Notes under the pieces: model-generated
Told to the model about the DNA's origin: nothing
Seen by the model: the letters and a program-made list of their open reading frames with translations, nothing else
Database searches by the model: none
Part shown: one piece after another, positions 1-64,000 of the stretch
Layout: the number at the start of each line of letters is the position of its first letter
Numbering within the stretch: position 1 is the stretch's first letter
Program-made: the position numbers and the translations under genes
DNA from: an uncultured Thermoplasmata archaeon
GTDB lineage: Archaea > Thermoplasmatota > Thermoplasmata > Halarchaeoplasmatales > Halarchaeoplasmataceae
Assembly: GCA_964458595.1 (NCBI GenBank)
Contig: CAYWJQ010000005.1
Location: forward strand, 6,834-70,833
Direction of reading: 5' to 3'
DNA length: 64,000 bases

Positions 1-1
1 G

Positions 2-568
2 ATGGCTAGCAGCGGGGCCGATATGATAGAATTGAACCTCAGTTGTCCACACGCCGAAGGATACGGCGCTTCGATAGCATCTGACCACGAGATCATGGAA
101 GAGGTTATCCACAGCGTGGATAAAAGGATAGATAAGCCCCTTCTCTCCAAACTCCCGCCTTCGACCGAGATAGACGTGAAAGCGAGGATAGCGGAGGAAA
201 GCGGGTCTGACGGTATCGTTTGTATAAATACCGTGAGAGCCATGTCTATCAACTTTGAAACTCAGAAGCCGATCCTGGGAAATAAATTCGGCGGATACAG
301 CGGACCCGGGATAAAGCCTATCGGGATAAGATGCGTGTATGAAGTTTACGAGGAAGTCGAGATACCGATCATAGGATGCGGTGGTATAACCACTGGGAGA
401 GACGCATTAGAATACATTTTGGCGGGGGCGTCGGCACTGCAGTTGGGCACTTCCATCCGTTATAGAGGAAAAAGAGTTCCAAAAAATATAGCTGAAGAGA
501 TGAAGGGTCTCATGGAAAAAGAAAATATAGAAACTGTTGAAAACGTGGTTGGGGGAGCACACGAATAG
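2..568 (+). CDS. pyrD: Dihydroorotate dehydrogenase family 1 catalytic subunit (5'-partial)
   Basis: Motifs ELNLSCPH, INTV, GGYSGPGIKP and IIGCGGI of class 1 DHODH; the ORF runs off the window start. Confidence 0.9.
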   Translation: MASSGADMIELNLSCPHAEGYGASIASDHEIMEEVIHSVDKRIDKPLLSKLPPSTEIDVKARIAEESGSDGIVCINTVRAMSINFETQKPILGNKFGGYSGPGIKPIGIRCVYEVYEEVEIPIIGCGGITTGRDALEYILAGASALQLGTSIRYRGKRVPKNIAEEMKGLMEKENIETVENVVGGAHE

Positions 569-636
569 GGCAAAAAGTTATAGTTGAGGGGCGAAATTTA
601 AAGTATTGAAAGTGAAAATAGGAAAGGGTACTTATA

Positions 637-1344
637 ATGAATATGAAAGGGCAAGACCCCGAAGAATTCGTCGAAAAACAGGAGATCGGTGATTTTACTT
701 CTGTCATGGTTAACTTCTATAGGGGCGAAGTTCAAAGAGCCTATACCTGGAGAACTAGGTTAGACAGAACCACTAATTGGGCGATTATAATACTGTCTGT
801 TCTCATCACATGGGTTTTCAGCAGTCCGAGTAGGCCTCATGAACTACTCCTTTTTTCAATGATATTCATGTTGGTCTTGTTGATAATTGAGGCTAGAAGG
901 TATAGATTCTATAACGTGTGGGCTAGTCGGATCAAAGTTTTAGAAGAGAACTTCATCGCAAAGGCATTATCCCCAGAAGAAGAGGTGACAAGCAGAGAAT
1001 GGATGGAAACTTTGGCGAGAAATCTGAAACAACCTCACTTTTTGATCCCGCTGTGGAGTGCAATATCACATAGACTTAGAAGAATTTATGTTTGGTTATT
1101 TTCGATCACGATCATACTCTGGTTGGGTAAACTTAGTATGCATCCAACGCCAGCAAGTGGATTAAGTGAGGTTATTTCTCGAGCGCAGATGTCTACTCTG
1201 CCAGGTTATGTTATTTTTTTGATAGTAATGATTTTTTATGGTGCGACCATAATCTTAGCACTGTTAGGTGCGGGATTTGAAGAGAGAAAGAGCAAAATCA
1301 TCGCCGACGAAGAATCCAGGAAAGAATGGAAAGAAAAGATGTGA
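637..1344 (+). CDS. DUF2270-like integral membrane protein
   Basis: N-terminal 'FYRGEVQRAYTWRTRLDRTTNWA' and 'EARRYRFY' motifs recalled for DUF2270; about 4 hydrophobic segments. Confidence 0.75.
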   Translation: MNMKGQDPEEFVEKQEIGDFTSVMVNFYRGEVQRAYTWRTRLDRTTNWAIIILSVLITWVFSSPSRPHELLLFSMIFMLVLLIIEARRYRFYNVWASRIKVLEENFIAKALSPEEEVTSREWMETLARNLKQPHFLIPLWSAISHRLRRIYVWLFSITIILWLGKLSMHPTPASGLSEVISRAQMSTLPGYVIFLIVMIFYGATIILALLGAGFEERKSKIIADEESRKEWKEKM

Positions 1345-1386
1345 AAATCGCAAACTTATTAAGACTCAATCGATTTAAATTTGCAG

Positions 1387-2010
1387 ATGAAAGTAGAAAA
1401 ACAAAGAATGATCACCAAGGGTGCGGAAGCCGAAGTGTGGAAAGGCGAGTGGAGAGAAAGAGATATCGTCATCAAGAAGAGAGTCAAAAAGGGTTACCGC
1501 CATCCTGAACTCGATGAAAAAGTAAGAAAGATGAGGGTGAGAAAGGAGGCTCGACTGCTCAGAGAAGCTAGAAAGGCCGGAGTTCCCGTACCGATCATCT
1601 ACGACCTTCACGAAGGGAAAACGAGACTCGTGATACAATATTTTGAAGGAAAAAGAGTCATGGACTGTATCGAGGAAAACATCGACGTCGACCTGAAAAA
1701 GATAGGAAAGTATATAGGTAGACTCCACCAGGTAGGGATAACTCACGGAGATCTTACCACTTCAAATATTCTCTACGATCGAAAAAAGGGTACTCATTGC
1801 TTCATCGATTTCAGTTTGGGAAGAAAGGATTCTTCTAAAGAGGATATGGGAGTCGATCTTCATCTTTTAAGAGAAGCTCTCGTCAGTGTCCATGACGATC
1901 CTCTTACGCTCTTCGAACGAGTCATTTCAGGATATAAAGAAGCCTTCAAAGACCATTCTCAAGTCGAAGACTGGATAAATAAGATAGAGGGTAGAGGTAG
2001 ATACCAATGA
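1387..2010 (+). CDS. bud32: KEOPS complex kinase Bud32 (Kae1-associated kinase)
   Basis: KGAEA, 'GYRHPELD' and HGDLTTSNI motifs; ATG at 1387 preferred over TTG at 1381. Confidence 0.92.
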   Translation: MKVEKQRMITKGAEAEVWKGEWRERDIVIKKRVKKGYRHPELDEKVRKMRVRKEARLLREARKAGVPVPIIYDLHEGKTRLVIQYFEGKRVMDCIEENIDVDLKKIGKYIGRLHQVGITHGDLTTSNILYDRKKGTHCFIDFSLGRKDSSKEDMGVDLHLLREALVSVHDDPLTLFERVISGYKEAFKDHSQVEDWINKIEGRGRYQ

Positions 2011-2558
2011 TAGATGAAACGATGACCGTGGTCACCTCTAATGAAGGAAAATATCGTGAATATAGAAAGAAGTTGAGCGAGCATTACAGCGAAGTCGAGA
2101 TGAAAAATGTAGAGTATCCGGAGATCCAAACCGACGATTTGGAGGAAGTCGTAAATTTCGTATTAGACGAACTATCGGATCACGCACCTCTGATAATCGA
2201 CGACAGCGGTCTTTTCGTTGACGCGCTTAAAGGTTTTCCGGGGGTTTACTCTTCTTACGCGATGAAAACCCTAGGATGTGATGGGATCTTATCGCTGATG
2301 CAGGGTCGCAAAAAAAGGAGCGCTAGATTCGAGTGCGTTATCGGATTTTTAGGCGAGGAAAGGAAGTTATTCAAGGGAAAATCTGAAGGGAAGATAACCC
2401 ATGAAAAAAGAGGTTCGGGTGGATTCGGTTACGATCCGATCTTTGAACCCGAGGAGTACGAAAGGACCTACGCGGAACTGAGCAGTGAAGAGAAAAATGA
2501 GATAAGCCACCGCGGAAGGGCTATGGAAAAATTTTTGGAGTTCATGAGAGCCCGATGA
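2007..2558 (+). CDS. rdgB: XTP/dITP diphosphatase (RdgB/HAM1 family)
   Basis: TSNEGKY, DDSGL, GFPGVYS, GFGYDPIF and C-terminal SHRG motifs. Confidence 0.95.
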   Translation: MIDETMTVVTSNEGKYREYRKKLSEHYSEVEMKNVEYPEIQTDDLEEVVNFVLDELSDHAPLIIDDSGLFVDALKGFPGVYSSYAMKTLGCDGILSLMQGRKKRSARFECVIGFLGEERKLFKGKSEGKITHEKRGSGGFGYDPIFEPEEYERTYAELSSEEKNEISHRGRAMEKFLEFMRAR

Positions 2559-2566
2559 TCTTTTCT

Positions 2567-3190
2567 TCAATCCAAAACCAATGAAGTTATCTCTTCCGGT
2601 TCTTTCACGACGTGATCCGCTCTTTTAGCTTCTTCTCCGCCATATCCGTATTTGGCCCCTATACTCGTGACTCCCGCTTGCTCGGCGGCCTCGATATCAT
2701 GGTACCTGTCCCCGACCATGAAGGTCTTATCCGGAGAGTGATCTTTTACCAGATCTTCTATCCGTTCGGCTTTCGTTTTTTCCTCTAGATATCCTTTTAC
2801 GGAGAAAAAATGATCTTCGATAGACGTAGTCTTGAGAACATCTTGTATATAATCATCTCGTCCGTTAGAGCATATGGCCAATTCAACGTCTTCCCTTTCA
2901 AGAGTTTCTAACATTTCTCTCACGCCGGTGTAAAGAGTGGCCTTTTTCGGGATCCACTCCCTTTCTTTTTCGACTATAGCTTGTTCTATCTGGCCATTCA
3001 AGTGATACTTCTCTTCCGGCACCAGATTCCTTATTATCTGTTCTGTCGGTTCACCGAATTGATTCAAAATTACGTCTTTAGAAAGTTTTATATCGAACTT
3101 TTCAAAAGCCTCTTTCAAAGCCGGAACGCTGACTATCTCCGTCTTGTAAAGCGTTCCGTCCAGATCAAATACCACTAATTTCTTATCCAT
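2567..3190 (-). CDS. HAD-superfamily hydrolase (phosphoglycolate phosphatase-like)
   Basis: DLDGTL motif I, CSN motif II and MVGDRYHD motif IV. Confidence 0.88.
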   Translation of the reverse strand: MDKKLVVFDLDGTLYKTEIVSVPALKEAFEKFDIKLSKDVILNQFGEPTEQIIRNLVPEEKYHLNGQIEQAIVEKEREWIPKKATLYTGVREMLETLEREDVELAICSNGRDDYIQDVLKTTSIEDHFFSVKGYLEEKTKAERIEDLVKDHSPDKTFMVGDRYHDIEAAEQAGVTSIGAKYGYGGEEAKRADHVVKEPEEITSLVLD

Positions 3191-3193
3191 CTT

Positions 3194-4117
3194 TCATCCC
3201 CTCATCCGTTCCAAATCTTCCCTGATCTGACACGCCTTACATTTGTCTTTCATAGCCGGTTCCCCGCATTCTTCGCACCTGTCCAATTTTTCCCCATCGT
3301 CATACTTCTCTCTCATCGGCTTCTTGATCTTTTCATAGGCGCTCAATATAGAAAATTTAGCTCCGGGCGTGTTATCTTCTAGTTCACCGATGATATCTCG
3401 ATATAGGCCACGAAGTGCTGTTTTTGCGTAAGGACACTCCTGTTCGTGAACGTCCATATCGCTGATGAGCGCGTACAGATATGTTTCTTTTTCAGTGACT
3501 TTTCTTAGAGGATTGATCCTCGGTACCAAACCTTCCTTCACTTCATCGTGAGGAGCTAACCTCGCCATCTTTTTCATATCGGCCCTACAAAAATTCATGA
3601 GTATGGTTTGAGAAGTATCGTCCAGATTCAATCCGGTCGCTAGAAGATCCACATCAGCCTTTTTCGCCATCCTATTCATCATCCATCTTCTAAAGACGCC
3701 GCAGACCGAACACGGCATACCCAGGTCTTCATATTCCATCATCGCATCCAACGGAAGGTCGAGTTCTTCTTCGAAGGACTTTATCTGATAGTCGAGACCC
3801 AATTTTTCGTACTCTCTCTCGGCTATCTTCAAGCTTCTCGGTCGATAGCCTTCTATACCTTCATCTATAGTGATGCCGTACAGCCTGCTGTCTCTTCTCT
3901 CTTCCGTTATCTTGTGGAGCATCCTGAGAGCGACGATGCTGTCCTTTCCTCCGGAAACAGCCACGCCGATGTCCTTTCCTCTTCCGAGATCGACTTGTTT
4001 TCTAAACTCTTTGAACACTTTGGTCTCGAAGAAATCTTTGAAATGGTCTTCACAAAGGTGCTCTCCGCTGTAACGGATGTAGGTCACGGCTGGTTCTTCG
4101 CATCTACTGCAGTCCAT
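3194..4117 (-). CDS. ncsA: tRNA 2-thiolation protein, TtuA/NcsA/Ctu1 family (TIGR00269-like)
   Basis: PP-loop SGGKDS, central CSVC, N-terminal CSRC..LCEDH and C-terminal CEEC..CKAC Zn fingers; start trimmed to MDCSRC. Confidence 0.88.
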   Translation of the reverse strand: MDCSRCEEPAVTYIRYSGEHLCEDHFKDFFETKVFKEFRKQVDLGRGKDIGVAVSGGKDSIVALRMLHKITEERRDSRLYGITIDEGIEGYRPRSLKIAEREYEKLGLDYQIKSFEEELDLPLDAMMEYEDLGMPCSVCGVFRRWMMNRMAKKADVDLLATGLNLDDTSQTILMNFCRADMKKMARLAPHDEVKEGLVPRINPLRKVTEKETYLYALISDMDVHEQECPYAKTALRGLYRDIIGELEDNTPGAKFSILSAYEKIKKPMREKYDDGEKLDRCEECGEPAMKDKCKACQIREDLERMRG

Positions 4118-4215
4118 CGAATTCGACTTATCGATTTTTATATTTAAAGGTTGGTGAAGCATGTATATGATAGGCAATTATTTTATATGCTTACATCGTT
4201 AATTAGGTTGGTAGG

Positions 4216-5685
4216 ATGAAAAAGGCTCTCATAGGATATAAAGTAGTATTAGTGATATTTGTCGTTATAATACTCGTGATAGCGGCTCTCTCTATTTTAC
4301 CAGTAGCTAGAGGCGATATATCGGTTGAACCCGTACAGGAGGGGGTCGATTGGGAGATCAAGGACAACGAATTGACCGCCAAGGGCAAAGTCTGGATGAA
4401 CAACTCTGGAAATTTTGATCTCGAAGATATCGAATTAGACCTTAATCTAGAGATACTCCAAAAACTTTACGTGAATTCTACGAAAGAAGTGGGGGAGATA
4501 AAAGTGGGGGAGGAAAGGTTAGTGACTCTCAGTTTTTCTAAAGATATCGAAGACATCTCGGACGAAGTGATGGATCATCTTATCCATAACCAAACCGATA
4601 TCAATATAAGCGTTGGATTTCGTGGAAAATACACTTTCTCGCTGTTCACTTTTGACGTGACTCAGGAAGACACTCTATCGTGGGGAGGGTTAATAGAGAC
4701 GCTAGAATACAATCCAGAGGAAGCTGACATTTCTAAAAGCGGAGAGAATTATCTCATAACCGTTCCAGTTCAGGTGAGTACCAATGACGTCATCAGTGGA
4801 ACAGTCGATATAAATTCAGATGTTTCATGGGAAACCGACGTTTCACCGATAGCGACCGATCAAACTTCCATCGAATTGGGAACCTCTGAGGATTTCGATC
4901 TTACTTTTGAAATCGATCAGAACGAAATGGAGGACTTCATCGATAGAAGTGGTACTTTGATATTTACATCCCAGATGGTGCTGCGGGGAAGCGATTTTTC
5001 TTTCGACCTGGAAAGAACGATAGACTATACGCCTGTGCTCGAAGACTATCAATTCCATACCGACAATGCGACTTTAGAAGAATCAACGGGGACTTCTGAT
5101 TATCTTTTGAATATACCATACAACCTTAAAACGAATGAAAACGATTTTCTTTCCGGCAGTATCGAATTGACGACGGTAATGGAGAACAAAACAGGGGCGA
5201 TAAGTTCTAGTGATCAGATATCGATAACATTGGGAGAAGACAGAAACTCTGAATTAAAATTTCAGATAAGTGAAAGCGGCGTGGAAAGCCTTATAACTAA
5301 TTCCCAAGAGATCCAATTTTCCTACATAATATCTAAAGACGACCTGACTTTGACAAGTTCTAGGGTTTTCGAGTGGGGAGCGCCGATGAATGATCTAAGG
5401 GTAGAAAACCTGGAATATGATCGAGGGAGCGAGGTCGTTTCCGGAAATATCAGATTCAAAAACGACAGCCCAGATAGTGTCAATTTCGATCTGACTTTGA
5501 CGATCTATAATCAAGCTGGAGATGTGATAGGTGAAAAGACTTCCTCCTTCACAGCAGAGGCCGGCGAAAACTTTGACGAAGAGATCCAGGTTTCGATAGA
5601 TTCGGGAGAAGTACCGTATGAAGGAGAAATGGAGATACAACACGAAGGGACGGGTTACACCTACACGGAGGTGCATCAATTATGA
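4216..5685 (+). CDS. Hypothetical N-terminally anchored extracellular protein with repeated beta-sandwich (LEA-2/Ig-like) segments
   Basis: One N-terminal hydrophobic helix, then an acidic beta-rich sequence with two similar internal segments and many N-x-S/T sequons. Confidence 0.6.
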   Translation: MKKALIGYKVVLVIFVVIILVIAALSILPVARGDISVEPVQEGVDWEIKDNELTAKGKVWMNNSGNFDLEDIELDLNLEILQKLYVNSTKEVGEIKVGEERLVTLSFSKDIEDISDEVMDHLIHNQTDINISVGFRGKYTFSLFTFDVTQEDTLSWGGLIETLEYNPEEADISKSGENYLITVPVQVSTNDVISGTVDINSDVSWETDVSPIATDQTSIELGTSEDFDLTFEIDQNEMEDFIDRSGTLIFTSQMVLRGSDFSFDLERTIDYTPVLEDYQFHTDNATLEESTGTSDYLLNIPYNLKTNENDFLSGSIELTTVMENKTGAISSSDQISITLGEDRNSELKFQISESGVESLITNSQEIQFSYIISKDDLTLTSSRVFEWGAPMNDLRVENLEYDRGSEVVSGNIRFKNDSPDSVNFDLTLTIYNQAGDVIGEKTSSFTAEAGENFDEEIQVSIDSGEVPYEGEMEIQHEGTGYTYTEVHQL

Positions 5686-6146
5686 ATAACGAAAGAGGAT
5701 ACATCAAACCTATAATCTGGTCAGTACTTTATTTCCTCGTTTTCGTGGTGCTCATGGCGGGGATGATATACTACATCAGAAGTTCTTACAGTGGTTTTGC
5801 CGGCATATTCAACAATACGATCATATACGTTATCGTTTTGGGAACTTTAGTGTCCGTTTTCGGTGGTATAACTGCCTACTTCCACAAAGGTGAGATGTTT
5901 AGGATGGTCGCCGGGATAGTAAAAGTACTGTTCATCATCGGTTACTCCTTGGCCTTTTACTACAGCCTCGATATTACCTTAACGATGCAAGGTATAACCG
6001 CTTCGATATCGATGCCTGGAATAATCAATCTAACTTTAATCCTGCTCATCATCTACGCCCTCTATTTCGTATTGGAGTACAGACTTTACAAAGAAGATGA
6101 AAAAGCAAAAGAGATGGAGGATGATGAGGACGTTCCCGCCTATTAG
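5682..6146 (+). CDS. Hypothetical membrane protein (4 TM)
   Basis: Four hydrophobic helices; 4-nt ATGA overlap with the upstream gene implies coupling. Confidence 0.7.
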   Translation: MNNERGYIKPIIWSVLYFLVFVVLMAGMIYYIRSSYSGFAGIFNNTIIYVIVLGTLVSVFGGITAYFHKGEMFRMVAGIVKVLFIIGYSLAFYYSLDITLTMQGITASISMPGIINLTLILLIIYALYFVLEYRLYKEDEKAKEMEDDEDVPAY

Positions 6147-6198
6147 AGAAAGTTAACTTATTTATAGACCTATAGTCTCTAGTTTTTTCCGTGGTAAG

Positions 6199-6969
6199 AT
6201 GATAGATGACGCTAAAGTGACCGAATGCATAACGGATAGATATTTTGAAGAATTCTCAGATCATACTGAAGTAGATGTCGCTATAGCCGGCGCCGGTCCT
6301 GCCGGTCTGACGGCTGGAAGGTATCTTGCCGAGAAAGGATACCAGGTCGCGATCTTTGAAAGAAAATTGTCTCCGGGAGGAGGCATGTGGGGTGGTGGAA
6401 TGGGTTATCCCATCGTAGTGGTACAGGAGGGATCAGTCGAGGAACTGAAAAAAGTGGGGGTTGACGTAACAGATGAAGGTGACGGATATTATACCGCCGA
6501 TTCTATAAGCTCAGTAGCAAATCTTCTATCTTCGGCTATCGACTCCGGTGTCAGGATATTTAACATGGTCACCGTCGAGGACGTGCTCTACGAAAAAGAG
6601 AGAGTGAACGGATTCGTGATCAACTCTTCTCCGATAGAGATGGCCGGACTTCATGTAGATCCGATAACTATCCGGGCAGAAGCTACCCTTGACGCCACGG
6701 GTCACGATGCCGAGGTCTGTTCAGTCGTCGAGGAAAAGGCCGGCGAACTGGAGACCCAAGAGGGGAAAGTAGTAGGGGAAAAGTCGATGTGGGCGGAAGT
6801 CGGTGAAAAAACCGTCGTTGAAAACACTGAAGAGGTATTTCCAGGTCTTTGGGTCACCGGGATGTGTGCCAATGCGGTCATGGGGGCCCCCAGGATGGGA
6901 CCGATCTTCGGTGGTATGCTCCTATCAGGAAAAAAAGCCGCCGAGTTGATCGCCTCCGAGCTCGAATAA
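6199..6969 (+). CDS. thi4: Sulfide-dependent adenosine diphosphate thiazole synthase (Thi4)
   Basis: GAGPAGL, GGGMWGGG, GLHVDP, DATGHD and PRMGPIFGGM motifs. Confidence 0.93.
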   Translation: MIDDAKVTECITDRYFEEFSDHTEVDVAIAGAGPAGLTAGRYLAEKGYQVAIFERKLSPGGGMWGGGMGYPIVVVQEGSVEELKKVGVDVTDEGDGYYTADSISSVANLLSSAIDSGVRIFNMVTVEDVLYEKERVNGFVINSSPIEMAGLHVDPITIRAEATLDATGHDAEVCSVVEEKAGELETQEGKVVGEKSMWAEVGEKTVVENTEEVFPGLWVTGMCANAVMGAPRMGPIFGGMLLSGKKAAELIASELE

Positions 6970-7028
6970 GAGGTCATAACAGGGAAAATTAATATACCAG
7001 AGTCCGAACTTATTTAAAGTGTCGAAAG

Positions 7029-8117
7029 ATGAACGAAACGAACTCTAGAGAAGGCAAAAAAGAAGAATTCAGCAAATTCAAGAGCATGGAATTACCCAGA
7101 AACGTAGTCGTCGGAAAGGACGCTTTAGAGAACGTCGGTGCTACCTGCGATAAACTCGAATTGAAGAAAGATGCGATGATAGTCTGTGATCCCGTAACTA
7201 GAAAGGTCGCGGGAGATAAAGTCGCAGATATTCTTGCAGAGGATGATTACGAAGTCAAGGTGAAGGAGATCGATGATGCGGATCAGGATAATGTTGATAG
7301 GATCACTGAAGATATCGACGAAAGTACAGGATTCCTCTTGGGAGTAGGTGGAGGAAAACCGATTGATGTGGCTAAATACTCTTCTCATCTCGAAGATATA
7401 CCTTTCATAAGCATACCTACGGCTTCGTCTCACGACGGGATAGCTTCGGGTCGAGCTTCTATCGAAAGGAACGGTAACAAAACGTCGGTGGGCGCTCACA
7501 GCCCTCTCGGTATGATAGCCGATACCGGTATAATTGCAGACGGCCCGAACAGATTGATGTCCGCGGGATGCGGCGATATAATCGCCAACGCTACGGCGGT
7601 AAAGGATTGGAAACTGGCTAGGAGATTGAGAAATGAAGATTTCTCTCATTACGCCGCCAACCTGTCCAAGATGACGTCAGATATACTGATGAGGAACGTG
7701 GGCAGTTTAAAACCGGGGCTCCAAGAGAGTGCTTGGCAGGTCGTCAAGGCGCTCGTCAGTTCCAGCGTCGCTATGAGTATAGCCGGAACTTCACGTCCCG
7801 CCAGCGGAAGCGAACATAAGTTCAGCCACGCCATGGATGAGGTGGCTGAAGAACCAGCTTTACACGGCGAGCAGTGTGGGGTGGGCACTATAATAATGAT
7901 GTATCTTCACGGAGGGGATTGGAAAAAGATAAAGGAAGCCCTTCAAGCCGTAGAAGCCCCGACCACGGCTAGAGGGTTAGAGGTCGAGGAGGAAGAAGTT
8001 CTAGAGGCTTTGATCAAAGCCCCTACTATAAGACCCGGCAGATATACTATCCTTGGAAACAGGAAGATGAATAGAGATGCGGCCGAAGAAGCCGCAAAAG
8101 AAACAGGAGTTATTTGA
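7029..8117 (+). CDS. egsA: NAD(P)-dependent sn-glycerol-1-phosphate dehydrogenase
   Basis: GVGGGKPID, SHDGIAS, SGSEHKFSHA and HGEQ motifs. Confidence 0.95.
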   Translation: MNETNSREGKKEEFSKFKSMELPRNVVVGKDALENVGATCDKLELKKDAMIVCDPVTRKVAGDKVADILAEDDYEVKVKEIDDADQDNVDRITEDIDESTGFLLGVGGGKPIDVAKYSSHLEDIPFISIPTASSHDGIASGRASIERNGNKTSVGAHSPLGMIADTGIIADGPNRLMSAGCGDIIANATAVKDWKLARRLRNEDFSHYAANLSKMTSDILMRNVGSLKPGLQESAWQVVKALVSSSVAMSIAGTSRPASGSEHKFSHAMDEVAEEPALHGEQCGVGTIIMMYLHGGDWKKIKEALQAVEAPTTARGLEVEEEEVLEALIKAPTIRPGRYTILGNRKMNRDAAEEAAKETGVI

Positions 8118-8134
8118 ATAGGAGGTGTCAATAT

Positions 8135-8560
8135 ATGAGTTCTGTAACTTTGATCGGAAAAAATCTAGCAAAAGAAGGTTTGACTTTCAGGTTTAGTGGA
8201 TGTCTTTCACGATGTCAAAGCTGCGAACTGAAGAACTCGTGCTGCGGACTGGAAAAGAACAAGTGGTACAAGGTCGTTGGAGTTCGAGACAAGAACCACG
8301 AATGCAAGGTTCATCATGGAGAAGTCAAAGTCGTCGATGTGGAACAGGTACCCGTCAAAACCGCCGCTTCAGAAAGATCTGTTATAGAAGGATCGGTTAT
8401 CACGTTGGAAGACAAAGAATGCAGCGAACTGGACTGCGAACACTACGACTTGTGTCATCCGCCCGGTGTCGAATTCGGGACCAAATACAATGTGAAAGAA
8501 GCCGGAGATAAAATAGAGTGTAGTGAAGGAAAAGATCTCAAACTAGCGAAATTGATGTAA
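8135..8560 (+). CDS. UPF0179 family protein
   Basis: 'VTLIG..LAKEG..F.F' N-terminus with conserved Cys pattern; GGAGGTG SD at 8121-8127 supports ATG 8135. Confidence 0.85.
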   Translation: MSSVTLIGKNLAKEGLTFRFSGCLSRCQSCELKNSCCGLEKNKWYKVVGVRDKNHECKVHHGEVKVVDVEQVPVKTAASERSVIEGSVITLEDKECSELDCEHYDLCHPPGVEFGTKYNVKEAGDKIECSEGKDLKLAKLM

Positions 8561-8604
8561 AAACTAAGAACTATTTGGAAAAAGTTAAGGAGATCAATTT
8601 CTCC

Positions 8605-9768
8605 TTATTTTCCCCTTATCTTATCGAACCAACTTTTATTTTTCTCTTTTTCGAGCTCTTCAAAACGTTCTAATATCTCCTTCTGTTCGTCCGTCAGGTC
8701 GTCGGGGACTTTCACGTTTATCTTTACCAATTGATTTCCGTATCCGCTGCCCCTCTGTCTTTTAAGACCTTTATCGGGTATCCTGAGTAGATCATCCGGC
8801 TGAGTACCCGTGGGAACTTCGACTTCAGCTTTTCCTTCCAAAGTGGGCACTTTTATCTTGGTTCCGAGAGCGGCTTCGGTCATGGTCACGTCTGCTTCGG
8901 TGAGTACGTCATCACCTCTCCTTTCGAATTTTTCGGAGGGTCTCACTCTCAATGTAACGTAAAGATCTCCCGGCTTACCACCTCTAGGGGCGGCTTCGCC
9001 TTTACCCCTGATCCTAAGTTTAGTTCCATCCTTCGCTCCCGTGGGTACATCGATAGTGATAGTCTCTGTCTTTTCTACCACGCCGCTGCCGCCGCATTTG
9101 GGACATGGGTTTTCGACAATCTCCCCCATCCCGTCACATCTATCACATTCTGTTATCCTAACGAACTGTTGGAAACCTCTTCTCTGAGCCTGTTTGACTT
9201 CTCCGGCACCGCCACATTTAGGACAGGTCTTGGTACCCCCGGTCTTGCTGCCGCTGCCGCCGCATTCTTCACACTTCGCTTTACGGTTCAATTTGACCGT
9301 CTTTTCCGTGCCCTCTCTTACGTCTTTAAGATCAACCTCGAATCTCATCTGAAGGTCTTTCCCGCGATTCTGTTTTTTTCTATCACGTCTTCTGCGGCCA
9401 CCGAAAAAACTACTGAATATATCTTCGACACTCTGGCCGCCTCTACTGCGTCTTCCTCCAAACAGATCCGAAAAAATATCTTCGACATCGCCTCGGTGGG
9501 AGAAGTCGGACCAGTCGAAATCTCCTCCTCCGAATTCCTGTTTTACGCCCTGTTTACCGTATTGATCGTATCTCTTCCTTTTTTCCTCGTCAGCTAAGAC
9601 TTCATAAGCTTCCGAGATGTTTTTAAATTTCTCTCTAGCCTCGTCCGCGTTGTCTGGATTCTTATCCGGATGATATTTTTTAGCCTTCTTCCTGTAAGCT
9701 TTCTTGATCTCGTCCTGCGACGCGTCTCGATCAACTCCCAGAATGTCGTAATAATCCTCATCAGTCAT
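8605..9768 (-). CDS. dnaJ: Molecular chaperone DnaJ
   Basis: J-domain HPD, G/F-rich linker and four CxxCxGxG repeats. Confidence 0.97.
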
Positions 9769-9859
9769 GGTTTTCCCGCGTTTCTTGAGTCAGGGGGATT
9801 CGTACTTTACAGCTCAATGAAATAGTTTTCCATTGGAAATTCGGATCTAAATAGTAAGT

Positions 9860-9874
9860 AAAGGAAAGGGGTTT
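9860..9874 (-). terminator. A-run plus pyrimidine tract (AAACCCCTTTCCTTT) after dnaK
   Basis: Directly follows the dnaK TAA on the minus strand. Confidence 0.45.
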
Positions 9875-11830
9875 TTATTCTTCTTCCTCTTCTTCGTCCT
9901 CGTCTACCACTTCGTAGTCCGCATCAACGTATTCCTCGTCATCCTGTCCGTTATTTGCGCCCTGGGAAGCGGATGCTCCTGCCGGTCCCGCAGTAGCGCC
10001 CGCGGGTCCAGCTCCAGTTCCAGCTCCGGCTCCGGCGCCTTGTGCTCCTTGCGCGGCTCCCGGTCCTGCTCCTTGACCTGCAGCTCCCTGCTGGGACTGA
10101 TACATCTGCTGGCCTATCTGCTGTACCGTCTCGGAAAGCTCTTCCTTCTTCTGCTTTATCCTCTCGTAGTCCTCGTCATCTATGGCATCCTGAAGTTCGT
10201 CTATCTTGTCCTGGATCTCGTTCTTCACCGATTCATCTATCTGATCTTCCATCTCTTCGAGTGTTCTTTCGGTCGAATAAACCAGCTGCTGAGCTTCGTT
10301 CTTCGTCTGGATCCTCTCTTTCTTCTTCTCGTCTTCCTCGGCGTGCTTTTCAGCCTCCTCCTTCATCTGTTCTATCTCATCTTCAGATAGCTGGCTCGTC
10401 GCCTCGACGGTGATACTCTCTTCTTTTCCGGTACCTTGATCTTCGGCTGAAACGTTCAGGATTCCGTTCTCGTCAATCTGGAAAGTCACCTCGATCTTCG
10501 GTACTCCCTTCGGAGCAGGGGGTATATCGCTAAGTGTGAATCTTCCAAGACTGTGGTTATCCTGAGCCATAGCTCTTTCGCCCTGGACTACGTGGATATC
10601 TACAGTAGTTTGGTTGTCCGCCGCCGTTGTGAATACCTTGCTCTCTTCGGTCGGTATTGTAGTATTTCTGTCAATCAACGTCGTTGTCACGCCTCCCAAG
10701 GTCTCGACACCTAAGGATAGCGGAGTCACGTCTAAAAGGACGATATCATCTTCAACGTCTCCAGAGATAACACCGGCTTGTATAGCCGCACCTATAGATA
10801 CACATTCGTCCGGGTTGATCTTCATGTTCGGATCCTGATTGAAGTAATCTTTGACGAAATCCTGTACCGCAGGAAGTCTTGTCGAACCGCCCACAAGGAT
10901 CACTTCATCTATCTCATGTGGCTGCGTGTCGGTGTCATCCAGTGCTATATTCACCGGTTCCTTTGTCTTTTCCACTAGATCATTGGTCATGTTCTGGAAC
11001 TCTGCTCTAGTGATCTCTAGTTCGAGATGTTTCGGCCCGTCGTCGTCCGCGGTCAGATAAGGCAGATTTATCTCCGTTTTCTGTCTGCTGGAAAGTTCTT
11101 TCTTGGCCTTCTCCGAAGCCTCATAGATCCGCTGTAAAGCTTCTCTGTCGTCGCTGATGTCTATTCCCGTATCTTTCTTGAACTCTTCTACGCAGTGATC
11201 GACTATCCTCTGGGTCCAATCATCGCCGCCGAGATCAGTATTTCCGGAAGTGGCTAGAACCTCATAAACGCCGTCTCCGACTTCAAGAACGGAAACATCG
11301 AAAGTGCCTCCTCCGAGATCGTATACCAGTATCGTCTCAACGTTCTGCTTCTCGTTCATCTTGTAGGCCATCGAAGAAGCGGTCGGCTCGTTGAATACTC
11401 TTTCCACTTCGAAGCCTGCTATCTCTCCGGCGTTCTTAGTCGCTTCTCTCTGGGGCTCGTTGAAATAAGCCGGTACGGTGATCACCGCGCGATCCAACTC
11501 TTCTCCCATATAGTCCTCTGCATCTCTCTTCAATTTCTGAAGTATCATCGCCGAAATCTGTTCTGGAGTGTATTCGTCCCCGTCGATTTCAACCGTATAA
11601 TCAGTTCCCATCTTTCTCTTGATGGACTCGATAGTTCGATCGGGATTCTTAACCGCTTGTCTTTTCGCCATCTCTCCGACGAGCCGTTCACCGTCTTCTT
11701 TGAAAGCTACAACTGAAGGAGTGGTTCTTTCACCTTCAGAATTCGGGATTATAGTCGGTTCGCCGCCTTCCATTATCGCCATCGCTGAGTTCGTCGTTCC
11801 TAAATCGATTCCTAACACTTTTTCAGACAT
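9875..11830 (-). CDS. dnaK: Molecular chaperone DnaK (Hsp70)
   Basis: [19 protein letters not shown] and [10 protein letters not shown] motifs; Gly/Ala/Gln-rich linker and acidic tail. Confidence 0.98.
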
Positions 11831-11866
11831 ATTAACACCTTTGGATATTCATTTCTTATTCATTTT

Positions 11867-12460
11867 TTATTTTGCAACTTTAACTCTCGAAGGTCTTATG
11901 ACCTTGTCGTTGAGCTTATAACCTTTCTGAAATTCTTCTACGATCTTATCTTTTTCTACATCTTCTTTCTCGACCGATTGTACGCACTCATGGTACATCG
12001 GGTCGAAAGTCTCATCTTCGGCTTCGATCTCTTCAAGGCCGTGGTCTTTCAGAGATTTAAAGAATTTTTTGTATATCATCTCGATACCATCCTTCTCCAA
12101 TTCCTCTTCATCTAGAGCTCTCTCGAAATCATCGACTATCTCTATCAGATCGGTCATTAGGTCCTCCGTAGCGAGCTTCCTGATCCTCTTTTTCTCCTTG
12201 ACCATCCTTTTCTTGTAGTTGTCGAAATCGGCCATCACTTTTTTGAGCTGTGATTCCAGTTCCTCTACTTCTTCCTGGAGTTCTTCTCTAGTGGGTTCCT
12301 GATCCTCATCGGTTTCTTCCTCCTCAGACTCTTCCTTTTTCTCTTCTTCGCCCTCTAGTTCTTCTTGTTCTTCCTCTTCTATATCATCTTCCTCACAGGA
12401 TTCCACGTTTTCTTCGGGTTCCAATTTGTCTCCGGTAGTCTCTGCAGCTTCTTCAGACAT
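11867..12460 (-). CDS. grpE: Nucleotide exchange factor GrpE
   Basis: [16 protein letters not shown] and [16 protein letters not shown] motifs; directly upstream of dnaK. Confidence 0.95.
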
Positions 12461-12472
12461 CGTATAAACCTT

Positions 12473-13063
12473 TTATTCGATATCGATACTTTCTCCCATC
12501 TCTTCAGTTATCTTTTCGAGCTCTACTTCAAGGACACCGTTATTGTAGGACGCCTCCGCTCTCTTGGGATCCACTTTAGAGGGAAGTTCTATCCTTTTCT
12601 TGTATCTCCTTTTGCCCTCGACGGAAACGATCAGTATATCGTCCTTCACGTTGAGATTGATATCCTCCTTCTGTACACCCGGGATATCGACAGTCACTAG
12701 CACTTTTTCTCCCGTATCCTGGACATCGGTCAAAGGAGTCCACTCCGATTTCTCCTCGGTCTCGTCCTTCTCTCGGAAGTAATCTTTAGCGTTACCGAAT
12801 TCGTCTATCTTCGGTTCACCGTCTGGTCCCTGCCTTATGGAAAATCCATAAACGAACGGATCCTTACTAGCTTTCTTTCTGCCCTGTGACATCATCCTTT
12901 CGGCCATCTTTCTCATCCTTTCGAATTCCTTATCGAGATCTGAAAAGCCGAACATGTCCGAGAAGCCGAACAGATCACCGAATGGGTCTCTTCTTCTGCG
13001 ATCTTTATTATCTTCATCCTTTTCATCATCTTTGTCGTCTCTATAATTCATAATCATCACCAT
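12473..13063 (-). CDS. hsp20: Archaeal small heat shock protein Hsp20
   Basis: 'PFVYGFSIRQGPDGEPKIDEFGN' and alpha-crystallin 'ASYNNGVLEV' motifs. Confidence 0.92.
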   Translation of the reverse strand: MVMIMNYRDDKDDEKDEDNKDRRRRDPFGDLFGFSDMFGFSDLDKEFERMRKMAERMMSQGRKKASKDPFVYGFSIRQGPDGEPKIDEFGNAKDYFREKDETEEKSEWTPLTDVQDTGEKVLVTVDIPGVQKEDINLNVKDDILIVSVEGKRRYKKRIELPSKVDPKRAEASYNNGVLEVELEKITEEMGESIDIE

Positions 13064-13707
13064 ATATCAGTATTTTTTTTCATTTCTTTTATTATATTTT
13101 CTATCTCGTCTCTTCTCACATTGAAATATTTTGCTATCTCCTCGGGATCCGTATTTCCCGAGTCAAGCACGTAATAGAGTATCTTTCTTTTCTCATAGCT
13201 ATCAAAGTTTTCATGTATGTACCTATACGCTTCTGAAAGGGCCTCTTCTTTCAACTTTAACAAATATTTTCTTTCCTTTTCGAGGCGTTTTATCTTCTTT
13301 TCTATATTTTGTATAACTTTTCTATGCCCTTCAAGATAACTTCCTTCTATTATCCCTTCCTTCAATTTTTCTTCGATCTCGTCATAATTCTCGATATCTT
13401 CATCATCCAACCCTTCGACCTCGGTGGTGAAAAGTTGTGGCCCCAGATCGATCCTCAGGGAGAACTCCTTGTTAAGAGAATATTTTTTGGTAGGAGGACC
13501 TCCTTTTTCGCTCTCACATCTCTTAGAGATGACCAGCCCTTTCTCTTCCAACCTGTTCAGATGCTTAGAAATCGACTGCTGACTGGTATCTAGATACCTA
13601 GATATCGCCAACGGGTAATTTTCCTCCTTACTCAACAATTCAAGTATCTTCCTTCTTGTTTGATTCTGAAGGAGTTGTATCATCTCATCGAATTTTTTCT
13701 TTTCCAT
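13057..13707 (-). CDS. ArsR-type wHTH transcriptional regulator with coiled coil (putative heat-shock regulator)
   Basis: 'LQNQTRRKILELL..YPLAISRYLDTSQQSISKHLNRLEEKGLV' HTH; sits within the chaperone cluster. Confidence 0.85.
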   Translation of the reverse strand: MEKKKFDEMIQLLQNQTRRKILELLSKEENYPLAISRYLDTSQQSISKHLNRLEEKGLVISKRCESEKGGPPTKKYSLNKEFSLRIDLGPQLFTTEVEGLDDEDIENYDEIEEKLKEGIIEGSYLEGHRKVIQNIEKKIKRLEKERKYLLKLKEEALSEAYRYIHENFDSYEKRKILYYVLDSGNTDPEEIAKYFNVRRDEIENIIKEMKKNTDIW

Positions 13708-13761
13708 CTATCTCACTTCAATTATAAATCAATAAATTGGAAAGGAAGGAAAGAGATCTTT

Positions 13762-14268
13762 TCAATTGATCTCTATCTTCTTGCCTTTCTTGGACTCCTC
13801 TTTCTTCGGAAGATCGACCGTGAGGATCCCTTGGTCCAAAGAGGCTCTAACGTCTTCCTGATCGACACCTTCAGGCACTGGCAGTTTCCTGTAGAATGAT
13901 CTGTATCCTCTTTCTTTTCTCAGGAAATCTTCGCCTTCTTCCTCGACTTCTTCCTTACTTTCGCCTTGTATCACCAAACCGTCGTCTCTGAGTTCTATCT
14001 CCAAGTCTTCTTTGTCGATACCCGGTATCTCGGCTTCTATCTGATACTTGTCGCCCAGGTCTCTCATGTCTATAGCTGGAGTTCTCGAAGTGCTTCGTCC
14101 GCTGATACCCATTCGAGAGGGTCTTCCCAGCATCCTGTCAAGTGTCCTGTCCAAGTCCTCGAAGATACTGTTCATCTCTTGGAAAGGACTGAAAGATCGG
14201 CTTTCACGGCGTTCGGCTATACCTCTTTCTTCACCTTCCCTTTCTTCTTCATCTTTTTTCTCAGCCAT
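13762..14268 (-). CDS. hsp20: Hsp20/alpha-crystallin family small heat shock protein
   Basis: 'EAEIPGIDKEDLEI', 'ERGYRSFYRKLPVP' and 'ASLDQGILTVDLPK'; GAGGTG SD upstream of ATG 14268. Confidence 0.92.
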   Translation of the reverse strand: MAEKKDEEEREGEERGIAERRESRSFSPFQEMNSIFEDLDRTLDRMLGRPSRMGISGRSTSRTPAIDMRDLGDKYQIEAEIPGIDKEDLEIELRDDGLVIQGESKEEVEEEGEDFLRKERGYRSFYRKLPVPEGVDQEDVRASLDQGILTVDLPKKEESKKGKKIEIN

Positions 14269-14286
14269 TTTTACCACCTCGACTTA

Positions 14287-14301
14287 ACAACTCTTTGTTG
14301 T
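14287..14301. promoter_or_regulatory. Inverted repeat ACAAC-N5-GTTGT; candidate heat-shock repressor operator
   Basis: ACAAC at 14287-14291, TCTTT spacer, GTTGT at 14297-14301; lies between a minus-strand TTTAAA box (~14336-14341) and the hsp20 start. Confidence 0.5.
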
Positions 14302-14461
14302 AATGTCTTCATTTAATAGTTAAGCAAAACTGATATTTAAAAATTTTGATGGTTGGCGCTTGCTATTTTCATAAATCTTGTCAAAATATCTCTAAAATGT
14401 TCATTTATGGGCACTCAACTTTTTTATAACACTGTTTTAATTAGAATGCAGGGACCGAAAG

Positions 14462-15406
14462 ATGGAAGAACGCGAAGATAAAACTTTCGAGGAAAGGGTA
14501 AAAGACGACTTCAACAGGATCAGTAAAGACGTCTACCATGAAATAGGATATCGTGAACATCATGAGATCCCCAAGCCTTCGTTGAAGAATATCAGGAGAG
14601 CTATCTCTCTAGGAAGGGAGATACTGTTCCCCGGTTACCACTCCGAATGGAAATTAGAATCTAAGATGAACGAAGACCTGAAGGAGAATCTACTCGATTT
14701 TTCTAAGATATTGAAATCCGAAGTGGCGACTTCACTGTGCTTCGACTGTGATCACGTGGATAAGCGTAGTTGCAGTAAATGCGAGGAGGATGCCGAAGAT
14801 ATAGTCCATCATCTCGTGAAGAAGATCGATCAACTCAGGAACGAACTTTTGAAAGACGTTAAAGCGATATATGAATACGATCCCGCCGCGAAGAGCATAG
14901 ACGAAGTGATATTATCATATCCGGCGATCAAAGCCATCACCAGCTACAGGCTGGCTCACGTACTTTACGAAAAGGATGTTCCTTTAGTCCCCAGGATCAT
15001 CACGGAGGTCGCGCATTCTGAAACGGGTATAGATATACATCCAGGGGCTGAAATTGGCGAGCATTTCTTTATAGACCACGGGACAGGAGTCGTCATAGGA
15101 GAGACCAGCAAAATAGGAGATAACGTTAAGATCTACCAGGGGGTGACTCTCGGTGCTAAGAGCTTCCCGTTGAGGAAAGACGGAACTCCGGTCAAAGGAG
15201 TCCCGCGCCATCCCATAATCGAGGATGACGTCACGATCTATGCTCACGCTACTGTCCTCGGGAGGATAAAAGTGGGCGAAAATTCTACCATCGGGAGCAA
15301 TGTGACTCTACTGAAAGACGTTACTCCCGGTTCTAGGATAATGCAAAAATTTGACAGAAATGAAAACCTGTTTCAGGAGGTATCTAAAAATGAAAAAGAT
15401 ATATGA
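14462..15406 (+). CDS. cysE: Serine O-acetyltransferase (bacterial-type)
   Basis: 'DPAA..DEVILSYP', 'GIDIHPGAEIG', 'FFIDHGTGVVIGET' and 'RHP' hexapeptide-repeat motifs. Confidence 0.93.
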   Translation: MEEREDKTFEERVKDDFNRISKDVYHEIGYREHHEIPKPSLKNIRRAISLGREILFPGYHSEWKLESKMNEDLKENLLDFSKILKSEVATSLCFDCDHVDKRSCSKCEEDAEDIVHHLVKKIDQLRNELLKDVKAIYEYDPAAKSIDEVILSYPAIKAITSYRLAHVLYEKDVPLVPRIITEVAHSETGIDIHPGAEIGEHFFIDHGTGVVIGETSKIGDNVKIYQGVTLGAKSFPLRKDGTPVKGVPRHPIIEDDVTIYAHATVLGRIKVGENSTIGSNVTLLKDVTPGSRIMQKFDRNENLFQEVSKNEKDI

Positions 15407-16328
15407 AGATATGACCGAACTCGTAGGAGAAACTCCACTCGTCCATCTGAACGATATAAGTGAAGACCTTGAAGGAAACTTGATAGCCAAGCTCGAATCT
15501 TTCAATCCGATGGCGAGCGTGAAGGATAGGATCGCACTCTCGATGATAGAGAGAGCCGAAGAGAAGGGCGAATTGGGAGAAGGAAAAACAATCGTGGAAC
15601 CCACAAGCGGGAATACAGGGATCGGCCTTTCATTTATTTCGGCCGTGAAAGATTACGATCTTATCCTTACGATGCCCGAAAATATGAGTGACGAGAGGAA
15701 GAAGATAATGAGCATATTCGGTCCAAAATTGATTTTGACGGACGAAGAGGGTGGTATGAGCGGCGCGGTCGAGAGAGCAAAAGAACTAGTAGAAAATAAC
15801 GATGATTACATCATGCTCAGTCAGTTCGAGAACCCAGCAAATCCCGCGGCTCATAGAGAGAACACGGCCGAAGAGATATGGGATGCTACAGAAGGAGAAA
15901 TAGATTGTTTTGTGGCAGGCATAGGAACAGGCGGAACGATCACCGGCGTAGGTGAGAATCTGAAGGAAAGAGATGAAAATATCGAGATAATAGGTGTAGA
16001 ACCTTCCGGATCTCCGGTTCTAACCGAGGGAAAAAGCGGTTCCCATAAAATCCAAGGGATCGGAGCAGGTTTCGTTCCGGATATCCTTAATAGGGACGTG
16101 ATCGATGAAATATTGACTGTAGAAGATGAACAGGCTTTCAAAACGACTAGAGAAATGGCTAGACGAGAAGGTATCTTGGCCGGGATATCGTGCGGTGCCG
16201 CGCTATACGGGGCTAAAGAAGTAGCCGATAGGGCAGAAAACAAAGATAAAAACATAATCGTAATCTTACCCGACACCGGGGAGAGGTATCTCTCTACCGA
16301 ACTCTATGAAGGATTGGACTGGGAATAA
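15390..16328 (+). CDS. cysK: Cysteine synthase A (O-acetylserine sulfhydrylase)
   Basis: KLESFNPMASVKDR (PLP lysine), PTSGNTG, GIGTGGT and DTGERYLS motifs; AGGAGG SD at 15375-15380. Confidence 0.95.
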   Translation: MKKIYEDMTELVGETPLVHLNDISEDLEGNLIAKLESFNPMASVKDRIALSMIERAEEKGELGEGKTIVEPTSGNTGIGLSFISAVKDYDLILTMPENMSDERKKIMSIFGPKLILTDEEGGMSGAVERAKELVENNDDYIMLSQFENPANPAAHRENTAEEIWDATEGEIDCFVAGIGTGGTITGVGENLKERDENIEIIGVEPSGSPVLTEGKSGSHKIQGIGAGFVPDILNRDVIDEILTVEDEQAFKTTREMARREGILAGISCGAALYGAKEVADRAENKDKNIIVILPDTGERYLSTELYEGLDWE

Positions 16329-16386
16329 CGGAAAAACCAAATTTACGTTTTATTTAAAAATTAATAATCAGAGAAGATAAAGGGTT

Positions 16387-17820
16387 TTATTCCTCTTTCC
16401 GCATCTTGTAACTCAGGATGGAATCCCTGATCGCTTTGGTTTCATCTACCCGAGAAACGGCGGCATTATGGGGAGCGTCACCGATCAATTCTTCGTCCTC
16501 CTCCATTATAGAAGCGACCGCATCGGCGAAACCGTCGAGAGTCTGTTTGGTTTCCGTTTCCGTAGGTTCTATCATCAGCGCTTCGTCGACCAAGTGGGGG
16601 AAATATATCGTCGGAGCGTGGTAACCATAATCGAGCAACCTCTTAGCGAGATCTGTGGTTTTCAAACCTTTGTCTTTCATCTTTTCTCCCGATAAAACGA
16701 ATTCATGTTTTCTCAAAGATCCATAAGGCAGGTCGAGATGTGGTTCAAGCTTCTCCTTCAAGTAATTGCTGTTGAGCACAGCTCTCTCTGAGGCCTCTTT
16801 CAGACCGTCTTTGCCTTTTTCTTTTATGTATGTATAAGCTCTTAACAGAACGAGCCAATTGCCGTAAAATCCCTTTACTCTGCCTATACTGTTCTCTAGA
16901 TCATAATCTAAATAATACTTATCATCGTCTTTCTCGACGATCGGCACGGGGAGGTAAGACGCCAGTTCTTCCTTAACTCCGACAGGTCCAGCACCGGGTC
17001 CGCCTCCGCCGTGAGGCGTGCTGAAAGTCTTGTGAAGGTTGAAGTGCATTATGTCGAAATCCATGCATCCGGGATCGGTCTTGCCCATGATCGCGTTCAA
17101 ATTCGCACCGTCGTAGTAGAGTAGTCCTCCCGCCTCATGTATTATCTCGGCTATCCGGCAGGCGTCCTTCTCGAAAAGGCCCAGTGTGTTAGGATTGGTG
17201 ATCATGAAAGCGGCGGTGTCATCTCCAGCAGCTTCCTCTAAAGCTTCTAGATCTACGCAGCCGTCCTCCGAGGGGATCTCGACCAGATCGTAACCCATCA
17301 TCGAAACGCTAGCCGGATTCGTACCGTGGGCGGTATCCGGAAGGATCACCTCGTTTCTATCATCATCATTATTTTCATGGTATTGGTGAGCTATCATCAG
17401 ACCGGTTATTTCACCCTGAGCTCCCGCGGCTGGCTGAAGAGTGACGGAATCCATACCTCCGAGTTCAGCTAGTAGATCTTGCAGTTCGTACATTATTTGA
17501 AGGGTGCCCTGAGAGAACTCTTCAGGTTGGTTCGGGTGTAGCGCAGCGGCTTCAGAAAGTGAAGCCACTTTCTCAGTGTATTTTGGATTGTATTTCATCG
17601 TGCAGGAACCTAGAGGGTAAAAACCGGTATCTATCCCGTAATTCATCTGTGACAGTCGGTTGAAATGTCTAACTATCTCGTGCTTGGGTAGATCGGGTAT
17701 CTCCGGAGCTTTCTTTCTAGCTATTTCGTCTGGCAGAGGATTGTCTTCTACTTCCCTCTCTTTTCCTCGCTCTATCAATAGCTCCTCGTCGTATCGAGCT
17801 TGAGAATATTTCGGTTTCAT
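16387..17820 (-). CDS. gcvPB: Glycine dehydrogenase (decarboxylating) subunit 2
   Basis: YPLGSCTMKYNP and HFNLHKTFSTPHGGGGPG motifs. Confidence 0.96.
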   Translation of the reverse strand: MKPKYSQARYDEELLIERGKEREVEDNPLPDEIARKKAPEIPDLPKHEIVRHFNRLSQMNYGIDTGFYPLGSCTMKYNPKYTEKVASLSEAAALHPNQPEEFSQGTLQIMYELQDLLAELGGMDSVTLQPAAGAQGEITGLMIAHQYHENNDDDRNEVILPDTAHGTNPASVSMMGYDLVEIPSEDGCVDLEALEEAAGDDTAAFMITNPNTLGLFEKDACRIAEIIHEAGGLLYYDGANLNAIMGKTDPGCMDFDIMHFNLHKTFSTPHGGGGPGAGPVGVKEELASYLPVPIVEKDDDKYYLDYDLENSIGRVKGFYGNWLVLLRAYTYIKEKGKDGLKEASERAVLNSNYLKEKLEPHLDLPYGSLRKHEFVLSGEKMKDKGLKTTDLAKRLLDYGYHAPTIYFPHLVDEALMIEPTETETKQTLDGFADAVASIMEEDEELIGDAPHNAAVSRVDETKAIRDSILSYKMRKEE

Positions 17821-19157
17821 TCTGCCACCTCCTCTAAAGTATTGACTAACTTTTCGATATCCTTATCTGAGTTCATCTCCGTTACCGCGGTGAGAAGAAC
17901 ACTCGGCAGAGATTCGAATTTTTGCTTGTTATCTAGTGCTATTCCAGGTAGAAGTTCATCTTCTTTAGATCTATCAACTATTTTTTTGGAATCTTTAGGA
18001 GTTTTCACGGTGAATTCGTTGAAAAATTCACCGTCGAAATATGGTGCTTCGAATCCTTCGATATTGTTTATCTTCTCGGCGGTCTTGTGGGCTTTTCTGT
18101 AATTTTCCTTAGCGATCTCTTCTATTCCTTTTCCACCTCTTACATAGGCGTAAATTGTCGAAGCCAACGCCATCAACGATTGGTTGGTGCAGATATTCGA
18201 TGTAGCTCTCTCTCTTCTGATGTGCTGCTCCCTGGTCTGTAATGTCATGCAGTAAGCTCTTCTCTCGCCGGAATCCTCGGTTTCCCCTATTATTCTGCCG
18301 GGCATCTTCCTGATATGATCCTCGTGAGCTGCGAAGATGCCGACCGTAGGGCCTCCAAAGGAGGGATGGATGCCGAAGGACTGGCTTTCTCCTACCACTA
18401 TATCCGCACCCCACTGCGAAGGAGGTTTCATCAGCGATAGAGCTAGTGGGTTGGTGCCGGCGACGAGAGCGCAGTCGTTCTCCTGTTTGAGATCTTTGAA
18501 GAGGTCCAGATCTCCTTCAAGAGCACCGAAAACGTTGGGTGATTCGACGTAAAAACCGAACGTGTCTTCACCTATTTTGGATTTCAGATCCTCCTTATCT
18601 ATCAGACCGTTCTCATCATACTCTAAAGTCCTTATATCGATATCCTTCCCCCTCAGATAGTTTTCGAGAACGGGTTCCTTGTCCCAATGGATATTCTTCG
18701 GTATCAGAAATTCATCTCCTTTCCTCTTTATCCTAGCGGACATAAGGACCGCTTCGGCGAGAGCGGTAGGATAATCGTACATACTGGTGTTAACCGCCCC
18801 CAACCCGGTCAATTCCGCTATCAAGCTCTGATATTCGAAAAGAGCCTGAAGCATGCCCTGACTCACTTCAGCCTGATAAGGCGTGTAGGAAGTATAAAAC
18901 TCCGATTTGCCGATTATCTCTTCAACGGCGGCGGGGACGTAATGGTTGTAAATACCGCCTCCCAAAAAAGAGATCAATCCTTCAAGATCTTTGTTTTTAT
19001 TCAAACTTTCTTTTACCTCTGATAGTGTCTCCCTCTCACTTTTCCCCTCTGGTATTTCCGGTTCTGTCCTTATCGCTTCTGGGATATCGTCGAAAAGTTC
19101 CTCTACATCCTCGATACCCAAAAAATCCAACATCTCATCTTTTTCGGCCATCTGCAC
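17817..19157 (-). CDS. gcvPA: Glycine dehydrogenase (decarboxylating) subunit 1
   Basis: SEFYTSYTPYQAEVSQG and TREQHIRRERATSNICTN motifs. Confidence 0.96.
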   Translation of the reverse strand: MQMAEKDEMLDFLGIEDVEELFDDIPEAIRTEPEIPEGKSERETLSEVKESLNKNKDLEGLISFLGGGIYNHYVPAAVEEIIGKSEFYTSYTPYQAEVSQGMLQALFEYQSLIAELTGLGAVNTSMYDYPTALAEAVLMSARIKRKGDEFLIPKNIHWDKEPVLENYLRGKDIDIRTLEYDENGLIDKEDLKSKIGEDTFGFYVESPNVFGALEGDLDLFKDLKQENDCALVAGTNPLALSLMKPPSQWGADIVVGESQSFGIHPSFGGPTVGIFAAHEDHIRKMPGRIIGETEDSGERRAYCMTLQTREQHIRRERATSNICTNQSLMALASTIYAYVRGGKGIEEIAKENYRKAHKTAEKINNIEGFEAPYFDGEFFNEFTVKTPKDSKKIVDRSKEDELLPGIALDNKQKFESLPSVLLTAVTEMNSDKDIEKLVNTLEEVAE

Positions 19158-19307
19158 ACCGCCATTTGATAGAAGAGGTAGTAAAAAGATTTTTTTAAGT
19201 ATCTAGAGAAAACAAAATAAGTGGGAGAAAATCCTCAATCTCCTAATCAAAAACTATATATAGAACCTCAATTATCTGAGAGATACCTAAATTAAAGGTG
19301 AATTATC

Positions 19308-20984
19308 ATGATGGGAAATCAACCTGTCGTGCTTCTAAAAGAAGACACGGAACGAGAAAGTGGCAAAGACGCCCAAAAGAATAACATCGCTGCAGTTAAA
19401 GCTATTGCCGACGCTGTTCGAAGTACATTAGGTCCAAAAGGAATGGACAAGATGATGGTCGACAGTCTAGGCGATGTTGTGATAACGAACGACGGAGTTA
19501 CAATACTTGACGAAATAGATATAGAGCATCCCGCTGCAAAGATGGCCGTAGAGATGGCCGAAAGTCAGGACGATGAATGTGGGGATGGAACAACCACCGT
19601 AGTCGTGTTAGCGGGTGAGTTCTTGAAGTTAGCTGAGGATCTTATCGAACAGAATGTACATCCCAGTGTTATAGCTAAAGGATTCAGATCTGCTTCACAG
19701 AAAGCAAGAGAGATACTCGACGAGAACAAGATAGAGATAGATATAGATGACAAGGAAGAACTCAAAGAGATAGCCATGACCGCCATGACGGGGAAAACTA
19801 TAGAAGGAGAAAGAGAAAGGCTCGCAGATTTAGCTGTTGAAGCCGTTACAAAAGTAGCGGAAGACGAGAGCGGAGAGTATACAGTTGACATAGACAACAT
19901 AAAAGTAGAAAAGAACGCTGGAGCTAGCGTCGAACAGACCGAATTGATAAACGGTCTTCTGCTCGATAAAGAAAGACCGCATGCGAACATGCCGTCTGAA
20001 GTCGATGACGCGAACATCGCTCTACTCAACTCCGCTTTAGAGATAAAGGAAACCGAAGTCGACGCGGAGATAGAGATAACCGATCCTGATCAGCTCGAAG
20101 ATTTCGTAAATCAAGAGGAAGAGAGCATAAAGGAAATGGTCGAAAAAGTGAAAAAAGCTGGAGCGAACGTACTTATGTGCCAGAAAGGCATAGACGATCT
20201 CGCTCAGCATTACCTTTCAAAGGAAGATATCCTCGCTATCAGAAGAGTCAAAAAGTCCGATATGGAGAAACTGGCCAAAGCTACCGGAGGAAACGTTGTT
20301 ACTAATCTAGATGACCTCACTGAAGAAGACCTAGGTAAAGCCGAGTCAGTCGGAGAAAAGATGGTCGGAGATAGTCATATGACCTTCGTAGAGAACGGCG
20401 AGAAAGGAAAAGCTGTATCTCTACTGCTCAGAGGAGGAACCGAACACGTAGTTGACGAACTCGAAAGAGCTGTACACGACGCATTGAAAGTTGTCGGAAT
20501 CGCCATCGAGGACGAAGCTATTCTACCCGGCGGCGGAGCAGTCGAGATCGAACTGAGCAACAGGCTAAAAAGCTACGCGGGTAAGATCGAAGGTAGAGAA
20601 CAGCTCGCTGTTGAGTCCTTCGCGGACGCCTTAGATGTCATCCCGAGAACTCTCGCCGAGAACGGGGGAATCGACGGCATAGACGTATTGATGGAACTCA
20701 ACAACGCCCACGAAAAAGAAGACCTCAAGAATCACGGAATAGAGATCGTGAGCGGAGACGTTTCAGACATGACAGAAGCGAAAGTCGTCGAACCGCTGAG
20801 AGTGAAAAGTCAAGCCCTAGAAGCCGCTACTGAAGTGGCCAACATGATCCTTAGGATCGACGATGTCATCGCCTCGAAAGGCGGCGATGAAGAAGGCGGA
20901 GGCCCACCTGCCGGAGGACCCGGCGGAGCCGGTGGAATGCCCGGCGGAATGGGCGGCGGAATGCCCCCGATGGGCGGAATGTAA
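19308..20984 (+). CDS. ths: Thermosome (group II chaperonin) subunit
   Basis: [11 protein letters not shown] and GDGTTT motifs; C-terminal GGM repeats. Confidence 0.97.
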
Positions 20985-21000
20985 ATAAACGCCTAAAACC

Positions 21001-21014
21001 AAACCCTTTTCCTT
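21001..21014 (+). terminator. A-run plus pyrimidine tract (AAACCCTTTTCCTT) after the thermosome gene
   Basis: Immediately 3' of the stop; similar motifs follow dnaK, gcvPB, the PKD gene and the 56956-58473 gene. Confidence 0.45.
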
Positions 21015-21065
21015 AATTTTAATTATAATTTTCTATTGAACTTCTAAAAAAATTACTTTGCCATC

Positions 21066-21635
21066 TCAGATGTATTTTTCTACTATATCGCCGAATTCTT
21101 TTTTCACGTCTTCGAGACCATTTTCAGCGTCTATTACTTTCCACCCATACTTGTCTGCTAGTTTCAGATAATTGTTTCTGACCTTTTCTAAAAATTCGAT
21201 CCTTTCGTACTTGCTCTTTTTTTCACGATCGGTTATCCTCTCTAATGAGACCTCGGGATCTAGATCAAAAAGAACGGTCAAATCCGGTTCTAAGATGAAA
21301 GGTTTCTGTATATTTTCGACGTACTGGAGATCTATTTCCTGGTTAGCCGCTTGATATGCTGCCGTAGATCCCCAGTATCTGTCACACAGAACCGGTTTAC
21401 CGTTGGCTAACTCATTCTCGATCTCTTCGATATGTTCGACTCTATCAGCGAGATATAGAAAAAGATCAAGGTAAGGAGGCGTTTTTTGGTGAGCAATTTT
21501 TTGAGCATACTTTCCGATATCCGTTTCTGTCGGCTCTTTAGTCAAGTAAATATCATTATGCTTTTTTCTGAAAGACTCAACTGCACTCGACTTACCCGAC
21601 CCGTCTATGCCTTCTAGTACGATGAAATTTGACAT
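21066..21635 (-). CDS. tmk: Thymidylate kinase
   Basis: EGIDGSGKSS P-loop, LYLADR and CDRY motifs. Confidence 0.93.
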   Translation of the reverse strand: MSNFIVLEGIDGSGKSSAVESFRKKHNDIYLTKEPTETDIGKYAQKIAHQKTPPYLDLFLYLADRVEHIEEIENELANGKPVLCDRYWGSTAAYQAANQEIDLQYVENIQKPFILEPDLTVLFDLDPEVSLERITDREKKSKYERIEFLEKVRNNYLKLADKYGWKVIDAENGLEDVKKEFGDIVEKYI

Positions 21636-21729
21636 CCTTTTGATTATCGAGCCATATCAAAATAGTTTTTCGGTTATTCGAGCGGTATCAAGGATTAGAT
21701 TTAAGTACATGTAGTCGATAAATCACTTG

Positions 21730-21951
21730 ATGACTGATAATAGACCCCTCACAGTCCTGAACAATAACTTGGGAAGCAACGTGATAGTCGAGTTGAAGTA
21801 CGGAAAGGAATACAGAGGTAAACTTGACGGCTACGATCCGCATTTAAATCTAGTGATGGAGGATGTCAAGGAATTTATCGACGGAGAAAAGACAAGAGAG
21901 ATGGACAGGGCTCTTGTTCGAGGGGACAACGTAGTTTACGTTTCACCATAA
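21730..21951 (+). CDS. Sm-like archaeal protein (LSm)
   Basis: 'RPL..L', 'GKLDGYDPHLNLVM' and 'VRGDNVVYVSP' motifs; adjacent to rpl37e as usual in archaea. Confidence 0.93.
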   Translation: MTDNRPLTVLNNNLGSNVIVELKYGKEYRGKLDGYDPHLNLVMEDVKEFIDGEKTREMDRALVRGDNVVYVSP

Positions 21952-21968
21952 TAATGGGGTGATCAAAC

Positions 21969-22136
21969 ATGGGTAAAGGAACACCGTCTCAAGGAAAAAA
22001 ATCGTCCGGCAAAACACATATACCGTGCAGACGCTGCGGTAAGAAGGCATATAACGTGAAAAAAGGCTACTGCGCGTCCTGTGGATTCGGAAAATCATCT
22101 AAAAAACGAGAATACAGCTGGGCAAAAGACCACTGA
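21969..22136 (+). CDS. rpl37e: 50S ribosomal protein L37e (absent from the ORF track because it is under 60 aa)
   Basis: Hand translation: [55 protein letters not shown]; CxxC..CxxC Zn finger; GGGGTGA SD upstream. Confidence 0.96.
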
Positions 22137-22237
22137 AAGGGTCAGTCGGACCGGCTATTTTCTAAATTTAATCAAAGGATTATCTCATCTTTCCCGAAAA
22201 GATAAAAACTAGAACATAGTTTAGAAGTTGAACAAAA

Positions 22238-22843
22238 ATGAGCAGGATGCCTTTTTATCTCAAGCAGAGGGTAGAAGAGGTCAAGGAAAGGCAGATGCCG
22301 AAGCAGGAAATGAGTAAAAGACTGCCTAGATGGGAGAAAAGAGTGATCACTTGGATCGTCATATTGATATTCTGGTTCCTTGTCAGCGGAAATCTTTCCT
22401 GGCAGAATGGGATAATCGGGGGCGTCGTGGCTATGATTATATCGAGTTTCATGTATGAGAACTTGACAGACGATCTGAGAGTGGAAGGCACCCTTGGTAA
22501 AAAAATACTTTATCTTTTGTTCATCCAGTTCCCAGAATACATCTTTATCATGGTCTTCCAACTCGTGGAGAGTAACCTCAAGGTGGTCAAACACGCTATT
22601 TTTATGGATATCAACCCGGGAATAGTGAAGATAAATACGGACCTTCAATCGGATACCGGAACGACTATACTAGCTAATTCTATAACTTTAACTCCGGGCA
22701 CTTTGACCATCGACGTGGATAAAAAACTGGATAGAACGAATCTGTATGTTCATTGGATAGATCTCAAGACTATGGATATCGAGAAGGCCGGTAGTGAAAT
22801 AAAAGGTGATGTTGAAAGATGGTTGAAGAAAATCTTCTGGTAG
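22238..22843 (+). CDS. mnhE: Na+/H+ antiporter subunit E (MnhE/MbhA-like)
   Basis: 'INPGIVK', 'LANSITLTPGTLT' and 'LYVHWID' motifs. Confidence 0.9.
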   Translation: MSRMPFYLKQRVEEVKERQMPKQEMSKRLPRWEKRVITWIVILIFWFLVSGNLSWQNGIIGGVVAMIISSFMYENLTDDLRVEGTLGKKILYLLFIQFPEYIFIMVFQLVESNLKVVKHAIFMDINPGIVKINTDLQSDTGTTILANSITLTPGTLTIDVDKKLDRTNLYVHWIDLKTMDIEKAGSEIKGDVERWLKKIFW

Positions 22844-23106
22844 ATCCACTTTGGTGGACCATGGTGATATTGCTAGGTACAAGTTTTGTGTTATTTTATA
22901 GAGTAGTTTTCGGTCCGACTCAACCGGACAGGATAATAGGGTTGAATACCATAACTACAAAATTGGTCGTGGTGATCGTTATCCTTTCGATAATATTAAA
23001 AGAATATTTTCTTATAGATCTAGCTATAGTCCTACTCATGGTTAATACGGTCGGAAGCTTGATCTTGGCTAAACACTTCGAACGGAGGGGAGAAACATCA
23101 TCTTAG
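22819..23106 (+). CDS. mnhF: Na+/H+ antiporter subunit F (MnhF/MbhB-like)
   Basis: 'RVVFGPTQPDRIIGL' motif; 3 TM; operon position. Confidence 0.85.
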   Translation: MVEENLLVDPLWWTMVILLGTSFVLFYRVVFGPTQPDRIIGLNTITTKLVVVIVILSIILKEYFLIDLAIVLLMVNTVGSLILAKHFERRGETSS

Positions 23107-23411
23107 AGCTGATCCTTCTGATCATGGGTAACCTGATCATGATATTCGGGGCGATCGGTCTCTTAAGATTCCCGGATATGTATACTCGTTTGCACGCTTC
23201 TTCTAAAACAGACACGGGAGGGGCCATGACTATACTGATCGCTACGGCTTTACTGACGACGCCATTTTTGATAAAGATAAAGATCTTGATCTTGATCTTT
23301 CTGATCGCGATGATCAATCCTATGATCTCGCACGCTATAGCCCGAGGAGGACACAAGTGGGGCGTAAGACCGATAGTGGTGGTGGATATGTATGATAGGG
23401 ATAATCCATGA
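23097..23411 (+). CDS. mnhG: Na+/H+ antiporter subunit G (MnhG/MbhC-like); start probably ATC 23097 (first ATG is 23124)
   Basis: 'IGLLRFPDMYTRLHASSKTDTGG' motif; the frame is open from ATC 23097, 8 nt after GGAGG. Confidence 0.85.
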   Translation: MILELILLIMGNLIMIFGAIGLLRFPDMYTRLHASSKTDTGGAMTILIATALLTTPFLIKIKILILIFLIAMINPMISHAIARGGHKWGVRPIVVVDMYDRDNP

Positions 23412-23634
23412 GGTCATCTTGATCGGGATGATATTTCTAGCCCTCATGATAGTTGAAGAAAGAGACCTATTAAAGGCGGTGATGGAATTTGCCCTACTTC
23501 AGACACTACTCGTGATCAGTTTGTTCTTGCTTAAAGCGCCGGACGTGGCCCTTTCAGCTATCGTTGTGGGCGCACTGATCATCGGGATATTCATCTACAC
23601 GATCCAGGAGGGGATACTATCAAAAAGAAGTTAG
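23392..23634 (+). CDS. MnhB-related small subunit (DUF4040/MbhD-like)
   Basis: 'LLKAPDVALSAIVVGA' motif typical of DUF4040; 3 TM. Confidence 0.8.
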   Translation: MIGIIHEVILIGMIFLALMIVEERDLLKAVMEFALLQTLLVISLFLLKAPDVALSAIVVGALIIGIFIYTIQEGILSKRS

Positions 23635-23867
23635 CGGCCTTCATCCTCATATTGATATTGGCTTCACTACTTTTACCTCTGGATTATTCTAGAGAAGGTA
23701 GTGGAAGCTATGATCATTATGTCTCAAATTGGGAAGACGTGGGAGTACACAACGTGGTGACGGCTGTACTCACCGACTGGAGAGCTTACGATACTTTGGG
23801 AGAAGCATTAGCTCTATTTATAGCCCTATTCGGTGTCTACTCTATCTTGGGAGGAGATGAAGAATGA
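23619..23867 (+). CDS. MbhE-like small antiporter subunit; start probably ATC 23619 (track start is TTG 23652)
   Basis: 'NVVTAVLTDWRAYDTLGEA' matches the MbhE/MrpB 'N.VT....D.R..DTLGE' motif. Confidence 0.78.
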   Translation: MKKKLAAFILILILASLLLPLDYSREGSGSYDHYVSNWEDVGVHNVVTAVLTDWRAYDTLGEALALFIALFGVYSILGGDEE

Positions 23868-24286
23868 AGATGTCTATCGTAGTTATGAAAAGTTCAAAAT
23901 TACTCGCACCTTTCCTGGTGGCCTATGGAGCTTACCTCTTGGCATTTAGCCATCTGAACCCGGGAGGGGGTTTCCAAGGAGGTGTTATACTCGCCGTGAG
24001 CGTTATCCTGCTCATAACGTCTCATGGATACGAATCCGTCAAGGATACTTTTAGAATCGGATTGGTAAAAAAGATAGAGAGCTATTCCGCACTTTTGATA
24101 CTTCTCATGGCTATCGCGGGTCTGTTCTTCGGAGCTTTCTTTTTGAATTTTATAAAAGGAGGCGAACCGGGGACGTTATTCAGCGGAGGCACCGTTGTGA
24201 TCTACAATATATTGATAGGTCTAAAGATCGGATCTGCCTTTGTTCTATTATTCTACACGTTGATGAGGTGGACAGAAAGTGATTGA
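23864..24286 (+). CDS. mnhB: Na+/H+ antiporter subunit B (MnhB/MbhF-like)
   Basis: 'HLNPGGGFQGG' and 'GTLFSGG' motifs. Confidence 0.9.
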   Translation: MKMSIVVMKSSKLLAPFLVAYGAYLLAFSHLNPGGGFQGGVILAVSVILLITSHGYESVKDTFRIGLVKKIESYSALLILLMAIAGLFFGAFFLNFIKGGEPGTLFSGGTVVIYNILIGLKIGSAFVLLFYTLMRWTESD

Positions 24287-24596
24287 TTCTATCACTGGAG
24301 GATATCTTTCCGCTGAAATCGCCGGGATCGTTCTCATCCTTGTGGGACTTTACGGTTTGATGGTAAAAACCAATCTGATAAAACACGTAATATCTATCAA
24401 TATTATATCTACAGGTGTAGTTCTTTTCTTCACCAGCTTAGGATATGTCGAAGGAGGGAAGGCCCCGCTCGTTCCTAATGAAAATATGGTCGATCCGCTG
24501 CCTGCCACCCTTATGCTGACCACCTTGGTCATCGACGTAGCTATTACCTCGTTCGCCCTAGCCCTGATAATAAGGATGGGGAGGGATAAAGATTGA
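24279..24596 (+). CDS. mnhC: Na+/H+ antiporter subunit C (MnhC/MbhG-like)
   Basis: 'NLIK', 'MVDPLPATLMLTTLVI' motifs. Confidence 0.9.
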   Translation: MIDSITGGYLSAEIAGIVLILVGLYGLMVKTNLIKHVISINIISTGVVLFFTSLGYVEGGKAPLVPNENMVDPLPATLMLTTLVIDVAITSFALALIIRMGRDKD

Positions 24597-26176
24597 TACC
24601 GGTGATGGTGGCCTTACCTCTGCTGTTCGCTTTTCTTTTTACGATCTCCACTTATTCTGATATCGATGAAGTATTTAGAGAAGCTCTGTTTTTAACTGGT
24701 ATATTCTCTCCCATACCGGTCTTTTTGTTTTATCTAGATGATCTACCCTTTAATACCGTATTAGGAGGATGGACTAGAGTCTCCGGGATCGAAGTTGGTC
24801 TCGACGGGATAAATTATTTCTTCTTATCGGCGGCTTTCATAGTCTTCGGTCTAGTCGCCATCTACAGCCTGACTTATTTCGACAGAATAGAGAATATTAA
24901 AGGGAGCGTATCTAAAAACTCAAAATTCACCCTCATACTTCTTCTTTATGCCGGCGTGTTGGGCAGTTTCATCACTCGGGACCTTTTCGATTTCGCCGTC
25001 TATATGGAAATAGCGTCGATCTCAGCTATCATATTGGTCGCTAGTTCTTCCTCAAAAAGGTCGAAATTGGCTTCATTCCGATATCTGATACTTTATCTTC
25101 TCTCGTCCTTTTTCTTTATATTTTCTCTTGGGATAATTTACGTGAAAACGGGTTACCTCAATTTTCACCTTATCGAGCAGAGTATAGTTTTGGATTTGGA
25201 GACGAAGGTCGCCATATCTTTAGCTTTTATCGCGCTGATCACGAAAGCGGGTATCTTCCCTCTTCACTTCTGGCTTCCTGAAGCTCATTCGAGAGCCGAC
25301 ACTCCAGTGAGCGCTTTACTCTCGGGGATAACGGTCAAGGTGCCCATATATGGTATGATACTGTTTTTGCAGTACACTCCCGTAGGATTTTTGACTCTAC
25401 CTTTGATGGTGGTGGCTTTCACTTCCATGATCCTAGGTATAGTCATGGCTCTTCTTCAGAAAAACGCAAAAAAACTGTTGGCCTATCACACCGTCTCTCA
25501 GATGGGTATCATATTGTTGGCTGTTTCAGTTTTAGATGCATACGCCGCAGCCCATTACGTTCTAGCTCACTCACTATTTAAATCCGGCCTATTCTTGGCT
25601 GTTGGCGTCTCGGTATCATCATATGGAACGAGGGACCTAAAGAAGCTCTCGTTCGGCGGAAAAAGATCTTTGATGATTTCCGTGGTAATACTGAGCTTGG
25701 CAATAGGCGGCATTTCACCTCTTATTGGAGCTTTCGGAAAGCACGAGATCATGGCGGAGATCAGCGAGATAGGCGTTTACCTTATATATGCTGGTTCGAT
25801 CGGAACTTTGATATCATTTTCAAAACTGAATTATAGGCTTTTCAAGTCCGGAGATGATAGTGAAATAAAAAAGGATCACAGGTGGGAAATCGCGATATCT
25901 TTTGTCCTTGCTCTCCTGACTATCGGTTTTGGGATTTACTATTACCCAAAACTTTACATGACGGATATCTTACTCCTGATCACTGCTGTAGCGGTATTTT
26001 TTGTTTTGAAATATCTGAAGGTATTAGAATGGAAATTACCCAGATATTACGAGAAAAATACGAGGGGGTTAGCTGAACAGATCAATCTTTATACCGCCGT
26101 TTTCGTCTTTTTGAATATATCATTTCTCATTGTCGTTCTTTCTGAAGATATCTTTCAGATGTTACCTATACCTTAA
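24593..26176 (+). CDS. mnhD: Na+/H+ antiporter subunit D (MnhD/MbhH-like), copy 1
   Basis: 'VYMEIAS', 'KAGIFPLHFWLPEAH' and 'LAYHTVSQMG' motifs; conserved charged residues of antiporter-like subunits present. Confidence 0.9.
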   Translation: MIPVMVALPLLFAFLFTISTYSDIDEVFREALFLTGIFSPIPVFLFYLDDLPFNTVLGGWTRVSGIEVGLDGINYFFLSAAFIVFGLVAIYSLTYFDRIENIKGSVSKNSKFTLILLLYAGVLGSFITRDLFDFAVYMEIASISAIILVASSSSKRSKLASFRYLILYLLSSFFFIFSLGIIYVKTGYLNFHLIEQSIVLDLETKVAISLAFIALITKAGIFPLHFWLPEAHSRADTPVSALLSGITVKVPIYGMILFLQYTPVGFLTLPLMVVAFTSMILGIVMALLQKNAKKLLAYHTVSQMGIILLAVSVLDAYAAAHYVLAHSLFKSGLFLAVGVSVSSYGTRDLKKLSFGGKRSLMISVVILSLAIGGISPLIGAFGKHEIMAEISEIGVYLIYAGSIGTLISFSKLNYRLFKSGDDSEIKKDHRWEIAISFVLALLTIGFGIYYYPKLYMTDILLLITAVAVFFVLKYLKVLEWKLPRYYEKNTRGLAEQINLYTAVFVFLNISFLIVVLSEDIFQMLPIP

Positions 26177-26188
26177 GGAGGTCAATAG

Positions 26189-26287
26189 ACGATCAAGATT
26201 AAGAAATATGTACTTTATCGAATACAAAGGAGGAATGAAATGCTGAAAATGATCCGTGAGACCTATCATACCACGGAGCGTGGGTAA
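26189..26287 (+). CDS. Putative 32-aa small protein between the two mnhD genes (ACG start; in-frame ATG at 26240)
   Basis: GGAGGT SD at 26177-26182, 7 nt from GGAGG to ACG; frame reads TIKIKKYVLYRIQRRNEMLKMIRETYHTTERG* and stops 2 nt before the next start. Confidence 0.4.
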   Translation, partial: TIKIKKYVLYRIQRRNEMLKMIRETYHTTERG

Positions 26288-26289
26288 AA

Positions 26290-27861
26290 GTGATACCGTT
26301 GATAGTGATCCTTCCCATCCTATCCGCCTTTTTGTTAACGTTATCTACTTATTTCGAGCTAGACAGAATATATAGGGAAGGTCTGTTTATAGGAGGGATT
26401 TTTTCACCCATACCTGTTTTTCTTTCTTATTCGGGCAATCTTCCAGCAAATATCATCGTTGGAGGATGGAGCAGGGTTTCTGGGATAGAAATCGCTATCG
26501 ACGGTGTGAACTATTTCTTTCTATTAGCCGCTTTCATAGTATTTCCTTTAGTGGGCTTCTATAGTTTGAAATACTTCGATGTATCCAACGGGAGAAAAGG
26601 AGATGTATCTAAATACTCGAAATTCATCCTTATACTTTTTCTATATAGTGGAGTTCTAGGGACCTTCGTCACTAGAGATCTTTTTGATTTCGCCGTTTAC
26701 ATGGAAGTAGCCTCTATCTCCGCCATAATACTCGTCGCTAATTCTTCTTCAAAAAAGGCAAAGCTGGCATCGTTTCGCTATCTAATACTATACCTTATTT
26801 CATCCTTCTTCCTGTTCTTTTCTATCGGTTTGATCTACGTAAAAACCGGGTATCTCAATCTGCATCTGATAGAACAGAATCTAGTGATGGATAGAGAGAT
26901 AAAAGTCGCTATCAGTATTGCCTTTGTAGCCCTGATCGCCAAGGCGGGTATATTTCCGATCCACTTTTGGCTTCCAGAAGCTCACTCTAGAGCCGATACT
27001 CCTGTTAGCGCTTTACTCTCCGGGATCTCAGTAAAGGTACCGATATATGGGATGATCTTGTTCGTGCAGTACTTTTCAATTGGATTTCTAGCACTCCCTT
27101 TGATCATAGTGGCTTTTGCATCTGTAATCTTCGGTATCGCTATGGCTCTCTTTCAAACCGATATTAAAAAACTTTTAGCTTATTCTACCGTATCCCAGAT
27201 GGGGTTCGTGCTGATCGGCGTGTCCACTTCGAATGTATCCGGAGTTTCGATTTATGTACTGTCCCACGCGCTGGTCAAGTCTGGGCTGTTTTTGAGCATA
27301 GGGACGTTGATTAGCTCTCAGGGTCATAAAGATATCAAAAAGCTGTCATTGAAACACAAAAATATATTTATATTACCAATATTAATATTGAGCCTGAGTA
27401 TAGGTGGGATATCACCACTCCTAGGAGGATACGCAAAATACAGGATACTCAGCGAACTCGTTGGACTAGAAATATATCTATTTTATTCGGGCTCGATAGG
27501 AACATTAACCCTCTTCGCCATGGTTAACTACGAACTTTTCGATCTCGAAGGCGATCAAAAGATCGATATCGGCTTGGAAGCATTGATAGTATATCTGCTA
27601 GCCCTATCGACTTTAGCTTTAGGAATATATCACGATCTCAAATTCAATATCATGGATATCATACTTATAGCTGCGGCTATCCTTATCTTCTCAAGTCTGA
27701 GATTTTCAGGACTATTAGAATGGAATATTCCAAAATTTTACGAAGATAATATAGTCGGTCTAGCCAAACAGATCAATCTTTACACGACAGTGATAGTTTT
27801 GATCACCATATCTTTTCTGTTTAACGCCCTCTTCAAAGATATCTTTCAATTTCTTCTATGA
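26290..27861 (+). CDS. mnhD: Na+/H+ antiporter subunit D (MnhD/MbhH'-like), copy 2
   Basis: Clear paralog of 24593-26176 (e.g. HFWLPEAHSRADTPVSALLSGI is shared). Confidence 0.9.
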   Translation: MIPLIVILPILSAFLLTLSTYFELDRIYREGLFIGGIFSPIPVFLSYSGNLPANIIVGGWSRVSGIEIAIDGVNYFFLLAAFIVFPLVGFYSLKYFDVSNGRKGDVSKYSKFILILFLYSGVLGTFVTRDLFDFAVYMEVASISAIILVANSSSKKAKLASFRYLILYLISSFFLFFSIGLIYVKTGYLNLHLIEQNLVMDREIKVAISIAFVALIAKAGIFPIHFWLPEAHSRADTPVSALLSGISVKVPIYGMILFVQYFSIGFLALPLIIVAFASVIFGIAMALFQTDIKKLLAYSTVSQMGFVLIGVSTSNVSGVSIYVLSHALVKSGLFLSIGTLISSQGHKDIKKLSLKHKNIFILPILILSLSIGGISPLLGGYAKYRILSELVGLEIYLFYSGSIGTLTLFAMVNYELFDLEGDQKIDIGLEALIVYLLALSTLALGIYHDLKFNIMDIILIAAAILIFSSLRFSGLLEWNIPKFYEDNIVGLAKQINLYTTVIVLITISFLFNALFKDIFQFLL

Positions 27862-27913
27862 TTCTGGAACTATGATTGGACTGACCAAAATAACGATATT
27901 CTTTCTGGTCTTT

Positions 27914-28318
27914 TCACTTACATTTCCTGAAGGAGACTTCTATCACTTCTTCAGGTTTTTTCACTTCTTCTAAAAGTTCTTCCAGTTCCACATCCATATT
28001 GCTGATATCGAGTATCGATATGAGTATGCCCTGATCAGAATTCACGTCCTCGGTCTCATTGAACATTATATTGACGTTGTGTTCCGCGAATACACCGCTG
28101 ATCGTCGATAGAGCCCCGGGCTTGTTTTCCAAGATAAATTCGAATTCGACCAGCTCTTTGTCGGGAAGAGCTATCCTTTCCAACCTAGCTTCCTTAACCT
28201 CCGGGCTGACTTCGAGCAGAAAATAGGCGTCTTTCGACGCTCCTATATCATACGCCGAGTCGGCCGGCAGATCTATCTTCCCATCTTCATCCAGCCTCAC
28301 TATCTCATAATATGTCAT
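27914..28318 (-). CDS. ACT-domain protein with N-terminal AbrB/SpoVT-like segment
   Basis: 'VRLDEDGKIDLP' is AbrB-like; 'ENKPGALSTISGVFAEHNVNI' is the ACT signature. Confidence 0.75.
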   Translation of the reverse strand: MTYYEIVRLDEDGKIDLPADSAYDIGASKDAYFLLEVSPEVKEARLERIALPDKELVEFEFILENKPGALSTISGVFAEHNVNIMFNETEDVNSDQGILISILDISNMDVELEELLEEVKKPEEVIEVSFRKCK

Positions 28319-28383
28319 CGGATATCTAATGCTTTCAAGATTTATAAAACCAATGTTGGGGAAGTCAAAAAAAGAAAAAAGGT

Positions 28384-29217
28384 TCAGATCGTAAGTTCGA
28401 TCTCTATCTTGGCCTTTGTCAAGAGAAGCTGATCCACGTTATTTATGGGAGAGATCACTACTTTATTACCGTTCACGTTCACGTCACTATCTTGGAGAGC
28501 CGTAGAATTGATGAAGTAGTCATTCCACACTTGTGGATAGGCTGTAGTCAGATTCAGATGGACCGGTCCAGGAGAGGTATAGGTATTTTCGAATGAACTC
28601 ACCAATTCGGTAGTGATGCCGACTCTAGACGTCCCGGTGACACCTTCATCGGATCCTATCAGGTCTATCATAGTCATGCTTATCTGAAGACCCCCTCCTT
28701 CTTTCTCAATGGAGATATGGGGTTCAGCCCTCATGACCGCACCATCGTTCTGGACCAGTATTATCGCTCCGTGTTCATAGACGACAGTCTGAGATTCGAA
28801 CTCCCTGTTGAAAGCCCTATATGAGATATTACCGGTGCTGGGAGAGATATCGGTACTTCCGAACTCTACATTCAGTCCTCTGTCGTTTCCGCCCCAGGTG
28901 GGATCGAGTTCTAACCTCCCAGGACTAGCTCCCGCGAAAAGCGGAACACCTTGAGTCCCTAGATTTATAGATGAGTAGCGGGGATAATTCTTCTGGTCCG
29001 TCACTATCAGTGTGTCTATACTACCCTTCAGCTCAGCAAATTGGCCTTTCACTTCATCCATGTGATAAGCTTCCTTGTCTTCCATCCATACAGGGACGTA
29101 CTGCTGAGTTATCAATGAAAGTATACTCAAAAATACCAGCATAGCCATTATGGTTCCTACCGTTGTGGAAACCCCGCTTTCGGAATCATTTATTTCTGTC
29201 TTTCTCCTATGCATCAT
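28384..29217 (-). CDS. Archaeal type IV pilin-like protein (class III signal peptide)
   Basis: Short charged leader then 'SESG/VSTTVGTIMAMLVFLSILSLI' hydrophobic helix; last gene of the pilus locus. Confidence 0.75.
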   Translation of the reverse strand: MMHRRKTEINDSESGVSTTVGTIMAMLVFLSILSLITQQYVPVWMEDKEAYHMDEVKGQFAELKGSIDTLIVTDQKNYPRYSSINLGTQGVPLFAGASPGRLELDPTWGGNDRGLNVEFGSTDISPSTGNISYRAFNREFESQTVVYEHGAIILVQNDGAVMRAEPHISIEKEGGGLQISMTMIDLIGSDEGVTGTSRVGITTELVSSFENTYTSPGPVHLNLTTAYPQVWNDYFINSTALQDSDVNVNGNKVVISPINNVDQLLLTKAKIEIELTI

Positions 29218-29227
29218 CTATCACCAT

Positions 29228-30886
29228 TCACTCATTTCTATATTTCTCCCTCTTCTTTTCATCCAACTTCTCTTTCACTTCTTCTAGAACTTTTTCCTTG
29301 TCCCTGTAGTAAGAAGATATCATATGAGCGAAGTCCTTGTAATTGAATATCTCCTCTTTCTCCATGTAATCGAGGACCATCTTTCTTCTCTTTACTTCCC
29401 GATCCATCTCACGCTGGGTCCAGTTCTTCGACTGGGCGACTTTTTCATATATATAACTATGGCCGCTGTAGTTGTAAGTATCGTCTGCTGGATTCCAAGT
29501 ATAGGCTTTGTTGGTTATCAGTTCTTCAGTATCTGGATCGACGCCTACGACCTCGGTTATATTTTTGATCCGTCTTACCATCTTAGTACCGACCTTGACT
29601 TTCGCCTGCATCACCACTATATCTAGAGCGCCTACGAGAGCTCTAGGCAGATTTATCGGGTCGTTCTCCATCCTGTTTACCATGGTCTGAACGTCCTCCG
29701 AGTGGAAAGTGGTATAGGCGCTCTTGCCAGTAGCCATCGCCTGGAAAACCACGTATGCCTCTTCACCTCTGACCTCTCCGACCATCAGGTATTGTGGGCG
29801 CTGTCTTAAAGCAGCTTGGAGGAGCTCGTACATGTCTATTTCGCCGGCTCTTTTGCCGGTATCTTCGTCTATCTCGCCGAAACCGCTTCGAGTCAGGAGT
29901 GGAACCCAGTTTTCGTGAGGAAGATTCAGTTCACGAGTATCTTCTATACTCACGATCTTGTCCTGGGGTGGGATGAAAAGGAGAATCGCATTCAAAGTGG
30001 TCGTTTTCCCCGAAGCTGTACCTCCACAGATGAGCATGGATTGGCCGTTTTCGATCGCTATCCAGGCGTAGGCCATCATCTCCGGGTTGAAAGTCTTGAA
30101 TTTGATCAGATTGATAGGTGTGTAAGGTTCCTCCTCGAATCTACGGATCGTGAAGGAAGAACCTTTTTGGGTTATATGTGTTCCCAGAGTTTCTTGAAGT
30201 CGAGAACCGTCGGGCATCGTCGCGTCCAACATCGGATCCGCCACGGAGATGTGTTTTCCGCTGCGCTGTGCCAACCAGATAACGTAATTGTCCAATTCGT
30301 CCGAATCTTCAAATTTGACGTTGGATTTCATCGAGCCGTATTTCCGATGGAACACGTAGATAGGTATGCCGACGCCGTCGCAGGATATATCTTCGGGGTC
30401 CGGATCTTTCATCATCACGTCGATAGAACCGTAACCGACGAAATCCCTTCTCACATAATACATTATACGCTCGCGCGAAACCGGTTTCAATTCCACGTCG
30501 AGGTCTCTCAAAATCTTTTCGACCTTATGTTCGAGATACTCTCTCTTTTCTTCATTAGTTTCCAGGTCTATCAATTCGACCCTATCTATCAGCCGGTCTT
30601 TTACCGCCTTCAAAACTTCTTCTTCGTCATCCGTCAGATCGGGTTCTATGACCTCATATATATATTCGTTAGAAGTATTATCGTATTTTATCCTCACGTA
30701 AGTATAAGGTTCTTCGATCTCGTTTACCTCTATCTCCTTCATGTTCTGCTCGGCTATCTTCGGTATCTCGGTTATCTCCTCCGAATAATCGGGGGAACTC
30801 TCCTCTTCCGAAGGAAGATAGACCTTTTTAGCTCCCGAGGAGCTTGCCATCATCTCTTTCAATTTCTCTCCGATACTGGTCGCCAT
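29228..30886 (-). CDS. Type II/IV secretion system ATPase (PilB/ArlI-like), copy 2
   Basis: Walker A GGTASGKTT, 'SIEDTREL', 'LRQRPQYLMVGEVRG'. Confidence 0.93.
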   Translation of the reverse strand: MATSIGEKLKEMMASSSGAKKVYLPSEEESSPDYSEEITEIPKIAEQNMKEIEVNEIEEPYTYVRIKYDNTSNEYIYEVIEPDLTDDEEEVLKAVKDRLIDRVELIDLETNEEKREYLEHKVEKILRDLDVELKPVSRERIMYYVRRDFVGYGSIDVMMKDPDPEDISCDGVGIPIYVFHRKYGSMKSNVKFEDSDELDNYVIWLAQRSGKHISVADPMLDATMPDGSRLQETLGTHITQKGSSFTIRRFEEEPYTPINLIKFKTFNPEMMAYAWIAIENGQSMLICGGTASGKTTTLNAILLFIPPQDKIVSIEDTRELNLPHENWVPLLTRSGFGEIDEDTGKRAGEIDMYELLQAALRQRPQYLMVGEVRGEEAYVVFQAMATGKSAYTTFHSEDVQTMVNRMENDPINLPRALVGALDIVVMQAKVKVGTKMVRRIKNITEVVGVDPDTEELITNKAYTWNPADDTYNYSGHSYIYEKVAQSKNWTQREMDREVKRRKMVLDYMEKEEIFNYKDFAHMISSYYRDKEKVLEEVKEKLDEKKREKYRNE

Positions 30887-30895
30887 CTTTATACC

Positions 30896-31810
30896 TCACA
30901 CAAGAAGTCCCATTCCTCCAAATAAAACTCTAAGACTCAGGAAACCTATGAGCAACAATATGAAACTGTGCTTCATCCCGTTGGTGATCCTGCCGGTCTG
31001 GAGTACACCTGCGACTATTCCATCTCCTACCGCGTGAGCGAAGACCGCTAGCGCGAAGATGTACTGTATCTGCGGTATCCTGCCAACCTGTATATTTACA
31101 GCTTGACCTCCTCCTGGCCCGGTCGCACCGGAGCTGAGTCTGGAACCGGCTTCAGCCATCTGGGCCAAAAATTGGGTATTAAGAATTATGATCACTACTA
31201 TGAAGACCGCGAAAGATATGTAAATAACTGCGAGATAAGATGTCATAGCGATCTTCTGTTCATCTTCTGAGCTGTGCACATCTTTTGCGTCCTGCGCTAC
31301 CATATTGAGGACGTCGGCAACGTTTCCTCCAGCCTCGTTCGCTTTTGTTATTATCGCCACGACTCTATTGACCAGATCCGTATTCACTCTCTCGGAAAAT
31401 AATCTAAGAGCTTTATTGGCCGGAACACCCCACTTGATCTGCGCCGCCATCTTTTTTATCTCTGGGGTGAGAGCTCCATATCTTCCCTCGGCCGCGACGA
31501 CTATCGCATCGGCCAAGGTCATGCCGAAACGACCCGCTTCAGAAACATCCCTCAAAAAGTCGGGCAGTCTTCTTTCGATCTTTTTTATCTGTTTTTGTTT
31601 GTGGCTGACGTAGAAACCGAACGGACCGCAAAATGTCATGGCGGCTAGCATCCCCCAATCCAAAGGATCTAAGGGGACTCCACCTACGTTCAACCCGGCT
31701 AATAAACCTACAAATCCAAGCGCGACGGCCCCTACGATCGAGACCATCAATACTTCTTTAGCGTAACCAAGATTCATAACTTTTTCAAACTTGCTTTTCC
31801 TTTCCTCCAT
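30896..31810 (-). CDS. Type II secretion system F-family (TadC/ArlJ-like) membrane platform protein
   Basis: 'IERRLPDFLRDVSE', 'GGNVADVL' motifs and multiple TMs. Confidence 0.88.
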   Translation of the reverse strand: MEERKSKFEKVMNLGYAKEVLMVSIVGAVALGFVGLLAGLNVGGVPLDPLDWGMLAAMTFCGPFGFYVSHKQKQIKKIERRLPDFLRDVSEAGRFGMTLADAIVVAAEGRYGALTPEIKKMAAQIKWGVPANKALRLFSERVNTDLVNRVVAIITKANEAGGNVADVLNMVAQDAKDVHSSEDEQKIAMTSYLAVIYISFAVFIVVIIILNTQFLAQMAEAGSRLSSGATGPGGGQAVNIQVGRIPQIQYIFALAVFAHAVGDGIVAGVLQTGRITNGMKHSFILLLIGFLSLRVLFGGMGLLV

Positions 31811-31822
31811 ATTATCATCCCT

Positions 31823-32842
31823 TCAATCTTGGTTCACCAACCATATTATCATTATAAATCCGGCCTGAGAACCGGGTATCATAAGGCCAACGACCGCGTA
31901 CAGGAAGGGAAGTGGATTTCCTCCACCCATGCTTCCCATGAGCGACATTATAGCTATTATCACGACTAGGAAAAGCGGGAACGCGACAACGACGGTTACG
32001 AAGGATTCGGCCAACATCCCGAGAGTCTCCATGTTCTGCTGTACTTGCAGTTTTCTCTCGCTCTGGTATTCCTCCATCTTACTGGTAAAATAAGGTTTCA
32101 GTTTTCCTCCGGACGTGGAGGTCGTGACCACGCCCTGTAAGAATTCTCTGAAATTATCCGAAGGACATCTATCCGACGCCCTGTTAAGCGCGTTCAATAT
32201 GTCCATACCCAATATCTCCGTGTCCCTGGTTATCCACTTTGCCTCTTCCGAGATCTCCCCGTAAAGGGGCTGTTTGGCTAGCTCTTTAAATATCATATCT
32301 ATATTTATATTAGCCGAAGCCATAGACGCGATAAAACTCATAGCCGCGGCGAGTTTATTATCTATCTTCTTGCCTCTCCTATTGGCTTTCAACGAAGGCT
32401 GAATATTCAATCCCAGATAAGTAGCTAAAGGAGTCATCACTGCTACCGCGACTCCTACTAAAGCCCCTAATAGCCCTATGAACTGTGACATTATGATTCC
32501 GAGTACAGCACCCCCGATGATTCCACCTACAGCAGCGAGCAGAGTGCTCATCCAAACGTACGCGATATACTCTTCCACCCTTATCTTCATGTGGGCCTGT
32601 AGAAGGTTCTGTTCGAGTTCCTCGTCCTCCACGTCTCTTTTCTTTACGAATGGGCCCATGATCTTCAAACAAAATTTTTGATAGTTCGAAAGGTCGAGGT
32701 ACTCGGGAACCGTGTTCTTTGGCAGTCTTTGGACGTGCGGGCCGTACTTTTCCAGTTCTTCTCCGGCTTCCGCCCTTTTAGAAGATAGGAAGGAACTCTC
32801 CTCGAACTCGAAGCCGCTGAAGGCGTCCTGAGATTCAGGCAT
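31823..32842 (-). CDS. Type II secretion system F-family (TadC/ArlJ-like) membrane platform protein
   Basis: 'YGEISEEAKWITRD..ILG.D', 'PS..FREFLQG..T...SGG' motifs. Confidence 0.88.
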   Translation of the reverse strand: MPESQDAFSGFEFEESSFLSSKRAEAGEELEKYGPHVQRLPKNTVPEYLDLSNYQKFCLKIMGPFVKKRDVEDEELEQNLLQAHMKIRVEEYIAYVWMSTLLAAVGGIIGGAVLGIIMSQFIGLLGALVGVAVAVMTPLATYLGLNIQPSLKANRRGKKIDNKLAAAMSFIASMASANINIDMIFKELAKQPLYGEISEEAKWITRDTEILGMDILNALNRASDRCPSDNFREFLQGVVTTSTSGGKLKPYFTSKMEEYQSERKLQVQQNMETLGMLAESFVTVVVAFPLFLVVIIAIMSLMGSMGGGNPLPFLYAVVGLMIPGSQAGFIMIIWLVNQD

Positions 32843-34565
32843 CCTCTTCTTCCTCCTTCTCTCTTTCTTCTCTTATCATAGCCAAGGTTTCCTCGGGTTC
32901 TTTATAATACGAGGTCACGATCTTAGATATCTCTTTATAATCTGTCATATCTTCATCGACCATATATTCCACTATCTCGACTCTGTTTTCGAACTCGCCC
33001 ATCATCTCTTCCTGGGTCCAGTTTTTAGCCTCCATGATCTCGTCGAAGTTATAGCTGTGGCCTTTATAGCTGTAACTATCCGTCTCTCTTTCCCACTCGA
33101 AGACCGTGTTCGTTATCAATTCGTCGCTCTCCGGCTCGAAAGCCACTACCTCTGTTATCTCCTGTATCCTCCTAACCTGTTCGTCTTCTATCCTCGCGAA
33201 TTTCTGTATTATAACGAACCTGAGGGCAGTGAGCAGGACTCTAGGACAATTTATAGGTGGATTCTCGAGCCTATGCACCATCGACTGAACCGAATCGGCG
33301 TGCATAGTGCTGTACGTAACGTGGCCGGTCGCCATTGCCTGAAACATATCGTGGGCTTCTTCTCCCCTGACTTCTCCCACTATTATATAGTCCGGCCTCT
33401 GCCTCAGGGCGTTCCTCACCAGATCGTACATATTGACTTCGCCGGGGTCTTTACCCTTGCCCTGGCTCATGGTTGTACCGGCTCGAGTAGTACTGGGTAT
33501 CCAGTTCTCGTGAGGTAGATTTATCTCTCTCGTGTCTTCCAGGGAGACTATCTTAAGGCCGGGTGGGATGAACAAAGTCATGGAGTTTAACGTCGCGGTT
33601 TTACCGCACGCAGTACCTCCCGCAACGATAGATGATTTTTCGTTCTCCACCATCAACCATAGGTAAGCGACCATCTCCGCGTTGGCAGTATTGTATTTTA
33701 TCAATTTTATAGGGGTGAAAGGCTCTTTTTTGAATCGTCTGACGGTAATAGAAGAACCTCTAGTCGAGACCTCGTCCGCATAAGTTGCCTGAACTCTGTG
33801 ACCTTCGGGCGTGGTCCCGTCAAGGATGGGTGTCGAAACTGAGACCTGTTTATCGCACCTCTGGCCAAGCTTTATGATATACGAGTTGAGTCTTTCTTCG
33901 CTTTTGAATCTTACATCGGTCTTTACTGATTCATAATGCGAGTGATAGATGAAAACTGGGATATCGACTCCATCACAAGAGATGTCCTCGACGTTCTCAT
34001 CGCTCATGAGAACATCCAAAGGCCCGTATCTGATATAATCTCTTATTATGTAATACAGTACTCGCTCCTCTGTTCTCTCGTCTATATTCAGGTCTCTACT
34101 CTCAATATAACTTTTTACTGCGTCTCTGATAAACGATTCCTTGTCTTTTTTCTCCATCGTTTTCCATTCGTACGAAAGAGCTCGGTCGAGAGTGTCCTTT
34201 ATCTTCTCCATCAAGCGCTCTTCTTCTTCTGTCAGATCCGGTTCGACGGCCTGATATATGTACTCCTTTTCTTCGTCGTCGTAAAGTATCCTCGAATAAC
34301 TGTGGGGCTCTCTGACAGGGATAAGATCAACAACCTCTATCGAATCTTTTTCTATCGGTGGCAATTCCACGTATTTTGAAGTTGATCCTTCACCGGCCGA
34401 TTTCTCCTCTTTCTCTTCTTCCTCTTTTTCCTCCGCTGAAGTCACTTCTGTCTTGGGAAGTTTTACTCTCTTAGCCTTGTTAGAATCGAAGATGAACATG
34501 ATTAATAATGAAAATGGAGCGAGAAAAATCAGCGAATACAGATCATCTGAAATATGGCTGGGCAT
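32835..34565 (-). CDS. Type II/IV secretion system ATPase (PilB/ArlI-like), copy 1
   Basis: Walker A GGTACGKTA, 'LRQRPDYIIVGEVRG', 'STMHA'; hydrophobic N-terminal segment. Confidence 0.92.
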   Translation of the reverse strand: MPSHISDDLYSLIFLAPFSLLIMFIFDSNKAKRVKLPKTEVTSAEEKEEEEKEEKSAGEGSTSKYVELPPIEKDSIEVVDLIPVREPHSYSRILYDDEEKEYIYQAVEPDLTEEEERLMEKIKDTLDRALSYEWKTMEKKDKESFIRDAVKSYIESRDLNIDERTEERVLYYIIRDYIRYGPLDVLMSDENVEDISCDGVDIPVFIYHSHYESVKTDVRFKSEERLNSYIIKLGQRCDKQVSVSTPILDGTTPEGHRVQATYADEVSTRGSSITVRRFKKEPFTPIKLIKYNTANAEMVAYLWLMVENEKSSIVAGGTACGKTATLNSMTLFIPPGLKIVSLEDTREINLPHENWIPSTTRAGTTMSQGKGKDPGEVNMYDLVRNALRQRPDYIIVGEVRGEEAHDMFQAMATGHVTYSTMHADSVQSMVHRLENPPINCPRVLLTALRFVIIQKFARIEDEQVRRIQEITEVVAFEPESDELITNTVFEWERETDSYSYKGHSYNFDEIMEAKNWTQEEMMGEFENRVEIVEYMVDEDMTDYKEISKIVTSYYKEPEETLAMIREEREKEEEEDA

Positions 34566-34678
34566 CAAAGACCACTTTCCTCTTTTTATTACTCATATCG
34601 GTGTTAAAGTACTTTTCCCTAATTTTAATATGCAACCTTTTTAGTTTCTTCATTTCAATTTTGATCGAGTGAACGTCT

Positions 34679-34903
34679 TCAATCCCAACCAAGTCTCTTC
34701 GCTCGTCTCTCGTCTTCAGTTTCTTTTTTGTATTCCTTATAATGTTCTTTGCATAAGTAGGAATTCTTTCCGGAACCTTCGACCTTGAGGTCCGTTTTCT
34801 TGGTTATCTTTTTGGTGGGCAGAGATTTCTTTTTTTCCTCGTCACAGCCTTTAACATCGCAAGTGTCCTTTTTCTTCCTTTTACTTTTCCGTTTGTGTTT
34901 CAT
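34679..34903 (-). CDS. Small basic hypothetical protein with a Cys/His putative Zn site
   Basis: CDVKGC...LCKEHY pattern in a Lys-rich 74-aa ORF. Confidence 0.6.
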   Translation of the reverse strand: MKHKRKSKRKKKDTCDVKGCDEEKKKSLPTKKITKKTDLKVEGSGKNSYLCKEHYKEYKKETEDERRAKRLGWD

Positions 34904-35074
34904 AATGACCCTTTTTGGATATATCGCTTCATATCTTTATTTTTTACGATGGAATAACGGCTATATCCTCAAAAAATGTTGGGTTTCCGAAAAAATATTT
35001 ATAGGGGATGGTCTCATGAAAGCGGCAGTCTTGGACTCCTAATAAATATAAGACAACAAAGGAGGAACTATAAA

Positions 35075-37954
35075 ATGAAATCTGGAAAAGTTAGTAAAAT
35101 GGCTACCGTCTTGGCAGTACTGTTTTTGGTAGTGTCAGGATTGATGGTAGTCCAATGGAACGCCCAGCCTGTAGAAGCGACCGAACATGACGCCCAGACT
35201 TATACGATCGAAGGGTTTCTCGACACCGACGTGAGCGTACAGTCAGATCTGACGATAAAACTCAGAGATCTATCCAGCGGAAAGGTCATAGAAAAGCAAA
35301 CCTCCGAAGATTATTATCAATTCCCCGATGTGAAGGCGGGTTGGTATGAGATCATATTTCCCACTCAGGTGAAAGAAGATAACGCTTATTTGAAGAATAT
35401 GACCGACCCATTCAAAGTATCGGGTCAGGATAAAATACTTGATATAAATCTCAACACTAGACATCTCAATAAAACCTTACAGGGAGATATAAAGGATACG
35501 GACGGTGAACTCATAGAGAACGCCACAGTCACTGTAGAGAACAAAAATATCGGATTCAGATCCAGCCACATGGTGAAAAACAAGAGTCATTACAAGGTAA
35601 TGGTTTATCAGGGTTTCGAAGGCACGCTGAAGGTCAAAAAGGAAGGTTACGCGCCTTTTGTCAATTCTAGTGTCTCTCTAGCCGATTATGGAAGAACACA
35701 ATTCAATGTAAATTTATCCAGTAGACCCCTGATAGAGGGACACCTAGTAGATGAGAGCGGAAGCGGGATAACAGAGACATTGGACATAACATTGTATAAT
35801 CAGGAGCTCGGAGTGATGCACAGTATGAAGATGGGGCCCACTTTCAGCTACAGGGTCGCACCCGGATATGATTATACCCTGGTAGTTAAAGCGCCTGGTT
35901 ACAAACCTTTAGTCAAAGACATCAGCGCTTTGAACGAGGGTGAATACGAACAGTTCGGTAGACAGTCAGTCTCAGATTCGGGCATGGAAGAATTCCACGC
36001 AGATGTGGAGTTCAAAGGTATCGAAAACCTGACGGTCAACGCTAGCAGGACGCTCAGAACCGGCACGAAGATGAAAACGATGGATTATTCGTACATCGGA
36101 AATCTCGCCATGCAGGTGGATCTAGCTCTCGGTGACGGCGACCTCGATCTAGAAAGTGATGAGATAGATGCCTTCAAAAACAGATTGAAATACAGCGAAG
36201 CCGACATACCTTCCACTTATCAGTATATCACCACTGACGATACGGCCTATGAACTTTCGAGCTATGACATACAGTTCAGTAACATGGATAAACTGGGTGG
36301 AGACGTCAAAAGCCTGTTCGACGGAAAGATCATGGTCGACACGGAAAGGAGATACACGTCGATGAACGATGCCATGGATACCGAGGCGGAGAAATATTTG
36401 GTAGATTTCACGGTCGAACACGATGAGATGTTCGGAAACATGAGAGATTTCACTTATACGATGGACCTTCCCGAAGGTTACGAAAGGTACATCGGCAGTG
36501 GAACTGACCAGAGCATACCAGAAAACGTGACGGTAGAGAATTATACTCAACTGGAGATCGACCCGATGGAAAACGGGATGAGTTCCAAATTGACTCTAGA
36601 CGTGAGAGAATCAGAGAAAGGTCAAGCGGACATAATAGTAAATGACGAAACATGGATACATGAGAAAAAGGACGATCATTTCGTAATCAGAAAAGGTACC
36701 GAAGCAAAGCTCGAATGTGATTACACCAATCCTACCAGTCAAGCGATCGATTTCGAGTGGAGTTTCGGAGGTAACGTGATAGGCGAAGAACAAGATATCA
36801 CCCATACATTCGATGTGACCGGTACGATGGACCTTACGGTGGAAGTCGAAGAAAGTAACGGACTTACCATATCCGACGAGATAACCGTAACGGTAGACGA
36901 TGAAGGTCCACAGGGAGACCACATCAAGGTCGATAAGAAAAAGATCGGACTCCATAACATGACGAGTGTGGACGAGGATACGGAAGTCGATTTCAGCGCT
37001 ATTGATTTCGAAGATGTCGGTACGGGTCTCGTGAAAAGATACAGTTGGAACTTCAGTGATGGAAGCTCGATTCAAGAAGGTATGAACTTGACTCATACTT
37101 TCAACGATCCTGGAGAATACGTCGTAAAACTGAACTTGACCGACGGAGTCGGTAACTGGAATCGAGAAAATATCACCGTCAAAGTTGAAGATACCACGAA
37201 GCCTACAGGAGACTTCAAGATGCAGTGGGGCGAAAATGAAACGTATCAACCTCACATCAGCATAGTCAAAGGAACAGAGGTTACATTCAACGCCACGGAG
37301 ATGAAAGCTCATCCTGAATACGAAGGAGAACTGGAATACGAGTGGGAGATAAAAGACATAGGCGAAACCGGAACAGGCCCAAAGATGAGCTACACTTTCA
37401 GCGAGACAGGCGAGTATTCAGTACATCTGAACGTTACCGACAGTTCGGGCAACTACAGGAAGATAGCTAAGAACGTGACGGTGCAAAGAGGACCGACACC
37501 AGACCTGATGGTAAGCGATCTAACATTCTCTAAATCGGACCTACAGTCCGGTAAAAAGGTCACGGTAAGCGTGAATGTGACCAATGTGGGAGATGCGATA
37601 GCCGAAGACGTGACCACGACGTTGAAAGTCGATGGGAATATAGTGGATATTTCAGAAAAGTTCTATAAGAACGGCGAGGAACTCAACAGAACGACGGTGA
37701 AGAAGGGAGAAACATTGAAGATAAAGATGAAGTGGACGCCGGACAGCGATGGAAAGAAAAAAGTCAGCGTCAACGTAACGGACGGTAAAGAGCCTGGGGA
37801 TCTAGTCTTCGATAACGAGAAGCAGAAACAAGTCAATGTCAGTCCGCCGGCTTGGAGAGAATATCTTGTCTATGCGCTGATACCCATAGTCATAATCGGT
37901 GTAGTCCTAGGCCTCTACTTCTACAGAGACAGACTCAGCCAACTGCTGGGATAA
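35075..37954 (+). CDS. Large surface protein with signal peptide, carboxypeptidase-regulatory-like, PKD (about 3) and CARDB domains, and a C-terminal TM anchor
   Basis: AAAGGAGG SD before ATG 35075; PKD-like 'YSWNFSDGS..EG.N.THTF..PGEY.V.L..TD'; CARDB-like 'PDLMVSDLTFS'; C-terminal hydrophobic helix. Confidence 0.82.
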   Translation: MKSGKVSKMATVLAVLFLVVSGLMVVQWNAQPVEATEHDAQTYTIEGFLDTDVSVQSDLTIKLRDLSSGKVIEKQTSEDYYQFPDVKAGWYEIIFPTQVKEDNAYLKNMTDPFKVSGQDKILDINLNTRHLNKTLQGDIKDTDGELIENATVTVENKNIGFRSSHMVKNKSHYKVMVYQGFEGTLKVKKEGYAPFVNSSVSLADYGRTQFNVNLSSRPLIEGHLVDESGSGITETLDITLYNQELGVMHSMKMGPTFSYRVAPGYDYTLVVKAPGYKPLVKDISALNEGEYEQFGRQSVSDSGMEEFHADVEFKGIENLTVNASRTLRTGTKMKTMDYSYIGNLAMQVDLALGDGDLDLESDEIDAFKNRLKYSEADIPSTYQYITTDDTAYELSSYDIQFSNMDKLGGDVKSLFDGKIMVDTERRYTSMNDAMDTEAEKYLVDFTVEHDEMFGNMRDFTYTMDLPEGYERYIGSGTDQSIPENVTVENYTQLEIDPMENGMSSKLTLDVRESEKGQADIIVNDETWIHEKKDDHFVIRKGTEAKLECDYTNPTSQAIDFEWSFGGNVIGEEQDITHTFDVTGTMDLTVEVEESNGLTISDEITVTVDDEGPQGDHIKVDKKKIGLHNMTSVDEDTEVDFSAIDFEDVGTGLVKRYSWNFSDGSSIQEGMNLTHTFNDPGEYVVKLNLTDGVGNWNRENITVKVEDTTKPTGDFKMQWGENETYQPHISIVKGTEVTFNATEMKAHPEYEGELEYEWEIKDIGETGTGPKMSYTFSETGEYSVHLNVTDSSGNYRKIAKNVTVQRGPTPDLMVSDLTFSKSDLQSGKKVTVSVNVTNVGDAIAEDVTTTLKVDGNIVDISEKFYKNGEELNRTTVKKGETLKIKMKWTPDSDGKKKVSVNVTDGKEPGDLVFDNEKQKQVNVSPPAWREYLVYALIPIVIIGVVLGLYFYRDRLSQLLG

Positions 37955-37977
37955 AATAAAAACTCTTTTCTTTTTTC

Positions 37978-39663
37978 TTACATCTTTCTTGGCTTTTTCA
38001 TACCTAACGTTTCTAAAACGGATTTCATCGTGGATTTGAAACTCTTGACGATGGTGAGTCTTTCATGTGAGCTTTTCTCCGCGTCGAGGACAGGATAATC
38101 TCTATAGAATTGGTTGAATTCTGCGGCTAATTCGTGAGAATATCTAGCCAATTTATGAGGGGCTTTATCATCTGCGGCCCGTTTAAGGATCTGCGGATAC
38201 TCGGCGATCTTCTTCAACAATCTGATCTCGCCTTCCTCCAATTCTTTAAAGTTAAGGACCTCTTCTTTTACTTCCTCTTCTGCCTTTTCTAGTATACCGT
38301 TCGCTCTCGTATAACCGTACTGTACGAAGGGCGCGCTGCTCCCCTGAAAATTGAGAGCTTCTTCCCATCTAAAATCTATCGATTTGGAGGGCTGCACTTT
38401 CAGTACATTATACCGTACGGCGCTTATACCGACCTTTTCAGCTATCTCTTCGACTTCTTCTTCCCGAAGGTCTTCCCGTCTTTTCAAAATCTCTTCTTTA
38501 GCCTTCTGTTCCGCTGTATCCATGAATTCATCAAGAGTCACGTACGTCCCTTTCCGGGTCGACATCTCTTTGCCTTCAAATGTGACGAAAGAATGGAAAA
38601 CTATCTCGGGCACGGGTTGCACTTCCAAAGTTTCCAAAATCTTCCGCATGAATTTGCCGTGCTGTTTGTGATCCTCTCCGAGTATATCTATCAGTTCGTC
38701 GCTTCTTTCGGCTTTCCATATATGATAAGCTATATCTCTAGCGGGATACAAGTTGGTCCCGTCCTCCCGAGTGATAAACGTCCTGTTATCTTCATCAATT
38801 TCATAATAGAGCGCGCCTTCCTCTTCTCCAGCTTCATCAAGTCCGGACACGGTCTCGATCACTTCTTGAACGGAGCCGTCCTCTATAAAATCGGATTCAT
38901 TTTTGAAGCTGTCAATATGAACGTTCAACCGTTCTAAAGATTCGATTATCCCCCCCATGACCCTCTTAGAATTCTCCTTCAAAGATGAAAATATCTTCTC
39001 GTCGCCCTTTTCCATCGAGTTTATCATATCTTTTATCTCGTTCTCGATCCTCTCGTCATCTTCCAACATCCGGCTGGTTTCCTGATAATACCTGACCAGC
39101 TTATGGTCCTCTTTTTCCCTCTGAGGTTTAGATAGTTCTTCCTCGTCGAGATTGACTTTCCCCCAAGTAAGGATGGCCATCTGCCTCCCTATGTCGTTCA
39201 CGTAGTACTGTTTCTCTACTTCGTATCCGATCTTTTCATGTATCCTAGCGATTGTGTCTCCTATTATCGGATTACGGGCCCTTCCGACGTGGAGCGGGCC
39301 GTTCGGATTCGCACTGGTGTGTTCGACTATCATCTTTTTATCTTTTGAGGGCATACTCCCATAATCCTCTCGCTTCTCTAGAGTGTTTTCTATAGTCTTT
39401 TCCGCTAGATGACTTTCATCGATGGTAAAATTCAGGTATGGGCCGGCACACTCGACAGTACCGTTTTCGAGCTCTATCTGGGACGCTATATCCTCGGCTA
39501 TGAGCTTTGGATCCTTTTGAAATTCAGATGCAAGAGAATAACATGGAAGGGCGAAATCGCCTTTTTTCTCGGGCGGTATCTCGATCTCGAACTCAGCATC
39601 ACCCACTACCTCTTCCACCGCTTCGATTATCGATCTTTTAAAATCTAAAATCACATAACTCAT
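37978..39663 (-). CDS. argS: Arginine--tRNA ligase
   Basis: 'EHTSANPNGPLHVGRARN' (HIGH-like), 'MSTRKG' and 'PYxQY'-like 'PFVQY' motifs. Confidence 0.97.
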   Translation of the reverse strand: MSYVILDFKRSIIEAVEEVVGDAEFEIEIPPEKKGDFALPCYSLASEFQKDPKLIAEDIASQIELENGTVECAGPYLNFTIDESHLAEKTIENTLEKREDYGSMPSKDKKMIVEHTSANPNGPLHVGRARNPIIGDTIARIHEKIGYEVEKQYYVNDIGRQMAILTWGKVNLDEEELSKPQREKEDHKLVRYYQETSRMLEDDERIENEIKDMINSMEKGDEKIFSSLKENSKRVMGGIIESLERLNVHIDSFKNESDFIEDGSVQEVIETVSGLDEAGEEEGALYYEIDEDNRTFITREDGTNLYPARDIAYHIWKAERSDELIDILGEDHKQHGKFMRKILETLEVQPVPEIVFHSFVTFEGKEMSTRKGTYVTLDEFMDTAEQKAKEEILKRREDLREEEVEEIAEKVGISAVRYNVLKVQPSKSIDFRWEEALNFQGSSAPFVQYGYTRANGILEKAEEEVKEEVLNFKELEEGEIRLLKKIAEYPQILKRAADDKAPHKLARYSHELAAEFNQFYRDYPVLDAEKSSHERLTIVKSFKSTMKSVLETLGMKKPRKM

Positions 39664-39673
39664 CTTAGACGCC

Positions 39674-40897
39674 TCAACTTATCCTAAACCGGAGAATACC
39701 GGCGATACCTCCGAAGGCGTTCAACAAAAGTTGACCTTCTTCTGATTCATCGGAGATGAGTTCGACGTCGGTACCCACGTTTTCCGCCTCCTCGAACAGC
39801 ACGTCTATGAGATCCGTTCTATCCTCGATATCTACTTCCGAGTCACATTCCGGACATGTAGGTTCTTGGTTGGAATCTGTATCTACGCTCATCGAACCCT
39901 CGTTTCCGCACTCTGGACATTCGTACTCGACCTTTTCTTTATCGATACCGTCGGAGATCAGAAGTGTGTCCACGGCCCCCATCCTGAGAGCTTTGAGGAC
40001 TTCTTCCTCGCCGTAAGTGGCCAATCCAGCGTCTGGGTCCTTTATTTCGCTCATCAATCTATTGACGAGTTCTTTTTCTTTCATCACTTCCAGGTCTGAA
40101 AGAGTTTCCTGCGCGTTCTCCATCAGTTCTTTGAGACCGTATTCATCCGTATAGCCCGTGTTGAAAGTATCCACTATCTTCTTTTCGAGCTCGTGGTGCA
40201 GGAAATCTCCATCCACAAAATTATCTTTAGTTTTGCCAGGACCTCCGATCAGAAGCCCGTCAATATCTTCCTCGAGTAGAAGTCCATTGGCTTTATCCGC
40301 TACCCTTTTAAAGTAATCTTGAGCGGCTTTTTCTATCCTTCTCTCGAAACGCTGTGCCGACTGACCTCCTTTTGAATGTTTGCTAGGGACCATCGATTGG
40401 ATATGATTCAAGGTCTCCACTTTGTTACCTCTCAATATCCCTATAGTGGCTTCGCTTCTATCTATGACTATCATCCCGTACTGCTCCCTTTCCCCCGCCA
40501 TATTTTTCAGCGGTTCTACGTAAAATTCGGAATCGCATCGGTACGTAAAGGTCTGCAGTTTCTCCGGCGGCTCGACCGTTTTTGACACCATCTTAGTCTT
40601 GTCACCGCTGGCTGAAACGTGTCCCACGAAGAAGATCACGCCGTTCTCAGGCACCTGGTCGAAGTATTTCAGTTTAGAAAGGATAGACTTAAGAGCAGAT
40701 TGAACGTGTTTTCTAGTCGATTTCGATTTGATGTTAGAACTCTCTGACATCTCTTCGTTAAGGTACGAGGAGACATCGGGTATGGATTTATCCGGCGGAA
40801 CGTAGAGCGATATCAGTTCAGTTCCTCTACCTCTGAGGTCCTCTATCTCCTCTATCGCTTTTTTGAATTCGTACTTGTCTTTCTTGGACATTTCCAT
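39674..40897 (-). CDS. prf1: Peptide chain release factor aRF1
   Basis: GRGTELISLY, NIKS, YRCD and GGQSAQRF motifs. Confidence 0.97.
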   Translation of the reverse strand: MEMSKKDKYEFKKAIEEIEDLRGRGTELISLYVPPDKSIPDVSSYLNEEMSESSNIKSKSTRKHVQSALKSILSKLKYFDQVPENGVIFFVGHVSASGDKTKMVSKTVEPPEKLQTFTYRCDSEFYVEPLKNMAGEREQYGMIVIDRSEATIGILRGNKVETLNHIQSMVPSKHSKGGQSAQRFERRIEKAAQDYFKRVADKANGLLLEEDIDGLLIGGPGKTKDNFVDGDFLHHELEKKIVDTFNTGYTDEYGLKELMENAQETLSDLEVMKEKELVNRLMSEIKDPDAGLATYGEEEVLKALRMGAVDTLLISDGIDKEKVEYECPECGNEGSMSVDTDSNQEPTCPECDSEVDIEDRTDLIDVLFEEAENVGTDVELISDESEEGQLLLNAFGGIAGILRFRIS

Positions 40898-41162
40898 GTT
40901 TATCAGATTATAATGCCATAGAAAGGTGGTTGTTAAAAATCTTTCGTGAAGGTCCTACTGAAAAATTTTTCGACTTTCTGATAACTTCAGGATATATATC
41001 AGATCTCGGAAGCAAGCGTTTAGAAAGGTTCTTTTACTTACAGTTATCTCCTATCAGATCAGTAGTCGCTACGAAATCGTGCTTTTCCTTAGGTATCCCG
41101 GACTTGACCCTCCTGTTATTCTCTTTCCTCCAACTCGTATAAACAGTGAGAGAATTAGATCA

Positions 41163-41990
41163 TTAATCTAACGCCTCTTCGGCTTCTAATTCTCCATCGA
41201 TGACTTCAAAGAACTTTCCTCTAGCGTGCTTCTCATACCAGGGATAATGTCCACATCTCTCCAAAAGCATGAATTCAGAATCATCTAACGCTCGTGATAG
41301 AGGTTCTTTCACTCCCTCATACGGGTGCGGATCGTGATCTCCATGGATAGCCACGACACGATTCTTTATACCTTTGATCCTCTCCATCAATTTCCCTTCT
41401 CGTCTCAGACTTTCTGCCTCGGTCCATACCTTTTTGTAAACTTTCGGTTTGAACTCTATAAAGTCGTTCTCGTGCTCTATCGGGTCGTAATAATCAGTCT
41501 TCGTCAGCAGTTCTTTAAATCTCTCATCTAATCCCTTCGAATCATCGTTTCGACTTAGTTCCCTCATCAGGCCTTCGAACTCTCTTAGCTCTTGGGTGTC
41601 TAATCTCTCCCTCCTATTTTTCGTTACCTCGGATGCGTACTCATCCTCTAGAGGTCCGCTTCCTATTATGATCGTTTTTTCAACTATTTTAGGATATTCG
41701 GCGGAAAAAAGTAGAGTTAACCAGGCACCCCAGGAGTGCCCTATCAGATAGATCGGGTCGTCTCCATCATTCTCTATCACCTGTCTGAGTTCCTCGATCT
41801 GACCCTCTATGGAATCGGCCGTGAGTAAGGGCTCTAAGACCCCCAATCTGCTGGAGAGTTGTCTAGCTAGCTGGGCCGCATCACCGGGAAGTCCAGGTCC
41901 TCCATGGATCACCGCTATCCTGTAGGGTTCCTTCCCGTACTTCCTTAGATCCCTCTTCATGGTCTTTCTCTCATCGTTTGGTAAAGACAT
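41163..41990 (-). CDS. Alpha/beta hydrolase (proline iminopeptidase-like)
   Basis: HGGPG, GHSWG nucleophile elbow and 'CGHYPW' catalytic His. Confidence 0.88.
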   Translation of the reverse strand: MSLPNDERKTMKRDLRKYGKEPYRIAVIHGGPGLPGDAAQLARQLSSRLGVLEPLLTADSIEGQIEELRQVIENDGDDPIYLIGHSWGAWLTLLFSAEYPKIVEKTIIIGSGPLEDEYASEVTKNRRERLDTQELREFEGLMRELSRNDDSKGLDERFKELLTKTDYYDPIEHENDFIEFKPKVYKKVWTEAESLRREGKLMERIKGIKNRVVAIHGDHDPHPYEGVKEPLSRALDDSEFMLLERCGHYPWYEKHARGKFFEVIDGELEAEEALD

Positions 41991-42117
41991 CTATCTATTT
42001 CTTTCCTTCGGACGTTTTTATCCCGTCGACTTATCCAGATAGGGCGGATAAAGTCGGTCCGATTACCTAAATAATAAAACCTTAATAGGCTCCTACTCTG
42101 TCAAACAAGTAGATAAT

Positions 42118-43455
42118 ATGAGCGAGAAGATAACAGTCATAGGAAGCGGGCCAGGCGGTTATAGAAGTGCCATCCGAGCGGCCGAAGCGGGTTTTGAGGT
42201 CACACTGGTGGAGAAATGGACCATAGGAGGGGTATGTACAAACCGAGGGTGTATACCTTCCAAAGCTTTTCTATCGGTCTCCGAGCGGATCGACGCGGTC
42301 AAGGAAGCTAGAAGAAAGGGTCTAGAGGCAGAGCTGCATAGGATAGATACGGATGATGTCCAGAATATCGTAAACCGGGCGGTGAAAAAATCCAGGAAAG
42401 GCATAGAGAACAAGTTGGAAGAAAAAGATATAGATATCGTGAGCGGGGAAGGAAAAGTTATCGACGAGCGTACCGTCGAGGTGGGAAACAAGAGGTATGA
42501 ATCCGATTATATAATCATAGCGACCGGATCAAAACCAGTAGAGGTGCCGGGATTAGACTTCGATAACCGAGATATAATGACCAGTAGAGGAGCGCTTTAT
42601 ATAGACGAGGTACCGGATTCGATGGTGGTCGTGGGCGGAGGATACATCGGAGTCGAACTGGCTTCTGTTTACTCATCACTAGGCACCGACATAAACATGG
42701 TCGAGCTTTTAGATAGAGTTCTACCCGTGATGGACAGATCATTGAGCGAGGAAACCAGAAGGATACTTAAACGGAAAGGTTTCGATATCTACACGGGCTC
42801 TAAAGTCACCGACGTGAGTGGTGAAGGACCTTTAAAAGTCAAGATCGAAGGCGATACGGAGAAAACGGTCGAGGGGGACAAAGTACTCTGCGCCGTGGGT
42901 AGAAAACCGACTCCGCCCGAGACAGATCTGGATATAACTGCCGAAAGCGGAGAGGTTATCGCCGACGATCATATGAAAACTCCGGTAGATAATATATATG
43001 CCGTGGGAGACGTTAACGGTAAGAGTCAATTGGCCCATTCCGCGTACAAGCAGGCGGAGATAGCGGTAGAGGATATCCAAGGAAATTCCCCTAGAAGCTT
43101 TTCAGAATATCACGTCCCGGCCGGAGTGTACACCCATCCCGAGATCGCCACTATCGGATTGACCCAAAACGAGGCCGAGGAAAAGTATGAAAGTATAGAG
43201 ATAGGAGAAGTCCCTATTTCAGCTACCGGAAGAGGTAGTTCCACCGGTCAGCGTACCGGATTAGCCAAAGTGATAGAAGCCCAAGATGAGATCGTAGGCA
43301 TACATCTGATTTGTCCTGGAGCTACGGACATCATACAGGAAGGTCATATAGCGATGGAAAACGATATGAGCGCTGAAGAACTAGTGGATGTGATCCATCC
43401 CCATCCCACTTATTCAGAAGGGATCTGGAAGGCCGTTAAAGAGATTTCAGGTTGA
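42118..43455 (+). CDS. lpdA: Dihydrolipoamide dehydrogenase
   Basis: GSGPGG, redox-active CTNRGC, GGGYIG and HPHPTYSE motifs. Confidence 0.93.
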   Translation: MSEKITVIGSGPGGYRSAIRAAEAGFEVTLVEKWTIGGVCTNRGCIPSKAFLSVSERIDAVKEARRKGLEAELHRIDTDDVQNIVNRAVKKSRKGIENKLEEKDIDIVSGEGKVIDERTVEVGNKRYESDYIIIATGSKPVEVPGLDFDNRDIMTSRGALYIDEVPDSMVVVGGGYIGVELASVYSSLGTDINMVELLDRVLPVMDRSLSEETRRILKRKGFDIYTGSKVTDVSGEGPLKVKIEGDTEKTVEGDKVLCAVGRKPTPPETDLDITAESGEVIADDHMKTPVDNIYAVGDVNGKSQLAHSAYKQAEIAVEDIQGNSPRSFSEYHVPAGVYTHPEIATIGLTQNEAEEKYESIEIGEVPISATGRGSSTGQRTGLAKVIEAQDEIVGIHLICPGATDIIQEGHIAMENDMSAEELVDVIHPHPTYSEGIWKAVKEISG

Positions 43456-43495
43456 ATCTCCGTTTGTTACGGAGTAAAACGAAGGCGGTTCGACT

Positions 43496-44572
43496 TCAGG
43501 AATCCGATCCTTCCTCTTTCTTTTCCAATCTTTTTTCTTTTTTCTTGAGAGCTCCCTTTTTACCGTCTAATCTGCTCTTTAACTCCTTGAGTTCCTCCTC
43601 TTTATCGTCCAATTCCGATTCCCGTTCCTTCAGATCCTCTCTTCTTTTGGCGACCTCTATCTCTTTCTCTTCCAAACCCCTCAGTTTCTTTTCGATCTTC
43701 TCTTCTTTCTCTTCTATCTCATCTTTCTTCTTTTCCACTTCTTTTTCCGTCTCCTCTATCTCGGCCTCTCTTCGATCTCGTCTGCGTTGTCTTTCTTCCA
43801 TTTTTTCTCTCTCGGCTTCTATCTCGTTTTTTATCTTTTCTTTTTCCTCTTTTGCTTTCTCTATCTCAGCGAGTTTCGAATCTAAGCGCCTTTCCCTTTT
43901 CCCGATACTCTCCCTTATGCGTTCTAGATTGTCTTCCTTTTTTTCCAACTCTTTTTCCCGTTCTTTTATCTTCTCTTCCTTTTCTTCCAACCCCTTTTCC
44001 TTCTTTTCTAACCGCTTCTTAGTCTCTTCCAGTTCTTTCCTCCCTCTTTCTATTTCGGTCCTTTTGCCCTCCGGTCCTTTTCTTTCATCTATCAATCCTT
44101 TTATCGTCTCCAGCGCTTCCTCGCTTAACTCCCCGTCCGAGGTGATCTTTTCTTCATCTTCAGAGGGCGATTCGATATCTACTTCCTTTTCCCGATCTAA
44201 AAGAAAGTCCATATCCCCTTCGATCCCAGGGGAGTCTATCTTAGATAAGACTTGATCTATCAAGACAGAAGAGGTCGAGTGAGAGTACGTATAGAGTTCT
44301 AGAAAGGCCTTTTCCGAAAAAGAATAGTCTCTGATCTCAGTGATAGCTTTTTTTCCTTCAAACTTCTCGGTCTCGCTTTTCAATTCGGCAGCCCTGGGTT
44401 CAGAACCCTTAAAAACGATCATCCCGTCGATTCTAGACCTATCCTCTATGAAGACTAATTTGAGATAGCCGTCCATAGATCTATCTTCCACGATCTCGAC
44501 AATGTTTTCAAAGGCTTCTTTTCCTCCTCTCGACGAGAGCACTCTTTTACCGGGCGGGACTTCCATCTCCAA
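43496..44572 (-). CDS. DUF2226-like N-terminal domain plus long Glu/Lys coiled coil
   Basis: 'DGYLKL....G.IVF..G...AA' N-domain followed by about 190 aa of heptad-rich E/K/R sequence. Confidence 0.6.
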   Translation of the reverse strand: MEMEVPPGKRVLSSRGGKEAFENIVEIVEDRSMDGYLKLVFIEDRSRIDGMIVFKGSEPRAAELKSETEKFEGKKAITEIRDYSFSEKAFLELYTYSHSTSSVLIDQVLSKIDSPGIEGDMDFLLDREKEVDIESPSEDEEKITSDGELSEEALETIKGLIDERKGPEGKRTEIERGRKELEETKKRLEKKEKGLEEKEEKIKEREKELEKKEDNLERIRESIGKRERRLDSKLAEIEKAKEEKEKIKNEIEAEREKMEERQRRRDRREAEIEETEKEVEKKKDEIEEKEEKIEKKLRGLEEKEIEVAKRREDLKERESELDDKEEELKELKSRLDGKKGALKKKEKRLEKKEEGSDS

Positions 44573-44643
44573 GCACCTTTCTGCTTTTTAGAGTTACGTG
44601 ATGAGTTATAACTTTTATCTGTCGAGTGACGTTATAAGATGAT

Positions 44644-47106
44644 TCACATGGAGATAGGTATATTCTCCATCTCTCTCTTCACTTTTTCGGCTTTTTGTTC
44701 CGCCCCGCTTTTCGACAGTGAAAGAACCGCCTTTCGATAATTTTCAGCGAGAGCCTCGGGGTCGTCTTTCTTTTCGTGAACCTTCGCCATGGAAAAGTAT
44801 GTCAGACCTAACTGGTACTGCTGCCCTAGTTCCTTGTATAATGATATCGCTCTACTCAGGTGATCTTCCGCTTCCACTTCCCTTTCGGTCTCCAGATATG
44901 CCTTTCCCAGGAGTGCCTCAGTGAAAGCTCTCTCTCTTTTGTCTTCGGAGAGTACGGATTCCATGGCATCTTCCGCTGACTTTATCGCTTTCTCGTAGCT
45001 TTCGTTCTCCATGTGACATTCGGCCAGCGATAAAAGCGCGGCGGTCTTCAGATCTTCATATTCACCCTGTATCGGGCCCGCTCGATCTGTGTGGAACTGA
45101 GTTCTGAATCTTATCTCCGCATCCTCTAACTCTTTGAGGACTTCATAGAGTGTCCCAGTCTCTCTTTTTCCACTTATCGGCCCGTGTGACTCATCTAATC
45201 TACTCCAAAATTTAAGTCCCATCTTGAATGGTTCTATCGCCTCTCCTTCCTTACCGCGTTCTTTTTCCATCCTAGCCAAGATGAAGTACGAGGACGTGAG
45301 AAGATGATGATCTTCCCCGTGAACCAGCGTCTCTATGGCCTTTTCAAGATCTTTTTTAGCTTTCTCGTAGTCGTCATTCTTGTTCCAGATCTCACCTCTC
45401 CTCGCGTATATCCTTCCGAGTTGGTCTTCCTTTTCGGGATCATCTTCCAAAGTTTTCGCTATCTCTTCGGCCCGATTCAGATTGTGTATGGCCCTATCAT
45501 ACCTTCCAAGTTTTTCCTCCACTTTGCCTAGACCCAGATATGCACGGAGCTCCCATCTTTTGTCTTCGGTTTCGGTCAGCATCTCTTCATATCTCTGTCT
45601 GCTGTCCTCGTATTCGTGATCCACTCTCATCGCTTCGGCCTCATAAAAATCGAAAAGAGCGCCCTTTTCTTCGTCGCCGAGTTCCGCTAGCATATCCAGC
45701 AGAACTCTGCTGTAACCGTCGGAGACGATCATCGAACCGTGATCCTCTAGAAGATTTTCGGCTTTCTTTATTTCGCCTGACATGACAAGGTGATAAAGTC
45801 TTTCGAGTATCTCTCTAGTGGATGGCTCGATCCTTTCTTCATAATATTTAGACGCGAGTCCCTGGAGGTCTTTTTCTGCGGTTTTTGATAAACCGTCAAG
45901 CTTCCTCTTTCGGATCTCTGTAGGTATAGTTATCTTATCTCCTTCGGTTTCCCAGACCAGAGGCGTCTCTAAAATCTCCTCGATGTCTTCTTCCGCTATA
46001 GGGCCAAGTCTCGCTAGTTCATGGCTTTCGACCGGTTTCCTAAAGATGGATAGATAACTCAGGGTTAGAGAAACTTCCAAGTTTAACTCCCTAGTAAGTA
46101 CATCGCTAAAGTCACTCTTTCCGTAACGCTCTTGAACTCTTTTCCGCAGCGGAGAAAATCCGTCAGCATTAAGAAAAGAAGCCTCCTCGATATGTACTCC
46201 GTCTTGGTCTTCTTCAAAATCCATCAAAGTTCGCACGTGCTGAAAATTTAAGGTCTCTTCTGATATCTTTAAGATTATATCTCGAAGTTCCGATCCTTCA
46301 TCTATACCGTCGAATATAAGAAGGGCCGAAGTATATTTGAGATCGCTCTTTAATTTCTCTAAAGCGGTCCTCGGATTCAGCCATTCTGCAAAATCACGGT
46401 AAGTTGATAGATTTATCTTGCCTATACCCTGTAAAAAGTCAGAAAAGGCGTCCCAGAGATCAATGGGGCGTTTATGTTTTTCTACCCTGAAATAGAATAT
46501 ATTGGTGGTTTCTTTCAAAGTCTCGAGAAAAGCCGCTATATGATAAGGCGATATATCTCTTACAAGGGCAGGGTCTTCACCGTTCCGGTACCAGTCTTTT
46601 AGAATCGATATATCGAGTTTTTCGGAATCATCAAATGATAGAAGTTCCGATCTATATGAGATGGGCGAACCCTTCTCTCCTCCGACTCTTATCTTTATTC
46701 CGCCCTCCTCTCGCTTTAGGACTATATCTATAAGATCCTGATCTTTCGGGACGTATTCATCGACGTTCTTAACCAGGACTTCCCTTTCTTCGCCGTACAT
46801 GTCCAAGGTGACAGAAGATTCCCTCATCTCTTTTCGCTTCTTCTTGGCCTTTTTCAGGCCTTCTTCGGTTAGAAAATAGGTCTTCATCCTCTGCTCTTTT
46901 CCCCGGACCCTGCTGACTTTTTCTTTCACGTGTCCAGAATCGTTCAGACCGTTCAGCGCATACGATATCGTGTTCTGTCGGAGGTCGAGACGATCGGACA
47001 TACCGCCCTGCGTGACCTCCACCGGCTGAGTATAATCATCTTTAGAGTTTTGATAACCTAAAAGATGGACCAATATCTTATCCTTCGCTTTGAAAGAACC
47101 GCTCAT
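44644..47106 (-). CDS. wHTH + degenerate STAND-type NTPase + TPR protein
   Basis: N-terminal HTH ('TQGGMSDRLDLRQNTISYAL..L...G...KTYFLTEEG'); Walker B-like LLIFDG but no P-loop; C-terminal TPR repeats. Confidence 0.72.
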   Translation of the reverse strand: MSGSFKAKDKILVHLLGYQNSKDDYTQPVEVTQGGMSDRLDLRQNTISYALNGLNDSGHVKEKVSRVRGKEQRMKTYFLTEEGLKKAKKKRKEMRESSVTLDMYGEEREVLVKNVDEYVPKDQDLIDIVLKREEGGIKIRVGGEKGSPISYRSELLSFDDSEKLDISILKDWYRNGEDPALVRDISPYHIAAFLETLKETTNIFYFRVEKHKRPIDLWDAFSDFLQGIGKINLSTYRDFAEWLNPRTALEKLKSDLKYTSALLIFDGIDEGSELRDIILKISEETLNFQHVRTLMDFEEDQDGVHIEEASFLNADGFSPLRKRVQERYGKSDFSDVLTRELNLEVSLTLSYLSIFRKPVESHELARLGPIAEEDIEEILETPLVWETEGDKITIPTEIRKRKLDGLSKTAEKDLQGLASKYYEERIEPSTREILERLYHLVMSGEIKKAENLLEDHGSMIVSDGYSRVLLDMLAELGDEEKGALFDFYEAEAMRVDHEYEDSRQRYEEMLTETEDKRWELRAYLGLGKVEEKLGRYDRAIHNLNRAEEIAKTLEDDPEKEDQLGRIYARRGEIWNKNDDYEKAKKDLEKAIETLVHGEDHHLLTSSYFILARMEKERGKEGEAIEPFKMGLKFWSRLDESHGPISGKRETGTLYEVLKELEDAEIRFRTQFHTDRAGPIQGEYEDLKTAALLSLAECHMENESYEKAIKSAEDAMESVLSEDKRERAFTEALLGKAYLETEREVEAEDHLSRAISLYKELGQQYQLGLTYFSMAKVHEKKDDPEALAENYRKAVLSLSKSGAEQKAEKVKREMENIPISM

Positions 47107-47226
47107 CAGTGAACTTATAAAATATTCGAACCCATATTTGAAGGTTGTTGATGATTAACGGCTCGAGAAAAAATCGAGATAGGGGTAAAGAATCGTTTTT
47201 TGACCGGACTGGTGATTCTCATCGAT

Positions 47227-47463
47227 TCACCGATCACTTTCATTTACCACCTTAATCTCTAGATTGGATTCCTTTTCGAGAGCCTGCTCACCTTCGGGAG
47301 GATCGGTAACTTTTACGTAAGAGAGGGTTATGGTCTGTTTAAGGACATTGACACCTTCCGTTGAGCTGTGAGTTTTGACGGAAATAGGTTTCCATCCAGA
47401 CCCTATAGATCTGGTCAACTCGAGGAGGGGGGAACTCCCGTTTTCACTTTTTCCTTTTTGCAT
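47227..47463 (-). CDS. Small hypothetical protein, copy A (paralog of 48861-49094)
   Basis: About 45 of 77 positions identical to copy B by hand alignment; visible differences in the shared core are mostly third-position, indicating a real coding sequence. Confidence 0.8.
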   Translation of the reverse strand: MQKGKSENGSSPLLELTRSIGSGWKPISVKTHSSTEGVNVLKQTITLSYVKVTDPPEGEQALEKESNLEIKVVNESDR

Positions 47464-47492
47464 ATTATCTAAGTTGATTTGTGTCTTCTTCG

Positions 47493-47539
47493 GATTTAAA
47501 CCGAATCCCGTTTTATCAATTTTGATAACTAGATATCAA
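47493..47539 (-). promoter_or_regulatory. TATA box (TTTAAA) with upstream palindromic operator TTATCAA-N2-TTGATAA, copy 1
   Basis: TTTAAA at 47495-47500, 32 nt above the ATG; palindrome at 47513-47528; extra TATCAA half-site at 47534-47539. Confidence 0.65.
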
Positions 47540-47770
47540 ATATCTCGGAGTCATTTATCGAAGATCGGTCTGATGATCACTATTTTACAATGCCCAAACG
47601 AGCTATCTCATGACCGTTTGTTATCTCAAAAAAGACGAGACATCGATCGGTTTTATTCATCGTTTGAAAAGCCAAGAAAAGGTATAAATATTCGAAAGAC
47701 GCATGATATACCGATATCTGCTTCTGCTAAAGAAAGATGAACCTTCCCTAAAATTGGACAACGAGGGTAT

Positions 47771-48814
47771 ATGATCATGACGGGAACTGGCTCTAACTCG
47801 GAAGAAGACTTCTTTTATAACCGTATCGCTAGAGCCATAATCCCGGCCGGAGAACAGACGGAAACCGGCGAAAAATACTATGAAGACATCGATTGGACGT
47901 CGATGAAGATAAAGCTCACGGAGAAAGATCTGATATACGAAAAAAGAGGTAAAAAAGGATCGATCAGAGTGGACGACATATATTATATCGATAGGGTTTT
48001 TCAACATCCAAAGGCCGATTCTCCTAAAGTTTTGAGCTTCAATTATCAGACCGACGAGGGCGATTTCGTAGCGTTGATCAGAAACAGGACTACGAGGTCG
48101 AAAGAGATCCTCAAAAAAAGACTACTCAGACAGATAATAAAAGACGCAAACATATGGTACATCTCACCTCGAAGTGTCGGGAGCGAGACTTCGATAAATC
48201 AGGGCTGGAACGAAGGGATTTTCAAGATCGGTGCGAAAAACACTTTGAGGATCGAAGATACCGACGGAGAAATAGTCACCACCATACCTCCGGAAGACGT
48301 CATCCGATTGAATCCCATAACCAAGCGGAAAAGAGTCAACCTAAAGATATTTTACTGGAGAGAAGGGGAAGTTCAAGTCGATCTCGTTTATTCGACCGAG
48401 ATACCCCTCGAATTGGTCACCGATTTCTTCTACAGCGATTATCTAGAGGAGGAGAAAAGAAAAAGAGAAAAACAAAAAGATCTCTCTATCGATGAGATGA
48501 AAATATTGAAGGCCTTGAAGGAGAAAGAGGAAGAAAAAGAGGATTCGTCGGTGACTACACCCGAAGAAGAATTCCTTTCCGAGCTTCCGATAGAAGCTGA
48601 GAAAGGGAGAGAGGTCCTATCCTCCTTAGAATCCGAAGAACTGGTCTGCCGGAGAGGTTCTAAAGTTTTCAGAACATTCAAGGGCGTCGAGAGCACACCG
48701 GAGGAGATAGAAGAAGAAGAGGAAGATGAGGATAGGAAGGAACTGAAGAAGAAAGCCGAGAAACTTAAGAAAAGGTTGAAAACTCTTAAAGCCATGAAAG
48801 AAAAGAGTCAGTAG
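47771..48814 (+). CDS. CheF-like (DUF439-type) protein with C-terminal wHTH-like region
   Basis: Two PH-like halves ('WTSMKIKLTEKDLI'; 'YISPRSVGS.....GWNEGIFKI') resemble archaeal CheF motifs; C-terminal 'LSIDEMKILKAL...EVLSSLESEELV' is helical. Confidence 0.55.
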   Translation: MIMTGTGSNSEEDFFYNRIARAIIPAGEQTETGEKYYEDIDWTSMKIKLTEKDLIYEKRGKKGSIRVDDIYYIDRVFQHPKADSPKVLSFNYQTDEGDFVALIRNRTTRSKEILKKRLLRQIIKDANIWYISPRSVGSETSINQGWNEGIFKIGAKNTLRIEDTDGEIVTTIPPEDVIRLNPITKRKRVNLKIFYWREGEVQVDLVYSTEIPLELVTDFFYSDYLEEEKRKREKQKDLSIDEMKILKALKEKEEEKEDSSVTTPEEEFLSELPIEAEKGREVLSSLESEELVCRRGSKVFRTFKGVESTPEEIEEEEEDEDRKELKKKAEKLKKRLKTLKAMKEKSQ

Positions 48815-48860
48815 GAAAGTAAGGGTGCGAAAAGGACCGATAAAAAGATATTTTGGTATC

Positions 48861-49094
48861 TCATCGATCCTCGCTGAAAACCCTTACTTGTAGATTCGAT
48901 CGCTTGTTGAGATCTTCTTCGCCTTCAGGGGGATCGTCTACCTTGACATAGGAAAGGGTGATGGTCTGTTGAAGAACGTTACTCCCTTCTCTATACCTGT
49001 TGGTTTCCACCGAAATAGGTTTCCATCCAGAACCTAAAAATTTTGTCAATTCGAAAAGAGAAGACCCGTCTTCTATACTTTCGCTTTCCACCAT
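48861..49094 (-). CDS. Small hypothetical protein, copy B (paralog of 47227-47463)
   Basis: Shares GSGWKPISV, QTITLSYVKV and DPPEGE with copy A. Confidence 0.8.
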   Translation of the reverse strand: MVESESIEDGSSLFELTKFLGSGWKPISVETNRYREGSNVLQQTITLSYVKVDDPPEGEEDLNKRSNLQVRVFSEDR

Positions 49095-49123
49095 GTTATC
49101 GTATACTGTTTGTGCTCTTTTAA

Positions 49124-49170
49124 GATTTAAACCGAACCCTGTTTTATCAATTTTGATAACTAGATATCAA
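49124..49170 (-). promoter_or_regulatory. TATA box with palindromic operator TTATCAA-N2-TTGATAA, copy 2
   Basis: GATTTAAACCGAA at 49124-49136; palindrome at 49144-49159. Confidence 0.65.
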
Positions 49171-49287
49171 TTCCTTCTCGATCTGATGGATAATATATTA
49201 ACGATCGATATCTCGAGACGATATCAAATGTTCGAAAGATATTATTAACAGTGCTTTCGTTTTGATGTAAGGAAGGGGAAGGGTACC

Positions 49288-50913
49288 GTGATATGGTCTA
49301 TAGAAAAGCCTAACAGCGAGATGGAAGACGTATTAGATTACCAAAAAGGTTCAGAAGAAAGAGAAGAACTGAAAAACGAGTTTTCAAGGATAAAAGAAGG
49401 AATAGAAGATATACCACTGGTGATCGGTGGAGAAGAGATAAGAACCGGGAATACGCGGAAAGTATATTGTCCTCACGACCATGACGAAGTCTTAGCCGAA
49501 GTGCATCTTGCTCGTGAGGACGAGGTAGAAAAGGCTATAGATGCGTCGCTCGAAGCAAAACAGGGATGGAGCGAGATAAATTGGTATCACAGGGTCGCGG
49601 TGTTTCGCAAGGCGGCCGATCTTCTAGCGGGTCCTCGTCGTTTCGAAAATATAGCCGCCATCATGATGAATCACTCGAAAAACCCATATGAGGCGGAGAT
49701 CGATCTGGCCGAGCTGGTGGATTTCTGGAGGCTTAATGCTTATTACATGCAGTTCATATACGAACAACAGCCAGATCAGGCAGAAGGCGAGATGAACAGG
49801 ATGGATTGGAGACCGCTCGAAGGTTTCGTTTTCGCAGTCCCACCTTTCAACTTTTACTCAATCGCGGGAAATCTGCCTTCAGCCCCGGCTATCGTCGGAA
49901 ATACGGTCCTTTGGAAGCCTTCTTTGAACGTTTCGCTTTCTAACTACGAGATCATGAAGATATTGAGAGAAGCCGGATTGAAAGACGGGGTGATAAACTT
50001 CATACCGTTCCCCAGCGATATCTCCGATATCGTTTTCGAGGATCCGAACTTCGCAGGGCTGCACTTCACGGGTAGTTACGAGACTTTGTCGTTTTTGTGG
50101 AAAAAGATAAATTCAAATGTCGATGATTACAAAAATTTTCCGAAGATAGTCGGAGAAGCGGGTGGTAAAGATTTCATCTTCATACACGAGTCCGCGGACG
50201 TGAAAAACGCCGGGATGAACATCATCAGGGGAGGATTCGGCTACCAGGGACAGAAATGTTCGGCCTCATCTCGTGTTTACTGTCCCGAGAACATTTGGGA
50301 TGATCTGAAGGATCTACTTTTAGATGAGATAAAAGAAGTAGGTTATGGGCCGGTCGAAGACATGAAAGAATACATGGGCGCGGTCATCGACAAAAAAGCC
50401 TATGAAAAAATAATCGGATACATAGAGTATGCGGAGCAGAATCCGACGAACTATGATATACTGTACGGGGGTGGATATGACGATTCAGAAGGCTGGTTCA
50501 TCGAGCCAACTCTGATCAGGTCTTATGAGGAAGATGGAAAACTGATGTCCGAGGAGATATTCGGCCCGGTGGTGACGATCTACGTCTATGAGGAAGATAA
50601 GTTCGAAGAGACACTCCACCTTTGTGATGAAACTTCGCCTTACGCTCTGACCGGTTCTATCTTCGCCAAGGACAGCGGCGCGATACATATGGCGGAAGAA
50701 GTCTTGAGATATGCGGCAGGCAACCTTTACATAAACGATAAACCGACCGGCGCTATCGTAGGCAGACAACCTTTCGGAGGGACAAGATCCTCCGGAACTA
50801 ACGACAAAGCCGGACACTGGGTCAATCTTCTAAGATGGATGACGCCTAGGACGATAAAGGAAACTATACTGCCCGCAGAAGGATGGAAAAGATCCTTTAT
50901 GGAGGAAGGATGA
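49288..50913 (+). CDS. pruA: L-glutamate gamma-semialdehyde (P5C) dehydrogenase
   Basis: PFNF, FTGS, GEAGGKDF, catalytic GQKCSA, EEIFGP and SGTNDKAG motifs. Confidence 0.93.
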   Translation: MIWSIEKPNSEMEDVLDYQKGSEEREELKNEFSRIKEGIEDIPLVIGGEEIRTGNTRKVYCPHDHDEVLAEVHLAREDEVEKAIDASLEAKQGWSEINWYHRVAVFRKAADLLAGPRRFENIAAIMMNHSKNPYEAEIDLAELVDFWRLNAYYMQFIYEQQPDQAEGEMNRMDWRPLEGFVFAVPPFNFYSIAGNLPSAPAIVGNTVLWKPSLNVSLSNYEIMKILREAGLKDGVINFIPFPSDISDIVFEDPNFAGLHFTGSYETLSFLWKKINSNVDDYKNFPKIVGEAGGKDFIFIHESADVKNAGMNIIRGGFGYQGQKCSASSRVYCPENIWDDLKDLLLDEIKEVGYGPVEDMKEYMGAVIDKKAYEKIIGYIEYAEQNPTNYDILYGGGYDDSEGWFIEPTLIRSYEEDGKLMSEEIFGPVVTIYVYEEDKFEETLHLCDETSPYALTGSIFAKDSGAIHMAEEVLRYAAGNLYINDKPTGAIVGRQPFGGTRSSGTNDKAGHWVNLLRWMTPRTIKETILPAEGWKRSFMEEG

Positions 50914-50963
50914 CCGGGAGACCACCACTCTAATACTCACGATATCCATATATATCTTCAGAG

Positions 50964-51377
50964 ATGGGTCTCAACATGTCTCAAAAATTAATGCTTTACG
51001 CGGTGGGGATATGGTTCCTGTTCATGTTCTTGGCTATAGTCAATGCGGTGATAAGGGAGGGGTTTTACGGGCCTAAGATCGGTGACTGGGGCGGACACGT
51101 GGTAAGTACGATCATATTGATCCTCCTTATCTTCCTCGTCGTATATCTATTCCTTTCGGGTATAACTCTAGAATACAGTCGACGGGATCTTTTCCTTATA
51201 GGTCTCATCTGGGTCTTAGCCACGATTAGTTTTGAATTCTTGGCGGGGCACTATATCTTCGGTAATTCTTGGGAAAAACTGCTCAGGGACTACAATATAC
51301 TTGCGGGTAGGGTCTGGTCTTTGGTCCTGATAGCTATCTTCAGCGCCCCGATATTGATTGATAAATTGATCTCTTAA
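50964..51377 (+). CDS. Hypothetical membrane protein (4 TM)
   Basis: Hydrophobic helices with 'FEFLAGHY...SWEKLL.DYN...GRVW' motif. Confidence 0.7.
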   Translation: MGLNMSQKLMLYAVGIWFLFMFLAIVNAVIREGFYGPKIGDWGGHVVSTIILILLIFLVVYLFLSGITLEYSRRDLFLIGLIWVLATISFEFLAGHYIFGNSWEKLLRDYNILAGRVWSLVLIAIFSAPILIDKLIS

Positions 51378-51394
51378 AAAATGAGCAAAAGCAT

Positions 51395-53038
51395 TCAATC
51401 GGTGAAAAGGTCGACGAATTCGAATTTGTCTACATCGAATAGACCTCTATCGCTCAATTTCAAGCTCGGTATCTGAAGCTGAGATTGGAAAGATAGGGTC
51501 ATGAAAGGTGAAGCGAGTTCACAGTCCATAGAACTCGTCATGCGTTTGAGTTCTTCGTATCTTTCTTTTACCTCTTCATCGGGCAGATCGGTCATCAGAC
51601 CAGCTATAGGCAGTGGCAAGACTCTTTCTTTTTCATCCGAAACTGCGCAGAGACCGCCCTCGTTCTCGATTATCGAATTCATCGCTATGCGGATCGACCT
51701 TTCGTCCGCTCCGACGGCAACGATATTGTGGGTGTCGTGCAGGACACTCGACGCTAAAGCACCTTCAGTCAGACCGAAGTTATGGACTAATCCCAACGAT
51801 GGAGTCGCCTCTTCTTCGTACCTGTTCAGAACCGCTATCTTCAAGATATCTCGTTCCGTATCAGGGACGACTTCGCCGTTTTGGACTTTAGGTCTTTTTG
51901 TTATACGATCGGTGGTCAGTTCCCCGTCCTGTACGTCCATTATCTTGGCCCTGCGACCTCTTTTTTGTATCGTTAGGTCAGAAGTTTCCACTTTTTTCGC
52001 CTTGAAATTATTTATCTTATTTGGAGGGGCGATATCGTTGAACCGAGTATTTTCTCCGTTGCTATCATATACCAAGTTCCCGTCGATGAAAGTCTTCTCC
52101 ACATCGAAGTCCTGTAGATCGTGGACAACGATGAAGTCGGCGGGATCGCCTTCTTTCAGAAGACCCACATCGGTCTCATAATGTTCGACAGGATTGATGC
52201 ATGCCGTCCTCAGGACTTTCATCAGGTCTATATCTCTTTCGACCGCTCTTTTGACTAGGCGATCGATATGGCCTCTCTCTAGATCGTCTATATGCTTGTC
52301 GTCACTGCAGAACATGCACTTCTCGGGATACTCCTGAACGAGATCTACCAGTTCCTCGAAATTTTTAGCCGCTGATCCTTCTCTTATCTGGATCTTCATA
52401 CCTTTTTCCAGTTTCTCCCTCCCTTCACTCTCATCGCTACACTCGTGGTCCGTGGTCACGCCGGCGGAGATATATCTTTCAAGATTTTCACCACCCAAGC
52501 CCGGAGCGTGGCCGTCTATCTTCAATCCGTGCTTTTGGGCCGTCTCGATCTTCTTCATCACGTTTTCTTCCCTATCAACGACCGCGGGATAATCCATCAC
52601 TTCGCCAAGAAATATACAGTAACCATCTTTGAACAGGTCATCGATATCCTCGGCAGATATCTCCGTTCCGCTCGTCTCATGCGAACTCGCAGGAACGCAG
52701 GAGGGAGCACCGAAATAAAATTTTAGAGGTGCTTTTTCAGCCTCGTCTACCATGAATCTGATACCTTCGACACCGAGAACGTTGGCTATCTCGTGTGGAT
52801 CCGAAAGGGTCGAAACTGTACCGTGTTGAACAGCCGTTTCAGCGAACCTCGAAGGCGGCAGCATCGAACCTTCTATGTGTACGTGAGAGTCAACGAAACC
52901 TGGAAGGATATACCTCTCCTCGTCTGTTTTCTCTTTTTCTATACTGCGGATCAGACCATCTTCGACGGTCAAGACTCCCTCGAATATCTCTCCATCCAAA
53001 ACATGTACGATCTTTCCTTCTAACCGAGTAGAGGTCAC
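51395..53038 (-). CDS. ade: Adenine deaminase
   Basis: DSHVHIE, DPHEIANVLG, DGHAPG, DHEC and 'HDTHNI' motifs. Confidence 0.95.
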   Translation of the reverse strand: MTSTRLEGKIVHVLDGEIFEGVLTVEDGLIRSIEKEKTDEERYILPGFVDSHVHIEGSMLPPSRFAETAVQHGTVSTLSDPHEIANVLGVEGIRFMVDEAEKAPLKFYFGAPSCVPASSHETSGTEISAEDIDDLFKDGYCIFLGEVMDYPAVVDREENVMKKIETAQKHGLKIDGHAPGLGGENLERYISAGVTTDHECSDESEGREKLEKGMKIQIREGSAAKNFEELVDLVQEYPEKCMFCSDDKHIDDLERGHIDRLVKRAVERDIDLMKVLRTACINPVEHYETDVGLLKEGDPADFIVVHDLQDFDVEKTFIDGNLVYDSNGENTRFNDIAPPNKINNFKAKKVETSDLTIQKRGRRAKIMDVQDGELTTDRITKRPKVQNGEVVPDTERDILKIAVLNRYEEEATPSLGLVHNFGLTEGALASSVLHDTHNIVAVGADERSIRIAMNSIIENEGGLCAVSDEKERVLPLPIAGLMTDLPDEEVKERYEELKRMTSSMDCELASPFMTLSFQSQLQIPSLKLSDRGLFDVDKFEFVDLFTD

Positions 53039-53170
53039 GGGGATCGTTCTGTTTATAATGTATTACGATTAAAAGATTTCCCAAATCTGATCTCGGATAT
53101 CCATTATAGTGAGGTTTTTTAATAAATCCCGTAAAACATAAAAACTTTCTTTCATTAACCTTTTGTAGAT

Positions 53171-53602
53171 ATGGGTTTGATCTGGAAACTAAAAGATAAG
53201 CTCTATTTCGTTATAGGAGGACTACTTCTTTTCGTAGGTATCGTTTTCGATGCGGCAGGAGGATATATGATCTTACGAGGAGAGGAAGGCGTCGGAGCCT
53301 TCGTTCTCTTCTTTTTCACACTCATTTTAGTTTTACCGGCTGTCCTTCTGATAAGGCACGGTTTTAAATTGAGAAAGAAACAGGACAAACTAGAGAAGTT
53401 AAAATTGTATTTGAAAAGGAATAACAAGATTAAGGTATCAAAGCTCGCAAATGCAGTGGGTGAGAACCAGCTGAACACTATCTCCCTTCTAGAAGACGGG
53501 ATGGATAAAGGCCTGTTCCACGGGAGCTACGAGGAAGAAGACGATATACAGTACTTCAAATACAGTGAATATCCAACAGACAGCGAAAACTATAACACCT
53601 GA
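53171..53602 (+). CDS. Hypothetical protein (2 TM plus small cytoplasmic wHTH-like domain)
   Basis: Two hydrophobic helices, then 'KIKVSKLANAVGE..L' helical domain. Confidence 0.55.
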   Translation: MGLIWKLKDKLYFVIGGLLLFVGIVFDAAGGYMILRGEEGVGAFVLFFFTLILVLPAVLLIRHGFKLRKKQDKLEKLKLYLKRNNKIKVSKLANAVGENQLNTISLLEDGMDKGLFHGSYEEEDDIQYFKYSEYPTDSENYNT

Positions 53603-53627
53603 TGGATAGAGAATTTAGAAGGTCGCT

Positions 53628-53876
53628 TTATTCTTCTAGTACCTCATTCTCCACCATCTCTATCTTTTCCTGGATAGACCCTAGAGCTTCTTTATCGAAA
53701 AAAGTACCCGGTTCAGGTCTAAATATATAAGAATCCCATCCAGAATCATAACGTATGTCTCCCAAGACCTTTCCTTCTATCTTGTTCTCTATCTTGTAGA
53801 TCGGGTTGTCTTTCTCCGGGAAGGAGGCTCTGATAAATTTAAGATACTCGGTTTCATATTCTTCTTCTAGGCTCAT
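53628..53876 (-). CDS. Small hypothetical protein
   Basis: 82-aa acidic ORF with GGAGCGTGA SD-like sequence upstream. Confidence 0.55.
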   Translation of the reverse strand: MSLEEEYETEYLKFIRASFPEKDNPIYKIENKIEGKVLGDIRYDSGWDSYIFRPEPGTFFDKEALGSIQEKIEMVENEVLEE

Positions 53877-54164
53877 CTTATCACGCTCCTTTTATCATCA
53901 TATATTTTCGGATCACGACTCTCTGAAGGTTTTTTCGAGGTCATATCCTTCCTATTGTAGTGCATATGTGAAGTATATCACAACAGGATGTACCCCGAAG
54001 CTCTCTTTATCTCACTGGTGTTATAAGATAAGTGTCGGATTTTTAATAAATGTTTCGTATTTTTTGGAAACAACAGTTGATCCCCGTCTATATATTTCTC
54101 AAATAATATACATCCCGATATCGGTCACCTGATCGATCTTCAAAAGGATTTTAGGTATGGTCGC

Positions 54165-56840
54165 TCATCTCCCGCCCATCTTCTTCAGTATTGAATCCAA
54201 CATATCTTCGGCATTCTTTTTCGCGTGTTCGTCGTCTCTCTCTCCCGCTCTCTTTTTGAGTTTTTCGAGCAGATCTTTAGCCCTCTCGTAATCGCCGGTC
54301 TCCCGATAGATACGGGCTTCCTCGAATTCGCAGGCGTTCACTCCTCCGATCATGTTCTCTTCTTTCAAAGTCTCTTTGAGATCTTTAAGTTCCTCTAGAG
54401 CTTTTTCAGGTCTTCCGCTGTCGTGAAGATCGAATGCGTACTTCAACCTGGCCCTGTAAGACTTTTCGTCCTCTTTGAGATCTGAATAGCCTTTCACGGA
54501 TTTCATCCTATGGTTCAAACATCCTTTCTGATCTTTTCCTTTCAGCACATCCGCGAGTCTATCGTGGGCCTTGACTTCCAAAGAAGTCATCTCGTCTTTT
54601 CCGAAGAACCCACTGCGGCGGTCCTCCTCTATCTCTATCGCTCTCTTGAGGTCCTCGGCCGCTCTTTCTTCATAACCCATCTCTACTTGAAGATCGGCGC
54701 TTTCGATCAATAGTTCCACGGCATCGCTCTTCCTATCCTTCTCTAGATTACTTTCGACGGCCTTCTCGAGATTATCGAGTGAGCTCCCAAGATCACCTTT
54801 CCTTTCGTACAGGAGAGAAAGGTTCTCGTATATTATCGGTCTTTCCCCGCCCCGGTCCAGCGCCTTTTCGAAAAGTTCTTTGGCCTTATCCAATTCATTC
54901 CTGGTTAGGCTCAGCATCGCCATGTTGTTGTACAGGGTCGGCTCTACCTCGGTCGAGCGTTTTTCTTCTAGCTTATCTTTGACTCTCTCATAGTATCTCT
55001 CAGCTTCATCTAGATCTCCCTTCTTCCTATATACAGTTCCAAGGCTCAGATATTCCCGGATCATGCTTTCCTGATCACCCTTTTCCCGATATCTTTCAAG
55101 GGCGCTCTCGTGAGACTCTATGGTCTCCTTCCACCTTTCCATCTTCATCTGTGCCTCTCCCAACTTTTCTCTGATAGCGGTCGTGTCCTTCCCGCTCTGT
55201 ACAGCTCGTTCGTATCTTTGTAGAGCTTTTTCCCAATCCTCGGATTCTAGATATATATCGCCCAACACTTCGTAGAATTCGGGACTTTTCTCTTCCGGTA
55301 TCTCCGGCATATCTTCTATTATCTCCCGACGGACGTGTTCGTTCAAGGAACCTATCAGCGGAACTAGTTCCTCCATCTTCTCCAGACTCTTCTTCCAATC
55401 ACCGGATTTTTCGAGGTGACGGAGTTCTTCAAGACCTTCGCCTTTCATCCTTTCCGCCGCTTTACGATGGAGTTCCTGCTTTTCCTCTATCGACATATGC
55501 TCATAGAAGAAATCCTTCAAGATCGAATGTATAGTTACTTTACCTTCCCTCGTCTCGGTCACAAGATCGCGATCCTTGAGATCCAGCAGTAGATCGGACT
55601 CCCCCTCCTCGAGAACAGTTTCCTTCTCGACAGGATCCCAGAATACAGATAATCTTCTCATTATCTCCTTTTCTTTCTCTTCCAGTTCCGAATATATCTC
55701 CTTCTCGATGAATTCGTTCATATGGGACGTCTCACCTTTATATCTGCTTGAAAGCTCAACGTAGAGTGGATGTCCCTCCGTGATATCATAAACATTCTCC
55801 GCTTCCTCTCTATCTCCGACGATCTTTTCAACCGCCTCTATATCTAGAGCCCCCAGTTCCAACTCTTGAACGTGATCCTCCATCACATCCCTGACATCAT
55901 AGAAGTCCATCTTTTTTCTGCCCATCAGGATCAGAGCAAGTTCTTCGCCGGTCTTCTTTTGCTCCAATACGATCTCAAAGAAGACCTTCAACTCTTCGGG
56001 CATCTTTTCGCAGTCGTCAAAGAACAGGACGGGTCTCAGATCCGAGATCCTCTGGATGAATCTGTTTGTCACTTTTGGGAGAGGTGCATCGGTATCTAAA
56101 GAGTCGAGACCGCCTCTCACGCAGAAATCGCTGAGAAGCTCGACAAAACTCTCGACGCCGTCCCAGGGATGAAAACTGTACCAGAGGATATCTCTATCCA
56201 GTTCCTCCATCACCATCGTTCCCAAGCTGCTTTTTCCTATGCCCGCGATCCCGGTGATCGTGATTATAGGCGGGACCTCCTCTTTTAGAGATGATATGAT
56301 CTTATCTTTCTCTTCATCTCTCCCATAAAATTCTCCTTTAACAGGTGCATTCATGACCATCTCGACCTTCTCTTTTTCCTGCCCCTCGATGAGTGCCGGT
56401 TCGAACTCTTCGGGATCTAGAACTTCTTTCTTCCTCATCCATTCTTCGATATCGAAAGGGGTGATATCCGGATGGTCTTTTTCCAAGAGTTCTACAGCAC
56501 CACCGATCGTGATCTTCTTTCGCGTCTTTTCCTGTATCGATATCTCTTCTCGTTCCAACTCCCTTTCGAGGTCTTGCGCCGCCTTTTGCCCCTGATCGGT
56601 CAAAAAATATATCTTCCTCCTGCGGTCCATGTCCTTCACTCTAGAGAGTTCCTCTTTCACGAGGGCTTCATCTTTCAGTGTCGAAAGCTCCCTGCTGACA
56701 TTGTTCTTCAGCATATCTAGTGCGTCACTGATGCCGTCCTGGCAGAGGAAGTACGGAGCTATGTATTCCTCCTGATAATCGACCTTCTTCAGTAAAAGGA
56801 GGATGCGCTCCCTATGTGTCAACAGCCCACTTTTTCCCAT
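54165..56840 (-). CDS. wHTH + STAND (NB-ARC/MalT-like) NTPase + TPR protein
   Basis: N-terminal HTH; Walker A GIAGIGKS; Walker B VLFFDD; GxP motif 'TEGHPL'; MHD-like 'IHSILKDF'; multiple TPRs. Confidence 0.85.
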   Translation of the reverse strand: MGKSGLLTHRERILLLLKKVDYQEEYIAPYFLCQDGISDALDMLKNNVSRELSTLKDEALVKEELSRVKDMDRRRKIYFLTDQGQKAAQDLERELEREEISIQEKTRKKITIGGAVELLEKDHPDITPFDIEEWMRKKEVLDPEEFEPALIEGQEKEKVEMVMNAPVKGEFYGRDEEKDKIISSLKEEVPPIITITGIAGIGKSSLGTMVMEELDRDILWYSFHPWDGVESFVELLSDFCVRGGLDSLDTDAPLPKVTNRFIQRISDLRPVLFFDDCEKMPEELKVFFEIVLEQKKTGEELALILMGRKKMDFYDVRDVMEDHVQELELGALDIEAVEKIVGDREEAENVYDITEGHPLYVELSSRYKGETSHMNEFIEKEIYSELEEKEKEIMRRLSVFWDPVEKETVLEEGESDLLLDLKDRDLVTETREGKVTIHSILKDFFYEHMSIEEKQELHRKAAERMKGEGLEELRHLEKSGDWKKSLEKMEELVPLIGSLNEHVRREIIEDMPEIPEEKSPEFYEVLGDIYLESEDWEKALQRYERAVQSGKDTTAIREKLGEAQMKMERWKETIESHESALERYREKGDQESMIREYLSLGTVYRKKGDLDEAERYYERVKDKLEEKRSTEVEPTLYNNMAMLSLTRNELDKAKELFEKALDRGGERPIIYENLSLLYERKGDLGSSLDNLEKAVESNLEKDRKSDAVELLIESADLQVEMGYEERAAEDLKRAIEIEEDRRSGFFGKDEMTSLEVKAHDRLADVLKGKDQKGCLNHRMKSVKGYSDLKEDEKSYRARLKYAFDLHDSGRPEKALEELKDLKETLKEENMIGGVNACEFEEARIYRETGDYERAKDLLEKLKKRAGERDDEHAKKNAEDMLDSILKKMGGR

Positions 56841-56955
56841 ACATGGAGGACATGTGTTCTTTATTATTTATATCTTTGATAGTTTGATAGATCGAGTGAT
56901 AGAATCGTTATACACCTTTATATCCGATGAAAGAGAAGTTTATGATGTGATAAAG

Positions 56956-58473
56956 ATGAAAACGAAAATGTTAATGACCTTACTGGTCGTCGGGCTGCTC
57001 GCGGTCGGTTCGATATTCACTTTTGGGATGGCGACCGCGCAGAACGAAGACGGCCAATGGAAGGTAAAAAAAGAAGAAGGAACTACGGAGAAGTTCGGCG
57101 GGGGACACTACAGGTACTTCAAATTCTCTAACGGGTCGGGAGACCACGATGCGATGTTCGGAGTCATCTGGGGTAACGAGGACACTCCGAATTCTATAGT
57201 GATGGTCTCGACTCAGGCGAGATATCTTGCTCAGGTACAGGTAAGGATGCAGGATTCACATGGAGGTCAGGGAGGACACGGGCAGCATGACGGACAAAGA
57301 TCGCAGGTACAGGAACGACAGTTCGTCAAGATGAACTCTATGCTGGCCACTTCCATAGGAAGGATATACGAGTATAACGACAGCAACGAGAACGGAGTCG
57401 TAAACCTCCAGATGAACGAAGACGGTAGTATATCTTCCGAACTGGAAGACGTCTACAAATACGTCGATCTTCGAAACGCCACTTGGTCGTCGAGCGAAGT
57501 GACGAAAACCCAGAAAGGAGACAACACCACGTGGGAATTCACCTTGACAGCGGAAGACCTGCCCTATAAACCGGTAGGGGAGAGTTTATCGCCGGGGATG
57601 GAACAGGAAGTTTTAGAATACGTGAACTTCACTTTCCACTTGACGGCTGGAACTAGAGAGGTCGATGGTGCAAAGATGCCCTCGTTCGATGTCGAAGTCA
57701 GAGAAGGTTCCGGCGGCAGGATGAGGATGCGGGAAGCTGACAGGAACGGCACAGCAAAAGTGAGCGGATTGGTCGGAGATTTCAGCATGAAATGGGATCA
57801 CGAATTTCAAGGCTGGGATTTCGAGGAAGAAAACCAGAACCCGAGGCTTGTGATGGGGTTCAGGAACATGTTCGGAAATCAGATCCCAACAGAAGAACAC
57901 AGGTGGCACTGGAGATTCATGCACCAGAAACAGGAAAGAGAGGGGGCACATTTCAGAGATCAGCAGGGAGAACACTCGACAAACTTCAGCGAGCCCACTC
58001 AATTTAGGGAGAGACAGTTGAAACAGAACAGGATAAATTACGGTGGCGAATGGTCTAGGGCCGGCATGTTCCGCTGGCAGTCCAACGTTTCTATCGAAGG
58101 AAAACAGGACAAGATGACGGCACAGCTAATATTTGGAGCACCGATGATGCATTCGGGACCTATGGGTAGAGATTTCGTCGGTTTCCAGGTTTGGGGCGGA
58201 TTGAACTATCCCGGAGGACAGAACATCTACCATGATCCTGCACAGTCCGGCAGTGCTTTCCTACAGATAAGCGAAAACAGTGGCGAGATCGACGGAAGCT
58301 TGTTGACACCCCTAATGGGTAAGGTTCTTGTGATCACTATAAGCGGCCTAGCGATAGTGGCGGGAGTCCTACTGTACAGGAAAAGAGGTAACGACGGACC
58401 TAAGAACAGGTACGATAAGAAGGAACCCAGTGAAGAAGAAAACTGGTCGGACTACTACGATCGAGAGCGATGA
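56956..58473 (+). CDS. Hypothetical secreted, C-terminally membrane-anchored protein
   Basis: Signal peptide ending ATA, DxNxNG loop, Gln/Gly/His-rich inserts and C-terminal TM followed by RKR; start trimmed to MKTKML. Confidence 0.72.
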   Translation: MKTKMLMTLLVVGLLAVGSIFTFGMATAQNEDGQWKVKKEEGTTEKFGGGHYRYFKFSNGSGDHDAMFGVIWGNEDTPNSIVMVSTQARYLAQVQVRMQDSHGGQGGHGQHDGQRSQVQERQFVKMNSMLATSIGRIYEYNDSNENGVVNLQMNEDGSISSELEDVYKYVDLRNATWSSSEVTKTQKGDNTTWEFTLTAEDLPYKPVGESLSPGMEQEVLEYVNFTFHLTAGTREVDGAKMPSFDVEVREGSGGRMRMREADRNGTAKVSGLVGDFSMKWDHEFQGWDFEEENQNPRLVMGFRNMFGNQIPTEEHRWHWRFMHQKQEREGAHFRDQQGEHSTNFSEPTQFRERQLKQNRINYGGEWSRAGMFRWQSNVSIEGKQDKMTAQLIFGAPMMHSGPMGRDFVGFQVWGGLNYPGGQNIYHDPAQSGSAFLQISENSGEIDGSLLTPLMGKVLVITISGLAIVAGVLLYRKRGNDGPKNRYDKKEPSEEENWSDYYDRER

Positions 58474-58567
58474 AAACTCCTTTCTCTTTTTTATATAATT
58501 ATTTTAGATCGGCGTTCGGATTTTGCAGTAAACCTTGATATCAAGATATTATATTTTTAGGTTCACT

Positions 58568-58969
58568 TTACTCCTCTTTCTTCTTGAAAAACAACCAGTT
58601 CTCGGGCTCTTCTTCCGGTTTGAACCTTATCAGTACATATTTTCCTTCCAGTCTTTCACCCCGTATATCCATGACGATCTTGTTCTCCTCCCACTCCACG
58701 ATCTCATACGTTCCTTCATCCCATAATTCGACTTCTCCAGCTCCATATTTTCCCTCTTCTATCTCTCCCTCGAAAGAGGCGTAATCGAGTGGATGATCTT
58801 CCGTTTCTATGGCGAGTCTCTTGTCCGATGGATCTTCAGATGGACCTTTAGGGATGGCCCAGCTTTTCAACACCCCATCTTTTTTTAGACGGAGATCGTA
58901 ATGAAAAGAACTAGCGTCGTGTTTCTGGATGGAATATATCCTCTCTCCTTCATCGCTGGAGTTAGCCAT
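58568..58969 (-). CDS. Stand-alone LigD-type 3'-phosphoesterase (PE domain)
   Basis: 'IQKHDA...HYDLRL', '[36 protein letters not shown]' signature. Confidence 0.93.
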
Positions 58970-59235
58970 ATCAGTGATACCTCCTACATTTAGAAGTGAG
59001 TTCGTAGGTTAAATCTTTTGAGGATGCAGAGAGATGTTATGAAAACGCGAAGGGAACTTTGCAGGGAAAGAAGCAAAAAGAAGATCCGAAGATTTCATCT
59101 GTATCATCGGAATATTTTTCAGTTCGACTTCTTACCACTGAACGATGAAATTGGGTCTAAATCGGGTCGAACGTGGGATTTAATTCGGAATATCATTATA
59201 AATAAGTAAAGGGGTGTTTAGTACAGGTGTCAAAC

Positions 59236-59628
59236 ATGAACAAAAAGGTAGGAACGATAGTGGTCGTCCTCTCCGCCGTACTGGTAGTTGGAGGAGTGGG
59301 CCTTGCCGTAGCCGGTAACTACAACGGCGACACAGTGGCACAGAGTACTAGAGATACTGTGCGAGACGGGAACTGCACAGGAGAACCAAGACTTAGGATA
59401 TTAGATAGGGTAAACCTGACCGATGAACAGGAACAGAAGATAAGAGATAAGGTTATCTCCATGAGAGAAAACGGTGCTAACCATACAGAGATAAGAGATA
59501 CGGTCAGAGACATGGTCGAAGACTTTGGAGCAGAATTACCTGATGGAGAAGGTTTTGGACAGAGAAATCAAGGACAAGGTCGGGGACAGGGAAACGGACA
59601 AGGACAGAGACACAGGCGGGGCAAGTAA
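59236..59628 (+). CDS. Small secreted protein with an LTXXQ-like motif and Gly/Gln-rich tail
   Basis: Signal peptide ending AVA; 'NLTDEQEQKIR'; GQGRGQGNGQGQ tail; AGGTG SD before ATG 59236. Confidence 0.65.
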   Translation: MNKKVGTIVVVLSAVLVVGGVGLAVAGNYNGDTVAQSTRDTVRDGNCTGEPRLRILDRVNLTDEQEQKIRDKVISMRENGANHTEIRDTVRDMVEDFGAELPDGEGFGQRNQGQGRGQGNGQGQRHRRGK

Positions 59629-59777
59629 GCCTAGAAGCACTGTAAGATACGGCCCGAACAAAAACCCTTCTCTTCAATATTTTCCTGAAGGTTCATGAAT
59701 CTTCGAAAGATCACCTAAAAGCAAATCTATAAAAGATATCAGAAGATTTATTGGCTTTCAACATATTTCACCGTTGG

Positions 59778-60080
59778 ATGGCTCAGATCAGAAAGGTACT
59801 GTGGTGGTTGATCGCTGGAACCAAAGGCGGTAAAAACCGTGTCCGGATAATACAAACGCTCAGGGATGAGCCGATGAATGCAAACCAATTATCAAAAAAG
59901 CTGGACCTAGATTATAAAACCGTGCAGCATCACTTGGAATTATTGATCGACAACAGGATCTTGACCACCATGGGTGATGGATATGGTAAGACTTACTTTC
60001 TATCTGACCAGATGGAAGATAACTATGATCTTTTAGAGGATATAATAAAAAAGACTGATATAGGTGATATGGATGGATAA
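59778..60080 (+). CDS. ArsR-like wHTH transcriptional regulator
   Basis: 'LWWLIAGTKGG.NR..II..L...PMNANQLSKKLDLDYKTVQHHL' HTH. Confidence 0.88.
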   Translation: MAQIRKVLWWLIAGTKGGKNRVRIIQTLRDEPMNANQLSKKLDLDYKTVQHHLELLIDNRILTTMGDGYGKTYFLSDQMEDNYDLLEDIIKKTDIGDMDG

Positions 60081-60477
60081 AAATAAAAAATTGCTGCTTC
60101 TCGTAGCCGCCCTTGTGACTATCAGTGTCGTTCTCACATTCTTATTTACGACTCTAGTCACTCCGATACATAGGGGGAATCGGATGTATTTTGAAACGTT
60201 CTTGAACATAAAAGCTTTCGTTTCGACGCTCAATATCCTGCTGATAATGGTACTGCTTTGGAATTATCTTTCCATATACAGGGAGATGCCGAACAGATTC
60301 ACACTCAGTCTGACCATATTCAGTCTAGCCCTCCTACTGTATGCTCTTTCTTCCAACCCTTTAGTGACTCATCTACTGGGATTTAGGCGCGGCGTAGGCC
60401 TAGGTCCTTTCACCTTCCTACCCGATATCTTTGCTGCAGTAGCGGTGATCGTTCTGCTGTATCAAAGTTATGAGTGA
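60064..60477 (+). CDS. Membrane protein (4 TM) coupled to the wHTH regulator
   Basis: Overlaps the regulator stop; four hydrophobic helices. Confidence 0.72.
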   Translation: MIWMDKNKKLLLLVAALVTISVVLTFLFTTLVTPIHRGNRMYFETFLNIKAFVSTLNILLIMVLLWNYLSIYREMPNRFTLSLTIFSLALLLYALSSNPLVTHLLGFRRGVGLGPFTFLPDIFAAVAVIVLLYQSYE

Positions 60478-60522
60478 AGTTACACATAGATCTAAGAGAG
60501 TACCTATCTACCTGCTGTGACT

Positions 60523-61095
60523 TTATCGTTCAGAAGCTTGAAGGATATATTCGTAGGAATTCATCTTCTCTATGGTCGTGCTTAAACCTCTCTTTTGAAA
60601 GAAGTTTTCCAGGTCTTTAGGTTCGAAGAAGGAAGACGGTTCTCCGACCAGCTTTTCTCCGAACTTGATAAATTTAGTGACCGGACTGCTAGGATCGAAT
60701 TCTAATATTATTATCTGACCCCTCGGTTTTAAAACTCTTACCATCTCTCTCAGACTTTCCTCCTTATTTTGAAAATGATGCAGCGCGTCTGTGCAGAAAA
60801 CTACGTCGAACGAAGAAGTTTCGAAAGGATTCCTGCATGCCTTTCCCACCACCGGGTTTTCGGACGGTGATTCTGAGATCATCTTTATGGAAGTATCCAA
60901 CAGATAGGGCTCTATCTGCGGTTCCTCTTTCTGGATCTTTTTTAGTAATCGTCCGGTCCCTCCCCCCACATCTAAAAGTGCCAGGTCCTTTTTTAAGTCT
61001 ATATTATCGATTATCTTCTCCCCCTCATCCGAGAACATCGAGTCCGTGAAAAGGTCGTACACGGGAGCGAGAAGATCGAACATGTCTCTTTTCAT
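60523..61095 (-). CDS. Class I SAM-dependent methyltransferase (UbiE-like)
   Basis: LLDVGGGTG motif I; 'FDVV....ALHHF', 'RVLKPRG' motifs. Confidence 0.9.
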   Translation of the reverse strand: MKRDMFDLLAPVYDLFTDSMFSDEGEKIIDNIDLKKDLALLDVGGGTGRLLKKIQKEEPQIEPYLLDTSIKMISESPSENPVVGKACRNPFETSSFDVVFCTDALHHFQNKEESLREMVRVLKPRGQIIILEFDPSSPVTKFIKFGEKLVGEPSSFFEPKDLENFFQKRGLSTTIEKMNSYEYILQASER

Positions 61096-61327
61096 ACGTT
61101 CTTATGATCTGGTCGAGAAGTTAAAAAATTACCGTCTCATTCTTTCAGGTTTTCATAAAGCTCAATATTTAGAACATCTGTTCCATCTTTTGGTTCTGAC
61201 TATATTATCTACTCCCTATCGATCGAAGATACTAGAACATTGGCGACTGTGAAAAAGTGACTTCCATGTTCCGAGTTTAAGAAAAGGTGATAAATTATTT
61301 ATAATACACCTCATAAAATACCTAGCG

Positions 61328-61897
61328 ATGGATTCAGATGCCGAAATAACTAATGCGGGCATCAGATATCAGGGAAATTGGGAGGAAATCTGTGACTTTG
61401 CTGATCATTTATCGGCGATAATAGACGAATATATTGATGATGACGAAGCTCTCGGCGACTACAATCAGTGGAAACCTGAAGAGGGGGAATCCGAGGAGGA
61501 ATTATCGATGAAGACTGCTGAAGAAGCCTCCATGGAGGAGACAGGGATAGAAAAAGAATTCAACGGTACTAAGGAAGAACTTAACGAGGCTAGAGATAAA
61601 TTATTTGATTCCATCGAACATGCGGCCAATGGGGATGACCCTAGAGGAAAACTCAAGGAGGCTTCGAGGAAAGTCGGAAGAGCGATGGGGGCAAAATCGA
61701 TAGAATCTATCAGGGAACTAGAGATACAGCTCTATGATAAAGTCATGCTCCAATTGAATCCGTTCTATTTTGATGATGAAGACTTTTCGATCAATCTAAA
61801 GAAAAATAATGGTAGTAACGAGTACACACTGACTTTAAATATACCAGACGGAAAGATTAGAAAAGAGGTAAAACAAAGTGTGAAGGAAGATATCTGA
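61328..61897 (+). CDS. DUF5828-like protein
   Basis: 'G.WEEI..F', 'W.P...E......KTAE.AS..E' and 'LY..VM..LNP.YFD....S.NL' recalled for the haloarchaeal DUF5828 family. Confidence 0.6.
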   Translation: MDSDAEITNAGIRYQGNWEEICDFADHLSAIIDEYIDDDEALGDYNQWKPEEGESEEELSMKTAEEASMEETGIEKEFNGTKEELNEARDKLFDSIEHAANGDDPRGKLKEASRKVGRAMGAKSIESIRELEIQLYDKVMLQLNPFYFDDEDFSINLKKNNGSNEYTLTLNIPDGKIRKEVKQSVKEDI

Positions 61898-62841
61898 TGG
61901 TTTCCTTTATCATTTTATTAGCGGTAGCGGCTTCGATATTCATGGGTATCTCTATCGGAGCTTCATCTGTACCCCCGGCTTTCGGACCGGTCAGATCTTC
62001 AGGGGCCTCAGGCATATTGAAATCTGCATTGATAGCCGGTGCAGCTGCAAGTCTTGGAGCTATATTACAGGGGAAAAGTGTCACAAACACCGTTGGTTCA
62101 GGTATCGTTCTCGGTGGTATACAGGAACTGCAGGCATTTTCCATATTGTTAGTTGCTTCTATTTTAGTCATCGGTAGTGTAATATGGAAATACCCTATGC
62201 CTACAGCGTTCACTGTGATCGGAGCCGTGGTGGGCAGTGCTTTCAGCTTCAGTAATCCTATCCAGTGGGGATCACTACAGAGGATAATCATATATTGGTT
62301 AGCCATACCATTTTTAGCCGTCGGTATAGGTTATCTGTTTTCTAAGATATTGAGGAAGTACGTCTCTAAAGAGAAGTCTAAGAAAAAGATCAGGTATCTA
62401 ACGTTCTCTATGGGGTTACTGGTCGCATACACGTCTGGAGCTAATTCTGTGGGACTGGCCGTTGGTCCTTTGAGTAGTTTGGACATCAGAATGATCATAC
62501 TGCTCATTTTAGGGAGTTTATCTATACTGATCGGTGCTTGGGTATTCTCTCCGAAGATAATAGATGCGGTTTCCTTCGAATACTCCAATGTTGGTCCGAG
62601 AAGATCTGCTGCAGCTCTTGGCACGGCTGCATTACTTGCTCAGATAGGTATCCTGTTGGGCATTCCGATATCTTTCAGCGAAGCGATAATAGCCTCGGTG
62701 ATTGGCAGTGGTCTTGTCGTGGGTAAGTCGAATATAGGTAAGAAGAAGATGACATTTACGACCGTGGCCTGGATAGGGGCCTTCTTTTTATCCGCAGTAC
62801 TGACCTATCTGTTGGGGAAAGCTCTGCAGTATTTGGTGTGA
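61897..62841 (+). CDS. Inorganic phosphate transporter, PiT family
   Basis: 'GANSVGLAVGP' PiT signature (N-terminal copy degenerate: GASSVPPAFGP); about 10 TM. Confidence 0.82.
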   Translation: MVSFIILLAVAASIFMGISIGASSVPPAFGPVRSSGASGILKSALIAGAAASLGAILQGKSVTNTVGSGIVLGGIQELQAFSILLVASILVIGSVIWKYPMPTAFTVIGAVVGSAFSFSNPIQWGSLQRIIIYWLAIPFLAVGIGYLFSKILRKYVSKEKSKKKIRYLTFSMGLLVAYTSGANSVGLAVGPLSSLDIRMIILLILGSLSILIGAWVFSPKIIDAVSFEYSNVGPRRSAAALGTAALLAQIGILLGIPISFSEAIIASVIGSGLVVGKSNIGKKKMTFTTVAWIGAFFLSAVLTYLLGKALQYLV

Positions 62842-63198
62842 CGTTTTTGTGAAAAAGAACCTTTTTTTAATCAACCTTTCAGAACCCCGATAGACCTTTT
62901 CGACGTTCAATACTGTTGCAGCATTACCCGGGAACCTATCATCTAACCATGATAACATCTCTTCATGTATCTCCCCTGGTATGATATTCTAGGGAGAACT
63001 TGATCTGGAAAGGATCATGATCCTCTGGTTTCATCTTCTCTACTGCCCTCTTGATAGTTAAAAAGGCCCGCGGCCATTTAATCTTTCTTTTCACGCATCA
63101 AGCCTTGAAAATGGAAGTGTCGCCGTCTAGATTTCAGACAGCATTTCATAAAGTCTTTAAACCTATCACTCCATAAATAATATAGTGGGAGGTCGAGT

Positions 63199-63540
63199 AT
63201 GAAAAAGAGATCATCAGGTAGGACTATCATTCTATTTTTGACTATCACAGCGATATTGATAGCTGTGGTGATAGCAATAGGCTTGATAGAAGGAATTCTC
63301 TTAAGCTTTGCAGTAGGTTTAGTTGTAACAGCATACCTGTTGAAAGGCGGTGAAAAAGGCGAACTTAAGGGAGAAGATGTAAAATCCGGGATTGAGGATG
63401 ACGTAGAATTTCGACCGACCGCATTGGGATGCTATGGGTCTTGGTCGGAAGAAGAGAAACTCGGGTATTCCCAGCGCTCTTCTCAAAATCCCCAGGAGGG
63501 GCAATCCTCACGATCTCAACAAAAACCACCACGGCAATAA
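63199..63540 (+). CDS. Hypothetical membrane protein
   Basis: GGGAGG SD; two hydrophobic helices and a polar tail. Confidence 0.55.
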   Translation: MKKRSSGRTIILFLTITAILIAVVIAIGLIEGILLSFAVGLVVTAYLLKGGEKGELKGEDVKSGIEDDVEFRPTALGCYGSWSEEEKLGYSQRSSQNPQEGQSSRSQQKPPRQ

Positions 63541-63748
63541 AACCACTTTCATCCCAATCGCGGACAACTGAGAATAGATGGAGAAGTATACGATCGATAG
63601 TCCTATGGCAGATGCCGAAAGCAAAAAAGATCTCTATTTATATGATATTAAGGTTTGAAAAGGGGATGGCAAGGTCGGTTCCGATCTCGGGTTTTATTTA
63701 CTGAGCTCCTCGAAAAGATATAATAAGATCGGTTAATTTAATCGTCTC

Positions 63749-64000
63749 ATGGACATGGGGGACGATAATGGGTCTATAGATGTGCGAAAAAAGCACGATG
63801 GTAAGATACGGAAATTATTTTACGGACTCCTAGCGATCTTCGTCGTTTGGATCATATATTCTTTCATAGGCTCTAGAGGTGAAGATATCTTCGGTCTGAT
63901 CAGACCGGTGTTGAACGGATTAGTGACAGTATTTTTGATCATCGGTCTTTTCTCATTCATATTCTACGGGAAATACGGGATGATCAGGTCTACCAAAGTT
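63749..64000 (+). CDS. Hypothetical membrane protein (3'-partial, not in the ORF track)
   Basis: Hand translation MDMGDDNGSIDVRKKHDGKIRKLFYGLLAIFVVWIIYSF...; open to the window end with two TM segments. Confidence 0.55.
   Translation, partial: MDMGDDNGSIDVRKKHDGKIRKLFYGLLAIFVVWIIYSFIGSRGEDIFGLIRPVLNGLVTVFLIIGLFSFIFYGKYGMIRSTKV

Follow-up and report, generated by a model that had tools for sequence, protein, structure and literature searches.

What is a CheF-like gene doing between two copies of a small gene of no familiar family, each copy preceded by the same promoter? This arrangement is found in an uncultured Thermoplasmata archaeon, in a contiguous stretch of 64,000 nt that we refer to as the window. 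The initial annotation described two direct repeats 1631 bp apart, each with an ORF of 77-78 aa, and this picture was borne out by self-comparison of the window, which gave an ungapped direct repeat of 291 nt at 71% identity with a start-to-start spacing of 1631 nt (Table 1). Including the remainder of the ORF, each repeat unit spans about 313 nt. The two encoded proteins, previously estimated to be about 58% identical, showed exactly this identity in a global alignment and, with BLASTP, 67% identity across 72 aa (E 3e-32). Conservation is unevenly spread along the repeat: the stretch spanning operator and TATA box is 89% identical, the coding part 65% and the DNA farther upstream 49%. The earlier remark that the upstream DNA is better conserved than the coding DNA therefore holds, and the two identical upstream runs, of 30 nt (TTGATATCTAGTTATCAAAATTGATAAAAC) and 13 nt (TTCGGTTTAAATC), were both recovered.

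Table 1. Features of the small-gene repeats and adjoining genes (positions in the window)
Feature	Position	Strand	Remarks
Coiled-coil protein gene	43496..44572	(-)	358 aa from TTG start
Regulator-like protein (TPR gene)	44644..47106	(-)	820 aa; winged helix, STAND-type NOD without Walker A, TPR repeats
TPR gene promoter element	47131..47150	(-)	CAACAACCTTCAAATATGGG; differs from small-gene operator
T-run after copy A	47161..47175	(-)	GATTTTTTCTCGAGC; inferred from sequence
Small gene copy A	47227..47463	(-)	ORF, 78 aa; adjoins TPR gene
Copy A promoter	47464..47539	(-)	operator TTGATATCTAGTTATCAAAATTGATAAA 47512-47539; TATA box TTTAAAT 47494-47500
BRE/TATA of CheF-like gene	47681..47694	(+)	GGTATAAATATTCG; unrelated to small-gene operator
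CheF-like gene	47771..48814	(+)	347 aa; between repeats; Pfam CheF-arch PF04283
Small gene copy B	48861..49094	(-)	ORF, 77 aa; convergent with CheF-like gene
Copy B promoter	49095..49170	(-)	operator 49143-49170; TATA box 49125-49131; GATAAC before ATG
Ungapped direct repeat	47249-47539 and 48880-49170
Repeat unit including remaining ORF	47227-47539 and 48861-49170

Both small ORFs are genuine genes under purifying selection. The comparison of copies A and B gave a dN/dS of 0.13, far from neutral, at saturated synonymous sites (pS 0.72), and values among the nine small-gene copies compared ranged from 0.08 to 0.27 (pS 0.5-0.97). The duplication of the small gene along with its promoter is old and has been kept by selection. 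Copy A is the more divergent of the two (125 bits against the family HMM), and copy B occupies the position of the sole small gene in three related loci (L004, L012 and L039). The two-copy layout is also present in L008, an independently assembled MAG with the same five genes in the same order (small, CheF-like, small, TPR, coiled-coil) and proteins 64-81% identical to those of the window. In a neighbor-joining tree of the small proteins, copy A (winA) forms a long branch, which left its orthology to L008a undecided. Since 29% of bases differ between the two copies and L008 shares the five-gene arrangement, an assembly artefact is excluded. A gene bracketed by a duplicated segment and adjoined by a STAND-like TPR protein could also be read as a mobile-element remnant or as part of a STAND-type anti-virus defense system. 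We consider this whole group of explanations, artefact included, highly improbable: no transposase, integrase or terminal inverted repeats were found, the flanking genes are chromosomal housekeeping genes, and searches with PADLOC and PHROGs returned only generic TPR and coiled-coil noise (PADLOC JetC/LmuB, E>=6.6e-6). The operator pattern described below matched 17 viral contigs in IMG/VR; neither the small protein nor any other cassette protein is encoded on them.

The small-protein family comprises about 12 sequences, every one from uncultured Thermoplasmata, with members of 75-78 aa that are conserved over their full length. An AF2 model built from 7 sequences predicted, at moderate confidence (pLDDT 71.5), an all-beta protein with a beta-hairpin. 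The core (residues 12-53) is basic in 10/13 members, with a pI of 9.4-11.1 as compared to a median of 4.83 for the proteins of the window, and near-neutral or acidic in two members, winB and L020. The tails are acidic, and polar and acidic residues make up the first ~12 positions. A signal peptide or hydrophobic N-terminal segment was absent in all members, and we propose that this is a cytoplasmic beta-hairpin protein. Searches of Pfam, NCBIfam, PHROGs and PADLOC gave no family match, profile and sequence searches of the PDB returned nothing, and Foldseek found no fold match for the model (best E-value 2.6). The long-hairpin matches that Foldseek did list, to pore-forming toxins and FliF, were judged meaningless. 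Similarly, an HMM search of 1.84 billion representatives recovered 4 family members and 2 giant cadherin/Calx-beta repeat proteins, the latter discarded as repeat-driven artefacts. A resemblance to DUF4177 suggested earlier is unsupported, because hmmscan at E<=10 matched none of 7 members to the profile and the modeled fold is all-beta; what the two have in common is the short G-W-x-x-[IV]-S-V string only.

Each small gene is preceded by a putative operator of three helically phased GATA-type half-sites, TTGATA-N5-TTATC-N4-TTGATAAA, in which the outer two point downstream and the middle one is reversed. The operator stops 11 nt short of the TATA box, and at the start codon there is a fourth box, GATA(A); in copy A, GATAA immediately precedes the ATG at 47463. 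Further copies and the same neighborhood were sought in related MAGs, as recommended in the initial annotation; in all, 11 small-gene copies from 8 assemblies were compared, and the half-sites are invariant in 11/11. The 27-nt operator pattern occurs 2 times in the window versus 0.02 expected. Scored with a 28-nt PWM, the small-gene operators reach 39-45 of 45.9 bits, and no other site in ~220 kb scores above 12.9 bits. Clusters of the GATAA / TGATAA core were present at small-gene promoters only, and the operator was not found at the promoters of the CheF-like or TPR genes. These genes carry conserved elements of their own: the BRE/TATA of the CheF-like gene is conserved among the CheF-like genes of 6 loci, and the promoter element of the TPR gene is common to the TPR genes of 4 loci. 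Co-regulation of the entire cassette, as once envisaged, is not established, because the operator is restricted to the small genes and the other promoters differ from it. Judging from its sequence, the T-run after copy A is likely an archaeal terminator, setting copy A apart from the promoter of the TPR gene. A scan for sigma-70 promoters and intrinsic terminators was uninformative, the host being an archaeon, and an Rfam scan of the window detected no RNA family.

The confinement of the full operator to small-gene promoters is a classic signature of autoregulation. Accordingly, the small protein itself could be a DNA-binding beta-sheet autoregulator that acts on its own promoter(s) and might also act on an archaellin promoter described below, with the TPR, CheF-like and coiled-coil genes being neighbors for other reasons or acting upstream. 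Such a role would suit the basic core of most members, the GATA(A) box that coincides with the start codon and presumed transcription start, which is a repressor-type position, and the locus L011, in which a solitary unit has its operator but no regulator next to it. We nevertheless regard autoregulation as unlikely, given that the small protein has no similarity to DNA-binding families (Pfam, PDB sequence) or to any PDB fold, that the winB and L020 cores are not basic, and that the position of the three main half-sites, ahead of BRE/TATA, is unusual for autorepression.

The 820-aa product of the gene next to copy A is a better candidate for a regulator. The initial annotation labeled it a STAND-TPR protein, which is right as to its apparent descent and its repeats, while the Walker A motif (GxxxxGK[ST]) and an AAA/NB-ARC Pfam match are missing. 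In Pfam, the TPR region matched TPR_12 (E 4.5e-22) and, more weakly, TPR_MalT (E 3e-7), and there was a weak match to AfsR. The N-terminal winged helix has weak Pfam matches (overall E 0.003-0.1; TFIIE_alpha 0.0026, PadR 0.005, MarR_2 0.015), but its conservation is strong and it recurs in an intact STAND protein encoded at 54165-56840 (39% identity, 87 aa). The NOD (residues ~150-450) is colinear with that of paralogs matching AAA_22, AAA_14 and AAA_16, and yet no AAA/NB-ARC family was detected at E<=1 with the whole protein or at E<=10 with residues 151-400. All six proteins of this clade align end to end with Walker A-bearing STAND paralogs, and in 6/6 the motif is missing through a 4-residue deletion (DIS----PYH) at a site where the paralogs have GPAGSGKT, GKEGAGKT, GEYGTGKT or GIAGIGKS (GxxGxGK[ST]). 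By these alignments, the 820-aa protein is STAND-derived and has lost its P-loop; as Walker A is deleted throughout the clade, classical ATP-driven oligomerization is unlikely. The order of modules (DNA-binding domain, NOD, TPR sensor) is that of MalT/AfsR-type STAND regulators, from which the protein differs in the missing Walker A, the N-terminal position of the winged helix and its archaeal lineage. MalT boxes offer a parallel for multiple phased half-sites, and the mixed-orientation, phased half-sites of the operator would suit a cooperative oligomer.

The combination of a TPR regulator and a small gene also recalls the RRNPP systems of Firmicutes, which consist of an HTH-TPR receptor and an adjacent small peptide gene, TPR domains being peptide-binding modules. 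Here, 5 genomes have a small ORF, transcribed on its own, right beside the HTH+TPR regulator gene, and the missing P-loop points to a non-nucleotide ligand as the controlling signal. The small ORF might thus encode a peptide or protein ligand of the TPR protein, either quorum-like or as an intracellular anti-activator. We find this quite improbable and take it as likeness without homology: the small protein lacks an export signal or hydrophobic N-terminus and is conserved end to end as a folded beta protein of 75-78 aa, unlike a short mature peptide, the neighborhood has no exporter or processing gene, the receptor contains a NOD, and the host is an archaeon.

CheF is the adaptor that links CheY-P to the archaellar switch ArlCDE (Pfam PF04283, CheF-arch; arCOG02394). 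The assignment of a CheF-like gene between the repeats, on the opposite strand, was confirmed, as the full-length protein scored 36.8 bits against PF04283 (cut-off 25) and residues 1-235 scored 37.9 bits. The match is partial, with residues 33-180 corresponding to profile positions 15-166 of 218, and PF04283 is precomputed for 4/9 homologs. AF2 predicted a PH-like domain at residues about 20-122 (pLDDT ~80), for which Foldseek returned PH domains with probability 1.0, followed by a second beta-rich region (125-235) with pLDDT below 50, three helices and a beta-hairpin in a wHTH-like arrangement (240-301), and a long C-terminal helix (310-346). The operator is not tied to the TPR winged helix over this C-terminal region, the small protein or an unlinked factor. 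A PDB sequence search with the CheF-like protein gave no match, and the CheF structures 7OD9/7OVP were not among the top 50 Foldseek matches of the low-confidence model. The N-terminal domain of the model is PH-like, as is that in the crystal structure of CheF, which has two such domains at its N-terminus (PMC9126983). The C-terminal region (residues 240-346), for which the model has three helices followed by a hairpin and one long helix, is at most a putative equivalent of the dimeric tail domain with which CheF binds CheY-P. Differences from CheF include the low score and partial extent of the profile match and the existence of paralogs away from che/arl genes. There are several paralogs per genome, some of them far from che or arl genes: one is flanked by hybrid kinases, with a KaiC-like ATPase and a single-domain response regulator close by, that of L013 is in a non-motility context, and in L001 the CheF-like gene is located away from the cassette amid housekeeping genes. 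Going by the profile match, we classify the 347-aa protein as a divergent member of the CheF family with a PH domain.

The coiled-coil gene follows the TPR gene in 4 genomes. An ATG at 44566 agrees better with the orthologs than the TTG start. The protein contains a conserved ~115-aa N-terminal DUF2226-like domain, which in isolation scored a borderline 22.1 bits against DUF2226 (PF09987; cut-off 22). Among the orthologs 3/4 match this family, with E-values of 2e-4 and 2.4e-3 reported, and one has no match; one ortholog weakly matches DUF4388 (E 0.094). The resemblance to the DUF4388/PATAN-like and DUF2226 families is confined to the N-terminal ~115 aa, with the long KE-rich coiled coil lying outside the DUF2226 model. 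Within the library of papers searched, none mentions DUF2226.

Genes for the small, CheF-like, TPR and coiled-coil proteins form a recurrent, undescribed neighborhood of some uncultured Thermoplasmata, which upholds the initial proposal of an undescribed cassette. Gene content and order vary around this theme. In L004, the order is archaellin, small, CheF-like, TPR and archaellins, beside the full archaellum operon (arlF/G/H/I/J), and in L038 it is CheF-like, TPR and three archaellins. In L039, TPR, CheF-like and small genes follow one another; in L001, CheW and sensor kinase genes precede two small genes, TPR and coiled-coil; and L020 has small, TPR and coiled-coil. The TPR gene adjoins the small and/or the CheF-like gene wherever the contig allows, except in L011, where a lone small gene lies between DHH phosphoesterase and transporter genes and the nearest TPR gene is a distant paralog about 10 kb away. 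Neither the 64-kb window nor the 20-kb L008 locus contains archaellum or che genes. The designation of the CheF-like gene as an orphan is consequently apt for the window and does not extend to L004 and L038, where its counterpart sits beside TPR and archaellin genes. cheF genes are often found in such a location (PMC4858521).

The operator itself also leads to archaellin genes. The best non-self matches to its 17-nt palindrome were the orthologous archaellin promoters of L004 and L038 (16.8 bits), with 0.35 matches this good expected in all sequence. The match is a 14-nt operator core within a block of ~85 nt that is near-identical between the two loci, a conservation far above that of their TPR proteins (68% identical). 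This site is partial, having one palindrome and a degenerate third half-site, and it counts as one independent event. We read the cassette in terms of motility control because the cluster lies inside an archaellum locus in related genomes, and it is probably a lineage-restricted, motility-linked regulatory module. If, on the other hand, the proximity to archaellin and che genes in three genomes were coincidental, the cassette would be unrelated to motility and the CheF-like protein would be a PH-domain scaffold. We hold this to be distinctly unlikely. It would fit the window, L008, L020 and L011, with their housekeeping neighbors only, the CheF-like paralogs outside motility contexts as in L013, and a PF04283 match that is incomplete and falls short of what a true CheF would be expected to score. 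Against it are the position of the cassette next to archaellin genes in two genomes whose TPR proteins have diverged to 68% identity and after CheW in a third, the operator core in one archaellin promoter, and the paralog between hybrid kinases with its KaiC-like ATPase and response regulator.

Our preferred reading, held tentatively and at slightly less than even chance, is that an old duplicated small gene belongs to a cassette-borne module controlling the archaellum. A sequence-specific factor would bind the half-sites cooperatively just upstream of BRE/TATA. The most plausible candidate is the wHTH-NOD-TPR protein encoded next door, which would oligomerize independently of nucleotide and turn on at least one archaellin gene along with the genes for the small protein, activation being presumed over repression. 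The small protein, basic in its core and acidic in its tails, might then serve as an effector or feedback partner, for example of the TPR sensor or the CheF-like adaptor. The full circuit, in which a P-loop-less regulator co-activates archaellin genes and the one or two small-gene copies and the small protein feeds back, would be a new archaellum circuit of Thermoplasmata; in this complete form we deem it conceivable though rather unlikely.

Parts of this scheme have precedents. Archaeal activators typically bind just upstream of BRE, as does EarA at four 6-bp boxes (PMC5512572). In EarA systems (Methanococcus, Pyrococcus) these boxes are immediately upstream of BRE, and the cassette has three 6-7-bp boxes, the last ending 11 nt before the TATA box. 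CsmR, a lineage-specific archaellum regulator, is encoded beside archaellin genes (PMC13286277), and the EarA and ArnR genes are placed likewise (PMC5512572, PMC13286277, PMC4858521). The TPR gene of L004 and L038 is placed in the same way as the genes of EarA, CsmR (Haloferax) and ArnR (Sulfolobales). The components differ: the EarA family (PF07381) matched none of the five cassette proteins or their sub-domains, and no cassette protein resembles CsmR, a 13-kDa Lrp-like protein. A further difference from EarA, CsmR and ArnR is that the strongest operator copies here are at small genes, not at archaellin genes.

Control of the archaellum is known for few lineages (ArnR/ArnA/B, EarA and, recently, CsmR), with unrelated parts in each, and we found no report on archaellum regulation in Thermoplasmata in the literature. 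The small-protein family is limited to a handful of uncultured MAGs, and any function given to it is putative. Nevertheless, the locus provides testable candidates, namely a 28-bp operator, an archaellin-adjacent P-loop-less STAND regulator, a divergent CheF and a new small-protein family that purifying selection strongly constrains. The STAND clade with its Walker A deleted is a clean natural example that bears on nucleotide-free switching. If true, the circuit would be a functional counterpart of EarA, CsmR or ArnR in Thermoplasmata, built from different parts.

A repeat finder detected a single long direct repeat between positions 45000 and 51500 of the window, with a start-to-start spacing of 1631 nt between its copies, each carrying one of two small genes (copies A and B). 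The initial annotation had described these repeats, the two ORFs and the identity between them, identical blocks upstream and a CheF-like gene in between, and every one of these details is present in the sequence. At the protein level, global identity between the copies is 58%, rising to 67% over 72 residues in BLASTP (E 3e-32). Upstream DNA is indeed better conserved than coding DNA, with 89% identity from the operator (a ~28-nt element of three half-sites) to the TATA box vs 65% in coding sequence, while identity drops to 49% beyond the operator; both ATGs are preceded by shared identical runs of 30 nt (TTGATATCTAGTTATCAAAATTGATAAAAC) and 13 nt, the latter with TTTAAAT. Antisense ORFs found in the repeats are by-products of the repeat. 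Among nine small-gene copies, pN was 0.07-0.36, pS 0.52-0.97 and dN/dS 0.08-0.27 where dS was computable (Nei-Gojobori); between copies A and B, pS was 0.72, pN 0.24 and dN/dS 0.13, which is not neutral. Saturated synonymous sites together with a conserved protein argue that the small ORFs are translated and that the duplication is ancient.

Identical gene order (small gene, CheF-like gene on the opposite strand, small gene, TPR gene, coiled-coil gene, dihydrolipoamide dehydrogenase) was found in L008, a contig of an independently assembled Thermoplasmata MAG whose proteins are 64-81% identical to their window counterparts. An assembly artefact is thereby excluded. We regard readings of the cassette as artefact, mobile element or defence system as extremely improbable. 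Single-copy genomes keep the small gene at the position of copy B, convergent with the CheF-like gene, so copy A, which lies between the CheF-like and TPR genes and is the more divergent of the two, is probably the derived duplicate. The tandem small genes of L001 are an independent duplication.

Features of the cassette, related loci and surrounding genes (window positions unless a locus is named)
Feature	Location	Strand	Remarks
Direct repeat	47249-47539, 48880-49170		291 nt, 71% identity
Small gene copy A	47227-47463	-	ORF, 78 aa
Small gene copy B	48861-49094	-	ORF, 77 aa
Antisense ORFs in repeats	47375-47740, 49000-49248
CheF-like gene	47771-48814	+	347 aa; Pfam CheF-arch 36.8 bits, cut-off 25
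TPR gene (wHTH-NOD-TPR)	44644-47106	-	820 aa
Coiled-coil gene	43496-44572	-	DUF2226-like
Extra half-site of TPR-proximal A copies	L008 9905-9930; window 47540-47570		~20 nt upstream of operator; TTGATA in L008, CGATAA in window
Archaellin promoter block	L004 14740-14852, L038 4801-4913		repeated TTATCAAAA boxes, CGATAATC, TATA box ATATATATA
Operator-like sites	L004 14779-14795, L038 4840-4856		TTATCAAAATTGATTTA
Second wHTH-NOD-TPR gene	54165-56840	-	891 aa; intact Walker A GIAGIGKS; AAA_16/AAA_22 matches
ORF overlapping its 5' end by 38 nt	56803-58473	+	556 aa; no Pfam match
Tandem wHTH-NOD-TPR pairs	L017 8001-13099, L019 8001-13167		30-37% identical to 820-aa protein
CheF-like paralog P0016 and surroundings	L015 1826-9239
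Archaeal type IV pilus locus	28384-34568	-	two PilB3-like T2SSE ATPases, two split T2SSF (TadC-like) genes, DUF7289 pilin-like gene
PKD/CARDB surface protein	34976-37954	+	992 aa; adjoins pilus locus
Two tandem paralogous Proton_antipo_M (Mrp/Nuo-type antiporter-like) subunits	24593-27861	+	527 and 523 aa
Stand-alone LigD 3'-phosphoesterase domain protein	58568-58969	-	133 aa

The small protein defines a narrow family. Six members turned up when 5.8 billion proteins were searched by word index. Among 1.84 billion cluster representatives, a profile search hit four from the family, together with two giant cadherin/Calx-beta repeat proteins that we regard as spurious. Genome matches were all from MAGs labelled uncultured Thermoplasmata archaeon, with one further match on a JGI metagenome contig; searching the window and every fetched locus in six frames with the HMM revealed no further or degenerate copies. 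Pfam, NCBIfam, PHROGs and PADLOC held no matching family, and the suggested likeness to DUF4177 was not borne out in any of seven members even at E<=10. The small protein is all-beta in an AlphaFold2 model (pLDDT 71.5, from an alignment of 7), where residues 24-36 and 40-51 form a long hairpin between two further strands, and neither a fold search with this model nor a profile search gave a PDB match. The core (residues 12-53) is basic, with a pI of 9.4-11.1 in 10 of 13 members, and the tails on both sides are acidic. The window proteome itself is strongly acidic (median pI 4.83 for 27 predicted proteins) at 44.6% G+C, which suggests a salt-adapted Thermoplasmata lineage.

By sequence comparison, the promoter is the most conserved part of the small-gene unit. 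Nine operator copies were aligned and two more read (L020, L039), and all eleven promoters share one layout: TTGATA-N5-TTATC-N4-TTGATAAA, 11 nt, TTTA[A/T]AT and, 1-3 nt ahead of the ATG, a GATA(A) box. Together, the three boxes upstream make up two overlapping palindromes, their half-sites spaced 10-11 bp, and the direct TTGATA pair has a spacing of 20 bp; the extra half-site of the A copies keeps this two-turn periodicity. With its TATA box centred ~34 nt ahead of the start codon, the small gene probably gives a transcript with little or no leader. With a 28-nt PWM run over ~220 kb, the eleven sites scored 39-45 of 45.9 bits and the next best site 12.9; the pattern occurs twice in the window vs 0.02 times expected, and clusters of the TGATAA core are confined to small-gene promoters. 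This exclusivity, as well as the basic core, would suit a small protein that is itself an autoregulator, a reading we judge unlikely.

Co-regulation of the cassette, proposed initially, found no support. CheF-like genes have a common promoter of another type (…AAA-GGTATAAATATTC), TPR genes have a further one (CAACAACCTTCAAATA-GGG), and between copy A and the TPR promoter lies a T-run, which together argues that the cassette is neither one operon nor co-regulated through one shared site. The CheF-arch match, above the Pfam cut-off, covers residues 33-180 (profile positions 15-166 of 218) and places the 347-aa protein by sequence as a divergent CheF family member, as initially named. In canonical CheF, a pair of PH-like domains is joined by a C-terminal tail domain that binds CheY-P (PMC9126983). 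Our AF2 model was poor overall (pLDDT 56). Its first domain is confidently PH-like (Foldseek probability 1.0 to PH domains); after it come a second beta domain modelled at low confidence, a region at 240-301 of three helices plus a hairpin, and finally one long helix. Among the CheF-like paralogs, P0016 has a response-regulator/PAS/GAF hybrid histidine kinase on either side and, close by, a KaiC-like ATPase (PF06745 and DUF7125) and a single-domain response regulator; this paralog may belong to a separate signalling unit.

The 820-aa protein gave strong TPR and weak winged-helix matches and no AAA match in Pfam. An alignment with 13 relatives shows it to be colinear with STAND paralogs having GPAGSGKT, GKEGAGKT, GEYGTGKT or GIAGIGKS, and 6/6 members of its clade have a 4-residue deletion and lack GK[ST] at the Walker A site, which argues for a STAND-derived regulator without a P-loop. 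The initial description as STAND-TPR thus stands for ancestry and repeats, not for the nucleotide-binding site. Its N-terminal helix-turn-helix (…QNTISYAL…) is almost invariant and recurs in the intact 891-aa STAND-TPR protein (39% identity over 87 aa of winged helix), a natural comparator with P-loop in the same genome; one start codon of the 891-aa gene and the overlapping 556-aa ORF is probably mis-set. The more distant tandem pairs of L017 and L019 each combine a gene whose canonical P-loop is absent or degenerate with one having AAA or NB-ARC matches, and the L019 pair adjoins a DHH phosphoesterase gene of the kind that adjoins the small gene in L011. The coiled-coil protein has a conserved N-terminal domain of ~115 aa that barely reaches DUF2226 (22.1 bits vs a threshold of 22), matched by three of four orthologs. 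An RRNPP-like ligand-receptor pairing of the small protein with the TPR protein is improbable, given that the former has no export signal.

Gene order at loci related to the cassette
Locus	Gene content
Window; L008	small B, CheF-like (opposite strand), small A, TPR, coiled coil
L004 (GCA_964462425.1)	archaellin, small, CheF-like, TPR, two archaellins; arlF/G-like, ArlH, ArlI, ArlJ genes alongside
L038 (GCA_019594125.1)	CheF-like (cut by contig end), TPR, three archaellins
L039 (GCA_964632835.1)	TPR (cut), CheF-like, small
L012	small, CheF-like
L001 (GCA_964602715.1)	CheW, two large PAS proteins (one response-regulator hybrid), small, small, TPR, coiled coil; CheF-like elsewhere
L020	small, TPR, coiled coil
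L011/L017 (GCA_964394465.1)	lone small gene between DHH phosphoesterase and transporter; ~10 kb from pair of more distant TPR paralogs

The neighbourhood recurs in related MAGs; its most constant link is that of small gene and TPR gene, and the CheF-like gene is found in six of the nine loci tabulated. Two observations connect it to the archaellum, namely gene adjacency in L004 and L038 and a cis-element match. Apart from the operators themselves, the sequences that best matched their 17-nt palindrome were two TTATCAAAATTGATTTA sites (16.8 bits; 0.35 such matches expected by chance in all sequence searched), ~55-70 nt upstream of orthologous archaellin genes, within an ~85-nt block nearly identical between these loci, whose TPR proteins are 68% identical. 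A second TTATCAAAA box lies upstream and a CGATAATC box downstream, and the block ends in GATTATCATG, as small-gene promoters do. The two matches represent one independent event, so the cis-element link is suggestive, not conclusive. No motility genes were found within 64 kb in the window or 20 kb in L008, as would be expected of a regulatory module without relation to motility, which we hold to be rather unlikely. The pilus locus of the window is not an archaellum locus.

We tentatively read the cassette as a motility-linked regulatory module, at somewhat under an even chance. A sequence-specific factor would bind the phased half-sites, which lie directly upstream of BRE/TATA, where archaeal activators usually sit and where EarA has four 6-bp boxes (PMC5512572), and would drive the small genes and an archaellin gene together. 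The best candidate for this factor would be the adjacent wHTH-NOD-TPR protein, because it is a constant neighbour, has a DNA-binding module as well as an oligomerising scaffold suiting multiple phased sites, and is encoded beside archaellin genes; EarA and CsmR are likewise encoded in or beside archaellum loci (PMC4858521, PMC13286277). The small protein may act as effector or feedback partner. The kind is familiar, a transcription factor with a dedicated target and signalling adaptors. As initially proposed, the cassette is undescribed: its parts and their combination are absent from Pfam, PDB, PADLOC, PHROGs and the motility literature examined. Restricted to a handful of uncultured genomes and with a function that we infer, it offers concrete candidates for how Thermoplasmata control the archaellum, as well as a STAND clade that naturally lacks the P-loop.
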